A DNA stretch of 64,000 nucleotides from contig CAZOVH010000002.1 in assembly GCA_964583675.1 (NCBI GenBank), forward strand, positions 2,602 through 66,601, read 5' to 3'. The notes beneath the pieces are model-generated. The model made no database searches and was not told the origin of the DNA. It saw only the letters and a list, made by a program, of their open reading frames with translations. This document shows, piece after piece, positions 1 through 64,000 of the stretch (positions are counted from its first letter, which is position 1; each line of letters begins with the position of its first letter). The DNA comes from an uncultured Candidatus Saccharibacteria bacterium (GTDB taxonomy: Bacteria; Patescibacteriota; Saccharimonadia; CAILAD01; GCA-016700035). The position numbers were made by a program, and so were the translations under genes.

Positions 1-128
1 ATGATGCTTTCCAGCTCGGCAAAAAAATTGATGAACACAACCAAATGGTAGCTGAGCAGTGAGTAGTTAAGGATTGATCAATTCGAATAAGAGTAATATC
101 ATAACAGGAATAAGCAAGGTGAGGACCA

Positions 129-329
129 ATGAAAGACTATAAGGCAAATAAAAGAGTATGGGGAAGGATGTTTCTAGCCTTCTTGATAGTTCATATAATT
201 TTGCTATTTGGATTCAAAATTAGCACTGGAATTACTGAACTTATGATAATTATTAGCGGTATTATGTGGGCTATCAACGCTGTAAAAGCGAAAAGTAGTG
301 AAAAGCGGCAGTCAAATACTAAGGCCTAA
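129..329 (+). CDS. hypothetical small membrane protein (66 aa, one to two predicted TM helices)
   Basis: ORF with hydrophobic core FLAFLIVHIILLFGF and IIISGIMWAI; no recognisable family. Confidence 0.3.
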   Translation: MKDYKANKRVWGRMFLAFLIVHIILLFGFKISTGITELMIIISGIMWAINAVKAKSSEKRQSNTKA

Positions 330-359
330 AATTACTATACAGATGAATATGGGCTGTTC

Positions 360-956
360 TTAACTGCAATTTGCCTTTGCGATATTCGCATTCTTTGTAG
401 CTAGAAGTTGGGCGAGATTATTCTGATGTGTGGAATTTTCATATCCTTCTTCGTTTGCCCTATAACTCGAATCGCATAAGCCCCTACCACAATAGTATCC
501 TGCGATCCTTTGCATTTCTTTTTCATGGCGCGCATTTTCTTGTGCAACTGCTGCATTATAGCTATCAATATATGCTTGCTTTAAAGCCTCATTACAGCTT
601 GGGCCACTATTTGAAGCGCTAGATGAAGGAACCTGACTCTGGGTTGTGCTCTTTGGCGAGTTATTCTTATTTGTTTGAGGAGAAGATGCTGCTGGGCTGG
701 GACTTTCAGAGTTACTGGCGGTGGTGCTAGGAGATGCCAGGGGTGAAGCTGTGGTAGATTGTGAGGTTTCTACGGGTGTCGGCTTGTCATTATTTTTTGT
801 GGCGACTTTATTTGCATAGGCAAATCCTCCGATAGCGATAGCTATACCTAGTGTCAAGCCAACTAGCAGTTGAGCTTGTCCTTTGACTGCGGATAGGACC
901 TTAGCTTTCTTGCCGGCACTGTCAGGTTTTTGGACCGGTAGCTTATTCTCATTCAT
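360..956 (-). CDS. hypothetical membrane-anchored protein with Ser/Thr/Pro-rich low-complexity linker and Cys-containing C-terminal domain
   Basis: N-terminal TM segment LLVGLTLGIAIAIGGFAY followed by long S/T/P-rich region; no family recognised. Confidence 0.45.
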   Translation of the reverse strand: MNENKLPVQKPDSAGKKAKVLSAVKGQAQLLVGLTLGIAIAIGGFAYANKVATKNNDKPTPVETSQSTTASPLASPSTTASNSESPSPAASSPQTNKNNSPKSTTQSQVPSSSASNSGPSCNEALKQAYIDSYNAAVAQENARHEKEMQRIAGYYCGRGLCDSSYRANEEGYENSTHQNNLAQLLATKNANIAKANCS

Positions 957-963
957 ACACTAA

Positions 964-1308
964 TTATACATCAGCACTTGAACTCATACCTCCCAGAATT
1001 GGGAGAGGTATGATCTCCGTAACCGACTCATGCTTTTTTGGATATCCATACTTCATAAGTAGCTCTATAGCCCTCAAATCGCCATTGATTGCCTTGATAA
1101 CTACAGCTGACAATACTGCCTTCATAGGTGAACCTTCAAATAGCTGGCCATTCCTTAGATTACAGCTAAATGCCTCATCCTCAAGTAAGTTGGTGATATG
1201 TGTTGAGATATGGACCGTGCCCTTAGGTTTGCCATTAGGATTACCTGATACACCTGGTTGCCATTGAGTCTTAACGAGATGACTTGTTGTTGGTTGTGGG
1301 TTTGCCAT
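964..1308 (-). CDS. phage-related DUF5681-like protein (possible terminase small-subunit-like remnant)
   Basis: N-terminal motif QWQPGVSGNPNGKPKG typical of DUF5681/phage proteins; small size; sits beside repeats at window edge. Confidence 0.45.
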   Translation of the reverse strand: MANPQPTTSHLVKTQWQPGVSGNPNGKPKGTVHISTHITNLLEDEAFSCNLRNGQLFEGSPMKAVLSAVVIKAINGDLRAIELLMKYGYPKKHESVTEIIPLPILGGMSSSADV

Positions 1309-1451
1309 TGCGTGATATATGCCTGTTATTTATGTTCCTATTACTGTGGGGGAATAATGTAACAGGTTATTTACTCTAGAGAAGTTAATTAGAGTTTGAA
1401 TATCCCGTAAGATATAGTTCCAATTCGAAATAGTTTGGTTCACCAATGTAA

Positions 1452-1478
1452 GGCGCCGACTATAGTGTCGGCGTTTTG
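1452..1478 (+). terminator. rho-independent terminator-like hairpin (CGCCGAC-loop-GTCGGCG followed by TTTT)
   Basis: 7-bp perfect stem plus T-run read directly; no annotated upstream plus-strand CDS, so may end a small RNA. Confidence 0.4.
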
Positions 1479-1483
1479 CATTG

Positions 1484-1770
1484 GTTGCTCTCGTAGAGAG
1501 CCAGAACTCCGAAGGAGTTCGCTAAAGTCTCATACGAGATTTTATACAAAGTATTCTCCGTGGGATCACCATGAAAAACGTCCAAGCTCGTCTTGGGCTT
1601 TTTTCATGGTAGTTTTCTCGTGAAAACTGGACTCCGCAGGAGTTCGATAGATCAGTCCACGCACAGGAACTTGTTCCGAGCATGGCCGCAATCTGCACTC
1701 AGTATTCTCCGTGAGATCACCCATGTAAGCGCCGGAAATTAATTCCGACTCTCACATCGGAGAATACTTA
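1484..1770. repeat. tandem diverged repeat (two ~90-125 nt units) built of three hairpins plus conserved AGTATTCTCCGTGRGATCACC(C)ATG box; closing inverted copy CGGAGAATACT
   Basis: Units 1487-1573 and 1610-1725 align; stems differ in sequence but both copies stay perfectly palindromic (GCTCTC/GAGAGC vs GTTTTC/GAAAAC; ACTCCgaaGGAGT vs ACTCCgcaGGAGT). Confidence 0.55.
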
Positions 1771-1777
1771 ATTAAAT

Positions 1778-1820
1778 GAAAAAGACCCCGGTGCCGGACC
1801 CCCGAAGGGGTCCGGTCCGT
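1778..1820 (-). terminator. GC-rich rho-independent terminator for the 1832..2158 gene
   Basis: Minus-strand hairpin CCGGACCCC-TTCG-GGGGTCCGG followed by T-run (AAAAAG on plus strand). Confidence 0.6.
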
Positions 1821-1831
1821 TGGTCGTGGCG

Positions 1832-2158
1832 TCAGCCGAGGCGGCGTTCGCCGTTGACGCTCACAAAGCGGATGTCACCTGAGTGACCTCCGTTCACACC
1901 GATCCGCTCTCCCAACTGGAAGATGCGATCGACGCGAGTGCTCATCACATCGGCGGTGATCTGGCCGAACTTGCGGCTGTTGGTCATCACCGAGACGCCG
2001 ATGATCTGCGACTCGGTCGCCCGGCGCCCCTTGGCGAGGACGAATGTCCAACGCGAGCTCTTGGTGCTGACGGTGATGACATCCCCGTCCTCGAGCGTGC
2101 CGAGGTCGAGCATGGTTGCATTCCGGTTGCCCGGAGCCATGGATGTTTGGGTACTCAT
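1832..2158 (-). CDS. hypothetical protein encoded in GC-rich, GC3-biased insert (likely horizontally acquired)
   Basis: Codons almost all end in G/C (CTC GAC CTC GGC ACG...), unlike flanking genes; own terminator; no family recognised. Confidence 0.5.
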   Translation of the reverse strand: MSTQTSMAPGNRNATMLDLGTLEDGDVITVSTKSSRWTFVLAKGRRATESQIIGVSVMTNSRKFGQITADVMSTRVDRIFQLGERIGVNGGHSGDIRFVSVNGERRLG

Positions 2159-2179
2159 TGGAGCTCCTTGTCCAATATA

Positions 2180-2198
2180 ATACCGATCGGATCGGTAT
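2180..2198. promoter_or_regulatory. perfect 19-bp palindrome ATACCGATC-G-GATCGGTAT between divergent genes (putative operator)
   Basis: Read directly; centred in the 128-bp divergent intergenic region. Confidence 0.5.
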
Positions 2199-2286
2199 CT
2201 ACCTCTGCCGTGTGCAAAGATAAGTGTTATTATAGCACTATTATAGATTTATGTCAATCATTATATAATTGCCAAATCTATATTTT

Positions 2287-2701
2287 TATGATTAAATATG
2301 CAGTATTCAATCTCGACAGACGGAGAAGCACCTTGTACGCGATGCATGATGAAGTCGAACTCTTGGTGGTGGTGATGGATTCCACGGCACCGGAAGAGAT
2401 GGTCGAAAAGATGCTCTGTGAATTCAGGTTCGTTCGAAAAATCGACATCACAAAGATCCTGGAGAAAGTCGAGAAGAAGCTCCTTCCGCAACTTGAGCGG
2501 GGGAGAGTTGGCCTCCTAACCCAGATTCAACTCAGCATCGCCATGAGGAAGGCAGTGCACCAGACGACCGGCTTCATACAGGACGTTGGCGAGAAAACAC
2601 GCGTAATCGTCATTGCGCCGCCCTACATCGACCGAATGAGTCTTGGGGTGAACCTCACAATGACGTGCAAGAAACACATAACGGTGATTGGCAAGAGCTA
2701 A
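2287..2701 (+). CDS. hypothetical protein (138 aa) divergent from 1832..2158
   Basis: ATG at 2287 after AT-rich promoter region; followed by terminator hairpin; no family recognised. Confidence 0.5.
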
Positions 2702-2708
2702 TGATCAC

Positions 2709-2737
2709 CCCGGCTTTTACCAGCCGGCTTTTTATTT
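2709..2737 (+). terminator. rho-independent terminator (CCGGCT-tttacc-AGCCGG-CTTTTTATTT)
   Basis: Hairpin plus T-run directly after stop of 2287..2701. Confidence 0.6.
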
Positions 2738-3610
2738 ACTAGCAGCTTTTACGCACTTTGCGCAGGTCGCTGTGTCGGCACAGTTCTCACACACCAACAC
2801 TAAATCGTTACAGCTCACGTTATCGCAGTTAATGTAACGACTGGTTTTGTCACCGCAGTGACTACATTCACCAATATCGACAGACTTATCGCTAAAACGT
2901 TGTTCCATACGACCGTCAAAAATGTAAAGTGAACCTTCCCAGGCGCCCTCATCACCGTATTTTTCACCGTATTTTACAATACCGCCATCAATTTGATATA
3001 CCTCATTGAAACCACGATTTTTCATGAGTGCTGAAAGAATTTCGCAACGCACGCCACCTGTGCAATAGGTGACAACTGGTTTATCCTTAAGCTCATCATA
3101 CTTATTTGACTCAATTTCTTTAACAAAATCGTGCGTGGTGCGAGTCTTTGGCACAACAGCGTCGCGAAACCGACCAACCGCTGCTTCATACGCATTGCGG
3201 CCATCAAAAAAGACCACGTCATCGCCACGCTCCTCGAGCAACTTATGCAGCGCCTCGGGCTTGAGATGCTTGCCACTACCAATAACACCTTGCGCGTCCA
3301 CCTGAACTTCCTCAGGCACGCCAAAAGCCACCAGCTCTGACTTTACCTTCACGCTAAGACGAGGGAACTCATTACCGCCACCCTCACTCCATTTGTACGT
3401 AATGCCACGAAATATCGCTGAGCGGTTCATCTCGCGCTTGTATTCTTTGAGGTTCTCTAAATCTCCGCCGAGAGTACCGTTGATGCCATGCTTACTCACG
3501 ATAATTCGACCCTTAAGGTTCAAACGACGACACAGCTCACGCTGCCAACGCATCGCCATCGTTGGGTCTTGAACCGGCACAAATTTATAGTAAAGTATGA
3601 CTTTTTTCAT
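2732..3610 (-). CDS. trhO: tRNA uridine(34) hydroxylase / rhodanese-related sulfurtransferase (UPF0176, YceA/TrhO family)
   Basis: Rhodanese-like core with CTGGVRCE active-site Cys and C-terminal Cys cluster; start taken at MKKVILYY, the upstream ORF extension looks spurious. Confidence 0.8.
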   Translation of the reverse strand: MKKVILYYKFVPVQDPTMAMRWQRELCRRLNLKGRIIVSKHGINGTLGGDLENLKEYKREMNRSAIFRGITYKWSEGGGNEFPRLSVKVKSELVAFGVPEEVQVDAQGVIGSGKHLKPEALHKLLEERGDDVVFFDGRNAYEAAVGRFRDAVVPKTRTTHDFVKEIESNKYDELKDKPVVTYCTGGVRCEILSALMKNRGFNEVYQIDGGIVKYGEKYGDEGAWEGSLYIFDGRMEQRFSDKSVDIGECSHCGDKTSRYINCDNVSCNDLVLVCENCADTATCAKCVKAASK

Positions 3611-3651
3611 CGAGCTCACATTATAGCTCAAAAACCTGCTAGGATACAGAT

Positions 3652-4353
3652 ATGATACGCGTTCGCAAAGCATCCGAACGAGGCCAGTTCGACCACGGTT
3701 GGCTAAAAACCGCGCACACCTTCTCGTTTGCGGGCTACTATGACCCACGCCACATGGGCTTTTCCGCATTGCGAGTGATTAACGAAGACCATATCGCTGG
3801 CGATGGTGGCTTTCCGACGCACGGACATCGGGATATGGAGATCATAACTTATATCATGAAAGGCGAGTTGGCGCACAAAGACAGTATCGGTAACGAGGCC
3901 ACAATTAAGGCTGGCGAAGTACAGTACATGACAGCTGGGAGCGGTGTGATGCACAGCGAATACAACACCTCTAAAACCGAGCCGGTACACTTACTGCAAA
4001 TCTGGCTGGAAGCCGACCAACCAAATCGAAAACCTGGCTATGTTCAAAAAGAATTCTCTCGAGAAGAAAAGCTCAACAAACTTTGCCCGATTGCAACACC
4101 AGCCGGAGAGACGGGCAGTATGCAAGTACACCAGTCTGTTTCGCTTTATGCTTCGGTGCTGGAATCAACGAAAAAAATTAGCTATACATCATCTAGTGAT
4201 CGCTGCCAGTGGGTACAAGTGATCAGTGGAGAGGTGAGCGTTAACGGCTCAAAGCTACTAGCGGGCGACGGGGCAGCTATTACTGAAGAGACAAAAATTA
4301 CGCTATCAGCCAGAAAAGATGCTGAATTTCTACTCTTTGATTTGCCTCAATAA
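3652..4353 (+). CDS. pirin family protein (cupin, quercetin 2,3-dioxygenase-like)
   Basis: N-terminal RG...GWL..HTFSF and HGHRDMEIITYI metal-binding His motif typical of pirins. Confidence 0.85.
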   Translation: MIRVRKASERGQFDHGWLKTAHTFSFAGYYDPRHMGFSALRVINEDHIAGDGGFPTHGHRDMEIITYIMKGELAHKDSIGNEATIKAGEVQYMTAGSGVMHSEYNTSKTEPVHLLQIWLEADQPNRKPGYVQKEFSREEKLNKLCPIATPAGETGSMQVHQSVSLYASVLESTKKISYTSSSDRCQWVQVISGEVSVNGSKLLAGDGAAITEETKITLSARKDAEFLLFDLPQ

Positions 4354-4386
4354 AAAATGGCCACTCCAGGTGAGTGACCATGAACT

Positions 4387-4953
4387 CTAGTCGGAGCTCG
4401 GGTGGGGGAACCGACAATGCCAACCAAAGGCATCATGGATGCGTTCGATATTCCGGTCTACCACGCTCGATGAGAACCCACGCTCTGTCCAGCTCTGAAT
4501 GCAGGCATTCGCGGCAACCTGACACAGCAGACTGCCGTCCTCAACCCTAAGGGAGAGCACGCCAATCGCGTCTAGAAAAACAGCGTCGGCCAACTCTGTG
4601 ACGAGTGTCTCTTGCGCCTGTTTCCACGCACGCATACTATCAAGCCGCGATCCACTGATCCCTTCAGGAGAGAAGGCTTGCTGGATATGCTCAAGCATTT
4701 TGCGCCGCAACATTGGAATTCCGTGCAGGATGCACAATTCTGCCATCAAATAGCAGGTACTGCAGAGCTGAGTAGTGTCGTGTCGTGCCAGTTCGGTCTC
4801 TGGTACTCGTCGATGGAACCAGTTTCGCCAACCCGTACTCCCGAACGCTACAAGATGCGCATCGAAATCTGGATACTGCTCCCTGGGGTATTTCTCTTCC
4901 AGCTGTGCCCGGGCGGCATGCGGCGTTATCAAAGTGCTCTCGGTCTGAGTCAT
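4387..4953 (-). CDS. hypothetical protein in second GC-richer segment
   Basis: 188-aa ORF, elevated GC vs neighbours, His/Cys-rich; family not recognised. Confidence 0.45.
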   Translation of the reverse strand: MTQTESTLITPHAARAQLEEKYPREQYPDFDAHLVAFGSTGWRNWFHRRVPETELARHDTTQLCSTCYLMAELCILHGIPMLRRKMLEHIQQAFSPEGISGSRLDSMRAWKQAQETLVTELADAVFLDAIGVLSLRVEDGSLLCQVAANACIQSWTERGFSSSVVDRNIERIHDAFGWHCRFPHPSSD

Positions 4954-5015
4954 CGCTTACTCCATTGGTCGAGTTGACAGCTATTTTGCTATATAATTGT
5001 AAATTTGTCAATTAT

Positions 5016-5678
5016 TTAGTCGACGTCTGTCATCTCGCGCAATTTCGCCAAATTTATTTCAAACCCAGATTTGTGGTTACGAAATAGGCCAGATTTTGCA
5101 GGCTTGAGTACGCCACGCTTAGTCAGCTGACGCACCTGAACCGTCATTGTCTCGCGAGTGGTTCCAACCATACTGGCAAGCTGGGCGTGCGAAAGTGTGA
5201 AGGGGAGCGTAACTGTGCCCTCGGAAAGCTCCTGTCCGAAGCGCTGCACCAAAAGGGCGAGCATATTTATTAATTTCACATCCGCCTTGGCCTGCAAAAT
5301 ATTATCGAGCGTCTGTGCTAGCTCATCATTGCGCGTCATAAGGTAGCGCACCAAGCCGAAGAGCGCGGCCGAATCTTTTTCTAACTGCTTCTCGAGCGAT
5401 TTTGCTTCTAAGATTCGCACTTTGCCATCAGTCATAGCTTCGTAATAATACCTGTGGGTAACATCATTAAATAACGCGGCCTCCAAATTCATCACATCGC
5501 CAGGCCCAAGGATGGTAATCAATTTCTCATCACCATCGTCGGCAATGGTGTAGGTCTTCACAAAACCATCAGTAATAAAGAGAACATCCTCACCGGCTTC
5601 GCCCTGATGCAGCAGAACATCAGTACGTTTGTATTCTTGCTCGGGCTGATTCATAAAAAACGCGCGCATGTGCTTCAT
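5016..5678 (-). CDS. Crp/Fnr family transcriptional regulator
   Basis: cNMP-binding beta-roll region plus C-terminal HTH (SHAQLASMVGTTRETMTVQVRQL). Confidence 0.8.
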   Translation of the reverse strand: MKHMRAFFMNQPEQEYKRTDVLLHQGEAGEDVLFITDGFVKTYTIADDGDEKLITILGPGDVMNLEAALFNDVTHRYYYEAMTDGKVRILEAKSLEKQLEKDSAALFGLVRYLMTRNDELAQTLDNILQAKADVKLINMLALLVQRFGQELSEGTVTLPFTLSHAQLASMVGTTRETMTVQVRQLTKRGVLKPAKSGLFRNHKSGFEINLAKLREMTDVD

Positions 5679-5749
5679 GCCATGATTATCTCATTAAATG
5701 CCCTCTGGACGCTAGGCAAACACGAAAATTAGCCGTACAATTAAATCCT

Positions 5750-7537
5750 ATGAACGAACTTATTAAAATCCTCAAATTCTCCTCAAAACTCAAATGGTAC
5801 TACGCTGGCATCGCAATTTTGGTGGTAGTACTTGCTTTACTCAACCTCGTTGTTCCGTTTCTTACCAAGAACCTTGTGGACCTCATCACATCGTACTCGC
5901 AAGGAAACCCTGTTTCTTTCACCCAAGCACTTCCAGCTCTCAGTCTAATGCTCATAGCTTCACTCGTTGTAGCGCTACTTTCAAATGTGAATGGCTATCT
6001 GGGCGATATTATGTCGCAAAAGCTCAACACGCATCTTTCAACCAAGTACTACGAACACCTCATGAACTTGCCAATCGAATATTATGACTCTGAGCAAACA
6101 GGAAAAATCACCTCTCGCTTGGAGCGCTCAATTTCGAGCTTGTCACAACTTATGAATGCATTGGCAAACAATTTTGTGCAGTTCTTCCTTACTACTATCG
6201 TTACCCTAGTGGCGATCGCGATTTACTCATGGCCGGTTGCCTTACTGCTAGTCGTAATTTTTCCTACATATATCTGGATTACACATCTTTCAAGCGCTGC
6301 TTGGCAGAAAAAACAAGGCGACATCAATAAAACGCTCGATATCGCCAATGGCAGATTCGTTGAATCGATAGGGCAAGTGCGCGTAGTTAAGTCCTTTGTG
6401 CGCGAGATAGGCGAACTTGCCGACTTCCGCAGACGTCGCCAAAAGATCGAGTCTGTATCTCGCGAACAGTCCCGCGAGTGGCACGCCTATGACTTGGTGC
6501 GCCGGTTGGTATTGGGCGTAGTCTTTTTTGCTATTTTCGCCGTCATAGTCTGGCAGGCGCTCGAAGGTCAGTATTCAGTCGGTACCGCGGTCTTGCTTAT
6601 TACGCTAGCAAATCAAGCCCAATTCCCACTGTTTGGCTCCAGCTTTATTATTGAGGGTATCCAGCGAGCTCAAGCAGACAGTAAGGACTACTTTAAGGTA
6701 ATGGAGAAAAAGCCAACTATTCTCGATGAACCAGACGCAAAGACACTCAAGATCGACGGCGGAGAGGTGCGCTTTGAACACGTTTCGTTTGGCTATGAAA
6801 ACGGCAGCCAAGTCCTCAACGACGTGAGTTTTACTATTCCAGCCCATAGCAAAATTGCGCTTGTTGGTGAATCTGGAGAAGGTAAGTCTACCCTCGCGAA
6901 TCTCATTGTGCGCTTTTACGAAGCCAATGCTGGGACCATCACTATCGACGGCACACCAATCACCGATGTAACCCAAGCCAGCCTGCGCAAGGGGATAGGT
7001 ATTGTGTTCCAGGACCCTTCACTATTTTCTGGGACTATCGAAGACAATATTACCTACGGACTCAACCGTCGATACACACAAGAAGAGCTAGGAGAAGCCG
7101 CCAAGCTTGCGAATGCTGCAGATTTTATCGCCAAGCTAGAAAAAGGCTACAAAACCCAAGTGGGCGAGCGAGGCATTAAACTCTCTGGTGGCCAAAAACA
7201 ACGCATTATTATCGCCCGCGCCCTGCTGAAGAATCCTCCAATCCTGATACTAGACGAAGCTACCAGCTCGCTAGATGCTAAAGCCGAATCACAAGTGCAG
7301 CAAGCTCTGGAGCGTCTGATGAAGGGGCGTACCACTATCATTATCGCGCACCGACTGAGTACGATCTCGCACGTCGACATGATTATTGGTTTGCGCGGCG
7401 GCAAAATTGCCGAATCAGGCAGTCCCGATGAGCTGGCACACAAAAAGGGTGGTATTTACGCAGAGCTCTTGGAGCTCCAGACAGCTGGCGCCAAAGTAGC
7501 CAAGAAGAAGCTACAAAAATTTGATATCGCTGCCTAG
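5750..7537 (+). CDS. ABC transporter ATP-binding/permease fusion protein (MsbA-like exporter)
   Basis: Six-TM N-domain; Walker A GESGEGKST, signature LSGGQKQR, Walker B ILILDEATS. Confidence 0.9.
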   Translation: MNELIKILKFSSKLKWYYAGIAILVVVLALLNLVVPFLTKNLVDLITSYSQGNPVSFTQALPALSLMLIASLVVALLSNVNGYLGDIMSQKLNTHLSTKYYEHLMNLPIEYYDSEQTGKITSRLERSISSLSQLMNALANNFVQFFLTTIVTLVAIAIYSWPVALLLVVIFPTYIWITHLSSAAWQKKQGDINKTLDIANGRFVESIGQVRVVKSFVREIGELADFRRRRQKIESVSREQSREWHAYDLVRRLVLGVVFFAIFAVIVWQALEGQYSVGTAVLLITLANQAQFPLFGSSFIIEGIQRAQADSKDYFKVMEKKPTILDEPDAKTLKIDGGEVRFEHVSFGYENGSQVLNDVSFTIPAHSKIALVGESGEGKSTLANLIVRFYEANAGTITIDGTPITDVTQASLRKGIGIVFQDPSLFSGTIEDNITYGLNRRYTQEELGEAAKLANAADFIAKLEKGYKTQVGERGIKLSGGQKQRIIIARALLKNPPILILDEATSSLDAKAESQVQQALERLMKGRTTIIIAHRLSTISHVDMIIGLRGGKIAESGSPDELAHKKGGIYAELLELQTAGAKVAKKKLQKFDIAA

Positions 7538-7613
7538 CATAAGTACTTTGAGATTGTCTGAAATTAGGTCTACAATACTACTAGACAATAACTAAGTGTA
7601 GGAGAATCTCATT

Positions 7614-8081
7614 ATGGCAAAAGCCAAATCCAGCGACCTAATTTCTTTGCTGGAACCTTATTTCACCAAACAAGCACCATTCCAGATACCAAAAAAGTGG
7701 CGTGAGAATCTCGTCAATTGGATCCCGTGGATCAATCTCGTAATTGGAATTCTGCTCTTGCCAGCAGTTTTAGTGGTGGTCGGACTCGGCACCATTGTTG
7801 GCGTTGTAGCCCCAACCGTTGGAGTAAGTACAGGATTGTTCTACTGGTTTGGCATTATTCTCGCCGCTGCTACAATTGCACTACTCTTTGTTACATTCCC
7901 GGGCTTGCGAGCTCGTAAACTTGCAGCTTGGAAACTTGTTTTTTGGGCAGACATCATCTACTTCTTCTACGGTATCGTATCGGCGGTTTCCACTGGAGAT
8001 CTCATGGGGATCGTTACGCAGTTTATCGGCACCGCCGCTGGGCTCTATGTGCTCTTCCAAATTAAGAGCTACTACAAATAA
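7614..8081 (+). CDS. hypothetical integral membrane protein (4 TM)
   Basis: Hydrophobic segments throughout; followed by terminator. Confidence 0.5.
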   Translation: MAKAKSSDLISLLEPYFTKQAPFQIPKKWRENLVNWIPWINLVIGILLLPAVLVVVGLGTIVGVVAPTVGVSTGLFYWFGIILAAATIALLFVTFPGLRARKLAAWKLVFWADIIYFFYGIVSAVSTGDLMGIVTQFIGTAAGLYVLFQIKSYYK

Positions 8082-8104
8082 TATTGGGCGTCCAAACAAT
8101 ACAG

Positions 8105-8130
8105 CACCCCACGACAAACGGGGTGTTTTA
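8105..8130 (+). terminator. rho-independent terminator (CACCCC-loop-GGGGTG-TTTTA)
   Basis: Read directly downstream of 7614..8081. Confidence 0.6.
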
Positions 8131-8148
8131 TTGTAAAATAGCTCGGTT

Positions 8149-9219
8149 ATGAAAAAAGTCCTTAAAACTAACCACGGAGACGTGCAGTTGCCCGCATTTT
8201 TTCCAGATGCAACGCGGGCAACCATTAAGTCAGTGGATACACAGGCTGTACTGGCTACCCACACGCCTGGTATGGTCATGAACACGTATCACCTAGCTAA
8301 TCTCGGTCTTGTCGATATCATCTCCAAACAGGGCGGGCTACACACTTTTACTGGCTGGAACCGTCCTATCATCACCGACTCTGGTGGCTTTCAAGCCATG
8401 AGCCTGGTGCGCGAATTTAATACCGGCGGCCGCTTTACTGAGGACGGGGTGATTTTTCAGGATGCTGCTGGTAACAAATTGGAACTGACCCCTGAGAGCT
8501 GCATCGACTACCAACTCAAGCTTGGTAGCGACATCATTATGATTTTAGATGATTGTACAAAGCCGGATATGCCGATGCCCGAACAACTCAAAAGCGTGGA
8601 GCGAACCATCCGCTGGGCGAAGCGGGCTCGCATCCACTTTGATAAGGCTACAAAAAACATGCAAGCGAAGCCTCTTCTCTTTAGTATTGTGCAGGGTGGG
8701 GCAGACAGAGAGCTACGCCGCACCTGTGCTGTAGAGCTTACAAAGCTAGGTTTTGACGGGTACGCCTTTGGTGGATTTCCAATAAATGAGGCAGGCGAGT
8801 TACAGATTGAGACCATGCAGGCAGTAGTAGACGATACACCAGCCGAGGCATTCAAATACGCCATGGGTGTTGGTACACCCGATCAAATTGTTAAAAGTGT
8901 GGCCATGGGCTACGACTTGTTTGACGTAGTTATTCCAACCCGAGAAGCACGTCATCGCAAACTGTTTGTGTGGAAAGGTAAGCCTGAAGATTTAGATCTC
9001 AATGGTGATTTTTATTCGAGCATTACCATGAAGAATCTGGCTCTCCAAGAAGACTCAGGTCCTATTGATCCTCACTGTGACTGCCACACCTGCCAAAACT
9101 ACTCTCGTGCCTACGTGCATGCCCTATTCCGCGCCGACCAATCCGTTGCCGGACAGCTGGCATCGATTCACAACCTACGCTTCTACTCGAAACTTATGGA
9201 AGCCCAACAAGCCTTATGA
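8149..9219 (+). CDS. tgt: queuine tRNA-ribosyltransferase
   Basis: DSGGFQ catalytic motif and CDCHTC zinc-binding motif. Confidence 0.9.
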   Translation: MKKVLKTNHGDVQLPAFFPDATRATIKSVDTQAVLATHTPGMVMNTYHLANLGLVDIISKQGGLHTFTGWNRPIITDSGGFQAMSLVREFNTGGRFTEDGVIFQDAAGNKLELTPESCIDYQLKLGSDIIMILDDCTKPDMPMPEQLKSVERTIRWAKRARIHFDKATKNMQAKPLLFSIVQGGADRELRRTCAVELTKLGFDGYAFGGFPINEAGELQIETMQAVVDDTPAEAFKYAMGVGTPDQIVKSVAMGYDLFDVVIPTREARHRKLFVWKGKPEDLDLNGDFYSSITMKNLALQEDSGPIDPHCDCHTCQNYSRAYVHALFRADQSVAGQLASIHNLRFYSKLMEAQQAL

Positions 9220-9947
9220 TCTGCTCCCTCCATCTGCACTACTCCTGATCCATCACATCTAAGATCAGGAGTGTAAAATATATGATCCGGTCTCGTATAG
9301 ATCGAGTCGATATTTGGCTTTGTGGCCTCAGATGACACATCTCTCACGTGTTTGGCTTTTAAATTTTGGAGAAATTGCTCTGGGTGATTGTGGTTCCAGT
9401 CTCCGCACATCACGAGTTTCGAATCCTCAAGTCCGCTAAGCGCATCATTGATATGATTTGAGAAAACCCTTAAGTCAGTCGCTTCGTATCTTAACCCAAA
9501 GGAATGAACGGGTAGCAAATGTGTATTTAATACATAAATACCATTTTCCATTTTAAGCAGCTGATACCCCTTGGGATGCTTTTCGGCTGGCCGTCCATCC
9601 TGAAAAAATAAGTCAAACGTAGGCTGCTCATAATAGGCCTCCGTATAATTTTGTGCTGCTAACCTTGAAAGCACAGAGATGCCTAACTTTTTCCCTAGCT
9701 CAATGTGTGAATTTGAAAGCTGAAAAACAGATACATGCGCGTAGTTTAGCTCCAGAGCTATTTGCTCAGCCTGATTGCCACCATCCCAGCAATGCACTTC
9801 TTGCAAACAAACAATATCCGCATCAATGTCATGTAACACACGAATAAACTGCCCTATGTCTAGTCTAGGGTCATCAACTGCACTTGGTTGCACATAACCC
9901 CCACCGATATTCCAAGTAACTATTTTTACCAAATTTAGCCCTCCCAT
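9183..9947 (-). CDS. endonuclease/exonuclease/phosphatase (EEP) family protein
   Basis: N-terminal WN.GGG, LQEV, GDWN motifs of EEP fold; start ATG overlaps upstream gene by 13 nt. Confidence 0.7.
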   Translation of the reverse strand: MGGLNLVKIVTWNIGGGYVQPSAVDDPRLDIGQFIRVLHDIDADIVCLQEVHCWDGGNQAEQIALELNYAHVSVFQLSNSHIELGKKLGISVLSRLAAQNYTEAYYEQPTFDLFFQDGRPAEKHPKGYQLLKMENGIYVLNTHLLPVHSFGLRYEATDLRVFSNHINDALSGLEDSKLVMCGDWNHNHPEQFLQNLKAKHVRDVSSEATKPNIDSIYTRPDHIFYTPDLRCDGSGVVQMEGADHKACWASISFE

Positions 9948-10960
9948 TTCTGCGGCAAGCGCAAATCGATACCCTCAAGAGGAGCTTCAGGGTCCAAGTC
10001 TACACACGCCTTAAAATCAGCTTCTAGCTTTTTTGCATCAAAGTCTGAGCCTATAAACACCATTTGTGTTTTCTTTGGCTCGTCTTTTTGCCAATTATCC
10101 CAAAAAAGCTCTGAGCGTGTACCAACCAACTGAAAAACATACTTACGATCATGCCCCTTACTGCCGAGGTCAAGAAAACCCTTAGCGCGATACACTGTCT
10201 TAGGTATTTTAGAATTCGCGAACTCCTGGAACTTCATTGGGTGCAACGGTTTATCAAGCGCAAGCGAGACGTGCTTGAACTGTTCATGAAAATGTTCGTG
10301 ATCGTGTCTATCTTCATGTACATGTTTTTCCACGTGTACTTCATCCCACACGCGGTCCGGGTCGGTGAGTAGGCGAATATCTACATCCGCTCGAACTGCC
10401 TCAAAAATTCGGGCTCGTGGATTTGTCATATCAATAAGCTGACGAATTTCCACGATACGCTCCTCGCGAACAGTATCAGTCTTATTAATGATCACAAAAT
10501 CGGTGAATTCAATTTGATCGGCTGCGTTCTTATGTTTCTGAGCGTTCTCAATCACATGTTCTGCATCGATTAATGTGACAATTGCATCCAGACGAACACC
10601 AATGCCGATCATGTCCCGCAGGTTTAATGCTAAATCTCGCGGTTCAGCCAAGCCAGAAGCCTCGATTACAATGAGATCAATATCGCTCCCTACATAGGCA
10701 AACTGGGCAATTGCTTCTTGTACGTCTAAAGTCTCCAAGGAACAGCAAATACAACCATTGGAGAGCTCAAGCTTAGTGTCCGTCTTGCCAGCAACAAGCT
10801 CCGAATCAATATTAATTGCACCAAAATCATTCACCACCACACCAATCTTTAAGCCGTGTGGCTCGGCGAGCAAGTGATTTACAAACGTTGTCTTGCCGCT
10901 TCCTAAAAAACCGGTAACTGCCAATATCGGAATCTTTTTTGATGCCTTCTTCTCAACCAT
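9935..10960 (-). CDS. COG0523 (CobW/YjiA/ZigA-like) zinc metallochaperone GTPase
   Basis: P-loop GFLGSGKTT, CxCC motif NGCICCS, His-rich segment HVHEDRHDHEHFHE. Confidence 0.85.
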   Translation of the reverse strand: MVEKKASKKIPILAVTGFLGSGKTTFVNHLLAEPHGLKIGVVVNDFGAINIDSELVAGKTDTKLELSNGCICCSLETLDVQEAIAQFAYVGSDIDLIVIEASGLAEPRDLALNLRDMIGIGVRLDAIVTLIDAEHVIENAQKHKNAADQIEFTDFVIINKTDTVREERIVEIRQLIDMTNPRARIFEAVRADVDIRLLTDPDRVWDEVHVEKHVHEDRHDHEHFHEQFKHVSLALDKPLHPMKFQEFANSKIPKTVYRAKGFLDLGSKGHDRKYVFQLVGTRSELFWDNWQKDEPKKTQMVFIGSDFDAKKLEADFKACVDLDPEAPLEGIDLRLPQKWEG

Positions 10961-11007
10961 GTATTGTTCCTCTTATGCTACAATTAATCTGATAGTATCT
11001 CGTAATT

Positions 11008-12708
11008 ATGCCTACCGCCAAACAGCCCAACAAACCCGCCCGACAATACGTGGATGAACTTACGTATCGCTCGCTCGTGCGCCTCAGTACTGCCTTTGAA
11101 GTACTCGGGCTTGTTATTGCACTCATGATACAGATATTTCTGCCATCAGCACAGCTTGCTCCTCAATATTCTATCCCAGCCGTAGCATTGCTGGCGATAG
11201 GCCTAGGCTATAACGCTTTTGTATGGAAGGGCTGGCACAACAAGCGACCACAACTAGCCCTGCAAATCGCCGTTCTGCCACCAATTATTTCAATCCAGAT
11301 AGCCGCAGCAGCAACTGGTGGTATCAATTCCGATTGGTATTACCTGTGGCTTATCGCCGTGGTATGCAGCGGTATCGCCGGTACTGTTGGCGCATATGTA
11401 GCAACACTTTTAACTACCACATTCTGGCTGTACAGCTGGCTCTTTACATCCTCTGGGGTCAGTCTCGAGGAGAGCTTCTTTAAGCTCATCGCGACGCTCA
11501 TTGGCATCGCTGCAGCATTTTTTATTGGCCGTGGCGTGAATCGCATGATTAAAACCATGCGTGTTGCGGAAGGGCTCACACGACAACTCGATGGCGCCGA
11601 GATGCGCACGCAACTGATGATGAGCTCGATTGCTGATATCGTGGTGGCAGTAGATACCGATCGCAAAGTAATTATCTTTAACGAAGCTGCTCAAGCCGCC
11701 ACTGGATGGGACCAAAATAGTGCCATGGGTGTGGACTACAATCTTATTTTTAAGCTAAAGGACCAAAATGATGCCGAGCTCACCGAAGCGACCGATCCGT
11801 TCTTGCAAGTTCTTAAAACTGGCCAGGCTCAATCCGTAGACAAATATTATATGCTCAACAAAAATAATCAAAAAATTTCATTTTCTATCACCATCGCACC
11901 GTCACTTGACTCAAAAGGCCAAACAAGCGGAGCCATAGCCATCTTTCACGACATTTCAGACCAGAAAGCCGTTGCCCGTGAGCGCAACGAGTTTATCTCG
12001 ACCGCTTCTCACGAGATGCGCACACCTGTAGCTGCAATTGAAGGCTACCTCTCTATGGCAATGAACCCAACTCTAGCGACGATTGATGAGCGTGCCAAAA
12101 CCTTTATCGGTAAGGCACACGACGCTAGCTTGCACCTTGGTAAGCTATTTCGCGACCTCTTATCAGTCACAAAAATTGAAGATAACCGTATGATTATTAA
12201 TCGCCGGCGCTTTAATATAACCGAGCTCATGAACCAAGTTGTGGGTGAGATGGAAATGATCGCGAAGAATAAGAGCATTAAGATTCTGACGCATTTTGAC
12301 AGCGGCGGACTTGGGCGACAGCTCGTGGTAGCACCAAGCTACGAGGTAAATGCCGACCCAGACCGCATACGGGAAGTTATCTCAAACCTCATCGATAATG
12401 CCATCAAATACTCTAAAGAAAGCACCACAATCGATGTCTCACTGAAAGCTGATAAAAAGTTTATTACCTTTTCGGTAACCGACATGGGTATTGGTATTAC
12501 GCCAGAAGACCAGAAACATCTTTTTCAAAAATTCTACCGGGTTAACAATTCATTTACACGCGATGTTGGCGGCACCGGTCTGGGCCTCTACATTGCCCGC
12601 AATCTCATAGAACAATTCGGCGGCAAAATCTGGGTAAATTCACAAGAGGGGAAGGGAAGTACTTTCTCCTTCACCTTACCGCTAGATGCCGATGGGGTAG
12701 GGGTATAA
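11008..12708 (+). CDS. sensor histidine kinase (multi-TM N-domain, PAS, HisKA, HATPase_c)
   Basis: H-box SHEMRTPVAAI, G-boxes DMGIGI and GGTGLGLYI; about 5 TM helices N-terminal. Confidence 0.85.
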   Translation: MPTAKQPNKPARQYVDELTYRSLVRLSTAFEVLGLVIALMIQIFLPSAQLAPQYSIPAVALLAIGLGYNAFVWKGWHNKRPQLALQIAVLPPIISIQIAAAATGGINSDWYYLWLIAVVCSGIAGTVGAYVATLLTTTFWLYSWLFTSSGVSLEESFFKLIATLIGIAAAFFIGRGVNRMIKTMRVAEGLTRQLDGAEMRTQLMMSSIADIVVAVDTDRKVIIFNEAAQAATGWDQNSAMGVDYNLIFKLKDQNDAELTEATDPFLQVLKTGQAQSVDKYYMLNKNNQKISFSITIAPSLDSKGQTSGAIAIFHDISDQKAVARERNEFISTASHEMRTPVAAIEGYLSMAMNPTLATIDERAKTFIGKAHDASLHLGKLFRDLLSVTKIEDNRMIINRRRFNITELMNQVVGEMEMIAKNKSIKILTHFDSGGLGRQLVVAPSYEVNADPDRIREVISNLIDNAIKYSKESTTIDVSLKADKKFITFSVTDMGIGITPEDQKHLFQKFYRVNNSFTRDVGGTGLGLYIARNLIEQFGGKIWVNSQEGKGSTFSFTLPLDADGVGV

Positions 12709-12778
12709 CTTGCGCCATCTGGCTACATTCATCTAGAATAAGCGTAAGAAATTAGCAGACAACTAGAGAGGGAAATCC

Positions 12779-13216
12779 ATGACTAAAATTTTACTCGTCG
12801 AAGACGACGTTAACTTGCGAGATATTTACTTTGCTCGCTTTCAGGCAGAGGGCTACGAGCTTGCAGTCGCCTCGAACGGAGAAGAGGCGCTGGCAACAGC
12901 CGTAAAGGAAAAGCCAAATCTGATTATCCTAGATGTGATGATGCCGCGCATTTCAGGCTTTGATGTACTTGATATCCTGCGCTCAACACCAGAAACAGCC
13001 CACACCAAAGTAATTATGATGACAGCGCTATCCGAGCAGGCCGATAAAGACCGCGGCAAAAGCCTTGGCGTAGACGAATACCTCGTAAAAAGTCAGGTAA
13101 CCCTCGAAGACGTAGTTGCTACCGTAAAAAAGACACTTGGCAGTGAAGGTGGAGCAAAAGCAGCACCAGCTGACGGCACTGCGCCAAAAGACGAGACTAA
13201 GCCAACTGCTGCATAG
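12779..13216 (+). CDS. response regulator receiver-only protein (CheY-like)
   Basis: LLVEDD acidic pocket, phospho-acceptor D in LDVMMP, conserved K; no output domain, Ala/Pro-rich tail. Confidence 0.8.
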   Translation: MTKILLVEDDVNLRDIYFARFQAEGYELAVASNGEEALATAVKEKPNLIILDVMMPRISGFDVLDILRSTPETAHTKVIMMTALSEQADKDRGKSLGVDEYLVKSQVTLEDVVATVKKTLGSEGGAKAAPADGTAPKDETKPTAA

Positions 13217-13253
13217 CTTCGTTTTCAGATAACAATCTGGTAAAATAGGTGGC

Positions 13254-14573
13254 ATGAAAATAACACGTACTCTTGTACGCGACCTCGCCACACAAACTGA
13301 CAAAACGGTCACTATTCAAGGCTGGCTCCATAAGCGCCGATTGCTTGGTGGTTTAAATTTTATTGTAGTACGCGATCGCACAGGGATTGTTCAAATTTTG
13401 GTCGAAGAAAAAGCCGAAGTCGAAAAACTGCGCGGCCTGCAGGTAGGAACAGTACTGCAAGTAACAGGTGAAGTATGGAAAGACGATCGAGCACCTGGCG
13501 GTGTAGAAATTCACGAGCCTTCACTATTGGTTATGGTGCCCGTTATCGAAGAGCCAATTATTGAAATCGACAAGCCGATTAGTCACAAACCTGAACACCT
13601 AGAGACCCTATTTGATACTCGTGTAGTTGGTCTGCGCAATCTGCAAGAGCAAAAAATCTTTAAAATTCGTTCTGGCGTAAACGCCATTTTGCGTAACTAC
13701 CTCACAAGCCAAGAATATGTTGAAATCCAAACCCCCAAGCTGCTTGCCGAAGCAACTGAAGGGGGAGCTGAGGTTTTCAAATTAGACTATTTTGGAAAAG
13801 AAGCTACTCTAGCGCAAAGCCCACAGTTTTATAAGCAAATTATGGTAGGTGTTTTTGAGCGAGTTTTTGAGATTGGCCCGGTTTACCGCGCTGAGCCATC
13901 TGCCACCACGCGCCATGTCTCAGAAGTAACTATGCTCGACATCGAACTAGGATACATTACAAATCACAACGATGTACTCGAAGCCGTGCAAGCTATGACC
14001 CACAATGCCCTGACAGCAGTGTATGACCAGTTTGCAGACGAACTACGTAGCTTAAACGCACCGGCGCTGACGCTTACTGAGACATTCCCGCGCTATACCG
14101 TAGCTGAAGTACACGAACTCTACACCAAAGCCGGTAACGAAAGCACGGTTGGCGAAAAAGATCTGCGCCCAGACGAAGAACGCTTTATTTGCAACTACGC
14201 CAAAAAACATGATGGCTCCGAAGCCGTGTTTGTTACCGAGATGCCAATCGAAACACATAAGTTCTACCAAATGATTAACCCTGAAAATCCTCAGACGGTG
14301 CTCTCCGCAGACTTACTGTTTCGGGGTGTAGAAATTGCAACTTGCCCCATGCGCGAACACAACTACGATAAGCTTATCGCCCAGATGAAAGACAAAGGGC
14401 TAAATCCAAATGATGCTGGTTTTGCCCACTATTTAACTGCCTTTAAATTTGGCCTACCTCCGCACGGCGGCTGCGGCTTTGGCATTGATCGGTTCGTCGA
14501 AAAAATTATCGGCCTGGCTAACGTAAAAGAAGCCATCCTCTTCCCGCGCGATATTAACCGTCTAACTCCGTAA
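13254..14573 (+). CDS. aspS: aspartate--tRNA ligase, archaeal/type-2 (possibly non-discriminating)
   Basis: Class IIb synthetase: OB anticodon-binding N-domain, motif 2 YRAEPSATTRHVSEVTMLDIE, motif 3 GGCGFGIDRFV; 439 aa fits AspRS2 not bacterial AspRS. Confidence 0.7.
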   Translation: MKITRTLVRDLATQTDKTVTIQGWLHKRRLLGGLNFIVVRDRTGIVQILVEEKAEVEKLRGLQVGTVLQVTGEVWKDDRAPGGVEIHEPSLLVMVPVIEEPIIEIDKPISHKPEHLETLFDTRVVGLRNLQEQKIFKIRSGVNAILRNYLTSQEYVEIQTPKLLAEATEGGAEVFKLDYFGKEATLAQSPQFYKQIMVGVFERVFEIGPVYRAEPSATTRHVSEVTMLDIELGYITNHNDVLEAVQAMTHNALTAVYDQFADELRSLNAPALTLTETFPRYTVAEVHELYTKAGNESTVGEKDLRPDEERFICNYAKKHDGSEAVFVTEMPIETHKFYQMINPENPQTVLSADLLFRGVEIATCPMREHNYDKLIAQMKDKGLNPNDAGFAHYLTAFKFGLPPHGGCGFGIDRFVEKIIGLANVKEAILFPRDINRLTP

Positions 14574-14603
14574 TAGCATAACTCTTTTCGGTATACTATA
14601 ACT

Positions 14604-15290
14604 ATGACCACCGCCCAAAATTACACTGTGGCGCTACCTCACTTTGAGGGGCCACTAGAGTTGTTGCTCAATTTAATCGAACGGCGTGAATTGGAGATTA
14701 CCGAATTATCCATTAGTCAGGTAACTGGCGACTATCTCGCTACCATTACCGCGCTCGAAAAAGCCCACTCCGATGACTTACGTTGGTTTTTAGACATCGG
14801 TAGCAAGCTTGTAGCATATAAGACTCAAGCCATTCGAAAAGAGCAAAGTGACTCTGAAGAAGACCTACGGAATCTTGCCGATCTGACAGGCGAGCTTGAG
14901 CGTTACCAAATGTGGCGTTTGGCCGCACACAAACTCCAAACCCTGCTTGGTAGCCCATTAGCTGTGCGACCAGCGCAACCAACACATAACAAAACTACAC
15001 CGAAGAATCTTAACTTAGCATCACTCACATCGGCCTGGCGCAGTATAGCGGCTCAAAAACCTCGCAAAACTGCCCCCGTGCACAGAATCTCTATTTCGCG
15101 AGCCGATATTCAGCGCACCATGCAAGCACTGCTATCTCGTATAACCACTCGGCAAAGCCTCGAGGAAACTGTTCGCTCAGATAGCAGACGGACCAAAACC
15201 CTGAGCCTTTTAGCACTATTAGAGCTCGTCAAACAAGATTTAGTTGAACTTGTATTTGATCAAGAGAAAACCTATGTCAAAGCAGCCTAG
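14604..15290 (+). CDS. scpA: segregation and condensation protein A
   Basis: N-terminal FEGPLELLLNLIERRELEITELSISQVT characteristic of ScpA. Confidence 0.8.
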   Translation: MTTAQNYTVALPHFEGPLELLLNLIERRELEITELSISQVTGDYLATITALEKAHSDDLRWFLDIGSKLVAYKTQAIRKEQSDSEEDLRNLADLTGELERYQMWRLAAHKLQTLLGSPLAVRPAQPTHNKTTPKNLNLASLTSAWRSIAAQKPRKTAPVHRISISRADIQRTMQALLSRITTRQSLEETVRSDSRRTKTLSLLALLELVKQDLVELVFDQEKTYVKAA

Positions 15291-15801
15291 CATCACACAG
15301 CACATCGAAGCAGCTTTGTTTGTAAGTAGCAGCCCGGTTTCCCCAGCGGAACTCGCAAAGAAACTCCACTTACAAAAAGAAGATGTGCAACTAGCGCTTG
15401 GAGAGCTTAAAAAAACACTGCATGACCGAGGTATTTGCCTCGTAAAGAGCAGTCATGGCTACGAACTGGCAGTCATACCACAGCTACGAGACACCATAGC
15501 TCCTTTCACCGGCGATAGCGCACCCATACTTTCGCAGTCAAGCTTAGAGGTCCTCACTATCATTGCCTACGAGGGGCCCTGCACAAAATCTATCATTGAT
15601 GATATTCGCGGCACCCCCAGTGATAACTCACTTCGCGCCTTACTGAGTCGCGATCTGGCAACCCAAATAAAACCCCGGGGCGATGAAGCGGGTATTCGCT
15701 ACGAACTGACCAGCTTTGCTTGGCGCAGCCTTGGCATAACTGGTCGAGATGCGCTACCACCAAAACCACGCACCAAAAATCGAGATAGCTATGCGTCTTA
15801 A
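15274..15801 (+). CDS. scpB: segregation and condensation protein B
   Basis: EAALFVSSSPVSPAELAKKL winged-helix N-domain; follows scpA with 17-nt overlap. Confidence 0.75.
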   Translation: MSKQPSITQHIEAALFVSSSPVSPAELAKKLHLQKEDVQLALGELKKTLHDRGICLVKSSHGYELAVIPQLRDTIAPFTGDSAPILSQSSLEVLTIIAYEGPCTKSIIDDIRGTPSDNSLRALLSRDLATQIKPRGDEAGIRYELTSFAWRSLGITGRDALPPKPRTKNRDSYAS

Positions 15802-16474
15802 TAAATGGCTCGTGCTCGCTGGGGCTGCCAGTTCTCGACGTAAAGCTGATGAGCTGATCGCGGCCGGAAAAATCCTCCGCAATGGCCACGTAGCCGAGGC
15901 CGGCGAGCAAGCCCTTACCAAAGACACCATCACGCTAGATGGAGAAAACCTACGCATTACTGCAGAAGCCCCGCGAATCATCGCTTTTTATAAACCGCGC
16001 GATGTAATCTCCTCGCATACTCGACAAGGCAAGCGTAACAAAATTGTGTTTGATTTTTTGCCGCTTGGTTGGCATCGCGATATTATTGTTGGTCGCCTAG
16101 ATCGCGACAGTGAAGGGCTCATGCTTCTCACAAATGATGGGGCCCTCGCGCATGAGCTGATGCACCCATCATTTGGCGTGCAGCGCGTCTATCAAGTTAC
16201 CACCAAGCAGCCTCTTACCGATAATGACCTGGATTTGCTAGTCAGCGGCATTGAGCTTGAAGACGGCACCAGCCGTGCAGTCAGTGCCACGCGCGACGGC
16301 GAGAGGCGTGTGCGCATCACCCTCGAAGAAGGCCGCAATCGGCAAATCCGACGTAGCCTTGATGCGCTTGACCACACAGTAACGCGCCTTGTGCGCATTC
16401 AGCATGGCCCTTATCAACTTGAAGACCTACAGCCAGGCGAATGGCGCGAAATAAGCTTAGAGAAAATATCATGA
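15791..16474 (+). CDS. pseudouridine synthase, RsuA/RluB family
   Basis: S4 domain (MRLNKWLVLAGAASSRRKADELI) then catalytic GRLDRDSEGLMLLTNDG. Confidence 0.8.
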   Translation: MRLNKWLVLAGAASSRRKADELIAAGKILRNGHVAEAGEQALTKDTITLDGENLRITAEAPRIIAFYKPRDVISSHTRQGKRNKIVFDFLPLGWHRDIIVGRLDRDSEGLMLLTNDGALAHELMHPSFGVQRVYQVTTKQPLTDNDLDLLVSGIELEDGTSRAVSATRDGERRVRITLEEGRNRQIRRSLDALDHTVTRLVRIQHGPYQLEDLQPGEWREISLEKIS

Positions 16475-17346
16475 AGGAAATTTCTGCCGCGTTAATGTCA
16501 ATCAGTATTGCAGCACTCGGACTCTTGCCATTCACGCCAAACCCAAGTTCCACCGCAGTACAAACCGGCAATTACGCACCCGTCACCACCGAGCAAGCAC
16601 CGTCAGACTATAATGTAAATGCTCCATCTGCCTACATCGAAGACGCTCGCACAAGGGCAGTAATATTTGAAAAAACACCAGACGAAAAGCGACCAATTGC
16701 TAGCCTCACCAAACTCATGACTGTCTATCTGATTCTGCGTGATAAAAACCTCGACGATGTGGTTACAATCCCAAAAGATGCTTCATCGGTACAAGGTGGG
16801 GGATCGGCTGTGATCAACCTAGTTCCGGGCGATAAAATGACCGCTCGTCAGCTTGTGCAAGCAGCCCTCATACCTTCCGCTAATGATGCCGCCATCACAC
16901 TTGCAGTTTGGCATAGCGGCTCTGTAAATGAATTCGTTGCAAAGATGAACGATACAGCGCGAAGCCTCGGCATGGAGAGCACCAATTTCGAAAACCCCAC
17001 CGGCCTTGATACCGTTGGCCATGTTTCAACCGCTCAAGATTTAGCCTTACTCACACATTATTTGCTCGAAAATGATTTTTTCCGACAAACAGTAAGCACC
17101 GAGAGCGTCACCATTACATCCGAAAAAGGCCGGAGGTATCCTCTCAATACCACCAACGAGTTACTTCTCAATGCGCCTAGCGTGCGTGGTGTGAAAACTG
17201 GCTACACACAGACTGCTGGAGAATGCCTCGTAACTCTATCCGAACGGGAGGGAAGAGAGGTGATCACAGTGGTGCTTGGGAGCAGTGACCGTTTCGGAGA
17301 ATCAAGAAATATGATAAACTTGGCGTTCAGTTTAAATTATGAGTAA
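16471..17346 (+). CDS. D-alanyl-D-alanine carboxypeptidase (peptidase S11, low-MW PBP)
   Basis: Signal/TM then SxxK (ASLTKLMT), SxN (SAND), KTG (KTGYT) motifs. Confidence 0.8.
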   Translation: MKEISAALMSISIAALGLLPFTPNPSSTAVQTGNYAPVTTEQAPSDYNVNAPSAYIEDARTRAVIFEKTPDEKRPIASLTKLMTVYLILRDKNLDDVVTIPKDASSVQGGGSAVINLVPGDKMTARQLVQAALIPSANDAAITLAVWHSGSVNEFVAKMNDTARSLGMESTNFENPTGLDTVGHVSTAQDLALLTHYLLENDFFRQTVSTESVTITSEKGRRYPLNTTNELLLNAPSVRGVKTGYTQTAGECLVTLSEREGREVITVVLGSSDRFGESRNMINLAFSLNYE

Positions 17347-18679
17347 AACAACCCACATACCTGTCATTGCACTCGTCGGCGTACCGAATGTTGGTAAGTC
17401 GAGCTTAGTGAACCGACTTTTAGGCAGTCGAGCTACGATTATTCATGATCAAAGCCATACAACCCGAGACATAACTAGGCATATTGTCGAGTGGGAAGGG
17501 CGCACTGCCTACCTACAAGACACTCCAGGATTTGGCAGCACCAAAGATATCTTGACTCAAGCTGCACAAGGCCAACTTGCAGCATCACTGAAATCCGCTG
17601 ATCTCATCTTGTTTGTGGTAGATAGCACTCAAGCGCACATCACTGAGGCCGAAAAGAAACTCGCGCGCACCATCCGATCTCTAGATAAACCAACCTTTTT
17701 ACTCCTAAATAAATCGGACAAGACTCCAGTTGATACCAGTCATTTCCGGGCTCTTGGCATTGAAGACACACTATCAGTTTCCGCTAATCATGGTGAGGGA
17801 ATTGAAGAGCTTAAAATCCTTGTAGCAAAAAATCTCCCAACCTCTTCCAGTGGAGGGCAGGTGACTCCACACCTAAAAATAGCCATCCTTGGCCGCCCAA
17901 ACGTAGGCAAATCCAGCCTCATTAATAAACTCAGTGGCGAAGAAGCAGCCATCGTATCCGAAATCGCCGGCACCACCCGTGATCCGGTCAATATCACCAT
18001 TACTCACGAGGGCAAGCAGCTGCTTATTACAGATACAGCCGGACTGCGCAAACCAGGCAAAATTGGTCGCGATATCGAGTATTTTTCATTAGCCCGCACC
18101 CGCCAAGTCGTCAATGGTGCAGATGTATGCGTATTAATTGTGGACGCCACAGAAGCAGCAACCAGCCAAGACCAACGCATCGCCGGAATTATTCGCGAAT
18201 CTGGTAAAGGCCTCGTTCTCGCCGTAAATAAATCGGATGAGCTCACCGGAGAAGACCGTCAAAGCATGCGCCTGGAACGACGACTCCAGCGTGAATTCGA
18301 ATTTGTGTGGTGGGCACCGTATGTGCTTATTTCCGCCCAAACCGGCAAAAACCTCGACAAACTTATCGAGCAAATCTGTGAGGTTGGCGAAAAAACTCAG
18401 CAAAAACTCCGCACTAAGGAGATAAATGATGCGTTGCAGGCCGCTATGAGCTCCAAGCCACCAGCCGCAACCGGCAATTTGCGCCCTAAACTCAACTACG
18501 CCACTCAAACTGGCAATTTACCGCTTGAGATTACCATCTATGGCACGCATCCAGATGCCATCCACTTTAGTTATCGTCGTTATCTAGAAAACCAGTTACG
18601 CGAAAAATTCGATTTGCATGGTGTGCCCATAAAGCTTATCTTTAAGAGTAAGTATGGCCACAAACTCGACAACGACTAA
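17339..18679 (+). CDS. der: ribosome biogenesis GTPase Der (EngA), tandem GTPase domains plus KH-like C-domain
   Basis: Two G1 motifs GVPNVGKSS and GRPNVGKSS with DTxG motifs. Confidence 0.9.
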   Translation: MSKTTHIPVIALVGVPNVGKSSLVNRLLGSRATIIHDQSHTTRDITRHIVEWEGRTAYLQDTPGFGSTKDILTQAAQGQLAASLKSADLILFVVDSTQAHITEAEKKLARTIRSLDKPTFLLLNKSDKTPVDTSHFRALGIEDTLSVSANHGEGIEELKILVAKNLPTSSSGGQVTPHLKIAILGRPNVGKSSLINKLSGEEAAIVSEIAGTTRDPVNITITHEGKQLLITDTAGLRKPGKIGRDIEYFSLARTRQVVNGADVCVLIVDATEAATSQDQRIAGIIRESGKGLVLAVNKSDELTGEDRQSMRLERRLQREFEFVWWAPYVLISAQTGKNLDKLIEQICEVGEKTQQKLRTKEINDALQAAMSSKPPAATGNLRPKLNYATQTGNLPLEITIYGTHPDAIHFSYRRYLENQLREKFDLHGVPIKLIFKSKYGHKLDND

Positions 18680-19211
18680 ACCTCGACCAGCACTGATTGT
18701 AGGGCTGGGAAATCCAGGTAAAAAATATACGTATACCCGCCATAATGTTGGTTTCTTAGCGGTAGAAGCGCTCGCCAAGCAACATCATGCGAACTGGCAC
18801 GACAAACCCGCCTGGTGCGCTGAAGTAGCCGAGCTAGCCCCGCAGGTATTTGCAGTAAAACCCACCACCTATATGAACGAATCAGGAAGGGCAGTACGCG
18901 CGCTAGCCGACTACTACGACATTCCACAGAGTCACATCTGCCTAATCTATGACGATCGAGACCTGCCATTTGGCAAGCTGCGATGGACGAATGGCTTTCG
19001 CACTGGGGCCAGCCATAATGGAGTTCGATCCGTAGCCCAGCTAGTTGGTAAAAGCTTCTCCAGGCTTCGCTTTGGAGTAGGGAATGCGACTATGCATCAT
19101 ATGCCGCTCGATAAATTTGTCTTGCAAGAGTTCAATGCTTTTGAAAAATCTGTACTCGATGAACAAATTGCGCTCACCACGACCGAGCTGACCAGTCACT
19201 TCCAGCTATAA
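18654..19211 (+). CDS. pth: peptidyl-tRNA hydrolase
   Basis: LIVGLGNPGKKYTYTRHNVGF N-terminal signature. Confidence 0.9.
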   Translation: MATNSTTTKPRPALIVGLGNPGKKYTYTRHNVGFLAVEALAKQHHANWHDKPAWCAEVAELAPQVFAVKPTTYMNESGRAVRALADYYDIPQSHICLIYDDRDLPFGKLRWTNGFRTGASHNGVRSVAQLVGKSFSRLRFGVGNATMHHMPLDKFVLQEFNAFEKSVLDEQIALTTTELTSHFQL

Positions 19212-19274
19212 ACCGAGAGTATGCCACTCATGCTCGCTTTTTGTTCGCATTGTTTGCTACACTGGTTTTCAGAT

Positions 19275-19320
19275 AAATGAAAAGACCACACCAGTCGAAA
19301 CCAATGTGGACTTTTCATTT
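19275..19320 (+). terminator. terminator-like hairpin AAATGAAAAG...CTTTTCATTT downstream of pth
   Basis: 10-bp outer stem plus inner stem read directly. Confidence 0.45.
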
Positions 19321-19571
19321 ACCCCTTCCATATCACCATAAAGGATTTTGCGGCCGTCACTAAATATTCTATACAGCCGTGACTATGGAAGAGAGCGATC
19401 TGCTAACGCGGTTGAACCTAAAGGAGGGTGAGTTTTAGGATATGGCCCCGCAATTAGCAGATCGCTCGCTTCCAGAACAAAAGGTAAGTTGTTGCGGTAC
19501 GGATGTATACTATCACGTTATGATAATTTTGTCAATAGTATTTGTCAGAGGAATTTAAGTTTACAGAATAT

Positions 19572-20459
19572 ATGACAGATAATGCAAGCACTACTACTAT
19601 GCAAGTAATACAACTCTCTAGCAAGAATTATCCTGCTGATCTCAAAGCTATCTACAGCCCACCTAAAAAGCTCCACATATATGGAGCACTTCCAGTCCAG
19701 CCGATGGTGGCGATTGTTGGCTCCAGAAAACCCACTTCCTATGGAGAGATGGTGGCGTATCGGATAGCTTCAGACCTCGCAAAAGCAGGCGTGTGTATCG
19801 TGAGCGGCTTAGCCTACGGCATTGATAGTATCGTGCATCAGGCGGCGCTCGAAGCTGGCGGTACAACAATTGCGGTGCTCGGATCTGGTATAGACAAACT
19901 CTATCCTGCAGCCCATAAGCCTTTAGCGCGGCAAATAGTTCGGGCGGGCGGCGCGATCATCACCGAATATCCCAACGGAACCCCACCACTCAAACATCAT
20001 TTTCCGGCACGCAATCGTATTATTGCCGGATTATCAGCAGCTACCGTGGTGCCTGAAGCGGATGCAAAATCTGGCTCACTCATTACTGCTCAACTAGCGC
20101 TGGAAGAAAATCGCGTAGTTTGCGCTGTGCCTGGCCCGATTACCAGCGCACGTTCGGCTGGCCCAAATAATCTCCTGAAGGCTGGAGCTGTTGCCACAAC
20201 CTCGGCGGCCGATGTCTGCTCGCTCCTTGGCATCGATGCCGATACAGGCATGCAAAAACATCCTTCTACTACAGAACTGAGTCAATATGCCAAAGACATC
20301 CTCACAGCCCTCCAGTCTGGTGCTGCCACCACAGAAGATTTAGCGGCTTCTACCAAAATTGCCGTTCCAGCTCTCTTGAGTACACTCACACTACTCGAAA
20401 TGCAAAACTATGTACGTAGTTCAAGCGGCAATTCTTGGATGAGTACGATTGAAATTTGA
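19572..20459 (+). CDS. dprA: DNA processing protein DprA (Smf)
   Basis: Rossmann-like core GSRKPTSYGEMVAYRIASDLAKAGVCIVSGLAYGIDSIVHQAALEAGG; track start at 19542 is TTG, first ATG at 19572 preferred. Confidence 0.8.
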   Translation: MTDNASTTTMQVIQLSSKNYPADLKAIYSPPKKLHIYGALPVQPMVAIVGSRKPTSYGEMVAYRIASDLAKAGVCIVSGLAYGIDSIVHQAALEAGGTTIAVLGSGIDKLYPAAHKPLARQIVRAGGAIITEYPNGTPPLKHHFPARNRIIAGLSAATVVPEADAKSGSLITAQLALEENRVVCAVPGPITSARSAGPNNLLKAGAVATTSAADVCSLLGIDADTGMQKHPSTTELSQYAKDILTALQSGAATTEDLAASTKIAVPALLSTLTLLEMQNYVRSSSGNSWMSTIEI

Positions 20460-20520
20460 CAAGCCCAAGCTTCGCCCCGTACAATCGGCGAGCTACGTAC
20501 TACAAACGTAACTATTTTTT

Positions 20521-22503
20521 ATGGCCAAATCTTCAAGCAAAAAAACCGTCCTTATAGTAGAAAGCCCTGCAAAGGGTAAGACAATTGAGTCTTACCTCGG
20601 CAAGGGCTATAAAGTCGTGGCCAGCTACGGCCATGTCCGTGACCTGCCCAAATCTAAGCTTGGAATTGATGTAGAAAACGACTTTGAGCCACAATATATG
20701 GTTCCACGCGGCAGCGCATCTCGCATTAAAACGCTGAAGAACGCCACTAAGGATGCTGACACAATCTTACTCGCAACCGACCTTGACCGCGAAGGAGAAG
20801 CCATTGCTTGGCACTTAGCCGCTATCTTGGAGCCCACCGAAAAACAAGAGATGAAGCGCATTACGTTTTCCGAAATTACCAAACCCGCATTAGAAGACGC
20901 AGTGGCACATCCGCGCGACATCAATCAAAACCTTGTAGACGCCCAGCAGGCCAGGCGCGTACTCGATAGACTCGTAGGCTATTCACTCTCACCAGTACTC
21001 TGGAAAAAAGTCCGCTACGGACTCTCGGCAGGACGCGTACAGAGCGTAGCGCTTAAATTTATTACCGACCGTGAAAAAGAAATCGAAGCCTTTAAAACTG
21101 AAGAATATTGGAGTATTTCGGCTCAGTTCAAAGCTCAAAAAGGTGAATTCAGCGCCAACTTAATCAGCGTCGCCGGCGATAAGATCGCTCTAGACAACTC
21201 AAAAGATACTGAGGCAATCGTCACCAGTCTAAAAACCGACGACTACACCGTACTCGACGTAGAAAAGAAGCCTCTTCGACGTACGCCGCCAGCACCATTT
21301 ACTACCAGTACTCTCCAGCAAGATGCCTATCGCCGGCTTGGTTTTGGCGCTCGCCGTACCATGCGCGCTGCACAAAGCCTCTACGAAGCCGGTCTTATCT
21401 CTTATATGCGTACCGACTCGGTAACGCTTTCTGAGCAAGCCTTGGTAGCAATTTCTACCTACATCACAGGCGAGCTCGGTAAAGAGTACGGCCTCGCAAA
21501 GCCACGTGTACACAAAACTAAATCTCGGGGTGCACAGGAAGCACACGAAGCCATCCGCCCAACCAATCCCGAGCGCGCACCACATACCATTCAAGATATA
21601 GGTGGCGATGAGGCAAAACTGTATAACTTAATTTGGCAGCGCACATTAGCCTCCCAGATGGCAGTAGCTGAATTTGAGCAGACCAAAATCAATATTCAAG
21701 CCCAAAAAACTGATGCGCTACTACGTGCCAGTGGGCGAGTCCTCGTATTTGACGGTTTCACAAAGGTATACCCGCCACAGAGCAAGGAAGAAGCACCACT
21801 TTTGCCGGATGTCGCGGCCAAAGAAAATCTCACTCTTATTGATGTCGCCGGTGAACAACACTTTACTCAACCGCCAGCTCGCTATAGTGAAGCTACCCTG
21901 GTGAAAAAACTCGAAGAGGCCGGCATTGGTCGCCCAAGTACCTATGCGCCAACAATTGCCACTATCATTTCGCGTGGCTATGTATTAAACGAAGATAAGC
22001 GCCTAGTTCCACAGCCAGTAGGTATGGTTGTTTCTGATTTGCTCGCCGAAAACTTCGATTTTGTTACCGAGCCAGAATTTACGGCTGAGATGGAAGACAA
22101 GCTCGATGAAGTGGCTGCCGGAAAGCAAACCTGGAAGCCGGTTATCCGTGATTATTACGAACCAATGCATAAACTCATTGAAGAAAAAGAGCAATCCATT
22201 AAAAAAGTCGAATTGCCAGTTATTGAAACCGATGAGAAATGCGAATTATGTGGCAAGACAATGGTCATTAAATCTGGTCGTTTCGGTCAATTCCTAGCTT
22301 GTTCTGGATGGCCAGACTGTAAAAATGCCAAGCCTATCCTCAAGAAAACTGGCGTTGAATGCCCTCAGTGTAAGGAAGGGGAGGTAGTAGAACGTAAAAC
22401 GAAAAAAGGTCGTCGTTTCTGGGGCTGCTCTAGATACCCTGATTGCGACTACGCAACCTGGACGAAACCAAAAAATCCTGACGCCGAAGAGGCTAGTGAC
22501 TAG
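20521..22503 (+). CDS. topA: DNA topoisomerase I with C-terminal C4 zinc ribbons
   Basis: TOPRIM N-domain (LIVESPAKGKTI, DLDREGEAIAWH), catalytic Tyr region (SYMRTDS), C-terminal Cys4 pairs. Confidence 0.95.
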   Translation: MAKSSSKKTVLIVESPAKGKTIESYLGKGYKVVASYGHVRDLPKSKLGIDVENDFEPQYMVPRGSASRIKTLKNATKDADTILLATDLDREGEAIAWHLAAILEPTEKQEMKRITFSEITKPALEDAVAHPRDINQNLVDAQQARRVLDRLVGYSLSPVLWKKVRYGLSAGRVQSVALKFITDREKEIEAFKTEEYWSISAQFKAQKGEFSANLISVAGDKIALDNSKDTEAIVTSLKTDDYTVLDVEKKPLRRTPPAPFTTSTLQQDAYRRLGFGARRTMRAAQSLYEAGLISYMRTDSVTLSEQALVAISTYITGELGKEYGLAKPRVHKTKSRGAQEAHEAIRPTNPERAPHTIQDIGGDEAKLYNLIWQRTLASQMAVAEFEQTKINIQAQKTDALLRASGRVLVFDGFTKVYPPQSKEEAPLLPDVAAKENLTLIDVAGEQHFTQPPARYSEATLVKKLEEAGIGRPSTYAPTIATIISRGYVLNEDKRLVPQPVGMVVSDLLAENFDFVTEPEFTAEMEDKLDEVAAGKQTWKPVIRDYYEPMHKLIEEKEQSIKKVELPVIETDEKCELCGKTMVIKSGRFGQFLACSGWPDCKNAKPILKKTGVECPQCKEGEVVERKTKKGRRFWGCSRYPDCDYATWTKPKNPDAEEASD

Positions 22504-22557
22504 CCCTTCTTTAACACAAGCTTTTTGACGAATCTCCAAAAAAGTCCTCTAGTTTTA

Positions 22558-22586
22558 TTGACCTATCTAACTTGCGATGATATAAT
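22558..22586 (+). promoter_or_regulatory. consensus sigma-70 promoter (TTGACC -17 nt- TATAAT) driving 22631..23728
   Basis: Perfect -35/-10 hexamers with 17-nt spacer read directly; SD AAGAGGGTGAGG precedes ATG at 22631. Confidence 0.6.
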
Positions 22587-22630
22587 ATCTTCCAAGACCA
22601 ATACTTATAGGTTTAAAGAGGGTGAGGAAT

Positions 22631-23728
22631 ATGTCTACTCAAGCTATGACGAAAACTACTACTATTGATGTTCGCCCTCTCGTCGAATCGTTGATCGACG
22701 AGAGTTTGCGTGTACTCAAAAAAGATCGCGATCGCGAAGTTGTGGCCAAGCGCCACGGCCTTAAAACCTACCAACCCCACACTCTGGAGCAAATCGGTAG
22801 TGAGCTTGGCATTACCCGCGAACGCGTTCGCCAGATTGAAAAAGCTGCTTTTCAGAAGATTCGCGAACAAGGTCTCACTGAAAGCGAGCTCCACACCGCT
22901 ATGCTCGACTCAATTCAGGAGACCGGCGGTATCATCCAGCTTGACCGTCTTTTGAGTGCGCTCGAGCTTGATACTAACGAGCGCCCCAATGTCACTTACC
23001 TGGTGCGAATTATGCCGGACCTCGAACTAGTTGAGCAGAACGAAGAGCTGTCACCAGTCGTATCACTCGCTGATCCATACAGCCGCCAAACTGTTATCCA
23101 GCTCCACAGTCAGCTACACGATGCTACCAAGTCTCATGGCAAGCCTGTAAAGTTTGATAAAATCGCTGGCGCCATCGATGGACCACATGCTCGCACCGCG
23201 CTCGAAGAGCTGGCAGTTGCCTCGAAGCTCGTAACCGATCTTGATGGTCATTGGGGCTTGGCTGTGTGGCCAGAGGTAAACCCTCGCAGTATTCGCGATA
23301 AAACCTATCTGGTACTCAAAAAAGCTGGTCGGCCAATGCACTTCACTGAAATTGCCGATAAAATCTCTAAACTCGATGCCAACCCAAAGCAGGTAACCAC
23401 TCAAGCTGTCCACAACGAGCTTATTAAAGACGCCCGTTTTGTGCTGATTGGCCGCGGTATTTACGCTCTCGCCGAATGGGGTTACCAGGCCGGAACTGTT
23501 TCAGATATTATTGAGCAAATCTTGCGTGAAGAAAGCCCACTCACACGTGAAGAAATTATTAAGCGCGTATTAGCTCGTCGTCAGGTAAAAGTTGCCACAA
23601 TTGCCTTAAACCTCCAGGAAAAGCCGCAGTTTGAACGCGTAGGCAAGGGCCTCTATAAGCTGCAGGATGGCTATGTTGCTGAACCACGCAAACGTCGCGG
23701 TCGACCACGCAACAACGCTACTGCGTAA
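22631..23728 (+). CDS. DNA-binding protein: N-terminal sigma-70 region-4-like HTH followed by three HARE-HTH-like winged-helix repeats and a C-terminal AT-hook
   Basis: LEQIGSELGITRERVRQIEKAAFQKIR matches sigma-70 region 4.2; repeats ending GHWGLAVW, GRGIYALAEWGY, GKGLYKL resemble RNAP delta/HARE-HTH; tail RKRRGRPRNN. Confidence 0.55.
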   Translation: MSTQAMTKTTTIDVRPLVESLIDESLRVLKKDRDREVVAKRHGLKTYQPHTLEQIGSELGITRERVRQIEKAAFQKIREQGLTESELHTAMLDSIQETGGIIQLDRLLSALELDTNERPNVTYLVRIMPDLELVEQNEELSPVVSLADPYSRQTVIQLHSQLHDATKSHGKPVKFDKIAGAIDGPHARTALEELAVASKLVTDLDGHWGLAVWPEVNPRSIRDKTYLVLKKAGRPMHFTEIADKISKLDANPKQVTTQAVHNELIKDARFVLIGRGIYALAEWGYQAGTVSDIIEQILREESPLTREEIIKRVLARRQVKVATIALNLQEKPQFERVGKGLYKLQDGYVAEPRKRRGRPRNNATA

Positions 23729-23792
23729 CACTATAAAACACCGAGAGAAAGAGCGTACTGCATATAAAGTGCGGTACAATAGAACCTAATCC

Positions 23793-26465
23793 ATGGAAGC
23801 ATTATTTTCAGTAATTGGCGCCGTTTTTTCGATAATCGGCATAGCATTGTTTCAGTACTGGGGCTGGACGCTTATTGCTGCATATCTCATTTGGCAAATC
23901 TGGCAAAATAAGCGCAAAGTCGCCTATGTAGAGACTACTGAGCACACTATGCTCCAGATTATCGTACCGAAAAATAACGATAAAAAAGAACTTTCCGCCG
24001 AGCAACTTTTTGCCAGTCTTCATGGTATCTTACGGCCAAAATCGGAGATTGAAAAAGAAGGCTCAATTCAAGAACACATTAGTTTTGAGATTGTCTCTGA
24101 GCAGAATGTTATCAATTTTTATGTATGGGTACCGGTCCATCTTAAGGACTACGTCGAAAGCCAAGTGTACGCTCAGTACCCGACAGTCCAAATCTTGGCC
24201 GATGCCGAAGACTACGCCAAGCGAGATATTGGCGATCAGCTGAGCGTTATTGGCGAAATCACCACCACCAAAGACTTTATTTTTCCGATTAAGACCTTCA
24301 CCACGTTCGAAGTCGACCCGCTAGCCGGCATAACAACCGTTCTTGCCACCCTAAACCCAAATGAACAAATCTGGGTTCAGTACCTCATGCGCCCGGTTGA
24401 CGACTCCTGGCACGCCCGCAGTCTCTCGTATGTCTCAGAGCTGAAAAACGGCAAGAAGAAGGGGCTCCTCGACGGCTGGGAACAAAAACTCTTCTTGCTT
24501 CCGCTGGAAGCCATCCTATACTTCATTCAGGCTCTGGTTAATCCTCCGCAACCAAAAGAAAAGAAGGACGAACCAAAAAAGGAGCTGTCGCCAGGGCAAA
24601 CGACTGTCGCTTCGGCTATCGAGACCAAAGCTGAAAAAATTGGCTACGAAGTAAAAATTCGCGTTGCCTATGTAGGTGACTCTGCAGACCTCGCCAAGCA
24701 ACGCATGCAGGCACTCTATGGTGGCTTCAAGCAATTCAACACTATTAACCTGAATGGTTTAAACGGCGGGGGATACGACACTACTCCTGAAGGCCTTCAA
24801 GAATATCGTGCGCGCTACTTTGAGGGCGGCGGTTTTATCTTAAATGTAGAAGAACTCGCCAGCCTGTATCACTTGCCACATACCAGTGTTGAAACGCCTA
24901 ATATTGCCTGGACCACTACCAAAGTAGGGGAGCCGCCAACCAACCTCCCAACCCTGGCAAATACACCGCAAGAGGCGCTCTCACTCATCGGCACTACCAC
25001 ATTTAGACAAACTAACGTAAAGTTTGGCATTAAACGTGACGACCGCAAGCGCCACCTCTACGTTATTGGTAAATCCGGCTCTGGTAAAAGTTTTGCGCTC
25101 CTCCTTTTAACGCTATCAGACATCTACCATAATCAGGGCTTTGCTATTGTAGACCCTCACGGTGACTTCGCTCAGGATGCGCTGAAATATATTCCAGCGC
25201 ACCGCCACCAGGATGTAGTCTACTTCAACCCGTCTGACTTCGAGAACCCGATTGCTTTCAATCCAATGGAGAACGCCGACCCAAACATGCGCGCCTCAAT
25301 TGCCTCAGAAATTATTGGCGTATTAAAAAAGATGTTTGCCGAGTCCTGGGGCCCTCGCTTAGAACATATTTTACGTTTTACGCTACTAGCACTCCTTGAG
25401 ACACCAGATGCCAACCTGATGGGCATTACTAGAATGCTCACAGATAAAAACTTCCGTAAGAAAGTCGTTGATCAGCTCACCGACGTCACCGTAAAATCCT
25501 TCTGGGTAAATGAATTTGCAAGCTGGAATGACAAGTTTGCCACCGAAGCTGTGGCGCCAATTCTCAATAAGGTAGGGGCTTTTACGGCCAACCCGTTGGT
25601 ACGAAACGTAATTGGGCAAAAGCAATCTAGCTTCGATATCCGCCAAATTATGGACGAAGGGAAGATTCTTATTTGCGACCTCTCACGCGGTCGACTCGGA
25701 GAAGATAACGCCGCCACGCTTGGAGCTCTTTTGATTACTAAAATCCAGCTAGCTGCAATGAGTCGTGCTAATATACCCCTCGATCAACGTCGTCCATTCT
25801 ACCTATACGTCGACGAATTCCAAAACTTTGCTACCGACTCATTTGCCGTAATTCTCTCCGAAGCCCGTAAGTATGGACTCTACCTCACCGTTGCCAACCA
25901 ATACGTAGCCCAGATGCAACAAGAAGTACGTGATGCTGTCTTTGGTAACGTCGGCTCTATGATTACCTTTAGGGTAGGGGCGGACGATGCCACTGCACTT
26001 GCGCGCTACTTTGAGCCAATTTTTGAGCCAAATGACCTCACTAATTTGTCTCTCCAAAACATTTACGTCACCATGTCCATTGATGGGGAAACAAGCATAC
26101 CATTCTCTGCTAAGACCCTCCGTGTACCGGATCCAGAAGCTGATAATGCTCGAACTATCATTGAGCTCTCTAGAAAGCGCTTTAACAGCAACAGGGAAGA
26201 GGTGGAGCAAGTAATCGCCGAATGGAATAACATGGCTGAAAAACCAGAAGATAAGCAGGGAAGACACTCAACTGAAAACATCCCGACACCCGGGGAAGCC
26301 AGCCCCCAGGCAGCTCACGTACAAAACCGCCCTACTCCTGCGGTGGCTGGAGCGCAGCCCAAGAACTACTCCGAGTTGATGCGCCAGAACTCTTCAGGTC
26401 AAAAAACCCATAGTGACCGCAAGCCGTCCGGATCGAATTCGAATCGCAAACGTAAACGTCGTTAA
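23793..26465 (+). CDS. TraD/TraG/VirD4-like type IV coupling-protein-family P-loop ATPase (membrane-anchored) with basic C-terminal tail
   Basis: Two N-terminal TM helices, Walker A VIGKSGSGKS followed by IVDPHGD (cf. T4CP DPKGE), Walker B LYVDEFQNF; tail ...SNSNRKRKRR. Confidence 0.55.
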   Translation: MEALFSVIGAVFSIIGIALFQYWGWTLIAAYLIWQIWQNKRKVAYVETTEHTMLQIIVPKNNDKKELSAEQLFASLHGILRPKSEIEKEGSIQEHISFEIVSEQNVINFYVWVPVHLKDYVESQVYAQYPTVQILADAEDYAKRDIGDQLSVIGEITTTKDFIFPIKTFTTFEVDPLAGITTVLATLNPNEQIWVQYLMRPVDDSWHARSLSYVSELKNGKKKGLLDGWEQKLFLLPLEAILYFIQALVNPPQPKEKKDEPKKELSPGQTTVASAIETKAEKIGYEVKIRVAYVGDSADLAKQRMQALYGGFKQFNTINLNGLNGGGYDTTPEGLQEYRARYFEGGGFILNVEELASLYHLPHTSVETPNIAWTTTKVGEPPTNLPTLANTPQEALSLIGTTTFRQTNVKFGIKRDDRKRHLYVIGKSGSGKSFALLLLTLSDIYHNQGFAIVDPHGDFAQDALKYIPAHRHQDVVYFNPSDFENPIAFNPMENADPNMRASIASEIIGVLKKMFAESWGPRLEHILRFTLLALLETPDANLMGITRMLTDKNFRKKVVDQLTDVTVKSFWVNEFASWNDKFATEAVAPILNKVGAFTANPLVRNVIGQKQSSFDIRQIMDEGKILICDLSRGRLGEDNAATLGALLITKIQLAAMSRANIPLDQRRPFYLYVDEFQNFATDSFAVILSEARKYGLYLTVANQYVAQMQQEVRDAVFGNVGSMITFRVGADDATALARYFEPIFEPNDLTNLSLQNIYVTMSIDGETSIPFSAKTLRVPDPEADNARTIIELSRKRFNSNREEVEQVIAEWNNMAEKPEDKQGRHSTENIPTPGEASPQAAHVQNRPTPAVAGAQPKNYSELMRQNSSGQKTHSDRKPSGSNSNRKRKRR

Positions 26466-26908
26466 ATACAAAAAACCGCACGATAAAACGCATTTAACCC
26501 AGTCATCTACGCGCCGCTCAGAACGAATGGAGTAATAGCAAGCCAAAGTAGCATAACAAAGATGAACAAGTATACGTCTTTGTTTATTAAAAGCTATGTC
26601 GCACAATGTATATTTTGCGTCGTAAACCCAGTTTTGTTTTTTGGCGGCTAACATAGGTACTTACACGTCTTATAAGGCCTTCATTGCCGATTCTATGCAC
26701 TAAGCCAACAATAAGATCCACCACCAAACTATCTGACACTAACTCATGATGTACACAGCAAAAATACATATTAAACGGAACATTATAATGCTTAAAGCCT
26801 AGCCTCAAATAGCAAAACAATCAACAGGCTAAGCACTAGAGCACCCTGAGCAAGTCCAACCACCAAAATTAGTTATTGATACTTTGCTCATGTGTTTTTT
26901 ATGTCGCA

Positions 26909-26948
26909 AATCCTGTGAAACAAAAAAGTTTCACAGGATTGACTTTTA
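26909..26948 (-). terminator. perfect 13-bp hairpin AATCCTGTGAAAC-aaaaaa-GTTTCACAGGATT (terminator of ftsQ; bidirectional character)
   Basis: Read directly, immediately beyond ftsQ stop. Confidence 0.55.
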
Positions 26949-27767
26949 TTTATAATATGTCCTGCCTACTACTCGCACATCAACGTACTCGCGGATCGTC
27001 TTCCCTTCTTTCTTAGCTGTCTCGATTGTTTTCAGATAAGCTTCCATCTGCTCCCCCGCCCCACGCTCTACGGCCATTTTAATAACTACGCCGCCCTGCA
27101 CAGCAACCAAAATTTCTCGAGTAGTATCTCCTATAGAAACCTGCTCGATTGCCACACCTTTTTCCTCAGCAGCTCGATAAATGCCACGAGTAAAGCCAAC
27201 AAAGTTCTGGTCTGCCACTCTATCGCCAACGCCTACATCTAATTGTGCGGTATCAATTACTCGCCCAAAACTCACGTCCCCCTCCTCTGCCTCTCGCAAT
27301 ACTCGCCCATCCTCACCAATCAACCAGGCTTTTGACCCACTTTGCCAGATGAGCGCCGGCTGGCTCTCGGTAATTACCACATTTACGCCAAGAAACAATG
27401 TTCGGTTTATGTTCACTTTTTGTAAAGTGGGGTGTTGTTGCTGAATATAAGTAGCTAGTTCTCGGGGCTGCAAAAATAGCACATTGCGCTGAGTTGGAAA
27501 GCGCTCTAAATAATCCTTAACATCACTCGCCACAGTATCTTGAGTAAGTGAATGCTTGCCCTGCAATGTAATACTCCGCATATTCAACCAGCCAGAAAAG
27601 AATACGACCCAGGCCAACGCCACGGCCAGTAGTGCCAATCCAGCACGTTTCATATACGTGCGCCACTGAAACGGCTGCTTTGGGGCTTCGTCGGCTGCAG
27701 GAGCGCATACTACTTGCCGAGCACCACGATGCACCTGCCTTTCTTTCTGGGTGGTTTCTTCGTTCAC
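26946..27767 (-). CDS. ftsQ: cell division protein FtsQ/DivIB (POTRA domain)
   Basis: Single TM then POTRA-like region; position after murG in dcw cluster. Confidence 0.7.
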   Translation of the reverse strand: MNEETTQKERQVHRGARQVVCAPAADEAPKQPFQWRTYMKRAGLALLAVALAWVVFFSGWLNMRSITLQGKHSLTQDTVASDVKDYLERFPTQRNVLFLQPRELATYIQQQHPTLQKVNINRTLFLGVNVVITESQPALIWQSGSKAWLIGEDGRVLREAEEGDVSFGRVIDTAQLDVGVGDRVADQNFVGFTRGIYRAAEEKGVAIEQVSIGDTTREILVAVQGGVVIKMAVERGAGEQMEAYLKTIETAKKEGKTIREYVDVRVVGRTYYK

Positions 27768-28909
27768 GACGCTTCCCCTAAACTTATTACGAGTTCCGCC
27801 AAACGATCAGCAGCATCGACCTGGGCTAGCCGATGAAGTGCAGCTCCCAAATATCTGCGATCGGAATCTGATTCCGCCAGTCTATCAATAGCTGCGCGCA
27901 ACGCCAGTGGGGTGAGTGTATTTTGCTCTAAAATTCGAGCCGCACCACGTTGTAATAAAAATCTAGCGTTATGTAGTTGATGGTTGTTGGCAGATGTCGG
28001 CAGCGGTATGAGCAATGCTGCTTTTTTTAAGGCAGCTAGCTCGGCCAATACATTTGCCCCGCATCGAGTAATGACGATATCTGCAAGTGCATAGGCATCT
28101 GCCAGTTCAGACTGGAAGAAAGCCTGAGGTACGTAGCAGTCGCGGCGGTCCTTTACCAATCGCTGGCGTCGGAACATCGCTGCATCAATATCTTTTTCTC
28201 CAGTTTGGTGCAATATATTATAGCTTTCCACTAAGCTAGGCAGCGCCTCAAATAGCGCCTCATTGATGGCGTGAGCACCTTGCGAACCACCAATGAACAG
28301 CAGAGTTGGGCGGTCGCCCATAAACCCAAAATGTCGCAGACCGCGCGTTCGGTCTCCACGCAGAAGCTCTTGCCTAATTGGATTGCCAGTGGGCACGAAC
28401 TGAGCTTTGGTTTTAACGTTTTGGAAGTGGTCCACCGGAAAACCAGTGGCTACAATACGCGCACTCGGAGCGAGTAAACGATTGGTGAGCCCCATCATCG
28501 TATCCGATTCGTGGATGATCAGGGGTAGCTTAAGCCTGCGTGCGGCCATACCTACTGGTAGCCCAACATATCCGCCTTTCACAAATACCACATCCGGCTG
28601 CAGTTCCCGAAGTATTTTGCGAGCATCAGATAACCCGCGAGAAAAACGCCAGGCATCCCGAGTATTAGCCGTAATGGTCCGAATATCAAAAAACTCACCA
28701 GCACCACGGCCATAGCGACGTAGTTTACCGCTACGCACGGCGTGATAGCGCAAACCATTCTCTTCTACGAGCCTTCGCTCCATCTCCGAGCCAGAGCCAA
28801 TAAAATCTATGGTTACGGCCTTCTCAGAATGACTTCTGAGTGCCGCGCACAGGGCCAAAACCGGTGTGACGTGACCGGCGGTCCCGCCGCCCGATACGAC
28901 TATCCGCAT
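27764..28909 (-). CDS. murG: undecaprenyldiphospho-muramoylpentapeptide beta-N-acetylglucosaminyltransferase
   Basis: N-terminal GGGTAGHV signature; start chosen at MRIVVSGGG (overlaps ftsW 3' end by ~85 nt; longer ORF to 28993 exists). Confidence 0.85.
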   Translation of the reverse strand: MRIVVSGGGTAGHVTPVLALCAALRSHSEKAVTIDFIGSGSEMERRLVEENGLRYHAVRSGKLRRYGRGAGEFFDIRTITANTRDAWRFSRGLSDARKILRELQPDVVFVKGGYVGLPVGMAARRLKLPLIIHESDTMMGLTNRLLAPSARIVATGFPVDHFQNVKTKAQFVPTGNPIRQELLRGDRTRGLRHFGFMGDRPTLLFIGGSQGAHAINEALFEALPSLVESYNILHQTGEKDIDAAMFRRQRLVKDRRDCYVPQAFFQSELADAYALADIVITRCGANVLAELAALKKAALLIPLPTSANNHQLHNARFLLQRGAARILEQNTLTPLALRAAIDRLAESDSDRRYLGAALHRLAQVDAADRLAELVISLGEAS

Positions 28910-30068
28910 AGGACTGCTCCCTTTCTGTATAGCGTGAAATATTCTGCAAAATCCCGACTCCAACCATGGTAGCCAGGAGACTTGTGCCTCCATAGCTAAT
29001 AAACGGGAGCGGGATACCGGTAAGTGGAATAATGCTGAGCATAGCTGAGATATTTACAAAAGCCTGCGTGAGAAGCCATACCGTTATGCCAACCGCGACC
29101 ATACGGCTGAATCGATCGGGGGCCATTTTTGCGATCCTAAAACCACGCCAACCCAACAAGCCGAAAATCACCACGACTCCCGTGGTACCCCACATACCAA
29201 ACTGCTCGCCAATAATGGCATACACCGAGTCGTTAGTAGCCTCCGGTAAATACCCGTACGACTGCAAGCTATTACCCAGCCCACGACCAATTAAGCCGCC
29301 ACTACCGAGAGCAATCAGAGCCTGATTGATGTGATAATCAGCGCCCGTAACATCGTCTTTGTGATTTAAAAAAGTCGCCAAGCGCGCCAAGCGATACGGG
29401 AACATCACAATAGTTAAGACAGCGGCGCTCAACACTGCCCCTACCCCAGCTCCAAAGATCCACAAGGGTGCATCAGAAACCAACAAAACCGAAAGCGCGA
29501 TACTCATAAGTACAATACCGGTACCGAGGTCTCGCTGGAGAACAACCACCAGAATCATGGTGACAGCCAAAACAGCTAGAAATGGTAACAGGCCTTTAGC
29601 TACGGACCGCAGACTATCTCGCCGATCTTCTAGCCAGGCTGCGAGATAGAGTACGAGTGAGAGCTTAAGAAACTCAGCTGGTTGAAAACTAAATGAGCCC
29701 AGCTTAATCCAGCGACTGGCACCATTCACGTTAAGCGATAAGCCCGGCACGAATACTAAAAGCATCATCACAAACGAGACAATCAGCATTGGTAGCGCCC
29801 ATTTGCGCCAGTGGCTATAATGCACGCGCGAAGCAATCACCCAGCCAACCACGCCAATGCCGACACTTATTAACTGTTTTTGAAAGAAAGAGTTACGATC
29901 ACTCGCTCCGCCGGTGATGTTAAAGTTTACAATTGAGCCCGTGGAGTAGATTACGATCATCCCGATGCCGATAAGCGCCAACACCAGCAATCCCAAAAGA
30001 TAGTCTGGCCGGTGATGCGGCCGCTCGCGTACTTCTTCAATAAGTCTTGCGACTTTAACCACGCGCAA
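28824..30068 (-). CDS. ftsW: SEDS family peptidoglycan glycosyltransferase FtsW
   Basis: 10-TM FtsW/RodA/SpoVE protein; dcw context. Confidence 0.85.
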   Translation of the reverse strand: MRVVKVARLIEEVRERPHHRPDYLLGLLVLALIGIGMIVIYSTGSIVNFNITGGASDRNSFFQKQLISVGIGVVGWVIASRVHYSHWRKWALPMLIVSFVMMLLVFVPGLSLNVNGASRWIKLGSFSFQPAEFLKLSLVLYLAAWLEDRRDSLRSVAKGLLPFLAVLAVTMILVVVLQRDLGTGIVLMSIALSVLLVSDAPLWIFGAGVGAVLSAAVLTIVMFPYRLARLATFLNHKDDVTGADYHINQALIALGSGGLIGRGLGNSLQSYGYLPEATNDSVYAIIGEQFGMWGTTGVVVIFGLLGWRGFRIAKMAPDRFSRMVAVGITVWLLTQAFVNISAMLSIIPLTGIPLPFISYGGTSLLATMVGVGILQNISRYTEREQSYADSRIGRRDRRSRHTGFGPVRGTQKSF

Positions 30069-31095
30069 TCAGCCCGATAAGCAACCCCAAACAGCCCATA
30101 ATGGCGCCAATCACCCATAAGCGCATAGTTACCTTAGTTTCCGGCCAGCCAATGGCTTCTAGGTGATGATGGAGTGGTGCCGAACGGAATATTTTCCTAC
30201 CCAAAACCTTCTTAGAAAAAATCTGAATGGCACTCGAACCAGCCTCGAGCACAAATATCATCCCAATGATTGGCAATACAAACACCGAATCGGTTAGCAT
30301 CGCAATCACACCAAGCATCGCCCCGAGTGCCGTTGATCCGACCTGCCCCATAAAGAAGCGGGCAGGATAAATATTAAACCAAGTATAGGCCAAGACAGCG
30401 CCGACTACAGTCGCACAGAAGGCCGCCAGAGCGTAAAGCCCTGAGAAAAATGCAATGATAGCATACGAGCCGTAAGCGATTGAAAGAAGGCCGCCAGCTA
30501 GACCATCTAAGCCATCTGTAATTGAGACCGATTTTGCGGTTGAAAAGACAACTACCACAAATAACGGAACATACAGCCAGCCAATTGAAAAATCACCAAC
30601 GGCTGGAACATGCAAAATATCATAGCCTAACTTCACATAAAACCACCAGGCACACATCAGCGACAAAATAATCAGAGCCAAAGCCTGAGTCCGCGCCTTT
30701 AATCCGCCACTTCTGTTGGCAAAGCCAAGGATGTTCGAGAGGTCATCGACTAGCCCGAGCGCACCAAATAATGCCAATGAGGCGAGCGGCAACCAAGTCT
30801 CTGCACGATTCATATTCGCTGCGAGTGTAATAATAGCGACTGCGATGAGCACAATCGAGCCAGCCATAGTTGGGATATTACGCTTATGTTTTTCGGCATG
30901 GAGCTTAGCGAAAACTTTGGCTTTTTCCCCGGTCACTGTTTCGGTTCGCTGCTTTCGCCACCATTTATAACGAAATGCCAGGGTTGTAAAAATTGGTGTT
31001 GCTACCATAGCCAGTACAAAGCCGGCAAACGCGAAGCCGAGCACCGGTAAAAGAAGATTGGTCATTGAATCAAACTGCATAAGGTTACCTTTCAA
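30055..31095 (-). CDS. mraY: phospho-N-acetylmuramoyl-pentapeptide-transferase
   Basis: Multi-TM; DDLSNILGF and GLDGLAGG motifs; alternative starts at 31080/31065. Confidence 0.85.
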   Translation of the reverse strand: MKGNLMQFDSMTNLLLPVLGFAFAGFVLAMVATPIFTTLAFRYKWWRKQRTETVTGEKAKVFAKLHAEKHKRNIPTMAGSIVLIAVAIITLAANMNRAETWLPLASLALFGALGLVDDLSNILGFANRSGGLKARTQALALIILSLMCAWWFYVKLGYDILHVPAVGDFSIGWLYVPLFVVVVFSTAKSVSITDGLDGLAGGLLSIAYGSYAIIAFFSGLYALAAFCATVVGAVLAYTWFNIYPARFFMGQVGSTALGAMLGVIAMLTDSVFVLPIIGMIFVLEAGSSAIQIFSKKVLGRKIFRSAPLHHHLEAIGWPETKVTMRLWVIGAIMGCLGLLIGLIARG

Positions 31096-31110
31096 GCGTC
31101 CATTATATCA

Positions 31111-32841
31111 CTAGCTCCCCGCCGGAGGCACCTGATAATAACTAAACAGCTGCTTTGCAATCTCAGCAAACGCCGGCACAGCACTACGTTCGGCGTACGT
31201 ATTGGTCTGCGGATAATCAACCCTCACCAGCATAATAAACTTGGGATCCCCTACAGGTGCAAAGCCGATAAACGTACCAATATTCTTGTTTTCTTCATAC
31301 CCTTGACCGTTTGCTTTCGGCACCTGGGCCGTTCCTGTTTTTCCGGCAATCTTATAGCCTGGCATGCGCGTTAAATAGCCCGAACCACCTTCCACTACAC
31401 CGATCATCATATTGGCCACCGTATCGGCGGTCTCTTCGCTCATAATTCTCTCGGTAGAAGGGCCCTTCCTCACCGCCTCGAGCTCACCATTTGGCAAAAC
31501 TTTTTTTGCCAGGACGTGAGGCTCAACTTTTGTACCACCATTCGCTATTGAGGCCACCGCAGTAATCATCTGTAAGCTGGTTGTAGCGATACCTTGGCCA
31601 AACGTCATGTTGGCGTAATCAATGTCTGCAGCCTTGGTATCTTTTACTTTGCCTGCCGCTTCACCCGCGAGTTCCACGCCAGTTTTTTGTCCAAAACCAA
31701 ATTTCTGGATACCGGCGTAAAGCATCTCTTTGCCGGCCTTTGTAATTTCGTTTGGATTCCCACCCATTAGTTTCAATATGTACACCATGCCAGTATTAAT
31801 GGAGTTTTTTATGACCAACGACATATCAACCTGCCCAAACTTTTTCTTGTCGGCATTATGAATAGTGTATTCACCAATCACCACTTCGCCCGTATCGTTA
31901 AAGCCGGTATTTGCCTCAACCTTGTCATTTTCTATACCAATCGACATGGTGAGCGGCTTGAAACCTGAACCTGGTTCAAATTGACTCGAAACCGCGCTAT
32001 TAATAAAGCTTGCATAATTCTCCGGCTTCACCTGAGCATAGTTATTCGGATCATAGTCTGGTGTGTTCACTAATGCCTTAATCGCACCAGTGTAAGGGTC
32101 CATTACAATCACACTACCACTGGCCGCCTTATTGTCGTCTACAGCTTTCTTGAGCGCTTTTTCGGCGATACCCTGAATGTAGCGGTCTACAGTTAGTACG
32201 TACGAGGTGCCGTTGCGCGGCTCCTCGATAATATTATCTTGTGTCGAGAGCGGCACGCCCTGACTATCTGTAATCGCCTTAAGCTGCCCGTTGCGGCCGG
32301 AAAGATCTGCATTAAGGTATTCCTCAAGGCCGTATTGCCCCCTACCATCACTGTTTACGTACCCAGTCAGGTGACCAAACAATGCCCCCTCTGGATAGGC
32401 CCGGTAATCACGATCACTCAACACTACTCCCCTAATTTTCGCTTCGATGATTCTTTTTGCGAGGTCTTTATCTATTTGCTGCTTGAGTTCAACATAGCGA
32501 TTCTTGCCAGTATACGTAAGTTTTTTTTCAAGATCAGTTTGATTTGCCCCCAAAAGAGGTGCCAGCTTTTCAGCGGCCTCCTTCGGATTCTCAATAAGCT
32601 GGGGATCTGCGTACATGTACTTTAGGGAGTTGTTTAACGCTACCGGATATAGTTCACCATTCTCTTCAACATACAGCTCACCCCGACTAGCTGGTATTTC
32701 AAATTGTCGAGATTGCTGAGCCGAGGCTTTTTCGGCATAAAAATTGTGCTTAAAAATCTGTACCGTCACCAAACGGCCAAAGATGATAATTGCTGGCAAC
32801 AAAAATACTCCGGCTAAGACATAGAGCCGGATATTGCTCAT
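31111..32841 (-). CDS. ftsI: penicillin-binding protein 2/3 (FtsI-type transpeptidase)
   Basis: N-terminal TM, dimerisation domain, SxxK (SGFK), SxN (SINTG), KTG (KTGTA). Confidence 0.85.
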   Translation of the reverse strand: MSNIRLYVLAGVFLLPAIIIFGRLVTVQIFKHNFYAEKASAQQSRQFEIPASRGELYVEENGELYPVALNNSLKYMYADPQLIENPKEAAEKLAPLLGANQTDLEKKLTYTGKNRYVELKQQIDKDLAKRIIEAKIRGVVLSDRDYRAYPEGALFGHLTGYVNSDGRGQYGLEEYLNADLSGRNGQLKAITDSQGVPLSTQDNIIEEPRNGTSYVLTVDRYIQGIAEKALKKAVDDNKAASGSVIVMDPYTGAIKALVNTPDYDPNNYAQVKPENYASFINSAVSSQFEPGSGFKPLTMSIGIENDKVEANTGFNDTGEVVIGEYTIHNADKKKFGQVDMSLVIKNSINTGMVYILKLMGGNPNEITKAGKEMLYAGIQKFGFGQKTGVELAGEAAGKVKDTKAADIDYANMTFGQGIATTSLQMITAVASIANGGTKVEPHVLAKKVLPNGELEAVRKGPSTERIMSEETADTVANMMIGVVEGGSGYLTRMPGYKIAGKTGTAQVPKANGQGYEENKNIGTFIGFAPVGDPKFIMLVRVDYPQTNTYAERSAVPAFAEIAKQLFSYYQVPPAGS

Positions 32842-32915
32842 TCCATAAACGACAGTACGTTGTCGTGTGCTGCGCAGTACACCCTCCTAAGAAATACTTC
32901 TAAAAGTTAAAAATG

Positions 32916-33239
32916 CTAACGCTGTGCGTAACTTACATTTTGCACTGGTGTCATGGCTTGTGCAACCTGTGAGTTACGTGCCTCAGCAATAGACTGTAAA
33001 CGAGCGGCATCAATACGGAGCTGCTCCTTCTCTGCCTGAAGAGAATTTCGCTTCGCTTCCAGGGTAGAAAGACGATAATTAAGAGTCGAAGATTTAGATA
33101 CTTGATTGAGATACAAAAGTGAGAGCAGCACCACAAGTGCAATCAACATAAATGAAACAGATATCGGTCCAGCCTGCACACGAGCTTCAACGCGAGTAAG
33201 ATTTTGATTGCGCACTAATCGAGAAGTACTTGGGTACAT
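32916..33239 (-). CDS. ftsL: cell division protein FtsL-like (single TM + coiled coil)
   Basis: TM ISVSFMLIALVVLLSLLYL then heptad-rich segment; position between rsmH and ftsI. Confidence 0.6.
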   Translation of the reverse strand: MYPSTSRLVRNQNLTRVEARVQAGPISVSFMLIALVVLLSLLYLNQVSKSSTLNYRLSTLEAKRNSLQAEKEQLRIDAARLQSIAEARNSQVAQAMTPVQNVSYAQR

Positions 33240-33409
33240 GTAGTCTCCTTTTTGTATTTTTGGTGTGTTTTTGTGTTTGTTTTTTAGAATACAGTGAATC
33301 AGGGCTGTTACACCCTGATTGCAATTATTTGATTACGCGAACCTTGAGTCGGGTAGCGCGTGGGCTCATATTTCGTACTGATACGGTCATAAGACCTCCT
33401 TTTTTTGTG

Positions 33410-34318
33410 TTATTTTTTCTTTTCGACGGCTCGGAGCTTTGCACTCCGGGCGCGTGGATTGTAATCAATCTCATTGGGTGCCGCAGTGAGCGGCTTTTTG
33501 GTAACCAAGCTAAACTGTGATTCCTGTAATGCTTGTCCTGTAATAGTATCGCATATATCACGCGTAATGTCACGCATTTTTCGCTTAATTATGCGATCTT
33601 CTAGCGAGTGAAAGCTAACTACTGCCAATCTCCCGCCCGGGGCTAAGGCCTCCAATGCAGCATCGAGCATCGCATCGATTACTTCTAGTTCGCGATTGAC
33701 GGAAATTCGCAGGGCTTGGAAGGTGCGGGTAGCAGGATCAATCCGATGGTAACCCTTGGGATACTGAGCTCTTACAATGTCAGCTAACTGCAGTGTTGTT
33801 TGGATTGATTGAGTCGCCCGCGTCTGAACAATTGCCCGTGCAATGTGGCGAGAGCGCTTCTCTTCTCCATAACGCCAGAGCAGATCGGCGATATCTCGCT
33901 CATCTAGCTCAGCAAGTAATTCTGCAGCTGTCTGCCCTTTGGTTTGATCCATGCGCATATCCAGCGGAGCATCTTGTTGAAACGAGAAACCCCGTTCGCT
34001 GTCATCTAGTTGCGCACTACTCACACCAAGATCGGCCAAAACCATATTTGGACTCGGAATACTCTTCCAGTCAATGTCCGCAAAGTTTGAGCGGTATACA
34101 TGGACACGAGCATCACCTTTGAAGCTATTATGGAGTGCTTGGAGAGCTACTTGATCTTGGTCCACAAGATAGGCCTGCCCTTTCGGGCCAAGCTTATCAA
34201 GCACCAAACTAGCGTGCCCACCGAATCCCGCCGTTAAATCAACGTAGGTATCGCTTTCAGTCGGTTTCAGTACTTCCAAGACTTCTTGCTGCAATACAGG
34301 AATGTGTCGCTGTGTCAT
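33410..34318 (-). CDS. rsmH: 16S rRNA (cytosine1402-N4)-methyltransferase
   Basis: HIPVLQQEVLE...YVDLTAGFGGHA SAM-binding signature. Confidence 0.9.
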   Translation of the reverse strand: MTQRHIPVLQQEVLEVLKPTESDTYVDLTAGFGGHASLVLDKLGPKGQAYLVDQDQVALQALHNSFKGDARVHVYRSNFADIDWKSIPSPNMVLADLGVSSAQLDDSERGFSFQQDAPLDMRMDQTKGQTAAELLAELDERDIADLLWRYGEEKRSRHIARAIVQTRATQSIQTTLQLADIVRAQYPKGYHRIDPATRTFQALRISVNRELEVIDAMLDAALEALAPGGRLAVVSFHSLEDRIIKRKMRDITRDICDTITGQALQESQFSLVTKKPLTAAPNEIDYNPRARSAKLRAVEKKK

Positions 34319-34633
34319 GATGTCAAGGTTACCTATTTAGCAGCCAACTGTCTATATGTGTTTTTATTTTTGAAAGTTGTGAGGTGTGTTCCACTAATTT
34401 AGTGGATGTGGCAAGGACCAGTCATGTGATTAGTCCTTGTTTTGAACTGTATGTTCAAAGAGTTGAAAGTTTGTGAGGTGGAGTTTTTGAAAAACAAGAA
34501 TGTACATGTCTCTATTTGGATACGCCGAGACGACTGAAAGCGCCGTTGACTGCCAAATAGCTAACCTGATTTTTATTTTTATGTCTATTTCAAAGTTCTG
34601 ATTTGAATTGTCTCAAATCCCCTCATCTAGATG

Positions 34634-35008
34634 CTACTTAGCCGTAATGCGAAAGTAGCGACCAGCGCGGACAGCGACAATATCGCGACCTATGCCGGCA
34701 TAAGCCAGATGATGGGGTTCGAGAGTAATGCGGCCTTGCTTAGAATCAAGCTTGGCTTCTACTCGACCAGTACGGAATTTTACATTGAGATCGGCAATTC
34801 TCTCATCGAGAATGTCACCGCGCAATGCTTGCTCCATTTCCTGATCCCAAATCTTTTTTGGATACACGTGAAGGTACTGACCAAAGCCCCGGGTTATTAC
34901 CACTTCCCCGCCAAACTCTTCGTGTAAAGCTGTCGGGATTGTGAGTCGGTTCTTGGTGTCAAGGCGTCGTTCGAAGTAATCCATGGGTCCCATTGTGCTC
35001 CTCGTCAT
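34634..35008 (-). CDS. mraZ: transcriptional regulator MraZ
   Basis: Two DxxxR-like modules (LDTKNRLTIP, LDSKQGRITL); start ambiguous (ATGs at 35008, 34993, 34984). Confidence 0.8.
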   Translation of the reverse strand: MTRSTMGPMDYFERRLDTKNRLTIPTALHEEFGGEVVITRGFGQYLHVYPKKIWDQEMEQALRGDILDERIADLNVKFRTGRVEAKLDSKQGRITLEPHHLAYAGIGRDIVAVRAGRYFRITAK

Positions 35009-35035
35009 TTGCGTTGTGTGAAGCAGTATCACACT

Positions 35036-35078
35036 TACCCACTACCATAACTATATTACCCACAAATACCCACGTCAA
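35036..35078 (-). promoter_or_regulatory. mraZ promoter (TTGACG -17- TATAGT) overlapped by three direct GTGGGTA MraZ-box repeats
   Basis: Minus strand reads TTGACGTGGGTATTTGTGGGTAATATAGTT...GTAGTGGGTAAG; repeat spacing 10 and 21 nt. Confidence 0.6.
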
Positions 35079-35140
35079 CACATTTACATAAGTTTTTTGG
35101 TGTTATCCACAAGAATATGTAATACTAGAGCGTAACAACC

Positions 35141-35656
35141 ATGCCTCGACACAAAAAACACCGTGCAAAACAGAAAATTAGATCAAATTACATACGATCA
35201 AGTTTTTTTGGTATCGAAGACAGCCTGGTCTCCACCACAGGCCTCATTGCCGGGATCTCAGTAGGTACCCAGGAAGTTCGGTTCATCTTGCTAGCTGGAT
35301 TCGTGGCTGTGGCAGTTGAGGCAATCTCGATGGCCGCCGGAGAATTTTTATCTGAAGAGACTGAGCAAGATTTAAACAGATCAAAACAACACTCCAACCC
35401 GATAATTGGTGGTGCGATTATGTTTGTGTCCTATTTTGCAGCCGGCATGATCCCAATATTACCGATTCTATTCTTCCCCATAAATTACGCTATATACGTT
35501 TCGATGGCAGCAGCGCTCGTGGGCCTTTTCCTATTAGGCCTCATGAAAGGTGCTCTAACAAAACGCAATATACTTAAAAGCGGTATACAAGTACTGGTAG
35601 TTGGTGGAACTGCCGCGCTCATTGGGGCAGCGGTTGGTATCTTCTTTAAAGTTTAG
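35141..35656 (+). CDS. VIT1/CCC1 family (iron/manganese transporter-like) membrane protein
   Basis: FFGIEDSLVSTTGLIAGISVG and SMAAGEFLSEETE motifs typical of VIT family; short version. Confidence 0.55.
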   Translation: MPRHKKHRAKQKIRSNYIRSSFFGIEDSLVSTTGLIAGISVGTQEVRFILLAGFVAVAVEAISMAAGEFLSEETEQDLNRSKQHSNPIIGGAIMFVSYFAAGMIPILPILFFPINYAIYVSMAAALVGLFLLGLMKGALTKRNILKSGIQVLVVGGTAALIGAAVGIFFKV

Positions 35657-37027
35657 CTAGTTTTCGCGGTAAAATTTTTCAATATAGCTAGTGAGCTCAC
35701 TGATTGAGACACGCTCTTGGCTCATACTGTCGCGCTCACGAACCGTTACAGCCTTATCTTCAAGAGATTCAAAATCTACCGTCACACACAGTGGCGTGCC
35801 AATTTCATCCTGCCGACGATAGCGGCGACCGATCGACTGAGTATCGTCATATTCACAGCGCCAACTATCGGCAAGCTGACTAAATACTTCTTGTGCCAAG
35901 CCTGATAGTTCTGGCTTTTTCGAGAGTGGTAAGACCGCCACCTTAATTGGCGCGATGCTTGGCTTAAGACGCAACACCACGCGCGTATCACCATTCACCT
36001 CTTCTTCGCTATAGGCATCTGTGAGTGCAGCAATAAATAAGCGTCCGACGCCCATTGATGACTCAATTACGTTAGGCACGTAGCGCTCACCAGTCTCCTG
36101 GTTAAAGAACGTCAGATCTTTACCACTCGCTGCCATGTGCGCCTTCAGGTCGTGGTCGGTGCGATCATGTATACCTGCCAGCTCCTTAGAACCATGTGGA
36201 AATGCAAAGTACACATCGTGAGCTGCAGCCGCGTAATGAGCGCGCTCATCCTCATCGTGCTCATGCCAATCCAGACTCGATTCCTGCAAACCAACATCTT
36301 CGAGCAAAAAATTGCGTGTGGTAGTGCGCCAGTTCTCATATTCTTCCTTGCGTGTATCTGGCGCAATAAAATACTGCATCTCCATCTGCTCCAATTCGCG
36401 CACTCGAAAAATAAAGTCACGCGGGGTGATTTCATTGCGAAACGCCTTTCCTATTTGCGCAATACCAAAAGGAATCTTTGCACGTGTAGTCTCACGTACA
36501 GTTTCATAATTTACATAGATTCCACCAGCAGTTTCTGGTCTGAGATAAGCTCTAGTAGAGTCATCCACCACTGCTCCTAAATGGGTTGTGAGCATCATAT
36601 TAAATTGTCGGGGTGGTGTAAAAGAGTCCTTTTTGCCGCAATTCGGACATGCCTTTCCCTCTAGTAACTTGGCGAGTTCATCCAGGTTGGTCGAATCAAC
36701 TCCAGCGACGTGATCTGCACGGAAACGATGTTTACAGGCCCTGCAATCAATCATTGGGTCTACAAACCCTGCCACATGACCGCTCGCCTCCCACAGCTTA
36801 GGATGCTGGATAATCGCACTGTCGAGCCCATGAATATTGGCGTGGCGATTCACAAACGCCTTCCACCAAGCACCCTTTAAATTGTTAACCAGCTCCACGC
36901 CGTACGGTCCATAATCCCAAAAACCAGCTAGGCCTCCATAAATCTCACTTGCCTGAAAAACGAAGCCCCGTCGCTTCGCAAAACTGGTGATTTCTTCTAA
37001 TGTGAGTCGCTGGTTTTTTTCTGCCAT
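35657..37027 (-). CDS. glyQS: glycine--tRNA ligase (dimeric alpha2 type)
   Basis: Class II motifs; N-terminal RRGFVFQASEIYGGLAGFWDYGPYG signature. Confidence 0.9.
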   Translation of the reverse strand: MAEKNQRLTLEEITSFAKRRGFVFQASEIYGGLAGFWDYGPYGVELVNNLKGAWWKAFVNRHANIHGLDSAIIQHPKLWEASGHVAGFVDPMIDCRACKHRFRADHVAGVDSTNLDELAKLLEGKACPNCGKKDSFTPPRQFNMMLTTHLGAVVDDSTRAYLRPETAGGIYVNYETVRETTRAKIPFGIAQIGKAFRNEITPRDFIFRVRELEQMEMQYFIAPDTRKEEYENWRTTTRNFLLEDVGLQESSLDWHEHDEDERAHYAAAAHDVYFAFPHGSKELAGIHDRTDHDLKAHMAASGKDLTFFNQETGERYVPNVIESSMGVGRLFIAALTDAYSEEEVNGDTRVVLRLKPSIAPIKVAVLPLSKKPELSGLAQEVFSQLADSWRCEYDDTQSIGRRYRRQDEIGTPLCVTVDFESLEDKAVTVRERDSMSQERVSISELTSYIEKFYREN

Positions 37028-37058
37028 AATGCGACTTATTATATCAGATTTTCCAGAT

Positions 37059-37763
37059 TTAGAAACCAGTCAGTGAGCGTGAGCGCAGTCGTTCAACACC
37101 TGTTTGCATGCTCCAAAAAGCCTGAACAATCGGCTCTAACTCAACCAAAGGCTCCTCTACCCCGTTAATCTGCACCAACTGCTCAATTCCATAGTCACGA
37201 CAGACTCGCCACAGCTTAACAGCTGCCGCACTCAACTCAACGCCATCGGAGCTACTAAAAACTCCTTCCCGCATCTGCAGGTAGCGCAAGTCTGGTTGCA
37301 GGACTGGAGATATGCCCTGATTATGCAGATTCTTAATCAGGGCCGTTACCCAAACTAGCCGCCGCACGTTCGCATCTTGAGGATGAGCCGACATAATACC
37401 AAGTGCAGCGCGCAAAAACCCATACCAGGATGGCTCGGAGCTGTGCTCGGCCAATGTTTTTTCGGTGACCTCCAAAATACCCTGCGCGGCTACTAGTGCA
37501 TCATAATCATGCATGAGAGGCTCATGTGGCTCGAGTAACGTCGCGCCAGTCACTACTGATAAGCCCTTTGATTCAACGCACTGTAGCTCTACCTCCATAG
37601 TTGGCTCCAACATACCTCGCAGCTTGGCTTGCGGTTTCCGTACGCCCCGAGCTGAAACGGCTTCGCGTCCGCGATCTTCAAAAAAAACGCGCAAAATCCT
37701 ATCGGCTTCACCAACATCACGACGCGACAATATAATTGCCCTGCCTCGAAAATGCCCCTTCAT
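37059..37763 (-). CDS. recO: DNA repair protein RecO
   Basis: N-terminal OB fold (GRAIILSRRDVGEADRILRVFFEDRGREAVSARGVRKPQAKL) typical of RecO. Confidence 0.75.
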   Translation of the reverse strand: MKGHFRGRAIILSRRDVGEADRILRVFFEDRGREAVSARGVRKPQAKLRGMLEPTMEVELQCVESKGLSVVTGATLLEPHEPLMHDYDALVAAQGILEVTEKTLAEHSSEPSWYGFLRAALGIMSAHPQDANVRRLVWVTALIKNLHNQGISPVLQPDLRYLQMREGVFSSSDGVELSAAAVKLWRVCRDYGIEQLVQINGVEEPLVELEPIVQAFWSMQTGVERLRSRSLTGF

Positions 37764-38152
37764 GGGGTCGTTAAGCTGTAATTTACAGCCGCGATTAACT
37801 CATCTGGTGTGGATTTTTGTTTTACTAAATAGGCTCGCACACCCAATGTCTGCTGCAAACTTTGATACAAACCAATGTCTGCAGCCTCCAATACTGTTAA
37901 TAAAATAATCGGCTTAGCATTACTCTGCGTGCGTACACGGATATCTTTTAAAAGCTTGAGTCCGTTTTTGCCAGGCAAGAGTACTTCCGAAACCACTGCA
38001 TCTATCTCGAGCGCATCTAATTGAGCTAACGCCGCACTAGCACCATCTGCATGCGCTATCTCATATCCAGCCGCTTCTAGGGCTCTCGCATACACGGTGC
38101 GGAAGATCTCATCCTCATCAACAAGCAGTACCGTAGGTTTTTTCATCCTCAC
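37760..38152 (-). CDS. response regulator receiver-only protein
   Basis: VLLVDED, phospho-acceptor D in IDAVVSE, conserved T/K positions; no output domain. Confidence 0.75.
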   Translation of the reverse strand: MRMKKPTVLLVDEDEIFRTVYARALEAAGYEIAHADGASAALAQLDALEIDAVVSEVLLPGKNGLKLLKDIRVRTQSNAKPIILLTVLEAADIGLYQSLQQTLGVRAYLVKQKSTPDELIAAVNYSLTTP

Positions 38153-38180
38153 TATTGTATCACTGGCAGCTTAGATCTCC

Positions 38181-38795
38181 TTAAAATGGCATTTTCAGCT
38201 GACGGAAAATTTGAAAATGCATATGTATAGCCGTACCAACCACCACAATCCGCACGCCTGCCGAATGTCCTCGACGAGCTAAAATATAGCCCCGTATTGC
38301 TGCCAGTGATGGCTGCCTAGCCGCGGCGAATAACGCATGACGGCTACCGGCAATCGTCAATTCGCTCGGCAATTCATCACCGCCCCGTAATGAGACGATG
38401 AGCTCTTCCCCACGCCTCCGGAAACCCACACTACAGCGTGCTACATGCATTACTGCACGGATTTCACGCAATAATTCGAGCTGAACTCGAGCATTACCCT
38501 GAACATATGGAAGCCGTTTTTTTCGCTGAATAATTACATCTGGATCGCGCTGTAGCTCCTGCATAAGTAGTCCCCAACTATGGTTCTGCTCTGTACTACG
38601 AAATCCAAAATCTTCATAGTCACAATAGAGCTCCCGTGAGACATCCGCTACCGACATGTAGTTCTGTGCGGCGCGGTATGAAAGCTCTACATCACGCAAC
38701 TGCAAGGCTGCCTCCATTGCAGCCAGCCCAGACTGTAGCTGCGCTGAAACATAACCAACTAGCACTTTTTTTGCACGCTCTTCATCACCCACCAT
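38181..38795 (-). CDS. hypothetical protein (204 aa)
   Basis: Clean ORF next to receiver-domain gene; no family recognised. Confidence 0.4.
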   Translation of the reverse strand: MVGDEERAKKVLVGYVSAQLQSGLAAMEAALQLRDVELSYRAAQNYMSVADVSRELYCDYEDFGFRSTEQNHSWGLLMQELQRDPDVIIQRKKRLPYVQGNARVQLELLREIRAVMHVARCSVGFRRRGEELIVSLRGGDELPSELTIAGSRHALFAAARQPSLAAIRGYILARRGHSAGVRIVVVGTAIHMHFQIFRQLKMPF

Positions 38796-38855
38796 ATGTT
38801 TTAGCTTACCTGCGGCATGAGGCTGGCGGCAAGCATGTACTACTTTTAGCAGTAA

Positions 38856-39626
38856 CTATGGGAGAATAACGCTATTGAGGGTGTTTTTATAGGCTTCATA
38901 CAGTGTGGTATTTTCATTGCTATCAGCCTTAAAGAGGATTGTCTTATCTAGATATTTCACCAAGACGAGAGTGCCTACCTTCTCTGCTCGATCGATTTTT
39001 CCAACGTAGCGCACAGCGTCTCGATCAGAAACTTTAATTTCTTCGCTCGACTCAATACCATTACGTTTTTCTTTAGCATCACGATCATACTTCTCGCGTG
39101 CCTTTGTAAATAATTCATCCCGCACCGTCACTCGAATTGCCAGTTCTTTAGCATTTGTATCTACTTTGTCTGGATGTGCCAAAAGTATAAGCTGGTCTTT
39201 ACCGTTCTTTGACGTAGATATACTAAAGCTCTTCGGTATACGCATCTGAAATGCGCCGAGTTCTTCTGGAGCTATATAATCACGAGTATCGCTCAAACTG
39301 GCCTTAATGGCTTCGTCTTCATCTTTCTTCTTTTGTTCTTCAGCCCCAACACCGTAGCCTTCATCATACTTTTTTGAGTTTGCAACTGAAGCATTCGCAT
39401 AGAGGACGCCAAACGTAATTGCCGCAATCAGCGCTACAGAACCGAGACCAATCACGATGTAGAGAAGTGTCTTGGTGCGCTTATACTTATCTTCGGTTGT
39501 TTTGAGGTTATTCTGCACCTTCTGCTGTTCAGCAGCGGCCACTCCCGCACCAAAGCCAGTCGGCGCAACATTTTGTGGCTGTTGCGCAGGCTGAGGCTCT
39601 GGTTGCTGTGGTGTGGTCGGCGGCAT
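38856..39626 (-). CDS. hypothetical membrane-anchored protein with Pro/Gln-rich N-terminus
   Basis: PQQPEPQPAQQPQ low complexity, one TM (LYIVIGLGSVALIAAITFGVLYA), extracytoplasmic domain. Confidence 0.5.
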   Translation of the reverse strand: MPPTTPQQPEPQPAQQPQNVAPTGFGAGVAAAEQQKVQNNLKTTEDKYKRTKTLLYIVIGLGSVALIAAITFGVLYANASVANSKKYDEGYGVGAEEQKKKDEDEAIKASLSDTRDYIAPEELGAFQMRIPKSFSISTSKNGKDQLILLAHPDKVDTNAKELAIRVTVRDELFTKAREKYDRDAKEKRNGIESSEEIKVSDRDAVRYVGKIDRAEKVGTLVLVKYLDKTILFKADSNENTTLYEAYKNTLNSVILP

Positions 39627-39660
39627 CTATCTCTAAACTTCTTATGCTAGCTAGTATACC

Positions 39661-40191
39661 CTATTTTTTCTCGACAAGCTTCTCACCCGGATGCCAATCA
39701 ATTGGGCAAAGACCACCAGTTTGTAATGCCTTTACTACGCGCAACGTTTCAGTAACAGAACGCCCAACATTACCATCTGAAAGTACTACGTAACGTACGT
39801 TTTGTTCTGGGTCAATGATAAATAGACCTCGCTCGGCTTGCCCATTGTCCTCATCCAGCACTTCATATGCCCTAGAGATTTTATGTGAAGGATCTTCCAG
39901 AATTGCATACTCTACATCTTTAAGGTCGCGCTCAAACCAAGCCTTGTGGCTCTGAATAGTGTCGGTTGAAGCTGCTAAAACTTCGCAATCTGCTTCCTGG
40001 AATTCTTTGTAATGTTTTTGGAATCCTTCAATTTCTGTTGGGCACACAAAGGTAAAATCACGTGGATAAAAGAAGAGCACAAGCCACTTGCCGGCGTAAT
40101 CTTTTAAGCTCACTTCTTTATAATCTTCTGACAGTCCTTTTTGATAGACACTGGCAGAAAATTCTGGTGCTGGTTTATTGAGTTGAATCAT
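39661..40191 (-). CDS. peroxiredoxin (AhpC/TSA/Prx family)
   Basis: FFYPRDFTFVCPTE peroxidatic Cys motif. Confidence 0.85.
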   Translation of the reverse strand: MIQLNKPAPEFSASVYQKGLSEDYKEVSLKDYAGKWLVLFFYPRDFTFVCPTEIEGFQKHYKEFQEADCEVLAASTDTIQSHKAWFERDLKDVEYAILEDPSHKISRAYEVLDEDNGQAERGLFIIDPEQNVRYVVLSDGNVGRSVTETLRVVKALQTGGLCPIDWHPGEKLVEKK

Positions 40192-40210
40192 ATAATTCTC
40201 CTGGTTAAAA

Positions 40211-40798
40211 TTACTTACTTGTTTTTGCCAAACGAGCGTTTACAGCTTGCCAATTAATAAGCTTCATAAACTCATCAATGTACGCCTTACGAGCCGTAGC
40301 ATAATCGAGGAAGTAGGCGTGTTCATACACGTCAAGCACTAAGAGTGCCTGAGTATTCCATACGCCTCCTTGGTTATGAGCATCGCAGATGTAATTTTCG
40401 AGCTGCTGGTTTTCATAATCCCAGGCAAGCACTACCCATCCACGGGCCGAAAGTCCGAGGGCAGCAAAATCTGTCGCCCACTCCTCAATACTTCCCCACT
40501 GCTTTTCGATAAGTTGCGCGATATCACCACTGCACTCTTGTGTTTCGGCAGTCATATTCTCAAAATAGGCTTCGTGCAAACGAATAGCGTTGAGCGCAAA
40601 TACTTTTTCGAGATTTACTTCTCGAATTTCCGCATAGGTACCATTGCTAGCGGCTGGATCTACCTTACGAGCTAACGCTGAAAGTTCATTGTATTTTTTT
40701 ACATATCCCTCGTAGAGCTTATAGTGCTCAGCGAGCTGCTTCTCCGTTATACCGGGTAATTCGCTATAACCAAGAGGCTTGGCGGTTACTTCTGTCAT
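40211..40798 (-). CDS. sodA: superoxide dismutase [Fe/Mn]
   Basis: Metal-ligand His motifs and C-terminal DVYEHAYFLDY signature. Confidence 0.9.
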   Translation of the reverse strand: MTEVTAKPLGYSELPGITEKQLAEHYKLYEGYVKKYNELSALARKVDPAASNGTYAEIREVNLEKVFALNAIRLHEAYFENMTAETQECSGDIAQLIEKQWGSIEEWATDFAALGLSARGWVVLAWDYENQQLENYICDAHNQGGVWNTQALLVLDVYEHAYFLDYATARKAYIDEFMKLINWQAVNARLAKTSK

Positions 40799-40815
40799 AT
40801 TTTCCTCCTCAAAGG

Positions 40816-41331
40816 TTACTCTTCTACTTTACCAAAGCTTGCCAGCTCATACAAAAAGCTATTGCGAGTGGTTTTGACTGGAGCCACCCCCTCAAAAGCA
40901 AACATATATGAGATCACTTTTGCTTCAGGCTCTAATTGACGTATCAGCTGCGCACGCATCCGCGGCATATGATGATGAATTAGATAGAAATACACCACAT
41001 CAAACTTTCCGATATCTACCGCCCAAAAACTACGCAAGTAAACTTTGGCGCGTTTACCATAGCGCAGAAGCCTAACACGAGCGATCAACCACAAGAGCGG
41101 ATTTACTTCAAATCCAGTTACGATTGCTCCTCGTCGAGCTGCAGCTGCGAGTACTTTTCCATCGCCGCAACCCAAGTCCACAAACTTTGTGCCTTTTTTC
41201 ACGCCGGCCAGATCGAATAGCTCATCAAAATCCTGGCGAAAAGCCGGCACCCAGGGAGCTCCAAGAAAAGCACCCAAGCCAAAGCTCAGTACTACAATCG
41301 AGGCAATTATCCAGAACCAGTTCACTGTCAA
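40816..41331 (-). CDS. class I SAM-dependent methyltransferase (membrane-anchored)
   Basis: Motif I VDLGCGDGKVL; N-terminal TM. Confidence 0.65.
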   Translation of the reverse strand: MTVNWFWIIASIVVLSFGLGAFLGAPWVPAFRQDFDELFDLAGVKKGTKFVDLGCGDGKVLAAAARRGAIVTGFEVNPLLWLIARVRLLRYGKRAKVYLRSFWAVDIGKFDVVYFYLIHHHMPRMRAQLIRQLEPEAKVISYMFAFEGVAPVKTTRNSFLYELASFGKVEE

Positions 41332-41769
41332 CTAAGCTTCGCCGTGCTCCAGCGCCTCTGCAGCATCAGCCTCTTCCTTAGTTTTATGGATCGTGCCTGG
41401 TGCATGTTCAGCAGGACTGTAGAGCGAATACACCTTTAAGTCACTGTCGCCAATATTTACTACGTTGTGCCAAGTACCAGCAGGGATCAGTACTGCATGA
41501 TCTGGCTGTAATTCGGCAGTATCTGCTACCTCTTCCTTGGTTGCGCCAGTTACAAGCTTAGCGGCACCAGCCTCTACTCGCAGAAACTGATCTACATCAC
41601 CGTGAACTTCTAAGCCAATTTCACTGCCCGCAGGAATCGACATCACTGTGAGTTGAGTATATTCACCAGTCCAAAGAGTAGTACGAAAATTTGTGTTATT
41701 CTTCGTCTCAGCTTCGATATCTAATACATACACTTTCTTGTCATGTTCTGTCATAGTTTTTTCTCCCAT
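41332..41769 (-). CDS. cupin domain protein
   Basis: Two-His cupin motifs (GLEVHGDVDQFLRV ... PAGTWHNVVN). Confidence 0.65.
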   Translation of the reverse strand: MGEKTMTEHDKKVYVLDIEAETKNNTNFRTTLWTGEYTQLTVMSIPAGSEIGLEVHGDVDQFLRVEAGAAKLVTGATKEEVADTAELQPDHAVLIPAGTWHNVVNIGDSDLKVYSLYSPAEHAPGTIHKTKEEADAAEALEHGEA

Positions 41770-41844
41770 TACCTCCTTCTATTATAGCGCGAATTGTCTA
41801 CCGTTCCTATCTGGAATCTGCTATAATTACGGCTATTGCTATAA

Positions 41845-41921
41845 AGGGGTGTAGCTCAGCTGGCTAGAGCGTCGGTCTCCAAAACCGAAGGCCGCGGGTT
41901 CGATTCCTGCCACCCCTGCCA
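41845..41921 (+). tRNA. tRNA-Trp (anticodon CCA)
   Basis: Cloverleaf read manually: acceptor AGGGGTG/CACCCCT, D-arm GCTCAGCTGGCTAGAGC, anticodon stem TCGGT/ACCGA loop CTCCAAA, T-loop TTCGATT, encoded CCA. Confidence 0.85.
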
Positions 41922-41925
41922 AACT

Positions 41926-41950
41926 TCCACCATCATGGTGGTTTTTTTAT
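41926..41950 (+). terminator. rho-independent terminator (CCACCATcatGGTGG-TTTTTTT)
   Basis: Directly after tRNA-Trp. Confidence 0.7.
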
Positions 41951-41987
41951 TGGCTAAATACACAACATAACAGCTATAATACCTAGC

Positions 41988-43661
41988 ATGAGCAGCGAAG
42001 AAATCAACCAACAGCTCAATGAACACACTGTAGAAGCCAAAATTGCCGGGCCACTCGTCTTCACAATTGTAGTAATTATTCTGTTGGATTTTTTACTTGG
42101 TAAAACTTATTCCACCAATCCCTGGGTCATTGGCGGAATCCTGGCTGGCAGCTTACTCTTCTCGCTCAGTCATAGCATTCCGGCACTCAAATTTGTCAAA
42201 CGTCATGGAGTGTACCTCCTCCTGTATCACTTTCTCCTAGCCGCTTCCCTCATATTTATTGTGCCTACGCTATCTTACTACTTGCTTATCTGGACTATAT
42301 TGGCCTATTTAAGTGAGTATTACTACCAAGCGAAAGGCATATATGTAAGTCTTACTGGGCTACTTTTGACGATTGCTGCCGGTACCTGGTACCAATACAA
42401 GCCGGTAACGACCGACGAACTTTGGGGCGCCATCACCTGGTTTGTTGTGCTTTCAGTTATTATTCTTATGCTAAGTCGCGTCATGCTCGGTAATCGCACG
42501 AAAAGACTTGAGCTTTCTGAAAAAATTATTCATGCCGAATACGAACACGAACGCATGATCAACCTAATAAATAGCATGAGTGAAGCCGTGCTGGCTATGG
42601 ATGAAAAAGGCACAATCAATATCTATAACGCTGCGGCTATGGACCTTCTAGACACCAATGTGGAGCTGGCTGGGAAAAATATAGACGAGGTCGTACACTT
42701 GTATGATGCACAAAAGCACCCGATTAGTGCCCTGCAGATCTCGCAAGAAACTCGTTACCTGCAAAAGCGTTCTGATGTCTTTTTACACTTTGGCGAAAAT
42801 GATGAAGTCGCTCTCGAACTTAATATCAGTCGTACTTCTCTCCAATCGGCTCTTTCCAAGAAGCAAGGTTTCACTTTACTACTACGCGACATAACTCAAC
42901 AAAAGAGCTTGGATGAAGAGCGTGATGAATTTATCTCAGTGGTTAGCCATGAACTACGCACTCCAATTACTATTGCCGAAGCCAATGTGTCGATGGCCGA
43001 ACTTCTTGTTAAAAAGTCTGATAAGAAACCTGAAGAAGTGCACGCTGCCCTTGATAAGGCTCACAAGCAAGTGCTTTTTCTGTCAGATATGGTTAATGAT
43101 CTCTCCACTCTCTCACGCGCAGAAAGAACCGATAAAGAGATGGAACTCGAAACCTTTGATATTGGAGATATTCTAACGGAGCTAGCCAGTACGTATCGCC
43201 CACAAGCTGAGGCAAAATCTTTGTATCTCAAACTAGATGCCGATCAAAACTTCCCCAAGGTTACCACTTCTCGCCTTTATTTAAAGGAAATTCTTCAAAA
43301 CTTCATCACTAACGCCATTAAATATACTCAAGCCGGGGGCATAACCGTAGTGGCCCATGGTGAGAATGGGCTCCTAAGGATTAGTGTTGCCGACACCGGT
43401 ATAGGTATTTCTAAGAGTGAACATGAGAAAGTTTTTGATAAATTCTGGCGTTCGGAAGATCCACTTACCCGCCAAACTGGCGGAACTGGTCTTGGGCTCT
43501 ACATTACGGCCAAGCTTGCTCGACGTATCGGTGCTCAAATAGATTTCCGAAGTGAACCAAAAAAAGGCTCCGTCTTTACCCTGAGCCTACCAGTCGTTGC
43601 GGTACAAGATATTGATAAAAAGAACGTCGTCAAGAAAGAGGTAGAAAATATACTCGACTAA
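41988..43661 (+). CDS. sensor histidine kinase (multi-TM N-domain, PAS-like, HisKA, HATPase_c)
   Basis: H-box SHELRTPITI, G-boxes DTGIGI and GGTGLGLYI. Confidence 0.85.
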   Translation: MSSEEINQQLNEHTVEAKIAGPLVFTIVVIILLDFLLGKTYSTNPWVIGGILAGSLLFSLSHSIPALKFVKRHGVYLLLYHFLLAASLIFIVPTLSYYLLIWTILAYLSEYYYQAKGIYVSLTGLLLTIAAGTWYQYKPVTTDELWGAITWFVVLSVIILMLSRVMLGNRTKRLELSEKIIHAEYEHERMINLINSMSEAVLAMDEKGTINIYNAAAMDLLDTNVELAGKNIDEVVHLYDAQKHPISALQISQETRYLQKRSDVFLHFGENDEVALELNISRTSLQSALSKKQGFTLLLRDITQQKSLDEERDEFISVVSHELRTPITIAEANVSMAELLVKKSDKKPEEVHAALDKAHKQVLFLSDMVNDLSTLSRAERTDKEMELETFDIGDILTELASTYRPQAEAKSLYLKLDADQNFPKVTTSRLYLKEILQNFITNAIKYTQAGGITVVAHGENGLLRISVADTGIGISKSEHEKVFDKFWRSEDPLTRQTGGTGLGLYITAKLARRIGAQIDFRSEPKKGSVFTLSLPVVAVQDIDKKNVVKKEVENILD

Positions 43662-44380
43662 GTCTTCTTGTCGGGCCGGATGAAGAATGTAATAGCCATA
43701 AATATACCTAAGAGTGAAATACCTACCATAAGCTGTATGGACTGTGCAATTGTCAAAACTCCATCGCTACCAGCGCTGCTGAATGGCAGTAAGCCAAGAA
43801 CGACAAATACGACGGCGAACATCACGCTTAGCACCCTCAGTCGAACTTTATCGCGCTGTATACTCACAGCCCTACTCTGACGCCAAAACGCGATCGACAA
43901 GAATAAACTGCTCATATACTGCAAAGATAGAACGCTTGTGTATACTCGAGAAACTGGGCTATACAATATGTATGTAGCTCCATCCTGCACTAGAGTTACC
44001 GGAATAAGCATCAAGTCTCGAAGCGCTAAATACGCCGCGGCTAGAGCAGCTACGACGCTTAATGAAACAATTACGCCGCGGGCAAAATCTGACTTAGGTG
44101 CATAGAGACGTGCAACTAACACCCAGAGCGTGACACCTGCAATCAGCTCAAAGAATGAACCAATCATCATCGCTAGCGTCAGAACTTTCGTGTTCTGTGT
44201 AATTACCGCTGGAAAGGCCGAAAGTGAGAGCGTAACCGTATAGCACACCACCGCGACACCCAAATACAGCGTAACTTTATTTTTAGTTTTCACATAGGAG
44301 CGAATGCTGGCAATTGCGAAGACAATAAATAGCGGGACTGCTAAAAGCGCATGAACATAATTCGCTGGAAAATTACTCAC
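43658..44380 (-). CDS. hypothetical polytopic membrane protein (paralog of 44377..45102)
   Basis: ~7 TM; shares VAR(L/I)Y(A/F)P motif and overall topology with neighbour. Confidence 0.5.
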   Translation of the reverse strand: MSNFPANYVHALLAVPLFIVFAIASIRSYVKTKNKVTLYLGVAVVCYTVTLSLSAFPAVITQNTKVLTLAMMIGSFFELIAGVTLWVLVARLYAPKSDFARGVIVSLSVVAALAAAYLALRDLMLIPVTLVQDGATYILYSPVSRVYTSVLSLQYMSSLFLSIAFWRQSRAVSIQRDKVRLRVLSVMFAVVFVVLGLLPFSSAGSDGVLTIAQSIQLMVGISLLGIFMAITFFIRPDKKT

Positions 44381-45102
44381 GCAGCTCCTTGTCTTCTACG
44401 CTGCAGCCAAAATGCTGAGAATAAGAACACAACGCCAAGCAAGAAGGCGGCTGCCAAGACGTAAGAAGTGCTGTTAAGGTTCGCACTAAAATCAAAAATA
44501 GGCCTTAAGACATAAAGTCCACCAACTATCAAAAACAAGATTGCTAACACAAATAATCGAATTTTTTTTGCAACGTCCTGAGTTCCCCACCCTTGTGCAA
44601 GAAAGCGAGCAGCAATCAAGGGTAAACTAAGATATTGAACCGCTGTAACGAGCTGATACCCTCGAGAAAAAGCAAACTCTATCTGCCAGGCCCCATTAAC
44701 ATACTGCATAATTACTGGGTTTGCCAGATTTTCCTGAACGGAAAACCACATGCCGATACAAATAACAATTGCATCCAGGGCCGCGACAACATACATAACA
44801 CCCTTGCGGTCTGGGAAATAGATACGAGCGACAGCCAACCAGATCCAGAACAACGCCAGAAATTGCAGAGCATCACCAATAATAGTAGCATACGTAAGCA
44901 GTATGCTTGTCTCAGGAACGACTAGTGGAGTAATTCCGTAGAAAACTAGTGAAAAAAAGAATGTGATGGCACTTAGACCAAAAAAAGTGTTCAGTAGATT
45001 AGGTCCACTTTTTTGAGACTGAAAGCTCTTATATGCCACAAAGGCTAAAAGTGGCAAAGCTACATACCAATGTATTGCATTAAGCGGAAGACGCATCTGC
45101 AT
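44377..45102 (-). CDS. hypothetical polytopic membrane protein (paralog of 43658..44380)
   Basis: Tandem paralog, 4-nt overlap with downstream gene. Confidence 0.5.
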   Translation of the reverse strand: MQMRLPLNAIHWYVALPLLAFVAYKSFQSQKSGPNLLNTFFGLSAITFFFSLVFYGITPLVVPETSILLTYATIIGDALQFLALFWIWLAVARIYFPDRKGVMYVVAALDAIVICIGMWFSVQENLANPVIMQYVNGAWQIEFAFSRGYQLVTAVQYLSLPLIAARFLAQGWGTQDVAKKIRLFVLAILFLIVGGLYVLRPIFDFSANLNSTSYVLAAAFLLGVVFLFSAFWLQRRRQGAA

Positions 45103-45133
45103 GGATTATAGCACTTATGCTTCCTAAATAAAA

Positions 45134-45209
45134 TGGAGCCCGCGAAGGGACTCGAACCCATAACCTACGGTTTACAAAACCGTTGCTCTACCAATTGAGC
45201 TACGCGGGC
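45134..45209 (-). tRNA. tRNA-Thr (anticodon UGU)
   Basis: Reverse complement folds: acceptor GCCCGCG/CGCGGGC, D-arm GCTCAATTGGTAGAGC, anticodon stem ACGGT/ACCGT loop TTTGTAA, T-loop TTCGAGT (one U-U mismatch in T-stem), CCA encoded. Confidence 0.75.
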
Positions 45210-45572
45210 TGGTGCAGCATCCTAGCCGAAGTTAGAACTTTGCTACTCAACTATTCTATAACCTAACCTGATATGGCGCAACAGATTATTTGTACCCCCT
45301 ACCCTTTCCTATATATTGAATGATATCTTTCAATTACCATTATCCTATATCGGTAAAGTAGACTAGCTTATTGTGTATGTTTTTATATGTAGTTGTGCTA
45401 AGTAGCCACTTTCATATTTTGTTATGTTTTGTTAGGTTTTTTGAGGTTATATGTGCCATACGTAATTGAGGATATTAATAATCAAAATAGATTGAAGATT
45501 AGAACTATATTCAAACTTGAAAGGTAGGTTGATAACAAGACTATCAATCATATCGCTATTCTAAAAGATACC

Positions 45573-45794
45573 TTACCTCTTAGAATTTTTTAGGGCATTT
45601 ATTTGCTTCTGCAAGCTTTCTAGCTCTTCTTTAATATTTTCAATATCATCCTCTATACTTTCCTGGTCACCACCAAGCAACCTGACTGCCTCCTCTAGCT
45701 TTACGTCTGCTCGTGCATTATTAGTGAGGTTTTGATCAGTTTTATATAGCCAAATAACCAATAAAACGATTACTACTGCCAATACGAACTCCAT
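45573..45794 (-). CDS. hypothetical small membrane-anchored coiled-coil protein (island cargo)
   Basis: N-terminal TM LAVVIVLLVIWLY then acidic coiled coil. Confidence 0.4.
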   Translation of the reverse strand: MEFVLAVVIVLLVIWLYKTDQNLTNNARADVKLEEAVRLLGGDQESIEDDIENIKEELESLQKQINALKNSKR

Positions 45795-45894
45795 TTAAAA
45801 CTCCTTTTTATTATGGGTACCTAATTGTAATCATCACTACTCAAACCTCATCCGTTGGTCAACTTCCATCTATATAATAACTACAGAGCCGTAG

Positions 45895-46461
45895 CTACAG
45901 TGCACTCTCCATAACTTTTAGCATTTCCTGCTGCTGGGTCGCAGTATAGTTGCTAGATACACGCAAAACTACATTACCATTCACCTTATAAGCGCCTGCA
46001 CTAATTGCCCCTGTCTGGAATTGTTCAAGATATTCACCCCTTGTTGCTGCATCTGCCCCAGAAGCAAATACTTCTATTGTGCCACCAGCATCTGTCCCAT
46101 AATTATCCTTACTGATGTCTATTTGGTTTCCATTCTCGTCGACAGGCTGATAGCCAGTACGTGTGTCATAGAAGCTCCCAGCGTATTGATACTCACCCTT
46201 TTTACCAAGTAAGTTGTTTGAGTCTGTAGCCTCAGTTACAACATAAACAGATTGAACTGTTGGGGTTTCAGCTTTTACTTTATCTAATACATCTTGTACT
46301 AATTCATTACCAGTCTTATTTTCTGCCTCGTTTTGAGTTTGATCTGTAGTTACAGAGCGAGGTTGCACGCTATTATTATTTGTATTGAAGTAGTACATCC
46401 CCGCGACCGCAGCTACAACTACCACCAAAACTACCACGCCTACTAGTACTTTCTTATTCAT
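45895..46461 (-). CDS. hypothetical secreted/membrane-anchored protein (island cargo)
   Basis: N-terminal TM/signal anchor VLVGVVVLVVVVAAVAGMYYF; Thr/Asn/Gly-rich ectodomain. Confidence 0.5.
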   Translation of the reverse strand: MNKKVLVGVVVLVVVVAAVAGMYYFNTNNNSVQPRSVTTDQTQNEAENKTGNELVQDVLDKVKAETPTVQSVYVVTEATDSNNLLGKKGEYQYAGSFYDTRTGYQPVDENGNQIDISKDNYGTDAGGTIEVFASGADAATRGEYLEQFQTGAISAGAYKVNGNVVLRVSSNYTATQQQEMLKVMESAL

Positions 46462-46562
46462 ACAACACTCCTATAATTTACAATTTCATTGCTTACTCTA
46501 TCATGCATGATTTTCTTTTCAAATATCTACTGCATTCTAATCACCAATATACTAAGGTCGAA

Positions 46563-47240
46563 TTAATATGACTCACAGCCATATCCATCTCCATCTCTAT
46601 CAAAGCGATGCTTATCGACACCGATAACAGTTACGCTGAAACCAATGTCTCCACAATCGAGATCGTATGAAACATTCGGGACACAGGGACTGTAGTTTGG
46701 ATCACAATTTCCCGCTGGTACTTGAGCTTTGGGCTGTGTCGCTGGCTGCTGGGTAACTGGGGCTGGCGGTGCTTGAGGAGTAGGAGTTGCAGCTGGCGTT
46801 ACTACAGCTGCAACCTTAGTACCCTTAGCAATACGCTTTACCGAGGGCTGCTCTACAATGACCTCACCTACTCTTTCTTTTTCTTCTTCAACTCCACCCG
46901 ATATTAGTACTCTATATGTAACTGCTTTCTTCCCTTCACGACCTTCCTGTAAAACTTTCGTTGTGCCTTCTTCTAGGTTCGAGTCATCTACTGTTTCAGT
47001 CGCATATCCAACTGTCTCGAAATCTGTATATTCCTTAAAACTATCTGGAGAAGACCCTGCGAACATACCTAGATAGAAAAGCATCATGATGGCAGACAAT
47101 ACGCTCAACGATACTTTTTGCCAAGTTGGCCGCAAAGACACGATCCATAAATACCAGAGAATAAATGGCGGGAAAAAGACGATCGCAGCTATGAACCCTG
47201 CAGGTCGTAAGTACCAAGGTCTTTTACTTTGAGCGTTCAT
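46563..47240 (-). CDS. membrane protein with G5 domain and C-terminal Excalibur calcium-binding domain
   Basis: Two N-terminal TM; G5-like LEEGTTKVLQEGREGKKAVTYRVL...VKRIAKGTK; Pro-rich linker; Excalibur motif DRDGDGYGCE. Confidence 0.55.
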   Translation of the reverse strand: MNAQSKRPWYLRPAGFIAAIVFFPPFILWYLWIVSLRPTWQKVSLSVLSAIMMLFYLGMFAGSSPDSFKEYTDFETVGYATETVDDSNLEEGTTKVLQEGREGKKAVTYRVLISGGVEEEKERVGEVIVEQPSVKRIAKGTKVAAVVTPAATPTPQAPPAPVTQQPATQPKAQVPAGNCDPNYSPCVPNVSYDLDCGDIGFSVTVIGVDKHRFDRDGDGYGCESY

Positions 47241-47953
47241 CTATCTACCTTTCCGTTACAGGTGTTTGCAGCCCAAAGCCCTCTAGTAGCATCTTTTGCC
47301 TGTTGCTCCAAGCTTATAAAATCATTTAGCTTAGCAGTAGGATATTTTCTGTACGCAAAAGCATAACCTTCCTCGACCATTACTGCATTGACTAAAGTTC
47401 CATCGGCTAGATATACATACCGCAACAAGCGACCGTATTTGTCTTTATCGCCCTGGCTCTCATCTACTACCAATACAACTGGCTTACCCTCTACGAGCTC
47501 TTTCATCTTGCGAGAAGCTTCAAACCCATAGCACTGCACTGGCTTCCGAGGATCTTTTGTCTCTGGAGTGTCGATTCCTAGCAACCTAACCTTATAGGTT
47601 ACGCCATCTGAGACCACTGTTATCGTGTCGCCATCCACAACGTTTTTGACGACCGCAGAAGAATCGGGCAGAGACTGATCAATTATCGCCTTGTCCTGCT
47701 TCTCTAAGACTTGGCTACTTGCCTCTTTCTCTAGACTAGCTATAGGTTGAGATGATATGGATTTATCATCTGGGGTTTCATATTCATCAGGGTCAGTAGT
47801 AAGAGAGCTGGCGTACAGTTGATTCATTTGAGCAACTTCTCTGGGTTGAAGCACAAAACTATACCATATGGTGTATAGTGTCATAACTAATATTAAGTGA
47901 AATACCAACATTAGCCATATTGTTGCTTTATGCTTTTTCCGACCTCGTGCCAT
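47237..47953 (-). CDS. membrane-anchored thermonuclease (staphylococcal nuclease homolog)
   Basis: N-terminal TM; SNase core VVDGDTITV...VRLLGIDTPE and downstream Arg/Glu/Tyr catalytic region. Confidence 0.75.
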   Translation of the reverse strand: MARGRKKHKATIWLMLVFHLILVMTLYTIWYSFVLQPREVAQMNQLYASSLTTDPDEYETPDDKSISSQPIASLEKEASSQVLEKQDKAIIDQSLPDSSAVVKNVVDGDTITVVSDGVTYKVRLLGIDTPETKDPRKPVQCYGFEASRKMKELVEGKPVVLVVDESQGDKDKYGRLLRYVYLADGTLVNAVMVEEGYAFAYRKYPTAKLNDFISLEQQAKDATRGLWAANTCNGKVDR

Positions 47954-48096
47954 TAATTGAATTCTACCCCTATATACTCAAATCGTATACTAAATGCGTT
48001 ATTGGTATAGCCACCCGCAGTTAAAGATACTCCTTCCGCTCCGCTTATATATAGACTGGAGGAGTAGCTATTAAGAGCTGCTGTGACGGGGGGTGT

Positions 48097-48582
48097 TCAT
48101 CTGCAGGTAGTTGTCCAGCCCCCAAACGGATTATAGGTGGAGTTACAGGTTGTGGACGGTACAGGTGATGGACTAGGCAAGGGTTGTAGTTGTAATGGAG
48201 CCGTGTAACTCGGTTGGGCTTGAGAAGTGCTGGTTGGTTTAGTGTTTGCATCATTTAGTAGCTGCCAGTAACCCTTCTTAAGGTCGGCCAGCTCCGTACC
48301 ATATTTGGCAATTAAATTATTCCTAGCATCCACTGTCTTTATTAATTGTTCGTTCTCCGCTGTCGCCTTTTCTTTTTCCGCAGTTATCTTAGATAGCTGG
48401 TCCAGTCCAGTCTTCTGGAGTCTGACAGTGTATACCGATAAACCCAACAAAGATACTAGTAATACATAAAAGCCGATCTGGTAAAATTTTGTTGTCCTGC
48501 TAGATTTTCTGGGATCCGAATTCCTTTTCAGCTCGGCAACTTCCGCCTCAAGTTTTTCAATATTTACTCGTTGGCCCTTCAT
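48097..48582 (-). CDS. hypothetical membrane protein with flanking coiled coils and Pro/Ser/Thr-rich Cys-pair tail
   Basis: Central TM FYQIGFYVLLVSLLGLSVYTV; heptad-rich segments; tail TTCNSTYNPFGGWTTTCR. Confidence 0.45.
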   Translation of the reverse strand: MKGQRVNIEKLEAEVAELKRNSDPRKSSRTTKFYQIGFYVLLVSLLGLSVYTVRLQKTGLDQLSKITAEKEKATAENEQLIKTVDARNNLIAKYGTELADLKKGYWQLLNDANTKPTSTSQAQPSYTAPLQLQPLPSPSPVPSTTCNSTYNPFGGWTTTCR

Positions 48583-48657
48583 AGCGCGTTCTCTCTAGTG
48601 CTTGATAAATGTAAATAAAAAATATTGGATATATACGACATTCGCATATGAACACTG

Positions 48658-49263
48658 CTACTCATCCAGCGACTCACTCAGCTTTTTTAACCCTTTTTTA
48701 TAGTATTTCATTTGGGTGTCTTGTGGCAGTTTTTGAATATCATCATCAGAGATATTAATTTTATTCACCTCTCGAAATCCTAGGCGAATAACGCTCATCT
48801 TCGCTAGGTCTTCATCGTTATGCGGACCGCTTTCTGTAGCAGTATTTTTCTTATCTATCAAGCCAGTCGAAGAGTTGCTAATACGACTCTTTGGCATCTT
48901 GGCTAACTGCTTGTTTTTATTGTAATACGCTACCCAACTAAGTAATGGCAATACCCAAATCGAGAAGCCACCCAAAAGAAATAAAATCATATTTGCTATT
49001 GCTGCAATGTTCTCCATCAGAGCTCGTGAATCAGCTGATTCACTACTATTTTGACCAAGTATAAAGTTGATTAGAGCATACAGTGCCACTGTAAGGCCAA
49101 ACATTATAAAAGGAGACCACAACCACCTATACATGCTGGTTACGAGCCTCTTTCTATCGGGTTGCATCTTAGAGAGTTGGCCAGCCGTGAAAGCCAGCTG
49201 AAACAATAAGAATATGTTTACGAAGAGCGCAACTATAATCATGGGGAAAGAGGAGTTTTCCAT
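48658..49263 (-). CDS. hypothetical multi-TM protein, short member of island paralog family (single C-terminal KLGF..VN..DI.K.P...KYY..GL repeat)
   Basis: N-terminal membrane domain and C-terminal repeat both align to 50565..51647. Confidence 0.5.
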   Translation of the reverse strand: MENSSFPMIIVALFVNIFLLFQLAFTAGQLSKMQPDRKRLVTSMYRWLWSPFIMFGLTVALYALINFILGQNSSESADSRALMENIAAIANMILFLLGGFSIWVLPLLSWVAYYNKNKQLAKMPKSRISNSSTGLIDKKNTATESGPHNDEDLAKMSVIRLGFREVNKINISDDDIQKLPQDTQMKYYKKGLKKLSESLDE

Positions 49264-49323
49264 GCACTGAATTATACACCACCAAGATCTAAGCGCTGAA
49301 TGCTATCTATCTACAAACAGCTT

Positions 49324-49677
49324 TCACTTGTTGATCTTTTTGCGATACTCGATTTGGTGATATAAAGCTACCAGAGTATAAAAAAACCCACCGATAAGGA
49401 AAGCGAAGCCGCCTGCCCAGAAAAATGAGATTACAATTGCAATTGCAAAAGCACTTAATCCAACCTTCAATTCCCTATTAGCTTTTTCCTTAATTAATGA
49501 AGGATTATCCGTTTCTTCTTTTTTCGTTTCATTGGTGACAATACTAATATACTCAAGGGCCTTCTCTTTTGATCCAGCCTGTTTCTTAATTGCTCTGACT
49601 ATGCTTCCTTTTGAATAAAACTGTGATTTTAAACTTTTTATTTTCTCTTCGATCTCTGGTGGCACTGATTGATTCAT
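49324..49677 (-). CDS. hypothetical protein with C-terminal double TM hairpin
   Basis: Soluble Lys/Glu-rich N-domain then GLSAFAIAIVISFFWAGGFAFLIGGFFYTLVALY. Confidence 0.4.
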   Translation of the reverse strand: MNQSVPPEIEEKIKSLKSQFYSKGSIVRAIKKQAGSKEKALEYISIVTNETKKEETDNPSLIKEKANRELKVGLSAFAIAIVISFFWAGGFAFLIGGFFYTLVALYHQIEYRKKINK

Positions 49678-49694
49678 GATGTAATCCTTACCTC

Positions 49695-50120
49695 CTATTC
49701 ACCCTTACGAAATGTAGAAAACTCACCCAGGTTTGCCAATATATCTCTATCTATCGATTCGATAAATGCACCGAACATCTTTTTATCATATCCGTAGTAT
49801 TCAGACTCTACTACCAACGTAAGGTCCTCAGGGTCACCATCATCCTTTGACTCTTCATAAAACCATTTACTATATACTGCTTGATTAACCGTATTTATTG
49901 CATTAAAAAAATCTTTACTTCCTAGCGCCTTAGGGTTGAAGCCCGACCATCTCATCGTGACAGTAAGCATATCGCCATTAAAATTTAATAGATAGGAAGC
50001 TCCACGGTCTCGCTCAGCAAAATACAATGATCCTTTATTTTTGCCTATATCTTCGGTTTCAAAACCTAAAAACTCCATGTGTTCAAGAATCTTGTCTTTG
50101 TTGCTTGCCTTATCTGTCAT
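49695..50120 (-). CDS. hypothetical cytoplasmic protein (weak YbjN-like resemblance)
   Basis: Only soluble protein in cassette; start chosen at MTDKA to avoid overlap; family call tentative. Confidence 0.35.
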   Translation of the reverse strand: MTDKASNKDKILEHMEFLGFETEDIGKNKGSLYFAERDRGASYLLNFNGDMLTVTMRWSGFNPKALGSKDFFNAINTVNQAVYSKWFYEESKDDGDPEDLTLVVESEYYGYDKKMFGAFIESIDRDILANLGEFSTFRKGE

Positions 50121-50568
50121 TACCTTGTCCTTTCTTAATCGTGTCCCAGTCACGCAATTTTTCACTTGGGCGGATAGTTTTTAGATTATCATTTTTTACA
50201 GCTTCGGAAGAGTGCTTTTTGCTGGACGCCTGAAAGTCATCTTGTCCCTCTAAATAATCTCTACGCTCGTCCCCTGCTAAATAACTTTCAATAGCCTCCG
50301 CCTTAAGCTTATTAACACTAAATATGATCATTATCCCCGCCCATAAGCTACCATACATGAACGTAGTAGAAAATGCAGAAACGACTATTAGTACAAGGCT
50401 AGACCATACAATTGGGACTATAATAACTGGCCAATTCATTTTTTTTATCTCCCCCGTTCTAAGAAGTTTCCTTCTAAGGGGCAGTGTTGCAAATATACTT
50501 CCCAATATATTTGACCATAAGAATAAACCGACGACCCAACCAATAAAACCTATTAATAGACCTGTCAC
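50110..50568 (-). CDS. hypothetical membrane protein (3-4 TM) with charged C-terminal tail
   Basis: ORF with hydrophobic N-terminal two-thirds. Confidence 0.4.
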   Translation of the reverse strand: MTGLLIGFIGWVVGLFLWSNILGSIFATLPLRRKLLRTGEIKKMNWPVIIVPIVWSSLVLIVVSAFSTTFMYGSLWAGIMIIFSVNKLKAEAIESYLAGDERRDYLEGQDDFQASSKKHSSEAVKNDNLKTIRPSEKLRDWDTIKKGQGNDR

Positions 50569-51647
50569 TTCAGCATCCTCAATCCAGCTTGATAATATTT
50601 ATCTAGTTCCTTTTCTGGCATTTTTTCGATATCTTCAGTAGCTACAGAAAAATTATTCACATGCTTAAATCCCAGTTTAATTATTTCTAGCTTTACCCGT
50701 AACTCATCTCCACTGATCTTTTCTTCATTTGTCGGGCTTAGCGCGTGTTTTCTATAGTTACTAACCCTCATGCCTTCTTCCAGGTATGATTCTAGCTCTC
50801 TCTTGGAAAGATTTTCTAATACCTCTGGAAAAACATTCTTTACATTGTGACGATGCGAATAACCGCGCCTAATTAGCATTTCCTTCTCATCCACTGTCAA
50901 GCCTGCAGCCGCTGCCCTATCCAGCTTAGCTACTCTCTTTTCAAGAGCTGAGGCATCCAATTTTTTGATTTTATGAACTGAGTGTATGGCAATTATCGTC
51001 CACACTAAAACTATCAAGGGTATAATTCCTCCCGAAACTAGAATTGTAGACATTAACAAAATCCACAGTTTCGCTAGCAAGAATTGATTATTGCTGCGAA
51101 TTGAACGTCCAAGCATTATGAAGTAGGTTCCTAGAAGCAAGATAATAATAAATGCAACTAAATAGCTCGGCAAATCACCCCCTTCAGGACCTGAAAGCAA
51201 CAATAACCCTGACGATATAATAATTATTGCAAACCCCATTTGATAACTTCCATCTCCCGCCCGAGTTATCAAACGTAAATAACGCTCCACCTTTTTTTCT
51301 TCTGGTGATAATGCCCTTATAGGCTGTTTCAAGGGCTCATTCAGTTCACGTAGTGCCTGGTAGGTTACATACCAGCTATAAAACGGCAATATAAATGCCG
51401 CTATGAAGCCCAGGAGAAACAGTATTGTGTTCAGAATTGTGCTGATGTTCGCACCCAAATCACTATCAGCATCAATGACCGCATTGGTGAAGCCATATAA
51501 TAACAAGCAAGACAAAACGATAATTATTGGAAGCCAAAGCCAGAAGTAAGCCTTTTTCAATCGTTTTCGCTGAATTGGGTTTTTCTTCTTCTGTACTAAA
51601 GACCTAAACTCTAGAACTACAAGGATTATCAGATTTATTAAAAACAT
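50565..51647 (-). CDS. hypothetical multi-TM protein, long member of island paralog family (two copies of C-terminal ~35-aa repeat)
   Basis: RKRLKKAYFWLWLPIII... aligns with 48658..49263 N-domain; repeats GYSHRHNVKNVFPEVLENLSKRELESYLEEG and GFKHVNNFSVATEDIEKMPEKELDKYYQAGL. Confidence 0.5.
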   Translation of the reverse strand: MFLINLIILVVLEFRSLVQKKKNPIQRKRLKKAYFWLWLPIIIVLSCLLLYGFTNAVIDADSDLGANISTILNTILFLLGFIAAFILPFYSWYVTYQALRELNEPLKQPIRALSPEEKKVERYLRLITRAGDGSYQMGFAIIIISSGLLLLSGPEGGDLPSYLVAFIIILLLGTYFIMLGRSIRSNNQFLLAKLWILLMSTILVSGGIIPLIVLVWTIIAIHSVHKIKKLDASALEKRVAKLDRAAAAGLTVDEKEMLIRRGYSHRHNVKNVFPEVLENLSKRELESYLEEGMRVSNYRKHALSPTNEEKISGDELRVKLEIIKLGFKHVNNFSVATEDIEKMPEKELDKYYQAGLRMLK

Positions 51648-51749
51648 TCTAGTTATTCCTACATCTAACTATATACCCAGTAAACCAAGCATACAATTAT
51701 ACTTGATATGGTGTTAAGACCAGCCTTAAGCTGATATCATTGCTTCGAG

Positions 51750-52340
51750 ATGACTCCACAGCCCAATAAACAGTATATGCCAAGCTTAAAGTACAGGAGC
51801 GATTGGCACAGGTATTTGGTCTTCAATGACCCCGAGTTTATTAATGCTTATAATTCGATTGATCAAGACGATAAGCAAAGTATGTATCAGAAATCTTGTG
51901 CATTCGAGCTGCTTGCCAGATCTTTCGCACTCACGACTTCCGATATGAACATTTTTAAATTATCTAAATCTATATACATAGAGGGTAAAACCACGGGAGC
52001 TAACTTAGAGTTTGATCCGATGTCTGGAAAGTATTCAATTGTTTTTCAGCCAGATACTCCTCTAGTCGAAATACAGGATGAGCTAAACAAATTTAAAAAC
52101 TTGAGAGACTCACTCTTCCCGATTAAGCAAACTAAGCGAAAGCCACCACACGACCCTGCACTTATATATGCCATCTTCAAAGCTCGGCAACAAAAGCTAA
52201 CTTTCAATAAAATTTTCGAGCTATATGAGAACAGCACACTGCCCTACTATGGCGGCGACAATCAAAAGTATCAGAGCCGTGAAGATCTCGAGAAGTACTA
52301 CGACAACAATAAGCCAATAAGAACTTTAAACAAATCTTAG
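51750..52340 (+). CDS. hypothetical protein (196 aa), first plus-strand gene of island replication/integration module
   Basis: Clean ORF, Lys/Tyr-rich, no family recognised. Confidence 0.4.
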   Translation: MTPQPNKQYMPSLKYRSDWHRYLVFNDPEFINAYNSIDQDDKQSMYQKSCAFELLARSFALTTSDMNIFKLSKSIYIEGKTTGANLEFDPMSGKYSIVFQPDTPLVEIQDELNKFKNLRDSLFPIKQTKRKPPHDPALIYAIFKARQQKLTFNKIFELYENSTLPYYGGDNQKYQSREDLEKYYDNNKPIRTLNKS

Positions 52341-52478
52341 ATTGGTTATACAACTAGTTTTCCACCTGCTTTAATGGCATCTGAGATGACATTGGTAGTC
52401 CCCTGAGAAATAGTCATCTCCTCGGGGGACTACCTATTAACAATAGGTATCAGACGTAGCCTAGCCACGGGGAAAGCT

Positions 52479-52688
52479 ATGAAACTTAGCGATGATAATA
52501 TCACTCAGCTTCAACACATACTGAAAAGCCAAAACGATATTGATGCAACCGACTTGGAGGCTCAGCAAATTGGCCTGGCAGTAATGCGCTTCGTGTTAGC
52601 CAAGCATCTAAATACTTTCAAGGATACCTCGGAGGAAAAGAGAGATGAAAATAACGCCGTTGAGCATCCTACAAAGCCAACATATTGA
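52479..52688 (+). CDS. hypothetical small acidic protein (69 aa) overlapping start of primase gene
   Basis: ORF only; could be regulator/excisionase-like, unverified. Confidence 0.25.
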   Translation: MKLSDDNITQLQHILKSQNDIDATDLEAQQIGLAVMRFVLAKHLNTFKDTSEEKRDENNAVEHPTKPTY

Positions 52689-54765
52689 GTACCAAGAAAT
52701 ACAAAACGAGTTAGTCATTAAATGTCAGTTTAGTGATTGCGACGATGACAGTAGGGGCAAAGAAGCTCATATGTATGTAAATAAAGATTCAGGCGCATAC
52801 TACTGTCATAAGTGCTATGCAAAGGGCGGCTTGCAAGATCTATTGGAGCACTTCGGTATAGATGCTAAATCCATTGGGAGTGATCCTAAGAATGACCTGA
52901 AACAAACCGCAATCAAATACCACCTCGGCCTGCCTCCGTATATAAAAGATTACTTAGTGAAAGATAGGCTTCTTCATGATGAAGAGATCAATGATCGATT
53001 ACTTGGTTTTATGGTAGACCAATCTGGAGTTGGCTGGATTACCATTCCTGTGTTTAGTCAGCATAACGATATATTATTCATCAAAATGAGAAAAGACCCA
53101 TCGTTGCCCAATTCCATTAGCCCCAAATATAAGTCGTCTGGTGGATCAGCAGCCATATATAATGCGCAAATCATCAATGATCAGCCAGAACGACTAGTTA
53201 TCTGTGAGGGTGAATTTGACTGCATGCTTTTGTCATCCCTTGGCGTTCCAGCGATTAGCTCAACTGCTGGCGCAGGTACCTTTAAGGATCAGTGGGTAGA
53301 CCAACTGTCATTCGTACGTGAGTTCTATGTAATTATGGATAATGATGACCCAGGAAGAAAAGGAGCTGAAGCCTTAATTCAGAAGCTACATGCAGCGCAT
53401 CCCGACGCATCGATTATGAACGTCCAGTTGCCGTCCGTTTTAGGGAAAGGTGGAGATATTACTGACTTCATCAAGCATGAACTTGGAGATATCGATGATT
53501 TACTCAGTCCAGATAGTAAGCTTGTGAGTCTCGCAGCTGGATCAAGACCGATTAACCCCTCCTCTTTTAGTGAAATGAGTCTAGATGAGCTAGTTGAGAT
53601 ATTATCCATGACTATCAAATTCGATCGAGAAAACAAACTTATAACTTTTTTCGCATGCCTATCAGCTTACACCCTCTCAGATCAGATCAATGTTAGCTAT
53701 AACGCACCAAGCTCATCGGGCAAAACATATATCGTCAACGAAGTGGCTAAACTATTTCCAGATGCCGATAAAATCGAATCAAATGGTGCAAGCCCAACTT
53801 CCTTTTTCCACGGTTCAGGCAAAATCGATGAGAAAAGAAATGCAAAAATCATTAACCTCTCTCGGAAAATCCTTATCTTCTACGAACTCCCAAACCCAAT
53901 ACTGCAATCTAAACTGCGATCCGTTTTATCCCATGACAGCTGGGAGATAAATCACCGTATTACCAATAAAGACAAAAAGGGTGCCCATCGAGTCGAACAT
54001 ATAATTCTTGAGGGCTTCCCTGCCACTATATTTTGCTCTGCCAATATGCGGCTAGACGAACAAGAAGCAACCAGAGCAATACTCTTAAGCCCTGAAGTAA
54101 GCCAGGAGAAGTTGAGCGAAGCTGTGCATCTACAAGCTCTAAAAGCCGCAAACCCCGAAAAGTACCATACAGACCTTGACTCCGATCCAAGACGGAAGTT
54201 ACTTAAAGATCGCATACTCGCGATCAAGCGTGAGCGAGTAGATCATGTAACTCTAAACCCCTCAAGTACTAGAGAAATAGAAAAACGTTTTATGGCGAGC
54301 TTCCATAGATTTAAGCCAAGACACATGAGAGATGTTGGGCATTTGATACAACTCATTAAAGCTATTACCCTACTGAATATTTGGCACAGACAAGATTCTG
54401 ATGGGAAAATTGTCGTGTCACAAATAGACATTGAACAGGGATTAAACCTTTGGATGCACTATCGAGAAAGCCAGGATCTTAATATTAGCCCTATTGCCAC
54501 CTCATTCTACAAGCAATATATATTACCAGCATATTTAGAAAAACGTGGAGACAATTATGAGTTCAGTGAAGGTGTCACACGGCAAGAAGTATGTAAATAC
54601 TATCTCAAAATTGAGCGCGCTCCATACAACGATGAGTACCTAAGAAAACAAATCCTGCCCCAGCTTGAGAATAGCGGACTAGTATCGCAAGAACAGCCGC
54701 AGAGCGGCGATAAGCGTACAAAGCACATCATTCCTAAGTGGTTCTTCCGCGATGAAGATATATAG
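52645..54765 (+). CDS. DnaG-type primase (CHC2 zinc finger + TOPRIM) fused to C-terminal P-loop NTPase domain (replication initiator of the element)
   Basis: Zinc finger CQFSDC...YYCHKCYAKGG; TOPRIM LVICEGEFD and IMDNDDPGRKG; Walker A NAPSSSGKTYIV in C-terminal half. Confidence 0.7.
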   Translation: MKITPLSILQSQHIEYQEIQNELVIKCQFSDCDDDSRGKEAHMYVNKDSGAYYCHKCYAKGGLQDLLEHFGIDAKSIGSDPKNDLKQTAIKYHLGLPPYIKDYLVKDRLLHDEEINDRLLGFMVDQSGVGWITIPVFSQHNDILFIKMRKDPSLPNSISPKYKSSGGSAAIYNAQIINDQPERLVICEGEFDCMLLSSLGVPAISSTAGAGTFKDQWVDQLSFVREFYVIMDNDDPGRKGAEALIQKLHAAHPDASIMNVQLPSVLGKGGDITDFIKHELGDIDDLLSPDSKLVSLAAGSRPINPSSFSEMSLDELVEILSMTIKFDRENKLITFFACLSAYTLSDQINVSYNAPSSSGKTYIVNEVAKLFPDADKIESNGASPTSFFHGSGKIDEKRNAKIINLSRKILIFYELPNPILQSKLRSVLSHDSWEINHRITNKDKKGAHRVEHIILEGFPATIFCSANMRLDEQEATRAILLSPEVSQEKLSEAVHLQALKAANPEKYHTDLDSDPRRKLLKDRILAIKRERVDHVTLNPSSTREIEKRFMASFHRFKPRHMRDVGHLIQLIKAITLLNIWHRQDSDGKIVVSQIDIEQGLNLWMHYRESQDLNISPIATSFYKQYILPAYLEKRGDNYEFSEGVTRQEVCKYYLKIERAPYNDEYLRKQILPQLENSGLVSQEQPQSGDKRTKHIIPKWFFRDEDI

Positions 54766-54948
54766 GAATGCATGGTGGGTACCCTTACCGAAAGATAAAT
54801 AAACGGATATAATGGCTATGTTGAAACACCCAGTAATTATGCGTGAAGTCTTTTTATTTCCGCTCGTTAAGGGCGGCTTGGTACGGAAAGTGGCTTTGTG
54901 CTACTGGATGTTTCAACAGCCGAGCCGTCCTTTTTGATTGGAGAAATT

Positions 54949-56586
54949 ATGAGTAATTTAAAGTATATCGCTTATGTACGCAAGTCTACCGAAGATGAAG
55001 AACGGCAAGTTCTATCCAGAGCTGCTCAACGAGACAAGATTAATGAAATATTCGGCGAACTTACTATAATTGACTACCTCGATGAGAGTAAAAGTGCGTT
55101 TGAGCCAGGGAAAAGGCCTATTTTTGATCAAGTTTTGGCCAAGTTAGATTCTGGCGAAGCTGATGGGATAATTGCTTGGCATCCAGATCGACTTTCACGA
55201 AACGCCATAGATGCTGCTGCCATAAGCCATCGTATTAGCAAAGGAACAATTAAGGATCTGAAGTTCGCGAGCTTCAGCTTTGACAACTCACCAGAAGGCA
55301 TCATGATGCTTCAGATGACGATGTCTCAATCTCAATACTTTTCAGCAAAGCTGAGTAAAGATATTAGACGAGGCAATGAAAAAAAGCGTCAGCTAGGTGG
55401 CTTAACAGGAAAAGCTATGGAGGGCTACCTGAATGATCGCATGAATAAGACAACCATTATTGATCCAGCTCGATTCCCGTTAATCCGTAAGGCGTTTGAC
55501 CTATATTTAACTGGAGAATATAGCGTCCAAGCAATTCTACGTATACTCAATGATGAATGGGGCTATACGACCCTTAAGCGAAAAAGGACTGGAGGGGGCC
55601 CACTCTCTCGAACATCTCTATACAATATATTTCGAAACGTGCGATACGCTGGACTAATACCAGACCCTTACGACCCAGAAAAGCTGTATAAATCTGAGTA
55701 TCCAGCAATGATTACGATTGAAGAGTATGACCAAGTTCAGCTACTGCTAGGTAGAAAAGGACTTCCTCGATTGGTAGCAAAGAAAGAATTTGCACTACGT
55801 GGGCTAATTCGCTGTGGTGAATGTGGATGCAGCATTACCGCTCAAACCAAAAAGAAGAAAATGAAGTGCGGGACGATAAAGCCTTATACGTACTATCATT
55901 GTACTGGTAAACGACCTGGCTGCAGCCAAAAAAGTATATATGTAAGAGAAGAGCAGCTATATAAGGAGCTGACAATTCTACTAGATAAATATCAGCTAGA
56001 CGAACGTCTATTTGACTGGGCCCTAGAGGCCTTTAAGGATATGGCGGCAGCTGAAGTGACTGAAAGAAATCATGTGCAATTGATACAGGACAATAAAATC
56101 CATGATACTCAACGTCAACTGGATAAACTGCTAGATTTAGCAACCAAAGAACTTATAACTACTGAAGAATATTCACTGAAAAGCGAACAGTTGAAAGCAG
56201 CACTAAATACACTTCAGAAAGATCAAACAAATACTGCAGCCCGCACTAAGAACTGGTATGAGTTTGCTACAAATACCCTACACACACTCTGCGATGCTGA
56301 AAATAGGTTCATTAACGGAGATATAGTGGTAAAGAAAGAAATACTACTGGCTATTGGTCAGAACCCTACCTTATTGGATGGAAAATTGCATATCACACCA
56401 GTAAAATGGTTGAATCCAGTCGCAAACTCAACTGAGCATATTACAAAGGAGCTTAATAAGGTTAGAACCTTATCTCTACAGATGCAAAAAGCCTCCGAAG
56501 AGGCTGTTCGTCATCAATGGTGCAGGGGGAGGGATTCGAACCCCCGAAGGCATAAAGCCGACAGATTTACAGTCTGTTGCGTTTGA
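54949..56586 (+). CDS. large serine recombinase (resolvase/invertase catalytic domain + recombinase domain + zinc ribbon)
   Basis: N-terminal YVRKSTEDEERQ with catalytic Ser, DGIIAWHPDRLSRN; Cys4 CGECGC...CTGKRPGC; SD GGAG 7 nt before ATG at 54949; 3' end overlaps tRNA-Tyr on opposite strand. Confidence 0.8.
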   Translation: MSNLKYIAYVRKSTEDEERQVLSRAAQRDKINEIFGELTIIDYLDESKSAFEPGKRPIFDQVLAKLDSGEADGIIAWHPDRLSRNAIDAAAISHRISKGTIKDLKFASFSFDNSPEGIMMLQMTMSQSQYFSAKLSKDIRRGNEKKRQLGGLTGKAMEGYLNDRMNKTTIIDPARFPLIRKAFDLYLTGEYSVQAILRILNDEWGYTTLKRKRTGGGPLSRTSLYNIFRNVRYAGLIPDPYDPEKLYKSEYPAMITIEEYDQVQLLLGRKGLPRLVAKKEFALRGLIRCGECGCSITAQTKKKKMKCGTIKPYTYYHCTGKRPGCSQKSIYVREEQLYKELTILLDKYQLDERLFDWALEAFKDMAAAEVTERNHVQLIQDNKIHDTQRQLDKLLDLATKELITTEEYSLKSEQLKAALNTLQKDQTNTAARTKNWYEFATNTLHTLCDAENRFINGDIVVKKEILLAIGQNPTLLDGKLHITPVKWLNPVANSTEHITKELNKVRTLSLQMQKASEEAVRHQWCRGRDSNPRRHKADRFTVCCV

Positions 56587-56604
56587 CCGCTTCGCTACCC
56601 CTGC
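56518..56604 (-). tRNA. tRNA-Tyr (anticodon GUA), type II with long variable arm
   Basis: Reverse complement: acceptor GCAGGGG/CCCCTGC, anticodon loop CTGTAAA, long variable arm CGGCTTTATGCCTTCG, T-loop TTCGAAT, CCA encoded. Confidence 0.85.
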
Positions 56605-56614
56605 ATGCTTGATC

Positions 56615-56689
56615 TGGAGCCCAAACCGAGGATTGAACTCGGGACCTCTTCCTTACCATGGAAGCGCTCTACCACTGAGCTATTTGGGC
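56615..56689 (-). tRNA. tRNA-Thr (anticodon GGU)
   Basis: Reverse complement: acceptor GCCCAAA/TTTGGGC, D-arm GCTCAGTGGTAGAGC, anticodon stem CTTCC/GGAAG loop ATGGTAA, T-arm CCGAG-TTCAATC-CTCGG, CCA encoded. Confidence 0.85.
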
Positions 56690-56749
56690 GTGCATTTACT
56701 CCGAGTAAACAGAGCCTAGTCTATCATTTTTGCTCATGATTTTCAATGC

Positions 56750-57355
56750 TTACGCTGCAAATCGAGCAGCCTGCTTCTTCACTGCTGAACTATCAGGATC
56801 GAGCCGACGGGCTTCATCTAGTGCTCCAGCAATTTTATCGTTTCTGCCTGTCGCCTCATAGAGCCTTACTAGTGCCAGCAGTCTACTAACCGATGCCTCT
56901 AGCCCATTCGCTTTTTCCATAGCCACAATCGCCTCTTCATAGCCCTTCTCGCGATACAATACGGTAGCTAAATTCTGCCAGTCAGAAGCTGTGTTTTGTG
57001 ATTTTGCGACCATTTCAAAACACTCCGTGGCATCCTCATAATTTTGCACATGTGAATACACCATGCCAAGGCGACGATATGCCAAGATGTTTTTATGATC
57101 TAGCTTTAACACCTTTAAGTAGGCCTTCTCGGCAGCGACCCATTTACGCTCATCATAATAACGTCCTGCCGCTGAGAGCAGCCGCTCCAACTGACTTTCG
57201 TGCGTAATCGCCTCATTATCCATGCCGGCATTTAAATAATGGGCAAGCTGGTTGTAGTTTGAGCGAATAATGCGCCAAGTTACAAAAGCCACAAGCATAA
57301 AAGCTATCAGCTCAAACACGACTCTCACCTCCCGCTTGTACTGCGCTAGCTTCAA
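56750..57355 (-). CDS. membrane-anchored tetratricopeptide (TPR) repeat protein
   Basis: N-terminal TM then TPR-like W/Y/A/L pattern (AEKAYLKVLKLDHKNILAYRRLGMVY...). Confidence 0.6.
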   Translation of the reverse strand: MKLAQYKREVRVVFELIAFMLVAFVTWRIIRSNYNQLAHYLNAGMDNEAITHESQLERLLSAAGRYYDERKWVAAEKAYLKVLKLDHKNILAYRRLGMVYSHVQNYEDATECFEMVAKSQNTASDWQNLATVLYREKGYEEAIVAMEKANGLEASVSRLLALVRLYEATGRNDKIAGALDEARRLDPDSSAVKKQAARFAA

Positions 57356-58001
57356 GTAAGAGTCTCATGTTGCCACTTTTTTGTGTCTTTACAAATTTTT
57401 CTTGCAGCCAGGCCGCTAAGGAATAATTCTTGCGCTGCTGACTATAAAATAAAAGTCCTTCTGCAAAAGCCAGCTGTTCTCCTCTATCTGTCAGTTGAGC
57501 GATTTGCGCAAACCTTCCCGGAATACCCTGTGTAAAAAAATGCGTTGCAGCCGATGACATCACCTCATCCTGCGAGGATGTCATCACTCCAGCAGATACT
57601 ATCTGAGATCTAGAACGTAGCGTTGGCATGAGTCGTGCAACGGTAGGGGTCAGCAACATAAATACCACATGTTCAGAAGGCTCTTCTAACGACTTAAGCA
57701 GCGCATTCCCAGCCTCGGGCGTGAGCTGCTCAGCACCTTCTATAACAATAATTCGGTAGTCGCCGCCAAACGCAGTCATTGATAGATCATGTAAGACGCC
57801 GGCAATGCGCTCCCGCGAGATACTCTTTTCGGGAACAACATAAGTAAATGCGGTTGGGGCTACGGCCTGCCCCGCGCGAGCTAAAATTTCACCCGCTAAA
57901 GCCTCGGCCCGCGCACGCCGATTAGTCTCGTCACTGCCCGTAATAATATAAGCGTGTGTCGTCGTATGCGACTTACTCATTTGGTTCATACTCGCAATCA
58001 T
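57312..58001 (-). CDS. holB: DNA polymerase III delta-prime-like subunit (short HolB-like clamp-loader subunit)
   Basis: AAA+ lid elements: IIVIEGAEQLT, ALLKSLEEP, TLRSRSQI (sensor-2-like SRC motif). Confidence 0.6.
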   Translation of the reverse strand: MIASMNQMSKSHTTTHAYIITGSDETNRRARAEALAGEILARAGQAVAPTAFTYVVPEKSISRERIAGVLHDLSMTAFGGDYRIIVIEGAEQLTPEAGNALLKSLEEPSEHVVFMLLTPTVARLMPTLRSRSQIVSAGVMTSSQDEVMSSAATHFFTQGIPGRFAQIAQLTDRGEQLAFAEGLLFYSQQRKNYSLAAWLQEKFVKTQKSGNMRLLLEASAVQAGGESRV

Positions 58002-58896
58002 ATACTCTCATTGTAGCCCGAAAGTCATCTGGTAGAGAAGCATAAAATGTTTTGCGTTCACCGCTTGGGAGCACTAGCCCCAAACTATACGCATGCAACA
58101 TATGCCGTACCACATTATCGCGTCGTCCATAGGTAGCATCTCCAAGAATAGGGTGACCAATTGCGGCTAAGTGAACACGAATTTGATGCGTGCGGCCAGT
58201 TCGCGGCTTTGCTTCGACCAACGAAACCCCGTCACCGTACACTAACTGACGCACTAATGTTTCGGATGGTTTACCGAGCGGATCCACGCGCATTGTACCA
58301 ACCCGCTTACCTGCCGGTGACAGCGCAAACTGCAAGCGCTTAACACCAACGCCAAACTCTCCCCAGGCTAGTGCCCAATACGTCTTCTCAACCCGTCTTG
58401 CCCGAAAAGCCGCTTCAAGGTGGCTCCGGGCTTCAGGGTTTCTTGCTAGTATCGTAACCCCAGATGTATCTCGATCAAGGCGATGAATGATACCGGGTCG
58501 CATTGGCCTATCATCAATTACTTCACCTGCAAACGTGCCAGCCAAGCTTGGCTCCTCTTTCCCCGGCTTAGGATGCGCAATCATGCCTGCAGGCTTATTG
58601 ACAACAATCACATCATCATCTTGGTAGATAATTTCGGGGCGCAAATCGGCGACCAATTTAACTACTTCATGTTGCGGCCGCTTGAGAATGGTAAGCCTCG
58701 AACCAAATAGTACTTTTTGTGATGCACGCGAGGTACGGCCGTCAAGCAATACTTCTCCATCACTAATGGCCCGCTGCCAAAGGTTTCGACTTATCTGCGG
58801 CACTAAACTAGCTAGGACACTATCAAGACGCTGCCCGGCCTTACTTCCGTCGATAACGAAAGTCTCTTCCCCCTGAACTTTTCCCCCAGCCATCAA
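57973..58896 (-). CDS. rluD: RluA family 23S rRNA pseudouridine synthase (RluD-like, S4 domain)
   Basis: S4 N-domain then catalytic HRLDRDTSGV. Confidence 0.8.
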   Translation of the reverse strand: MMAGGKVQGEETFVIDGSKAGQRLDSVLASLVPQISRNLWQRAISDGEVLLDGRTSRASQKVLFGSRLTILKRPQHEVVKLVADLRPEIIYQDDDVIVVNKPAGMIAHPKPGKEEPSLAGTFAGEVIDDRPMRPGIIHRLDRDTSGVTILARNPEARSHLEAAFRARRVEKTYWALAWGEFGVGVKRLQFALSPAGKRVGTMRVDPLGKPSETLVRQLVYGDGVSLVEAKPRTGRTHQIRVHLAAIGHPILGDATYGRRDNVVRHMLHAYSLGLVLPSGERKTFYASLPDDFRATMRVYDCEYEPNE

Positions 58897-59873
58897 ACTA
58901 AGCCGTTCACCTCAGCTAGCTGGTCCTTATTACCCAGTACAATGAGTGTATCGCCAGCGTAAATAACTTCGTGCCCAGAAGGATTCACTTTACTGAGTCC
59001 ATCCGCTGAGTTCATCGCCAATACAGTTGCACCTAATTTATTCGCATACATATGGCTCAGCTGCTTGCCAGCCAAAGCACTGTGCTCATCAATTTTTATT
59101 TCCTGCACTGCAAGCTCACTGTTATTATTTGTAGCCAAAATTTCTAAGAAATCCACAACACTTGGACGAGTTAGGGTTGTTGCCATGTGATAGGCGCCAA
59201 TTTGATATGGCATGGTGGTACGGTCGGCACCGGCCCGCAACATTCTGTCGCGGTTCTCGTCGCGATTTACACGCGCCACGATGAAGATATTTGGATTGAG
59301 CTGCCGACTAGCGAGTACGATAAATAAATTCGCACTATCAGAGCCTAATGATGCCACAATCCCCTTCGCGCGCTCGATGCCACAACTTTTAAGTACTTCT
59401 TCTTTGGTTGTGTCGCCAACTATAGCTGTGTACCCCTTGGCAATCATTGCCTTGACGCGTTCTTCATCCTTATCAACGCACACAAATGGTACGCCGTCAT
59501 CGGCTAGCTCTTCAGCTACCTGAGAGCCAACTCGACCGAGGCCACAAATAATGTAGTGATTATGGATTTTTGCTGTGATTCTTTTCATATGCTTCCGACG
59601 TAAACCATCGCCTAAACTCACTATATAGTCCGCCAGCACTTTGAGCAAATAGGCCACAACAACAAAGGAGCTTAAAACCAGGAAGAGAACCATCCACCGA
59701 CTTTGCGGATCCTTAAAGCCATAATGATCAAAGTGCGATAGAAGAATAAGCACTGTCTCATAAAGCGCCTCAGTAAATGAAAGGCCTGCAGTCGACATAA
59801 ACGTAACCGTTCCCAACAAAATGAGCCCAAGAGTTACCAATACAATATTACGAAGGAGTCGCCGGTCTAACAC
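58893..59873 (-). CDS. TrkA/RCK-domain potassium channel/transport protein (2-TM pore-like N-domain + TrkA-N + TrkA-C)
   Basis: Rossmann GxGxxG IICGLGRVGSQVA; N-terminal TMs; no canonical GYG filter seen. Confidence 0.65.
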   Translation of the reverse strand: MLDRRLLRNIVLVTLGLILLGTVTFMSTAGLSFTEALYETVLILLSHFDHYGFKDPQSRWMVLFLVLSSFVVVAYLLKVLADYIVSLGDGLRRKHMKRITAKIHNHYIICGLGRVGSQVAEELADDGVPFVCVDKDEERVKAMIAKGYTAIVGDTTKEEVLKSCGIERAKGIVASLGSDSANLFIVLASRQLNPNIFIVARVNRDENRDRMLRAGADRTTMPYQIGAYHMATTLTRPSVVDFLEILATNNNSELAVQEIKIDEHSALAGKQLSHMYANKLGATVLAMNSADGLSKVNPSGHEVIYAGDTLIVLGNKDQLAEVNGLV

Positions 59874-59930
59874 GCTAAAATCTTTTTTATCATAACCATT
59901 ATACGGGTTTTTGTCGCCAGAAGCAGTACT

Positions 59931-59962
59931 AAAAAAAGAGGTCCACGCGGGCCTCTTTTTTG
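59931..59962 (-). terminator. bidirectional rho-independent terminator after rpsI (A-run, AGAGGTCC-acgc-GGGCCTCT, T-run)
   Basis: Read directly between rpsI stop and next gene. Confidence 0.65.
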
Positions 59963-59965
59963 AAC

Positions 59966-60364
59966 TTAACGCTTTGAGAACTGTGGAGCTTTTCGAGCCT
60001 TCTTAAGGCCGTATTTCTTGCGCTCTTTTTCGCGCGGATCGCGAGTGAGAAGCCCAGCTTTTTTCAGGGTAAGCTTAAAATCTTCACTCATTTCAACAAG
60101 TGCACGCGCAATGCCAAGACGAATGGCGTCAACCTGACCGCGCTTACCGCCACCTTCAACACGCACCACTGCATCTAAGGCTCCAGCCTTACTAACAAGC
60201 TCTAAAGGAGCTGCGATGAGCTTAGAAAGTGCCGTATTATTAAAGTACTCGCCCGATGGCTGACCATTCACAGTTATTACACCCTTGCCGTCCATTAAAC
60301 GCACAGTTGCTACTGCAGTTTTGCGTCGCCCAACGGCGTAGTAGTAGTTCTTCTTTTCTGCCAT
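59966..60364 (-). CDS. rpsI: 30S ribosomal protein S9
   Basis: YYAVGRRKTAVATVRL...C-terminal KKYGLKKARKAPQFSKR. Confidence 0.95.
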   Translation of the reverse strand: MAEKKNYYYAVGRRKTAVATVRLMDGKGVITVNGQPSGEYFNNTALSKLIAAPLELVSKAGALDAVVRVEGGGKRGQVDAIRLGIARALVEMSEDFKLTLKKAGLLTRDPREKERKKYGLKKARKAPQFSKR

Positions 60365-60804
60365 TATTTCACCTTCAATTCCTTAGGCTGCTGTGGTGCA
60401 TGTGGGTGCTCGGTGCCAGGATATACATGCAATCGACCCATCATGTGTCGAGCTAGTTTGTTTTTAGGAAGCATGCCACGAACCGCATGCTCAATAACGC
60501 GACGCGGATCTTTTTCAAGTTGCTCTTCCAAAGTAGTCTCAGTCAAGCCACCTGGATAACCGCTATGACGGTAATACTTCTTATCGGTCATCTTGGCGCC
60601 TGTTACAGCAATTTTTTTTGCATTAAGCACAATAATACTGTCGCCAGTGAGAACATGAGGGCTGTACTGCGGCTTGTCTTTGCCAGTTAACTTAGTGGCG
60701 ATGATAGTAGCTAAGCGACCCAGAACTACATCGCTGGCATCGATGACGTACCAATCGGATGAAACTTCACCAACCTTAGCCTGATATGTTCGTGTAGTGG
60801 TCAT
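60364..60804 (-). CDS. rplM: 50S ribosomal protein L13
   Basis: WYVIDASDVVLGRLATIIATKLTGK N-terminal signature. Confidence 0.95.
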   Translation of the reverse strand: MTTTRTYQAKVGEVSSDWYVIDASDVVLGRLATIIATKLTGKDKPQYSPHVLTGDSIIVLNAKKIAVTGAKMTDKKYYRHSGYPGGLTETTLEEQLEKDPRRVIEHAVRGMLPKNKLARHMMGRLHVYPGTEHPHAPQQPKELKVK

Positions 60805-61259
60805 TACTTAGTCCCCTTTTCTTGCTTTGCGGGCTTCTTAGCGGCTTGAGCTTCGCTAGCTTTAGTTTCCTGAAGCTTTTTGAGCTTGTCTTCAAAGTCT
60901 GTATCTAATACTAGTTCTACAAGCACCATCTCTGCAGCATCACCTCGACGCCATCCTGTTTTCGTAAGACGAGTGTAACCAGAGTTGCGACTCTCAAAAC
61001 CATGCACCAATTCTTGGATCATCTTATCGGCTGCAACCTTAGAGCCGAGCTCAGCGTGGATGGTACGAATGTCGTGCAGACTCCCTCGCTTGGCCTTAGT
61101 TACCAACTTATCAAAAGCTGGCTTGACAGCCTTGGCCTTAGCCTCGGTTGTCTCGATGCGTTCATACAAAACCAATGATTCGAGAAGACCTTTCATAACG
61201 GCCTTGCGCGGTCCAATCTTGCGAGACAGCTTTGATGTTGTGTGGTAGTGAGCGTGCAT
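60804..61259 (-). CDS. rplQ: 50S ribosomal protein L17
   Basis: KLSRKIGPRKAVMKGLLESLVLYERIETTEAKAK signature. Confidence 0.95.
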   Translation of the reverse strand: MHAHYHTTSKLSRKIGPRKAVMKGLLESLVLYERIETTEAKAKAVKPAFDKLVTKAKRGSLHDIRTIHAELGSKVAADKMIQELVHGFESRNSGYTRLTKTGWRRGDAAEMVLVELVLDTDFEDKLKKLQETKASEAQAAKKPAKQEKGTK

Positions 61260-61279
61260 AATAAATTCCTTGGCGGCTT

Positions 61280-62218
61280 TTAGGTAAGCTTAATGCCAAT
61301 CTCCTCGAGTTTTTCCAATACTTCTTCAAAAGCCTTCTGGCCAAATCCCTTGAGAGACTTCAGCTCCATCTTGGTAAGCTGACTCAAGTCGCCAACAGTT
61401 GCGATGTCGTTATTGATTAGGGCATTTGTAGTGCGCTGAGAGAGTGAAAGCTCCTCAATCGCTACGGCACCATGTTCCGCTTCAGCCTTAGCCTCGGCGG
61501 TCATAATACCTTCAGCCCCAACAGATACTACATCCATTCCAGCAATTACCTGGAAGTGACCAACTAGGATTTCACCAGCCTGACGCATTGCAGCCTCCGG
61601 AGTAATCGACCCATCGGTCTCGACTTCCATCACAAGACTATCGAGGTTTGTCATCTGACCAACACGAGTGTTCTCAATATTGAAGCGTACGCGCTTGATT
61701 GGAGTATAAATAGCGTCAACCGCAATCCAACCTACTGGAAGACTATCTGCCTGGCGAGTTTCAACTGGGCTATACCCACGTCCCTGCTCAACCTTAAATT
61801 CAATCTCGAGCTTTGTTTTAGCATTGTCGATTGTGCAGAGCTCGAGGCTCTTATTCACAACTTCCATATCGCCCGTAGTCTTGATGTCGCCCGCAGTAAC
61901 CACTCCTTTGCCACTCTTGGAGAGTGTCATGGTGGCTGGTTCTGTGCCGGTGTAACTTACCTTTAGCTGCTTGATATTTAGAATAAGATTAATTACATCT
62001 TCCTGAATGCCATCAATAGTGGTGAATTCATGATCTACACCTTCAATGCGGACTGCAGTCACTGCAGAACCAGCGAGGCTAGAAAGAATAACACGACGCA
62101 TCGAGTTACCGATGGTCATACCGTAACCTGGGTATAGCGGAGCAATCGTAAAGCGACTAGTGCTTTCGTTTACTTGCTCTTCTTTCATTTCTGGAAGGTT
62201 GATATCGTATAAGGCCAT
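61280..62218 (-). CDS. rpoA: DNA-directed RNA polymerase subunit alpha
   Basis: N-terminal dimerisation domain (GYGMTIGNSMRRVILSSLAGSAVTAVRIEGV) and C-terminal alpha-CTD. Confidence 0.95.
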   Translation of the reverse strand: MALYDINLPEMKEEQVNESTSRFTIAPLYPGYGMTIGNSMRRVILSSLAGSAVTAVRIEGVDHEFTTIDGIQEDVINLILNIKQLKVSYTGTEPATMTLSKSGKGVVTAGDIKTTGDMEVVNKSLELCTIDNAKTKLEIEFKVEQGRGYSPVETRQADSLPVGWIAVDAIYTPIKRVRFNIENTRVGQMTNLDSLVMEVETDGSITPEAAMRQAGEILVGHFQVIAGMDVVSVGAEGIMTAEAKAEAEHGAVAIEELSLSQRTTNALINNDIATVGDLSQLTKMELKSLKGFGQKAFEEVLEKLEEIGIKLT

Positions 62219-62240
62219 GATGACTCCTCTTATTACTTAC

Positions 62241-62858
62241 TTAGCGCGAGTAGAACTCGATGATTAATTGCTCTTCAATGAAATTGTCACTATCTTCACG
62301 AACTGGTTGACCCGTGACAGTGCCTACCATTTTCTTTGCATCTAGCTTGAGCCAGCTTGGCATCTCGCGAGCGTCATTCTTAAGCTGCTCAGCCAATTCT
62401 GCAAACAAAGCTTTCTTCTTGCTAGACTCTTTAATGGTAATGATGTCACCAGCTTTAACCTGAATGGATGGCACATCAACCTTTTTATCGTTAAGGCGAA
62501 TATGCGCATGAGTTACCATTTGGCGTGCTGCCTGACGTGATGGCGCAAGACCCAAACGATATACTACATTATCGAGGCGCTGCTCCAAAAGACGGAGCAG
62601 ATTTTCACCAGAGACACCTTCACGGCGCTCAGCTTCACCAACGTAACGACGGAATTGTTTTTCCATCACGCCATATAATCGCTTTACCTTCTGCTTTTCA
62701 CGCAGCTGCACCGCATAGTCTGATGGCTTTGGTCGACGAGCCTGTCCGTGCTGGCCTGGAGCAAAGTTACGCTTAGCGAGAGCTTTTGCAGCCTTTGGGT
62801 GCAGCTGAACACCTTCACGGCGAGATAGTTTACTAATTGGAGTAAGATTACGTGCCAT
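62241..62858 (-). CDS. rpsD: 30S ribosomal protein S4
   Basis: MARNLTPISKLSRREG...S4 domain. Confidence 0.95.
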   Translation of the reverse strand: MARNLTPISKLSRREGVQLHPKAAKALAKRNFAPGQHGQARRPKPSDYAVQLREKQKVKRLYGVMEKQFRRYVGEAERREGVSGENLLRLLEQRLDNVVYRLGLAPSRQAARQMVTHAHIRLNDKKVDVPSIQVKAGDIITIKESSKKKALFAELAEQLKNDAREMPSWLKLDAKKMVGTVTGQPVREDSDNFIEEQLIIEFYSR

Positions 62859-62860
62859 GA

Positions 62861-63253
62861 TTAATTCCTCTTTGCCTTACGTGGACGGCAGCCATTGTGT
62901 GGCACACCAGTAATATCGCGAATTGAAGTAACACCTACGCCAGTGTTCTGTAGCGCACGAATGGCGCTTTCTCGACCAGAACCAATGCCCTGTACGATAA
63001 CCGATACTTGCTTCAAGCCAAAGTCCTTAGCCTTCTCGAGTGCTTTTTCTGTAGCAATTTGAGCCGCATATGGAGTACTTTTACGTGAACCCTTAAATCC
63101 AGCCGACCCAGAAGAAGCCCAGCTTACCACATTACCTGTCTCATCGGTAACACTAATAATAGTGTTATTAAATGTAGACTGAATGTGCACCTGTCCCTTA
63201 GGGAGATTGCGCTTGATCTTACGACGTCGAGTTTTTGCTTTCGCTTGTGCCAT
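62861..63253 (-). CDS. rpsK: 30S ribosomal protein S11
   Basis: [27 protein letters not shown] signature. Confidence 0.95.
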
Positions 63254-63280
63254 GATATTCCGTTTCCTCTAGTCTTACCG

Positions 63281-63667
63281 CTACGTCTTAGACGCTGCCT
63301 TCTTACGTCCTGAACCCTGAGTCTGCTTGCGCCCTCGGCGGGTTCGTCCATTTGTTTTTGTACGCTGACCGCGACTTGGCAGTCCAGCATTGTGACGTAG
63401 GCCACGATAGGCCTTAATCTCTTTGAGACGCTTGATGTTAAGCATTACCTTACGAGCAAGATCGGCTTCCACTTCGTAGTTCACATCGATTTCGTTACGT
63501 AAAGCAGTTAGTTCTGCTTCTGTTAAATCCTTCACGCGTGTGTCGGGATTAATCTTGGTATTTTCCAAAATCTTATGACTTGAAGTCAGCCCAATACCTT
63601 GCACATATGTCAAAGCAATCTCGATGCGCTTTTCATTTGGAATGTTTGTACCTGCAATACGTGCCAT
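63281..63667 (-). CDS. rpsM: 30S ribosomal protein S13
   Basis: [26 protein letters not shown] signature. Confidence 0.95.
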
Positions 63668-63669
63668 AT

Positions 63670-63783
63670 CTATCCCTGCCGCTGCTTATGTTTAGGATTT
63701 TCACAGATAACCCGCACTACACCTTTACGGCGTACTACTTTGCACTTGGCGCACATTGGCTTAACTCCTGCTCGTACTTTCAC
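63670..63783 (-). CDS. rpmJ: 50S ribosomal protein L36 (GTG start)
   Basis: Manual translation: (M)[36 protein letters not shown]; below the 60-aa ORF-track threshold. Confidence 0.85.
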
Positions 63784-63810
63784 GGGTATCTGTTCTTTCC
63801 TTAATTTCGC

Positions 63811-64000
63811 TTATCTGTGCCGATACGTAATTCTTCCCTTATTGAGATCGTATGGTGTCATTTCAATAGTCACCTTATCTCCAGGAAGAATTTTTATATA
63901 ATGCATCCGCATCTTACCCGATACATGAGCAAGAACAACATGACCATTCTCGAGCTCGACCTTAAAGGTCACATTTGGGAGCGCTTCGAGAACAGTCCCT
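63811..64000 (-). CDS. infA: translation initiation factor IF-1 (5' end beyond window)
   Basis: Manual translation ...[62 protein letters not shown]. Confidence 0.85.

Follow-up and report, generated by a model that had tools for sequence, protein, structure and literature searches.

The window, a 64,000-nucleotide stretch of a contig from an uncultured Candidatus Saccharibacteria bacterium, contains a minus-strand gene run at exactly 45573-51647. A sequence-only reading had described eleven genes here. The run is real, but it holds 10 genes, a count obtained in two independent callings, the second on the identical public contig; the sole candidate for an eleventh gene, a 69-aa ORF nested in g161 (48045-48254), was reported by no caller. 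In order, the products measure 360, 152, 141, 117, 201, 161, 238, 225, 188, and 73 aa (Table 1), with alternative starts giving 156 aa for g141 (upstream GTG) and 194 aa for g201 (second ATG). Shine-Dalgarno-like motifs precede most starts. Spacings between successive genes are -4, -11, 17, 60, 75, 143, -4, 101, and 100 nt. We found no terminator-like site on the minus strand within the run, so a single operon is possible, and the gaps of 60 to 143 nt leave space for internal promoters. Pairwise comparison with natural variants gave dN/dS values of 0.04 to 0.26 where dS was estimable; for g141 and g117, synonymous changes have reached saturation (pN about 0.2 versus pS about 0.8). All ten genes are real and under purifying selection. 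As the earlier reading held, nearly all encode membrane proteins: hydropathy predicts transmembrane (TM) segments in nine of the ten, g141 being the sole soluble product.

Table 1. Features of the island and its junctions (window positions; topologies of cassette proteins are hydropathy predictions only)
Feature	Position	Strand	Evidence
Integrated island	45210..56517	.	Missing from same-species empty site; G+C dip
tRNA-Thr(UGU), pushed 11.3 kb away, downstream of cassette	45134..45209	-	
Left CTGCACCA copy, island/tRNA-Thr(UGU) junction	45210..45217	-	Junction sequences, 8-mer occurrence
Non-coding island end	45218..45572	-	Alignment
g73: N-terminal TM helix, coiled-coil tail	45573..45794	-	dN/dS 0.2
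g188: signal-anchored extracellular alpha/beta domain, replaceable slot	45895..46461	-	
G5 protein: 2 TM, G5 domain, Pro/Thr linker, Cys-rich Excalibur-type Ca2+ module	46563..47240	-	
SNase: membrane-tethered staphylococcal-nuclease homologue, active site intact	47237..47953	-	
g161: bitopic, external coiled coil, Pro/Ser/Thr-rich stretch, C-terminal Cys loop	48097..48582	-	
g201 (part B): short g360 paralogue, N-terminal TM bundle	48658..49263	-	E = 2e-14, 6e-9
g117: cytoplasmic helical N-terminus, C-terminal TM hairpin, variable block A	49324..49677	-	
g141: acidic, soluble, variable block A	49695..50120	-	
g152: polytopic membrane protein, hydrophilic tail, variable block A	50110..50568	-	
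g360: 6-TM, ~130-aa cytoplasmic tail; first cassette gene; central TM region variable	50565..51647	-	
g196: backbone, no family, divergent from cassette	51750..52340	+	96% conserved among island copies
g69: backbone	52479..52688	+	Matches in L058 (1e-7), L060 (2.7e-6)
Zn-finger/Toprim primase fused to P-loop domain, replication protein	52645..54765	+	
Large serine recombinase (Resolvase + Recombinase + Zn_ribbon_recom)	54898..56586	+	Domain matches
Right CTGCACCA copy = tRNA-Tyr 3' end, att core	56518..56525	-	Junction sequences, 8-mer occurrence
tRNA-Tyr(GUA), target of integration	56518..56604	-	

The cassette and a recombinase/primase backbone form one insertion of about 11.3 kb. Its limits follow from a same-species contig, L090, that has the site unoccupied: it fuses window position 56518 directly with 45217, its flanks are 99.1% and 96.5% identical to those of the window, and in it tRNA-Tyr adjoins tRNA-Thr(UGU) with zero spacer. 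The island sits exactly between these two genes and duplicates the last 8 nt of tRNA-Tyr. The resulting direct repeat, CTGCACCA in the minus-strand reading, brackets the insertion, and the two junctions, at 45210 and 56518, are the only places between 44 and 58 kb that have this 8-mer. At its 3′ end, the recombinase ORF crosses tRNA-Tyr antisense, an arrangement also seen in the related loci L060 and L061. Local G+C is 0.39 to 0.42 over 44 to 56 kb, compared to 0.46 to 0.49 in the rest of the window. At the non-coding end of the island, the final ~270 nt are better conserved than the coding genes and the repeat CCTAACAAAA is present twice; this end had no family match in Rfam, and its candidate roles are att arm, origin, or promoter of the displaced tRNA-Thr. 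The 11.3-kb insertion is a site-specific integrative element of an ultra-small Saccharibacterium, and the gene run makes up its accessory (cargo) arm, which bears out the earlier proposal of mobile-element cargo.

Island copies are 90 to 97% identical while their host flanks are only 75 to 88% identical, showing that the island moves between species. At least three diverged host backgrounds carry it, and one conspecific strain is without it. The N-terminal part of the primase is akin to actinophage primase/helicases, and its relatives in other Saccharibacteria are 48 to 58% identical. Related primase and recombinase pairs in L060 and L061 likewise end in tRNA-Tyr; aside from these two proteins, g69 is the only small gene in common with related elements. 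Related backbones in other Saccharibacteria (L058 to L060) carry wholly different cargo, defence-like or other, and a backbone-deleted form in four samples still has an intact cassette. Persistence of the cassette after loss of the backbone speaks for an advantage that does not depend on transfer.

We found no genes for a relaxase, conjugation, a capsid, packaging, a terminase, or a DNA translocase in the island. A small element with its own replication protein and integrase, nine membrane proteins, none of these transfer or virion genes, and a spread across species could be a capsid-less element of a plasmavirus-, pleolipovirus-, or plasmid-vesicle-like type. The membrane proteins would then build or decorate infectious vesicles carrying an 11-kb replicon between species. 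We regard this as very improbable: there is no match to a virion or vesicle protein, no large spike-like protein, and no copy of the island in IMG/VR, and relatives with the same backbone bear other cargo. An intact cassette under purifying selection where recombinase and primase are lost is also unexpected for transmission genes.

Comparison of the copies shows that recombination has made the cassette a mosaic, with at least three parts that can be exchanged independently of one another. Part A, g360-g152-g141-g117, exists as two deeply diverged allelic blocks. Part B, g201-g161-SNase-G5/Excalibur, is nearly invariant (94.6 to 99.0% identical) and is the best conserved and most widely shared part of the cassette. 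Part C consists of the replaceable g188 slot and g73. The sequence-only reading had proposed one coherent, undescribed surface module, and this fails on the mosaic structure. That all ten proteins form a single novel surface machine made from one operon, for epibiont-host interaction, DNA scavenging, or surface exclusion, is improbable. The genes are unidirectional and closely spaced, with two 4-nt overlaps and no internal terminator-like site, and all full copies keep the gene order. However, the histories of the parts differ (pS of 0.65 to 0.84 for g152-g117 versus 0.006 to 0.25 for g201-G5), one lineage (L003) has an unrelated gene in place of g188, homologues of g188 and of the SNase-Excalibur proteins function alone elsewhere, and related backbones have none of these genes. 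The cassette is not one new machine; it is a set of interchangeable membrane-protein genes pieced together around a DNA-cutting enzyme predicted to be anchored at the cell surface. Its interpretable parts are ordinary for mobile elements, SNase-Excalibur nucleases being common on plasmids and g188-type proteins occurring in Streptococcus phage satellites.

The central enzyme matches the staphylococcal nuclease family (PF00565; E = 9e-27) and has a predicted N-terminal TM anchor, confirming the membrane-tethered SNase homologue recognized earlier. All of the S. aureus nuclease residues D21, R35, D40, T41, E43, Y85, and R87 are kept, so its catalytic and Ca2+-binding sets are complete. The SNase stop codon overlaps the start of the G5 gene (ATGA). 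The assignment of that neighbour as a G5 plus Excalibur protein held for the G5 domain (E = 7.9e-17); Excalibur scored 17.1 bits, under the Pfam cut-off of 22, but the protein does contain a DxDxDGxxCE motif, and its last 49 aa share 44 to 60% identity with the C-terminal ends of annotated thermonucleases of the SNase-Excalibur type. With one such protein from a Thermus plasmid, identity to the Excalibur end is 57%, and the N-terminal part of that protein aligns to the SNase encoded in the window. In plasmid thermonucleases, this Excalibur module and SNase form one fused protein; with the SNase residues complete as well, the two genes of the island appear to encode a split, translationally coupled surface nuclease. 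From its sequence, this pair should digest DNA or RNA at the outer face of the membrane. The only PADLOC match in the cassette was a partial one, to the SNase component of 'SNc+LTD', a candidate model.

Downstream, g188 belongs to a large, widespread family without a Pfam entry, and its structural model, a confident one, has a PknH-sensor/TiME-like fold resembling actinobacterial envelope sensor domains. Of four contexts with g188 homologues, two place the homologue at the border of another recombinase island in Saccharibacteria; others are plain chromosomal loci. In other proteins this domain is found together with the phage Ltp domain; g188 itself has neither an Ltp domain nor a lipobox. In part B, g161 gave a weak match to Rz-like spanins (E = 0.0011).

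In block A, synonymous divergence is saturated over g152-g141-g117, and the alleles of g152 and g117 share 54% and 60% amino acid identity, respectively. Only three clusters of g360 were present among 5.8e9 proteins; recombinant g360 alleles are seen, and g360 and g201 have a C-terminal cytoplasmic motif in common. A low-confidence model of g141 (pLDDT 58) suggests a secretion-chaperone/YbjN-like fold, in agreement with its earlier description as the single soluble, weakly YbjN-like protein. The four co-inherited products probably form a single complex in the membrane, served by a chaperone-like adaptor in the cytoplasm, and the two deeply diverged alleles suggest that block A is a specificity determinant. 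Such alleles are reminiscent of toxin/immunity or recognition loci, g141 would have the fold of chaperones that hold secreted effectors, and the g188 fold is like that of envelope sensors in actinobacteria. The cassette could then be a competition or attack module. Its nuclease and anchored proteins would be aimed at adjacent cells, whether rival epibionts or the actinobacterial host, and block A would provide cognate immunity or recognition. This is quite improbable, given that we detected no secretion system, toxin domain, or immunity family, that the SNase is tethered rather than released and conserved rather than polymorphic, and that dN/dS (0.24 to 0.26 for g152 and g360, where dS is estimable) gives no sign of positive selection.

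The function we lean towards is that of envelope cargo of the lysogenic-conversion type, with a cell-surface DNase at its centre, for foreign-DNA exclusion and/or nucleotide salvage. The cargo would remodel the envelope of the carrier cell, in the manner of prophage lysogenic-conversion genes and of DNases on other integrated elements. Saccharibacteria show natural competence and cannot synthesize nucleotides de novo (PMC10633639). Because of this competence, destruction of ambient or incoming DNA by the nuclease would make curing, or superinfection, by a rival element less frequent; the nuclease may also free nucleotides for a host unable to make them. The g188 product and the small anchored proteins may act as surface or exclusion factors, although no cassette protein matched a known defence or exclusion family.

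Nutrient salvage might instead be the main function: the SNase/Excalibur pair would degrade environmental or host nucleic acid for a nucleotide-auxotrophic epibiont, with the membrane proteins perhaps as uptake or retention factors, and the island would have spread because it improved growth. The auxotrophy fits, as do an intact nuclease predicted to face outward, a cassette kept whole after loss of the mobility genes, and the conservation and wide sharing of part B. We consider salvage as the main function rather unlikely, since the empty site shows that the island is dispensable within the species, domain searches found no transporter, nucleotidase, or phosphatase in the cassette, and allelic block A is left unaccounted for. 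Salvage also overlaps with the envelope-cargo explanation instead of excluding it.

Several known systems resemble parts of the envelope cargo. The closest to the nuclease pair are fused SNase-Excalibur thermonucleases (Thermus thermophilus pAA1-1c WP_223969404; Nostoc plasmids), which also reside on mobile DNA and have homologous SNase and DxDxDGxxCE modules (E = 6e-12 and 6e-15). Unlike in these, the island modules are split over two adjacent, overlapping genes whose products are anchored in the membrane separately, and the Ca2+ module comes with a Pro/Thr linker and a G5 domain attached. In Streptococcus satellites such as Javan21, a membrane-anchored protein between the integrase and a cI-like repressor shares the g188 ectodomain (35 to 38% identity). 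The lysogenic-conversion and superinfection-exclusion surface proteins of prophages, such as Ltp of phage TP-J34, offer a further parallel; g188 departs from it in lacking an Ltp domain and a lipobox and in having homologues in ordinary chromosomal loci too. The g141 model resembles, at low confidence, class I type III secretion chaperones and the YbjN family (SycN, Spa15, SicP; DR_1245, AmyR), with no sequence-level match. The island has no type III system, and the partner of g141 would need to be a neighbouring membrane protein.

IdeA, Dns, and their kin belong to nuclease families other than SNase, so the link to transformation-blocking DNases is by analogy only. What IdeA/SxnA of Vibrio ICEs and Dns/CJE0566/CJE1441 of Campylobacter integrated elements would share with the island enzyme is an element-encoded, extracytoplasmic nuclease in a naturally competent host. 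DNases of mobile elements block transformation (PMC12378983). Our literature searches found no description of this element family. As a whole, it compares best with serine-recombinase integrative islands and integrative mobilizable elements that target a tRNA 3′ end. It has the same Resolvase + Recombinase + Zn-ribbon integrase, precise insertion, short duplicated core, empty site, low G+C, and varying cargo, and differs from them in its Saccharibacterium host, its phage-type primase-helicase, and the absence of relaxase, conjugation, capsid, and packaging genes.

The sequence-only reading took the cassette, a minus-strand run of genes for small membrane and secreted proteins, to be the cargo of a mobile element. 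This was borne out and sharpened by an empty integration site, by its short core and by the identity of the island across hosts. Searching JGI metagenomes for the neighbouring TPR protein yielded one contig, L090, from the same species. Its right and left flanks are 99.1% and 96.5% identical to the window, and the whole intervening stretch is missing. The tRNA genes of L090 run tRNA-Thr(GGU), tRNA-Tyr, tRNA-Thr(UGU), and at the empty site (L090 1298-1545) the last two are contiguous, with zero spacer. An 8-nt core, CTGCACCA, which forms the 3′ end of tRNA-Tyr, is present at both window junctions and has no other copy in 44-58 kb. Since L090 is without this stretch and the core lies only at the two junctions, we place the insertion at about 45210-56517, an 11.3-kb span that holds the cassette together with the backbone of plus-strand genes to its right. 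Large-serine-recombinase elements are marked by a site that is seen both occupied and empty, with a short core in common, and by a recombinase with Resolvase, Recombinase and Zn_ribbon_recom domains at one end; the island has both. Its G+C content is 0.39-0.42 over 44-56 kb, as against 0.46-0.49 elsewhere.

Features of the island, its cassette and the adjoining genes in the window (identity and pS, window versus other copies)
Feature	Coordinates	Strand	Make-up	Nucleotide identity	Other measures
Polytopic paralogues	43658-45102		adjacent genes, 240 and 241 aa
tRNA-Thr(UGU)	45134-45209
Island non-coding end	within 45218-45572
Cassette	45573-51647	(-)	ten consecutive ORFs: 360, 152, 141, 117, 201, 161, 238, 225, 188 and 73 aa
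Sub-module A		(-)	g360-g152-g141-g117, translationally coupled
Segment g360		(-)	central TM region variable; alleles visibly recombinant	~85%
Segment g152-g141-g117		(-)		68-69%	aa identity 54-69%; pS 0.65-0.84, saturated
Sub-module B		(-)	g201-g161-SNase-G5	94.6-99.0%	pS 0.006-0.25
SNase		(-)	238 aa: N-terminal anchor, linker, SNase domain
G5 protein		(-)	225 aa: two TM segments, G5 domain, Pro/Thr linker, 49-aa Cys-rich end with DRDGDGYGCE
Sub-module C		(-)	g188 and g73
Backbone genes g196 and g69		(+)	196 and 69 aa, both without family
Backbone primase		(+)	706 aa, Zn-finger/Toprim, P-loop in C-terminal part
Backbone recombinase	54898-56586	(+)	562-aa large serine recombinase; Resolvase, Recombinase, Zn_ribbon_recom
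Upstream tRNAs	56518-56689

All contigs that we retrieved are collinear with the integrated form, and an exact-protein look-up of a host flank gene gave only contigs broken at the tRNA. Three nearly island-exact contigs from independent assemblies (L001, L010 and L011; 11.35-11.51 kb) end in or beside the flanking tRNA genes. We rejected a circular form as their explanation; the breaks probably reflect assembly-graph branching at conserved tRNAs or occupied/empty polymorphism. A direct-repeat search around the island for long att repeats gave chance-level matches only, the true core being 8 nt and seen through the empty site. The related element on contig L060 has another copy of the 8-mer 13.3 kb away from its tRNA-Tyr; we did not accept it as the island end, since one such 8-mer within 22 kb lacks significance.

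Integration displaces tRNA-Thr(UGU) 11.3 kb from the upstream tRNAs, and the cassette reads toward it. A terminator-like hairpin, GCCTCTTCGGAGGCTTTTT, follows tRNA-Tyr within the island. Expression of tRNA-Thr(UGU) may now depend on the island. We compared the non-coding end of the island with its equivalents in L010 and L004. Its last ~270 nt, which adjoin the left junction, are better conserved among island variants than the coding genes; they include a tandemly repeated CCTAACAAAA and, ~45 nt upstream of tRNA-Thr(UGU), a TAGAAT box, and have no match in Rfam. This end could serve as an att arm, as a replication origin or as a promoter of the displaced tRNA. At the opposite end, the 3′ end of the recombinase ORF runs antisense across the 3′ part of tRNA-Tyr, as it also does in the elements of L060 and L061. 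The pair of polytopic paralogues outside the island (mutual E = 1.5e-20), beside a PAS histidine kinase, are merely 41-46% identical between related hosts and match no family except for a weak, sub-threshold hit of the 240-aa protein to 7TMR-DISM_7TM (E = 0.009).

The island is far more alike between hosts than the hosts themselves. In another host it is 90-97% identical to the window, while the ribosomal-protein operon is only 73% identical; between contigs L008 and L009 the island is 97.4% identical and the host flanks 74%. Contigs L003-L006, from four samples, lack 51715-56445 and with it all four backbone genes (g196, g69, primase and recombinase), and 56446 is joined to 51714. What remains is the complete cassette, the left end of the island and 72 nt from the 3′ end of the recombinase gene, with flanks 65-72% identical to the window. 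We read them as backbone-deleted derivatives in a third host. That the cassette is intact in these copies argues that it benefits the cell apart from transfer. Close to the ends of the deletion there is a short imperfect repeat (TTGTAATATGCTCAGTT / TTGTATGCTTGGTT), and the junction is at L003 102/109. These contigs suggested a 4.7-kb mobile unit consisting of the backbone (51715-56445) alone, which we rejected, as L090 is without the entire 11.3 kb.

Relatives of the primase (48-58% identity) and of the recombinase, also ending in tRNA-Tyr, occur in other Saccharibacteria, where these related backbones carry unrelated cargo on the divergent side. A phmmer comparison with all ORFs of 66 related loci found no homologue of the cassette proteins. 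In L060 the cargo consists of other small membrane proteins. Two more of these backbones have defence-like cargo: four large genes in L059 (27-8201), the start of one of which, read by eye, we take to resemble a DUF262-type motif, and in L058 (2007-8867) a protein with an N-terminus that, again by eye, looks TIR-like, together with a 977-aa membrane protein. The cargo of a further serine-recombinase island of Saccharibacteria, L082 8620-14245, is likewise defence-like: HpaII restriction-modification genes, Vsr and an AAA_13 ATPase. Contigs L084 and L085, from different samples, share the same Saccharibacteria genes beside a g188-like gene. Adjacent to a serine recombinase, a stretch of ~6 kb (L084 ~8.6-16 kb; methyltransferase, HD, kinase, GDSL lipase and others) is in the opposite orientation in L085, which suggests recombinase-mediated inversion; this island also holds an RVT_1 reverse transcriptase gene. 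That Patescibacteria commonly carry genomic islands was known before (PMC12455944); the literature that we searched contained no description of this element family or of the cassette.

The cassette comprises ten genes, not the eleven claimed from the sequence, according to both ORF calls and the gene calls on an identical public contig. The sole extra ORF, a 69-aa frame, lies within the gene for g161 (proteins are named by their length in amino acids). Apart from this count, the earlier observation was largely correct. Successive genes are spaced by -4, -11, 17, 60, 75, 143, -4, 101 and 100 nt, Shine-Dalgarno-like motifs precede most starts, and no terminator-like hairpin was found on the minus strand within the cassette. 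Compared with natural variants, dN/dS is 0.04-0.26 for every cassette gene with an estimable dS; in g141 and g117 synonymous sites are saturated, with pN at ~0.2 and pS at ~0.8. Because of these ratios and of pN far below pS, substitution patterns indicate that all ten ORFs are genuine coding genes under constraint. By hydropathy, nine of the ten proteins have predicted membrane segments, which leaves g141 as the lone soluble one, in agreement with the sequence-only reading. In an all-against-all comparison, g360 and g201 were the sole paralogous pair, sharing an N-terminal TM bundle and a C-terminal cytoplasmic motif.

Identity to other copies differs sharply from segment to segment, and in L003 an unrelated 133-aa anchored Cys-rich protein takes the place of g188, of which a 74-nt remnant is left. 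For these reasons the cassette is a mosaic of three sub-modules (A, B and C) rather than one unit. The block g152-g141-g117 was seen in two haplotypes only, and that of the window is the rarer (singleton clusters). With segments of different history and a swapped g188, the description of the cassette as one undescribed surface module is not supported. The mosaic likewise speaks against a single machine built from all ten proteins, which we consider very unlikely.

Sub-module B contains the staphylococcal-nuclease homolog, with a predicted membrane tether. SNase matches PF00565 at 94.1 bits (cut-off 21 bits, E = 9e-27), and hydropathy predicts an N-terminal TM anchor with positive charges on its N side. 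It also matches the NCBIfam thermonuclease NucI at E = 9.8e-28, yet falls under the equivalog cut-off. Every Ca2+ ligand and every catalytic residue of S. aureus nuclease is kept: D21, D40 and T41 (Ca2+), R35, E43 and R87 correspond to D109, D128, T129, R123, E131 and R175. The PADLOC candidate defence gene C3a212 combines SNc with LTD; only its profile positions 39-182 of 279, the SNase part, were matched, and Pfam found no LTD (lamin-tail domain), which leaves SNase outside this type. The neighbouring protein had been read as G5 plus Excalibur. Its G5 domain passes PF07501 at 61.7 bits (cut-off 23 bits, E = 7.9e-17) and aligns to the IgA1 protease G5 domain. The Excalibur part stands on its DxDxDGxxCE loop (DRDGDGYGCE) and on homology to accepted plasmid members; the PF05901 profile itself scores 17.1 bits against a 22-bit cut-off, over profile positions 23-36 only.

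The Cys-rich end of the G5 protein shares 44-60% identity with the C-termini of "thermonuclease family" proteins in 31 plasmid records (Thermus, Nostoc and other). In one of these, the protein of Thermus pAA1-1c (L091), SNase spans 48-167 and Excalibur 215-227, the latter passing the cut-off at 22.2 bits. The window SNase is matched by its N-terminal part (6e-12) and the G5 protein by its C-terminal part (6e-15), with 57% identity over 49 aa in the C-terminal domain. Thus, modules that are fused in one protein in these plasmid nucleases are split over two genes in the window, and the two genes overlap by ATGA. Because of this fusion/fission link and the overlap, SNase and the G5 protein most likely function as one surface nuclease. 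The pair appears to be the split form of a common plasmid-borne architecture. With 31 plasmid records carrying it, the SNase-Excalibur type is a common passenger of mobile DNA. Fused versions are found repeatedly on plasmids of Thermus, many of them ~19-23 kb in size, and of Nostoc.

Given the fusion link and an active site that is conserved, we infer that the pair would be a Ca2+-dependent nuclease on the outer face of the membrane. We propose that the cargo acts in the manner of lysogenic-conversion genes. In other naturally competent bacteria, integrated elements encode periplasmic or secreted DNases (IdeA, SxnA and Dns) that destroy transforming DNA (PMC12378983). Saccharibacteria are naturally competent through ComEC and have no nucleotide synthesis (PMC10633639). 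Given this precedent, and given competence and auxotrophy, a surface DNase would shield the island from replacement or superinfection and would also free nucleotides. Nucleotide salvage could instead be its chief role, which we regard as possible but doubtful.

Six of the cassette proteins are lineage-restricted orphans. Searches of the ten proteins against PHROGs, NCBIfam and PADLOC gave only SNase and weak coiled-coil or low-complexity matches; for g161, g117, g152 and g73, Pfam, PHROGs and NCBIfam gave only weak coiled-coil-type matches. A module for competition and immunity strikes us as very unlikely. An IMG/VR scan with g360 and g161 found no relative. As a candidate Rz-like i-spanin, g161 reached only E = 0.0011 with phrog_13, and no o-spanin lipoprotein partner, endolysin or holin family was detected in the cassette by Pfam, PHROGs or NCBIfam. 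Virion and lysis-cassette readings were rejected: there is no structural, muralytic or holin-family match, and the cassette outlives the loss of the backbone. Transmission without a capsid, as a further role for the cassette, is very improbable.

Sub-module A consists of two polytopic membrane proteins, the soluble g141, a putatively secretion-chaperone-like adaptor in the cytoplasm, and a tail-anchored hairpin protein. Among 5.8 billion proteins, its homologues are confined to a handful of near-identical islands; g360 gave three clusters only, as did the homologue search with g141. The latter has no hit to Pfam YbjN at E <= 0.1 and none to PDB sequences. Because of the couplings, the chaperone-like soluble member and two co-inherited, deeply diverged alleles, sub-module A looks like a membrane complex with a specificity component. 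It is conceivable, though unlikely, that g360-g152-g141-g117 is a specificity system embedded in the membrane, of a kind not described before, that belongs to mobile elements of Saccharibacteria and has alleles of different specificities; it could for instance serve in exclusion/defence or in recognising a partner.

g188 is a member of a large, unnamed surface-domain family. Elsewhere its domain is combined with Ltp, DUF5067, DUF6591, PG_binding_1 or LRR modules. Two other recombinase islands of Saccharibacteria have a homologue at their edge, as do two ordinary chromosomal loci within them, and eleven phage satellites of Streptococcus carry one as well. In the satellite Javan21 it lies between the integrase and a cI-like repressor, the usual site of lysogenic-conversion genes. 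The family profile matched nothing among PDB sequences and Pfam, and viral models yielded no significant hit in a fold search.

In Saccharibacteria, as in the other ultra-small bacteria of the Candidate Phyla Radiation, mobile elements are poorly characterised, and there are few genetic tools. The 11.3-kb element is seen in occupied, empty and backbone-deleted states, with an 8-nt target at the tRNA-Tyr 3′ end and spread across species. Owing to these clean limits, target, known states and spread, its serine integrase and att site are a candidate chassis for Saccharibacteria genetics. The split, surface-tethered SNase/Excalibur pair offers a testable case of what an element gives its carrier: curbing transformation or feeding a nucleotide auxotroph. 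Sub-module A, with its two deeply diverged alleles, is a defined target for structure and interaction studies and could be something new. Current ideas are not overturned; most cassette genes are the expected accessory genes of integrated elements.

Among known classes, Ltp-type exclusion lipoproteins have an Ltp domain (PF07553) and a lipobox; g188 has neither, with no Ltp match and no Cys, and its domain merely co-occurs with Ltp in other proteins. PICI-like phage satellites have an integrase and primase/replication genes in a 7-17-kb island, as does our element at 11.3 kb. Their packaging and capsid-redirection genes (terS, cpm, ppi-like) had no PHROG or Pfam match in the ten cassette genes and no Pfam match in the four backbone genes. 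The element shares its logic with small integrative islands: a serine integrase, a target at a tRNA 3′ end and variable cargo.

Follow-up and report, generated by a model that had tools for sequence, protein, structure and literature searches.

The phi29 protein p16.7 is a membrane protein that organises phage DNA replication; its C-terminal domain is small and helical and binds DNA. For SHOCT-like domains a part in the assembly of membrane-proximal complexes has been put forward (PMC11237479; PMC3581485); SHOCT itself was negative in an oligomerisation test (PMC3581485), so that the SHOCT analogy drawn below is of little mechanistic weight. Both systems can be compared with a locus in the stretch of DNA analysed here (the window: 64 kb from an uncultured Candidatus Saccharibacteria bacterium), in which two genes, A and B, encode membrane proteins ending in the same short helical domain.

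Both genes appear in the ORF listing on the minus strand, at the coordinates given by the sequence-only reading of this DNA. Gene A (48658..49263; 201 aa) comprises an N-terminal module of three transmembrane helices (3-TM N-module), a linker and one tail domain, and gene B (50565..51647; 360 aa) a 3-TM N-module, a 4-TM module and a cytoplasmic tail in which the tail domain occurs twice. Gene callers elsewhere place the start of A at M8, giving 194 aa. An AGGA ribosome-binding site lies 9 nt upstream of the gene B ATG, and a TGnTATAAT-like -10 element ends 7 nt before the first ATG of gene A.

BLASTP of A against B returned two separate HSPs, one in the N-modules (A 14-120 vs B 3-102; 31% identity, E=2e-14) and one joining the A tail to the second tail copy of B (A 127-195 vs B 294-359; 36% identity, E=2e-12). 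Smith-Waterman scores were 144 for the N-modules, against 29.8±5.2 for shuffled sequences (z=22); 110 for the A tail with the last 60 aa of B, against 24.2±4.7 (z=18); and 62 for the internal repeat of B (residues 226-300 vs 301-360), against 24.7±4.6 (z=8). In none of the three comparisons did any of 2000 shuffles reach the real score. The paralogy of the N-terminal membrane domains, the alignment of the tails and the presence of a second, more diverged tail copy in B, all proposed from the letters alone, are thereby borne out. Orthologs of B are found in P0002 (83%) and P0003 (74%), and the ortholog cluster of A, P0004, is 97% identical with 14 members; dN/dS between B orthologs is below 0.3 in each module allowing its computation. 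The AF2 model of B is all-helical. A tblastn search of known plasmids and phages with B gave no match. A and B are genuine paralogs that look expressed, and both are inner-membrane proteins encoded in a single accessory gene cassette.

A family HMM built from 24 members finds exactly three copies of the tail domain in the window. Two are canonical: residues 151-196 of A (48676..48813, minus strand; 70.7 bits) and residues 315-360 of B (50568..50705, minus strand; three helices; 75.2 bits). The third is a degenerate, "type 1" copy at residues 256-296 of B (50760..50882, minus strand), which the HMM places at about 254-295 and recognises over its positions 4-44 (14.8 bits, i-E 1.2e-3); compared directly with the A tail it is weak (z=2.6). 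The consensus is AKI.IIKLGFK.IN.I.[ILV]SD.D[IML]..LP.KEL.RYYK.G.K.L, and the fold modelled by AF2 from a 24-sequence alignment (pLDDT 95.9) has helices at 2-17, 23-27 and 31-45. On alignment and model, the tail unit is predicted to be an independent three-helix domain of about 45 aa: the sequence-only reading was right to see a C-terminal repeat, and too short in giving it some 35 aa. G12, N17, D24, D26, P31, R37, Y38, Y39 and G42 are invariant or nearly so, and these conserved polar positions suggest a specific binding surface. Mean net charge is +1.4. Copy 1 of B, degenerate as it is, is 98-100% conserved across orthologs with dN/dS of 0-0.06; for copy 2 the value is 0.22 against P0003.

The tail is not private to A and B. 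Searched exhaustively with HMMER, 1.84 billion representatives yielded 32 relatives, about 22 of which carry the tail domain, the three modules of the proteins matching different protein sets. In these relatives the tail can follow unrelated TM anchors at the C-terminus, lead into TMs from the N-terminus (P0019, P0020), form tandem copies behind zinc ribbons (P0006, P0018) or stand by itself (P0022, P0025, P0033). A degenerate copy precedes the canonical one, as in B, in P0008, P0010, P0011, P0012 and P0015. At many loci there is just one copy, and pairing in cis cannot therefore be a requirement. To judge from these sequences, the tail domain makes up a rare family that had not been annotated before and is promiscuous in architecture. 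Word-indexed searches returned only close orthologs with full-length A and B, and only P0025 with the 24-copy tail alignment, the index being too coarse for a 46-aa profile. Pattern scans, for the design of which the full family alignment (A4) was too diverse, gave three loci in JGI metagenomes and no confirmed relatives in GTDB representative genomes or IMG/VR.

No Pfam-A, NCBIfam, PHROGs or PADLOC family covers the tail in HMM searches, in keeping with the earlier statement that the repeat resembles no known domain. The nearest likeness is to SHOCT, also a short, all-helical, promiscuous and mostly C-terminal cytoplasmic domain of membrane and zinc-ribbon proteins that occurs in tandem too. 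The differences are that SHOCT has two helices in about 28-30 aa, whereas the tail as modelled by AF2 has three in about 45; that the tail motif (LGF..IN, SD.D, LP, RYY..G) is unlike that of SHOCT; and that SHOCT is widespread but the tail very rare (tens of clusters). Neither SHOCT (PF09851) nor DUF1707 is listed for either tail by hmmscan at E<=10, and a scan of 30 members found SHOCT in only two, at their C-terminal ends and outside the tail domain (P0009 and P0032, by sequence inspection). Both are homologs of the 4-TM module of B, with SHOCT at the same C-terminal position (P0009) or after a tail-like copy (P0032). Membership of SHOCT or DUF1707 is thus rejected, there being no HMM match and three helices rather than a bi-helical fold; the tail is analogous to SHOCT, not homologous with it, and as a promiscuous, mostly C-terminal, intracellular domain may be said to work like it.

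A leucine-rich repeat unit (LxLxxNxLxxLP) is resembled by one 18-residue stretch of the tail, I.LSD.DIEKLP.KEL. Matches to designed LRR proteins in the PDB are summed ones, each of 1-4 bits with per-domain i-E of at least 390, and in the AF2 model the segment forms a loop, a short helix and the start of helix 3, with no beta-strand solenoid. A lone LRR unit cannot form the LRR fold. With insignificant per-repeat scores and a helical model, the likeness is a chance motif resemblance.

Counts of K+R near the membrane, loop by loop, are 0/5/1/3 for A and 0/8/0/4/0/2/0/5 for B, a positive-inside pattern that puts the N-terminus on the outer side of the membrane and the C-terminus on the inner. These counts, together with the fusion of the tail domain to zinc-ribbon proteins that have no TM (P0006, P0018), put the tails in the cytoplasm, where the sequence-only reading had predicted them.

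The 3-TM N-module common to the two proteins, defined by BLASTP, shuffles and topology, spans residues 8-120 of A (48904..49242, minus strand) and 1-100 of B (51348..51647, minus strand), with motifs W.LW.P, N..LFLLG and LP..SW. The HMMER search found it outside the A and B orthologs only in P0011, and there partially. B had been credited with one inserted extra membrane segment; the insertion is upheld, but it is a four-helix TM module, not a single segment. It occupies residues ~118-228 (50964..51296, minus strand; motifs RI.RAG, G[KR].I, GIIPLI), and profile positions 114-243 of B match P0005, P0007, P0009, P0017, P0024, P0026, P0028, P0031 and P0032, all without the N-module. By these matches the extra membrane part of B is a 4-TM module in its own right, present by itself in other proteins, and gene B is a three-part mosaic of the N-module, the 4-TM module and the degenerate plus canonical tail copies. 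Among B orthologs the 4-TM module is only 48-60% identical, as against 85-100% for the tail, the best-conserved region. Its synonymous sites are at or near saturation (pS 0.78 vs P0003, dS 0.97 vs P0002), whereas dS in the flanking modules is 0.15-0.37. Synonymous divergence so close to saturation, beside near-identical N and tail modules, argues for intragenic module exchange in B.

A and B belong to a swappable cassette (B, ORF152, ORF141, ORF117, A, ORF161; 48128..51725, minus strand) with a 4.7-kb integrase-primase element on one side and a nuclease-G5 gene pair on the other. In locus L019, on a related contig, the flanks match those of the window (92.7% on the primase side, down to 51726; 96% on the SNase-G5 side, from 48127). 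Between them lies a 1.55-kb cassette unrelated to that of the window, with a 225-aa ORF and the gene for P0020, in which the tail domain is N-terminal and followed by TMs. GC is lower in the A/B stretch, at 0.39-0.42 vs 0.46-0.49. By gene content the window gives a CPR/Saccharibacteria-like impression. Between B and A lie ORF152 (50110-50568), ORF141 (49695-50120) and ORF117 (49324-49677), all on the minus strand and packed tightly with B (49324..50568), start and stop codons overlapping or adjacent. The three are kept in the orthologous loci L001 and L005 and have no match in Pfam, PHROGs, NCBIfam, PADLOC or PDB; the idea of ORF141 as a YbjN/CesT-like chaperone found no support on testing. 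ORF161 has a weak PHROGs match to an Rz-like spanin (E=1.1e-3). For A and B themselves there is no PHROGs match, on which ground membership of the holin, spanin or other PHROGs lysis families was rejected. A search for direct repeats that might be att sites on either side of the island returned chance repeats only, and the two flanking tRNA-Thr genes have no long identical segment in common.

Elsewhere, an 8.26-kb circular contig bearing primase, DnaB, ParA and MerR has P0010 in translational coupling with a tyrosine integrase, the gene overlapping the integrase stop codon in L011. P0011 adjoins a G5 protein and a homolog of the window's serine recombinase, and P0005 adjoins an FtsK/SpoIIIE protein. 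L001-L004 have A and B without the integrase-primase module, and in L008 and L018 the contexts are ordinary chromosomal ones. Comparison of the loci revealed no partner gene shared by all; the only shared partners between loci are the G5 protein and serine recombinase in L010.

By analogy, the tail domain is most likely a sub-membrane module for protein-protein docking or self-association. Through it, interchangeable modules embedded in the membrane would be linked to a shared cytoplasmic partner or, alternatively, to each other, A with B for example; such a role would resemble that proposed for SHOCT-like domains. The cassette is swapped between related islands, and small mobile elements carry relatives next to integrase, primase and ParA genes, which indicates that A and B probably have an envelope function linked to the element, for instance exclusion, defence or modification of the host surface. 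Against this explanation count the comparison of neighbouring genes, which gave none common to all loci, the ordinary chromosomal setting of relatives in L008 and L018, and the many loci with one copy. The explanation as a whole, paralogs with a new tail domain that docks or self-associates in the service of such a function, has in our estimate an even chance of being correct.

Much of the same evidence bears on a reading in which the membrane modules are effectors of element-encoded exclusion or abortive defence, perturbing the membrane or blocking entry of competing DNA, and the tail is the cytoplasmic sensor or regulator that gates them: the cassette is swapped between flanks otherwise 93-96% identical, exchange of the 4-TM module is indicated by synonymous divergence, relatives adjoin integrase and primase modules, and GC is depressed. 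We consider it unlikely, as no PADLOC or PHROGs model matches, selection is purifying and not diversifying in all modules (dN/dS <0.3), and no family member is fused to a toxin-like or nuclease domain. That the tail, cytoplasmic and helical, tethers element DNA or replication or integration proteins to the membrane seems distinctly unlikely, in spite of the repeated adjacency to primase, helicase, integrase or ParA genes and the overlap with the integrase in L011. The resemblance to p16.7 (small, membrane-anchored, on a mobile genome beside replication genes, with a helical cytoplasmic C-terminal domain) is a functional analogy only: no sequence or structure similarity to it was detected for the tail, which is not notably basic, its charge being just +1.4, and p16.7C was absent from the PDB sequence and structure matches, on which ground a p16.7-like DNA-binding protein was rejected. 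L001-L004, with A and B and no integrase-primase module, and the relatives in plain chromosomal contexts also speak against a tether.

PDB sequence and structure searches gave no DNA-binding or ligand-binding fold for the tail, which is weak evidence since a 45-residue three-helix unit is generic. It nevertheless counts against the tether. It also counts against a reading in which the N..SD.D and RYY residues bind a metal ion or small ligand and the tail thereby switches the membrane proteins as a regulator, as do the smallness of the tail for a ligand pocket and a residue pattern unlike canonical EF-hand or DxDxDG loops; the strong conservation of N17, D24, D26, R37, Y38 and Y39, grouped about the loop between helices 1 and 2 and the beginning of helix 3, is in its favour, and we hold it improbable. 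Adjacent paralogs might also share a tail as a functionless remnant of recent duplication. This is scarcely credible, being contradicted by the roughly 22 representative clusters that have the tail on unrelated anchors, its confident AF2 fold, its standing as the most conserved part of B orthologs and its dN/dS of 0-0.22.

Carrying the docking reading further, the tail might be the dedicated docking module of a hitherto unrecognised class of small elements, integrative or plasmid-like, in uncultivated bacteria, a module through which swappable membrane "front ends" (3-TM, 4-TM, DUF2569-like, DUF4234-like) would plug into a common cytoplasmic process of the element. We regard this as unlikely; if true, the process could be membrane-tethered replication/integration or entry exclusion, and the cassette would be a modular specificity system. 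The family adds a well-defined, confidently folding domain and two new TM modules to bacterial membrane accessory domains, the tail being clear enough to seed a Pfam/DUF entry. A swappable cassette beside integrase-primase modules offers a way into the accessory biology of the small, scarcely annotated mobile elements of poorly studied, uncultivated bacteria, and, should the proteins have a cytoplasmic partner in common, its identification would give function to a whole set of opaque membrane proteins.

The open reading frames A (48658-49263, minus strand; 201 aa) and B (50565-51647, minus strand; 360 aa) encode membrane proteins that the sequence-only reading had aligned both in their N-terminal membrane domains and in their tails, and BLASTP recovered the two similarities as separate HSPs: 31% identity over 107 aa of the N-terminal membrane region (E=2e-14) and 36% over 69 aa of the C-terminal tail (E=2e-12). 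Both exceed composition-preserving shuffles (z=22 and z=18, respectively), none of 2000 shuffles equalling either score. The second, more diverged copy proposed for B is also real: residues 226-300 aligned with 301-360 score 62, as against 24.7±4.6 for shuffles (z=8, 0/2000). A family HMM built from 24 members finds exactly three copies of the tail domain in the whole window, at residues 151-196 of A (70.7 bits), at 315-360 of B (the canonical copy; 75.2 bits) and, in degenerate form, at about 254-295 of B (14.8 bits, i-E 1.2e-3). The HSPs, shuffle controls and HMM copies therefore confirm the original observation, except that the repeat unit, put at about 35 aa, comprises about 45 residues.

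Column statistics give the tail consensus as AKI.IIKLGFK.IN.I.[ILV]SD.D[IML]..LP.KEL.RYYK.G.K.L, with G12 and G42 invariant, N17, Y38, Y39, D24, D26, P31 and R37 nearly so, and a mean net charge of +1.4. From an alignment of 24 copies, AlphaFold2 predicts a long helix (2-17), a short one (23-27) and a second long one (31-45), with pLDDT 95.9 and pTM 0.75; the full-length model of B, of lower confidence, is all-helical and has the three-helix pattern in both tail copies. The suggestion that the repeat resembles no known domain held good in every collection searched: Pfam yielded no known family for the tails at E<=10 and, across 30 family members, only zinc ribbons, DUF2569, SHOCT and DUF4234, all outside the tail domain; NCBIfam, PADLOC and PHROGs had no match to it; and Foldseek matched the fold to nothing in PDB (best E=1.3) or BFVD (best E=0.4). 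A PDB sequence search brought up designed LRR proteins, but only by summing 6-7 matches to one 18-residue stretch, each worth 1-4 bits; these hits we dismissed as chance.

Word-indexed homology searches with A and B returned close orthologs only. Exhaustive HMMER searching of 1.84 billion cluster representatives, with a profile built on both proteins and their orthologs, yielded 32 relatives at E<=1e-3, by which B can be divided into three separable modules. The N-terminal 3-TM module is essentially private to A/B orthologs, part of it being present also in protein cluster P0011. Residues ~118-228 of B form a 4-TM module with the conserved motifs RI.RAG, G[KR].I and GIIPLI, found alone or with other partners in nine proteins (P0005, P0007, P0009, P0017, P0024, P0026, P0028, P0031 and P0032). 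The tail domain has about 22 carriers, of 66-350 aa: it is C-terminal behind unrelated TM anchors in some, behind a zinc ribbon and DUF2569 or behind a DUF4234-like region in others; N-terminal, with TMs following, in P0019 and P0020; in tandem in P0006 and P0018; and alone in P0022, P0025 and P0033. In B and in five other proteins (P0008, P0010, P0011, P0012 and P0015) the canonical copy follows a degenerate, type 1 one, a common order which argues that the two-copy tail is an old arrangement. Relatives were found neither among 185,579 GTDB species representatives, within the reach of pattern scanning, nor in IMG/VR, known plasmids or known phages; it is a rare family, seen to date in metagenomes only.

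Hydropathy assigns three TM helices to A and seven to B. The K+R counts of the loops flanking the membrane alternate cleanly (0/5/1/3 in A, 0/8/0/4/0/2/0/5 in B), so that by the positive-inside rule both proteins are probably N-out/C-in with cytoplasmic tails, as had been supposed; independent support comes from P0006 and P0018, which lack any TM segment and carry an N-terminal zinc ribbon ahead of their two tail copies. The start of B is preceded by an AGGA ribosome-binding site. Neither candidate start of A has a Shine-Dalgarno sequence, and the mRNA may be leaderless, because an extended, TGnTATAAT-like -10 element (TGTATAAT; 49261-49280, minus strand) stops 7 nt short of the first ATG; gene callers elsewhere place the start at M8.

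The tail copies are the best conserved part of B relative to its orthologs (copy 1, 98-100% identity; copy 2, 85-100%), the N-module being 87-88% and the 4-TM module 48-60% identical. By the Nei-Gojobori method dN/dS is below 0.3 in every computable module, that is, under purifying selection. dS comes to 0.15-0.37 for the N-module and tail, whereas in the 4-TM module (50964-51296) it is about 1 against the ortholog P0002 and beyond saturation against the ortholog P0003. So sharp a contrast argues that the central module has had a history different from that of its neighbours, probably through intragenic recombination or module exchange or replacement.

A and B lie in a stretch of lower GC (0.39-0.42 vs 0.46-0.49) that has tRNA-Thr(tgt) at one edge and tRNA-Tyr/tRNA-Thr(ggt) at the other. 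To one side of them, inserted between tRNA-Tyr and B, is a 4.73-kb mini-element (51715-56445) with ORF196, ORF69, a Toprim primase and a large serine recombinase (51750-52340, 52479-52688, 52645-54765 and 54898-56586, plus strand); to the other (46563-47953, minus strand) is a gene for a TM-anchored, staphylococcal-type nuclease (SNase) with a 4-nt overlap with a G5/Excalibur gene, a pair also present in the metagenomic loci L001 and L019. In L001-L004 the mini-element is absent and the tRNA-Tyr flank is joined straight to the promoter region of B (56446 to 51714), a direct junction that represents the empty site. The motif ACAC(C)ATAT occurs at the mini-element junction in the window, L001 and L019; past the right-hand junction the integrase ORF continues for ~140 nt in host sequence, where it is antisense to tRNA-Tyr.

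In L019 the primase module is 92.7% identical to that of the window as far as 51726, and the SNase-G5 pair 96%, with an unrelated 1.55-kb cassette that encodes P0020 and a 225-aa ORF between these flanks; its presence there marks B to ORF161 as a swappable cassette. Both alternative cassettes encode the tail domain. ORF161 (48097-48582, minus strand), a cassette member, has a TM, a coiled coil and a Pro/Ser/Thr-rich tail, and a weak PHROGs match to an Rz-like spanin (E=1.1e-3). From A through ORF161 and SNase to G5, the window (46562-49282) and L001 (2604-5324) are 98.9% identical in DNA, whereas the host genes around this sub-block share only 65-72%, a mosaic suggesting that it was recently exchanged horizontally; from the B tail through ORF117 identity is 74%.

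An 11,508-nt metagenomic contig, L005, is 100% identical to 45165-56672 and ends inside both tRNA-Thr genes flanking the lower-GC block; these two genes have no long identical segment in common, and the breaks may reflect strain variation at the tRNAs or island boundaries. Two adjacent, overlapping genes (43658-44380 and 44377-45102, minus strand), kept beside a histidine kinase in L001, encode multi-TM paralogs of 240 aa each, 24% identical over 188 aa (E=3e-16) and both without Pfam assignment. An 890-aa protein (23793-26465, plus strand), encoded beside topoisomerase I in the host portion of the window, weakly resembles VirD4/TraD-like coupling proteins, its scores falling far short of the family cut-offs.

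At other loci, the P0010 gene shares an 8.26-kb contig with a tyrosine integrase, whose stop codon it overlaps, and with a DnaG-like primase, DnaB helicase, ParA and MerR; this contig came from two samples as L011 and L012, each of 8287 nt, which are circular permutations of one another, 100% identical and overlapping by 30 nt at their ends, and so imply a circular element of 8.26 kb. P0011 (L010) adjoins a G5 protein and a serine recombinase, 48% and 44% identical to those of the window, and P0005 adjoins an FtsK/SpoIIIE protein; P0025 and P0021 have surroundings that look like ordinary chromosome.

As a functional analogy only, the closest counterpart of the tail domain is SHOCT, likewise a short helical domain, promiscuous and mostly C-terminal, whose function is unknown (PMC3581485) and for which a role in localising or assembling proteins at the inner face of the membrane has been proposed (PMC11237479). 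Among homologs of the 4-TM module, P0009 has a SHOCT at exactly the tail position of B and P0032 has one after a tail-like copy. The tail domain itself, however, gives no SHOCT HMM match and is not a bi-helical unit of 28-30 aa.

The tail is a compact, conserved, cytoplasmic, three-helix domain on interchangeable membrane modules, under purifying selection and frequently linked to mobile elements. It may serve for docking or self-association beneath the membrane, and would link the variable membrane modules with one another or with a shared partner in the cytoplasm; we place about even confidence in this. That it instead serves an exclusion or defence effector as its sensor or gate seems unlikely, and that it tethers element DNA or a replisome to the membrane slightly more so; a ligand or metal switch is improbable, and a functionless duplication remnant, which the data contradict, is barely conceivable.

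Overall, the sequence-only reading is upheld and extended: the tail represents a family of small domains that is genuinely unannotated, accompanied by two new TM modules, and is comparable in kind to SHOCT-type accessory domains rather than a categorically new system. Although rare, the domain is new and cleanly delimited, and its link to a mobile cassette is intriguing.

Follow-up and report, generated by a model that had tools for sequence, protein, structure and literature searches.

A DnaG-type primase fused to a predicted MCM-like AAA+ module, the likely replication protein of an island integrated at tRNA-Tyr in Saccharibacteria

Several described systems resemble the locus analysed here in one or more of their parts, and the following are the closest: (i) T7 gp4 and Twinkle, in which an N-terminal Cys4 ribbon and a TOPRIM primase are fused to a ring-helicase-type NTPase, the motor being of the RecA-fold SF4 (DnaB-type) class; (ii) the alpha protein of P4, a small integrative element with a tyrosine integrase and iteron origins, which unites a TOPRIM-type primase, an AAA+-class helicase of the SF3/D5-like kind and a C-terminal origin-binding domain; and (iii) SCCmec Cch/Cch2 and SaPI Rep (DUF927-type), which carry an MCM-like AAA+ module and a C-terminal DNA-binding domain. 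The proteins of this last group are encoded on chromosomal islands, with small partner proteins in the same operon and a large serine recombinase immediately downstream. [quoted passage not shown]

Fusions of an MCM-type motor to a primase have been described for BcMCM of a Bacillus cereus prophage and for other MCMs of bacterial mobile elements (Kazlauskas et al., 2018, PMC5862659); in these proteins, the primase is of the AEP type and the MCM part can be recognized by sequence. So far, bacterial MCM-like motors have been found with AEP primases or in DUF927-type proteins of staphylococcal islands. Regarding whole elements, tycheposons are PICI-like, measure 10-20 kb, target tRNA genes and combine a terminal integrase, an adjoining small replication module and cargo (Hackl et al., bioRxiv 10.1101/2020.12.28.424599). 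They belong to marine cyanobacteria and mostly use a lineage-specific tyrosine recombinase and helicases of the DnaB or VirE type.

The window considered here (the whole stretch of DNA that was analysed, 64,000 nucleotides long) contains a 706-aa protein which, in our judgement, is likely to replicate the 11.3-kb integrative element that encodes it; on the same reading, the hairpins found in a spacer 5' of its operon are most likely local regulatory structures and the origin lies outside that spacer. The protein and its parts are as follows:

52645-54765, plus strand: fusion of a primase, an MCM-like AAA+ module and a winged helix (706 aa), putative replicase of the element
52723-52815, plus strand: Cys4 zinc ribbon (aa 27-57), from invariant cysteines and PHROG 2304 and 19847
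53191-53430, plus strand: TOPRIM core of the DnaG-type RNA-polymerase domain (aa 183-262), with E188, E190, D192, D232 and D234
53677-54099, plus strand: predicted MCM-like AAA+ core (aa 345-485), with Walker A at 53704-53727 and the Walker B strand ILIFYE at aa 409-414
54580-54735, plus strand: C-terminal winged helix (aa 646-697), predicted from a helix-helix-strand-strand pattern and presumed to be the origin-binding domain

The gene has a GGAGG ribosome-binding site 9 nt 5' of its ATG. A first-pass annotation of this DNA had described an open reading frame of 706 codons with a TOPRIM domain and a Walker A motif, and this was borne out: EGEFD (aa 188-192), DNDDPG (231-236) and APSSSGKT (354-361) are invariant or nearly so across 32 homologues. 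The same annotation had assigned the N-terminal zinc finger to the CHC2 type of DnaG. A zinc ribbon is indeed present, with ligands C27, C32, C54 and C57 invariant in the 32 sequences, but its pattern, C-x4-C-x21-C-x2-C, is that of a Cys4 ribbon as in T7 gp4 and not the CHC2 pattern (C-x2-H...C-x2-C); H42, which is not fully but nearly invariant, does not occupy the CxxH position. PHROG 2304 and 19847 cover this zinc-ribbon part (aa 8-92), and one homologue (P0002) weakly matches PF01807 (E 0.0057).

The acidic residues listed above for the TOPRIM core are invariant in the homologue alignment. Pfam Toprim_2 is matched with an E-value of 1.9e-7 (31.8 bits vs. a curated cut-off of 22.1), and the DNA primase families PHROG 47, 239 and 849 are matched over aa 8-368 with E-values from 3e-26 to 2e-18. 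When the family profile was compared with PDB sequences, the DnaG and T7 primase cores were matched (E 2e-6, profile positions 132-282), while Foldseek returned Aquifex DnaG 2au3 (9e-13). The primase half thus matches T7 gp4 by profile and fold, and Twinkle by fold. Profiles and predicted fold support the assignment of the N-terminal third to the DnaG-type primases, consisting of a Cys4 zinc ribbon and a TOPRIM RNA-polymerase core. In tblastn searches of phage (50,697 records) and plasmid (72,556 records) sequences, the primase half alone was matched, with 21-34% identity, and the C-terminal half had no match.

The C-terminal 60% of the protein is an AAA+ ATPase that is an orphan at the sequence level; in its predicted fold, it comes nearest to the MCM helicases. 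As far as sequence is concerned, aa 300-706 have no usable match in Pfam, NCBIfam, PHROG or PDB; no MCM or NTPase family of Pfam is matched by aa 292-706 at E <= 10, the sole match being CadC_C1 at chance level (E 0.082); the family profile retrieves no MCM among PDB sequences; and the protein does not qualify as a member of the MCM family PF00493. Turning to structure, the AlphaFold model of the C-terminal half (pLDDT 84.8, pTM 0.87) is closer to MCM chains than to BrxL or MoxR-type neighbours by 5-9 Z units. An independent Foldseek search with the full-length model returned MCM2-7 and archaeal MCM again, and among the structural neighbours in BFVD are DUF3987 and DUF927 proteins, phage helicases and primases.

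Some details of the predicted core can be added, for comparison with MCM cores, which have a pre-sensor-1 beta-hairpin with a basic tip, a helix-2 insert and an SRF-type arginine finger. In the model, aa 434-441 and 449-456 form a beta-hairpin whose connecting turn holds the invariant lysines K442 and K445; another hairpin, a small one, is placed at aa 393-404. The Walker B motif has the form hhhh[Y/L][E/D], i.e., with one acidic residue instead of the DE pair of canonical MCM, and an invariant R477 is found within DEQExTR, just ahead of the last core strand. A helical lid and then the winged helix are predicted C-terminal to the AAA+ core. The N-terminal OB-fold/zinc domain of canonical MCM is absent; the N-terminal 290 aa are the primase, and in standalone relatives, which are 390-480 aa long, the N-terminus is no more than a short stretch.

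For this C-terminal half, the D5, VirE and PriCT families had been put forward. None of them is matched in Pfam at E <= 10, and the half was recognized neither as an SF3, D5_N, VirE or PriCT helicase domain nor as a RecA-fold SF4 (DnaB-like) one; an MCM-like AAA+ module is predicted instead. The more general proposal of a primase-helicase replication protein gains support, since an MCM-like module is not a non-replicative NTPase.

When compared with the systems introduced above, the protein differs from T7 gp4 and Twinkle in its motor, which is predicted to be AAA+ and MCM-like and to be followed by a winged helix, and from P4 alpha in the lack of any D5, VirE or PriCT signal. It differs from BcMCM-type fusions in having a DnaG-type primase and no sequence-level MCM signal. 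It is most like SCCmec Cch/Cch2 and SaPI Rep in layout: as judged from the model, the combination that characterizes SCC/SaPI-type initiators (MCM-like AAA+ module, C-terminal DNA-binding domain and adjoining large serine recombinase) appears to be present, as are a small partner protein in the operon and a location on a chromosomal island. With tycheposons, in turn, the element shares its size class, tRNA targeting, an integrase at one end with a small replication module next to it, and the presence of cargo.

The genes and non-coding features around the primase gene are the following:

51750-52340, plus strand: 196-aa open reading frame, first gene of the plus-strand module, with no family match
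52341-52478, plus strand: 138-bp spacer with hairpins, between the 196-aa and 69-aa open reading frames
52479-52688, plus strand: conserved 69-aa open reading frame, helical partner (iterated HMM, alignment)
54814-54948, plus strand: conserved structured element 5' of the recombinase gene (covariation, shuffles)
54949-56586, plus strand: large serine recombinase (545 aa from the ATG at 54949) with Resolvase, Recombinase and Zn_ribbon_recom domains

The spacer had been described as directly preceding the 706-aa frame; its length of 138 bp is correct, but the 69-aa frame intervenes. This small frame overlaps the start of the primase by 44 nt, which suggests translational coupling of the two genes. 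It has no match in Pfam. Outside the window, an iterated HMM placed a relative of it just 5' of the primase-MCM gene at 58 related loci. For the 196-aa frame, just six homologues were found; in contig L098, a 33% relative sits 5' of the replication operon.

The recombinase gene begins 183 nt past the end of the primase gene and matches PHROG 95 (integrase, E 2e-71); of 80 related loci, 58 likewise have a large serine recombinase 3' of the primase-MCM gene. Its last codons, about 20, are the antisense of tRNA-Tyr. The structured element in front of it comprises four nested stems and a pseudoknot-like pairing (approximately 54876-54889 with 54920-54933), and is followed by a T-run, GGAG and the ATG at 54949. 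Of its 28 pairs, 18 covary, with 92% of cells paired (39-46% in slid controls; 0 of 500 shuffles as good), and all 17 sequences of the alignment have the pseudoknot pairing. Inasmuch as the element travels with the recombinase gene, which it precedes in about 30 related loci, and carries strand-specific G.U pairs, it looks like an RNA leader and is probably a 5'-UTR RNA. It has no match in Rfam, and could represent a new cis-regulatory RNA for the control of excision and integration.

The element as a whole is delimited by these features:

45218-56517, no strand: integrated mobile island of 11,300 bp, from an empty-site contig (L096) and a drop in GC
45210-45217, no strand: left att core, 8-bp direct repeat TGGTGCAG, abutting the 5' end of tRNA-Thr(tgt)
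56518-56604, minus strand: tRNA-Tyr(gta), from ARAGORN and the empty site

That the 11.3-kb island was inserted as a discrete unit into a chromosome of Saccharibacteria type (Patescibacteria), where it occupies the tRNA-Tyr 3' end, is proven by contig L096, where the sequence from 56518 onwards is fused straight to that ending at 45217, with an 8-nt overlap and 97-99% identity. The right att core, TGGTGCAG at 56518-56525, is the tRNA-Tyr 3' end itself and the target of integration, and the GC content falls to 40.5% in the island from 46-47% in the flanks. Integrative elements of the large-serine-recombinase class are characterized by discrete insertion with an allele that lacks the element, a short repeated core and an adjoining recombinase gene, and all of these are found here. 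Each contig recovered is in either the integrated or the empty state. Positions 45165-56672 are 100% identical in the Logan contig L085; the 11.5-kb Logan contig was considered as an excised circle, but this was rejected, as it is the integrated form, broken within both flanking tRNA-Thr genes and without a terminal repeat. The inverted repeat 45292-45316/54758-54782 was likewise rejected as the two att arms, since an element bounded by it would not include the recombinase gene, and the empty site fixes the true ends. The attP junction of the excised island is predicted to read ...GTTCGTCATCAA-TGGTGCAG-CATCCTAGCCGAAG...

According to the mechanism that we propose, the island would excise and the winged helix would bind an origin on the circle. 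The AAA+ domain would then form a ring that melts and unwinds the DNA, probably in the 3'-to-5' direction like MCM and Cch, the fused primase would make primers, and a host polymerase would extend them. This replication logic would be that of P4 alpha, SaPI Rep and SCCmec Cch2.

The spacer was said to hold two adjacent perfect hairpins of 9 and 7 bp. Both exist, and the first is stronger than claimed: GGTAGTCCCC (52394-52403) pairs with GGGGACTACC (52425-52434) over 10 perfect bp, and the stem can be extended to 14 bp with one G.T pair (52394-52407/52421-52434) around a 13-nt loop. Hairpin 2 is the palindrome TACCTATT-AAC-AATAGGTA (52431-52449), with 8 bp and a 3-nt loop. They are not simply adjacent, but overlap by 4 nt (TACC, 52431-52434), and because these nucleotides are common to both, the two hairpins cannot both fully form on one strand. 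Furthermore, a third stem of 8 bp (52383-52390/52413-52420) competes with hairpin 1. The spacer folds better than any of 200 shuffled versions (z = -3.5 as DNA, -3.8 as RNA) and has no match in Rfam. Perfect stems of at least 10 bp number 10 in the window vs. 1.2 in Markov simulations, and 8-bp stems 34 vs. 19; hairpin 1 exceeds chance, and an 8-bp stem on its own is unremarkable.

The perfect pairing of both hairpins is due to A52432; five close relatives have a T at that position, which produces a mismatch in both. The hairpins are confined to such near-identical strains and are imperfect there. Comparable structures are absent in contig L082 (a 59% relative) and in the distant relative L098, and among 57 loci with at least 150 nt 5' of the small frame, the window alone has a perfect 10-bp stem (8-9 bp in 11 others). 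The close relatives are 97-99% alike in the spacer, too similar for covariation to be assessed. Their divergence is a mosaic, with the spacer and the 196-aa gene in a block of 2-3% and the small frame and the primase-MCM gene in one of 10-12%; purifying selection on the spacer, suggested by its low divergence among close strains, was therefore rejected, as the 196-aa gene and a divergent intergenic region are equally similar. In contig L101, which has an 87% homologue of the 196-aa gene, the 90 nt downstream to the contig end are unrelated to the spacer.

The spacer had also been proposed as a candidate replication origin, with GC skew and iterons as means to check it. Skew proved uninformative because it follows gene orientation, its change at about 51.6 kb coinciding with the switch in gene strand. 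Iterons or tandem repeats were not found in or around the spacer, where, apart from the inverted repeats described, the only repeats (8-16 nt) occur in two copies, and nowhere on the island does an 8-mer occur three or more times within 300 bp. With 44.9% GC, the spacer lies above the island average and is not AT-rich. What is expected of an iteron-type origin, i.e., repeats beside an AT-rich region and conservation in homologous replicons, is not seen, and the hairpins are missing from homologous elements at or below 59% identity. The proposal finds no support; the hairpins are probably a strain-level feature and not an origin, bearing in mind that a fast-evolving, element-specific origin would likewise appear unconserved. 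Going by their position, where the 196-aa gene gives way to the replication operon, they most likely form a local element that regulates in cis or works at the level of the transcript. They may act, for instance, as an operator over a weak promoter-like site or as an attenuator: ATGACA-17-AATAGT (52386-52414), a weak promoter match (9/12), overlaps hairpin 1. This hairpin has no T-tract, unlike the evident terminators of the same genome at 1568, 26909 and 59932.

Other explanations concern both the protein and the hairpins. That the 706-aa protein is not a replicase at all, but an effector of defence or RNA-processing type combining a TOPRIM nuclease and an ATPase, is very improbable. Several sources do label its homologues as 5S rRNA maturation endonuclease (RNase M5), and also as 'toprim domain-containing protein', PADLOC matches it to the DnaG-like domain of a DRT defence reverse transcriptase (1e-12), and the AAA+ neighbours also include BrxL and MoxR-type proteins. 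Nevertheless, the PADLOC match spans the DnaG-like stretch alone (aa 159-303), what the N-terminal half fits is a whole primase core, comprising zinc ribbon, N-subdomain and TOPRIM, rather than nucleases of the OLD or M5 kind, MCM chains score above BrxL and MoxR-type proteins by the margin given earlier, and the gene is tied to recombinases on integrative elements. As for the hairpins, it is rather unlikely, though less so, that they have no dedicated function and are an inverted repeat that arose by chance or persists as a relic, or else a weak structure resembling a terminator behind the 196-aa gene. Hairpin 1 begins 54 nt past a stop codon, hairpins are in excess genome-wide, and those of the spacer are both imperfect in each close relative checked and conserved in no other element. 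Still, a 14-bp stem is very rare by chance in 138 bp, given that only 1.2 perfect stems of at least 10 bp are simulated per 64 kb, and the missing T-tract tells against a terminator.

Where replication starts is the remaining point. We think it improbable that the hairpins are the origin, or a single-strand initiation signal for the primase or the winged helix, so that spacer and gene would form a minimal replicon. Primases of plasmids and phages are known to use priming signals of the hairpin type, the spacer adjoins the replication operon, and hairpin 1 far exceeds chance and is highly stable, its 14-bp form folding better on the plus strand because of the T.G pair. Against this, the hairpins are conserved solely in near-identical strains, whose consensus mismatches the base common to both; iterons and an AT-rich unwinding region are lacking; the spacer co-segregates with the block of the 196-aa gene and not with the replication block; the sequence after the 196-aa homologue in L101 is unrelated; and SaPI and SCCmec have their origins 3' of the helicase gene. 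This precedent favours an origin elsewhere on the island, either in the stretch that leads from the primase-MCM gene's end to the recombinase gene or in the left end (45218-45572), a possibility to be taken seriously even if it stays somewhat below even. The left end is a non-coding stretch of 355 bp with 31.5% GC, located beside attP in the circular form; it includes the 100-nt segment in which the island is richest in AT (45410-45509, 76% AT) and a 10-bp phased repeat (TTTTGTTAGG, 3.2 copies), but has no tie to the replicase. At the gene 3' end, distant relatives carry the nucleotide-invariant motif AATAGTGAG-N7-8-GTGGGGTAA, sometimes in two or three copies, of which the window retains one degenerate copy (54774-54781), changed in close relatives. 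The gap between primase and recombinase genes is, besides, mostly filled by the RNA-leader-like element that travels with the latter. A hairpin at the gene 3' end is strong in distant relatives, but was discarded as a conserved element of the window, since it is not significant here (z = -1.4) and shows no covariation in the window's clade.

The reading of the 706-aa protein as a replication protein has consequences beyond this island. Its family comprises about 1,350 clusters at 50% identity, mostly from Patescibacteria, and while some members stand alone, others carry a DnaG-type primase or a different extension at the N-terminus; no description of a primase-MCM-like family was found in the literature. 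We tentatively suggest, at close to even odds, that the C-terminal module defines an undescribed, Patescibacteria-centred family of MCM-like initiator helicases which, together with the 60-70-aa partner, the recombinase and the pseudoknotted leader RNA, forms the core of widespread self-replicating islands. Here, the MCM-like motor would be joined to a DnaG-type primase, which would widen the range of such motors in bacteria. Mobile elements of the Patescibacteria (candidate phyla radiation) are poorly characterized and tools for these bacteria are scarce; the partner, the replicase and the serine integrase with its 8-bp tRNA-Tyr core form a compact module and a candidate starting point for vectors that replicate or integrate in Saccharibacteria. 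Current domain libraries miss the family, whose members are mislabelled as RNase M5. Some homologues carry the Pfam label PF27228 (MTBMA_p00010_2nd).

The replicase gene, i.e., the gene of the 706-aa primase-NTPase fusion, lies in an integrative island driven by a serine recombinase, as proven by an empty site. A metagenome collection was searched for a pattern in which the tRNA-Thr(tgt) 5' end meets the tRNA-Tyr 3' end, and two empty sites were found. The empty-site contig L096 follows window positions 57986..56518 at 99% identity and then directly 45217..44416 at 97%, the two alignments sharing 8 nt (TGGTGCAG); hence, the island is bounded at 45218 and 56517. Across 45.2-56.5 kb, GC falls to about 0.40. 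Other assemblies hold identical or at least 90% similar copies of the island at the same site, and the recovered contigs present the integrated or the empty state in every case.

Features of the island and of its replication region (window positions)
45218-56517: integrated island of 11,300 bp at the tRNA-Tyr 3' end, with a flanking 8-bp direct repeat
52341-52478: spacer, 138 bp
52383-90 / 52413-20: third stem, 8 bp, competing with hairpin 1
52394-52403 / 52425-52434: hairpin 1, 10 perfect bp
52431-52449: palindrome (second hairpin), 8 bp, TACCTATT-AAC-AATAGGTA
52479-52688, + strand: small partner ORF, 69 aa, with a 44-nt overlap with the primase start
52645-54765, + strand: replicase ORF, 706 aa

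The next gene after the replicase extends at its 3' end into tRNA-Tyr and encodes a large serine recombinase (Resolvase, Recombinase and Zn_ribbon_recom domains; PHROG 95 integrase match, 2e-71). No capsid, terminase or conjugation family was matched by those island ORFs that went into the Pfam search, nor by the eight that went into the PHROG search. The recombinase ORF spans the attachment junction (window 56518-56586 and 45218-45280): in the integrated state its last 20 or so codons are antisense tRNA-Tyr, while reconstruction of the circle replaces the C-terminal ...WCRGRDSNPRRHKADRFTVCCV by ...WCSILAEVRTLLLNYSIT, and the length would be 541 instead of 545 aa. Since the ORF ends differently in both states, integration alters the recombinase C-terminus. 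Regarding the cargo, positions 46563-47953 on the minus strand encode two recognizable proteins, one with a G5 domain and one with a staphylococcal-nuclease domain, the latter also matching the PADLOC candidate model SNc+LTD (2.8e-39). The remaining cargo ORFs matched no family; several of them resemble membrane proteins when their translations are judged by eye.

The N-terminal part of the replicase is a DnaG-type primase. Its gene has a GGAGG ribosome-binding site 9 nt 5' of the ATG. In an alignment of 32 homologues (42-92% identity), the following residues are invariant or near-invariant: (i) the cysteines C27, C32, C54 and C57; (ii) the TOPRIM residues of CEGEFD (E188, E190, D192) and DxD (D232, D234); and (iii) those of the Walker A motif NAPSSxGK[TS] (G359, K360). 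The four conserved cysteines make the zinc ribbon one of the Cys4 type, like that of T7 gp4, and not the CHC2 zinc finger proposed by the first-pass annotation. The TOPRIM domain (EGEFD / DNDDPG) recognized in that annotation is upheld by the conserved acidic residues and by a Pfam Toprim_2 match scoring over its curated cut-off, and the C-terminal Walker-A NTPase by G359 and K360 together with an AAA+ fold in the predicted model. Besides, PHROG 47, 239 and 849 (DNA primase, DNA primase/helicase) match the replicase at 3e-26 to 2e-18 over a combined span of aa 8-368, and the PDB entries of DnaG and T7 gp4 are matched by the family profile in their catalytic cores (about 2e-6). The top Foldseek match of the full-length AlphaFold model (pLDDT 85.2) is Aquifex DnaG (9e-13), followed by Twinkle, T7 gp4 and T4 gp61. 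In public annotation, the homologous proteins P0009, P0015, P0040, P0104 and others appear as '5S rRNA maturation endonuclease (ribonuclease M5)', a label which stems from the TOPRIM match alone and almost certainly misnames them; the other source label is 'toprim domain-containing protein'. Some homologues have a weak precomputed match to PF27228 (MTBMA_p00010_2nd).

Sequence searches with the C-terminal half (aa 300-706) came back empty from Pfam, even with the threshold at E <= 10, and likewise from NCBIfam, PHROGs, the PDB and collections of 50,697 phage and 72,556 plasmid records. This half is neither D5/SF3 (no D5, VirE or PriCT match in Pfam) nor DnaB-like, nor does it belong to the Pfam MCM family. 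Its layout was obtained by mapping conservation onto the predicted model.

Layout of the C-terminal half of the replicase (predicted model)
After the first core strand: Walker A (model and conservation)
aa 409-414: Walker B strand, ILIF[Y/L][E/D] (model and conservation)
aa 434-441 / 449-456: beta-hairpin, its inter-strand turn holding K442 and K445 (both invariant)
R477: invariant, within DEQExTR, directly before the last core strand
aa 646-697: C-terminal winged helix, preceded by a helical lid (model)

In the model, the beta-hairpin (aa 434-456) would correspond in position to the pre-sensor-1 hairpin of MCM, and R477 would occupy the place of its arginine finger. Fold neighbours of this half, with their figures, include Mg-chelatase BchI (16.0), RavA (15.2), BrxL (11.8), the SCCmec helicase Cch (11.5), ComM (10.8) and SaPI Rep (9.1), the initiator helicase of SaPI islands; MCM matches were returned independently by Foldseek. 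Predicted viral structures add DUF3987 and DUF927 proteins, phage helicases and phage primases to the neighbours that bear a name. Layout and fold neighbours together argue that the predicted fold is MCM-like; the N-terminal OB-fold domain of MCM proteins is absent from the replicase. Thus, the original reading of the protein as a primase-helicase is borne out and sharpened: a DnaG-type primase fused to a sequence-orphan AAA+ motor, MCM-like by its model, and a winged helix. Primase-helicase initiators of integrative elements are already known; this domain combination and this protein family appear undescribed, and no paper describing the replicase family was found in the literature.

By analogy with P4 alpha (the satellite phage primase-helicase), SaPI Rep and the SCCmec helicase Cch2, the recombinase would excise the island as a circle, and the winged helix of the replicase would then bind a putative origin. 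The AAA+ domain would form a ring, melting and unwinding the DNA, the fused primase would make the primers, and a host polymerase would complete synthesis.

Full-length homologues, which measure about 720 aa, were found in a number exceeding 1,250, and 184 relatives came from a scan of species-representative genomes. Of these loci, 80 were kept; the great majority are assigned to Patescibacteria lineages (Saccharibacteria, Nomurabacteria, Uhrbacteria, WWE3, Berkelbacteria, Peregrinibacteria and others), and in 58 of the 80 a recombinase gene lies 3' of the replicase gene. An exhaustive phmmer search with the C-terminal half returned 1,348 clusters (50% identity) at E <= 1e-3, 396 of them at E <= 1e-30; the matching proteins measure about 390-480 aa (C-module alone), 500-560 aa or about 700-1,000 aa. 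The C-module occurs without primase in 13 genome loci (L057, L059-L064, L068, L070-L072, L076, L078), whose recombinases are 55-63% identical to that of the window; in most of them the small ORF, too, is represented upstream by a relative. It is also found without a matching primase half on three viral contigs (the gene on L090 encodes a 482-aa protein), and other relatives bear N-terminal extensions of different lengths. The conserved core therefore consists of the small partner and the MCM-like/winged-helix protein, to which the primase is fused frequently but optionally. Beyond the window, 58 related loci have a relative of the 69-aa ORF directly 5' of the replicase gene, as detected with an iterated HMM. 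The 69-aa protein matched no Pfam family; it appears translationally coupled to the replicase and may be a loader or cofactor.

Regarding the putative origin, the 138-bp spacer exists as first described but does not abut the 706-aa ORF, as the 69-aa ORF intervenes. Likewise, both hairpins are present, though with other dimensions than the 9 and 7 bp claimed: hairpin 1 has 10 perfect bp, or 14 bp around a 13-nt loop if one T.G pair is included, and the palindrome has 8 bp. Rather than being adjacent, they have TACC in common and, in consequence, their ends are mutually exclusive. Spacer folding reaches z = -3.5 as DNA and -3.8 as RNA. The window contains 10 perfect stems of at least 10 bp versus 1.2 per simulated window, a rarity which implies that hairpin 1 is not a chance event; by itself, the 8-bp palindrome is only mildly unusual.

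That the hairpins act as an origin or priming signal is improbable, and this half of the origin/operator proposal lacks support. The hairpins are missing from homologous elements, the very outcome which the first-pass annotation had named as speaking against its proposal. At the spacer position, the 59% relative L082 and the distant relative L098 have other genes and no comparable hairpin. When 57 loci were compared in which the sequence 5' of the small ORF spans 150 nt or more, a perfect 10-bp stem was confined to the window, with one of 8-9 bp in 11 others. No iterons were found in the spacer or the rest of the island; spacer GC (44.9%) is over the island mean, and the GC-skew change near 51.6 kb falls at a gene-strand switch. 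The experimentally studied origin of SaPI lies directly 3' of the helicase gene, as does that of SCCmec, in the cch2-ccrC intergenic region. In the close island relatives (L081, L086, L087, L088, L102), the spacer is 97-99% identical to that of the window, and all five carry T instead of A52432, the base common to both hairpins; this gives one mismatch per hairpin, and so the perfect form is specific to the window's strain. Spacer divergence is 2.4%, against 3.4% for the 196-aa gene 5' of it, 2.9% for the divergent intergenic region and 10-12% for the small ORF and the primase-MCM gene. As the upstream neighbours are about as similar, low divergence is not specific to the spacer, which goes with the upstream block of a mosaic rather than with the replication block.

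The preferred, albeit tentative, reading is that the hairpins, placed between the 196-aa gene and the replication operon, are an operator or an attenuator at the transcript level. A weak promoter-like site, ATGACA-17-AATAGT (52386-52414; 9/12 matches), overlaps with hairpin 1. This hairpin lacks the T-tract present in evident terminators of the same genome, and its 14-bp form, which requires a T.G pair, is plus-strand specific. Such a local regulatory role is a real possibility, while hairpins without any dedicated function are rather unlikely; these estimates overlap, each having been judged singly. Over window 49500-56600, divergence from L086, L087 and L088 is mosaic: the 196-aa gene, spacer and recombinase gene differ by 2-3.5%, the small ORF and replicase gene by 10-12% and the cargo ORFs at 49.7-50.6 kb by 37-45%, a pattern which suggests module exchange between related islands. 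On contig L101, the 196-aa gene has an 87% homologue, after which the 90 nt up to the contig end are unrelated to the spacer.

Other sites can be considered. In distant relatives (L016, L029, L030, L032, L036, L040, L043, L048, L050, L051, L058, L067), the replicase-gene 3' end has a 27-nt motif, AATAGTGAG-N7-8-GTGGGGTAA, which is nucleotide-invariant even at the third-codon positions of in-frame copies. Short motifs related to it lie close to the stop codon in 49 of 76 loci (2.3 expected), and some loci have 2-3 copies. The motif is complementary to the winged-helix wing codons (TTACCCCAC) about 55 nt upstream, the resulting hairpins measuring 39-93 nt (mostly 57-67 nt) and reaching -25 to -33 kcal/mol in the best cases. 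Most copies (37/42) are in-frame coding (peptide NNSE-x3-GGV), and 5/42 span or follow the stop codon. This motif may serve the replicase as a dual-coding binding site or as an origin, or may be a peptide motif only; the window has one degenerate copy left (54774-81), with no significant hairpin. Another candidate origin is the left end of the island (45218-45572; 355 bp non-coding, 31.5% GC), which adjoins attP in the circular form and contains a 76% AT stretch (45410-45509) and a phased 10-bp repeat (TTTTGTTAGG x3.2; 45417-45448). A 25-nt inverted repeat, 80% complementary (45292-45316 versus 54758-54782), links this left end with the replicase stop-codon region; in the circular form its arms would bracket the recombinase gene and attP.

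Finally, a conserved structured element of roughly 135 nt (54814-54948, + strand) lies directly 5' of the recombinase start. It starts just past a TATAAT box, ends with a T-run and GGAG-N7-ATG (54949), and folds into four nested stems, the inner loop additionally pairing in a pseudoknot-like manner with the 3' tail. RNAalifold on 17 diverse sequences gave 28 pairs, 18 of them covarying, with 92% of cells paired (slid-partner controls, 39-46%) and none of 500 shuffles as good. In 17/17 sequences, 11-18 bp form between the innermost-stem loop and the 3' tail, also with covariation, and up to three G.U pairs per helix indicate that this pairing is strand-specific and RNA-like. The element, which had no Rfam match, is a candidate new cis-regulatory RNA for the integrase. 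It was detected by nhmmer in about 30 related loci (among them L001, L002, L015, L057-L079, L082 and L043); in L015, where a 700-nt insert splits the recombinase from the replicase gene, it remains with the recombinase gene.
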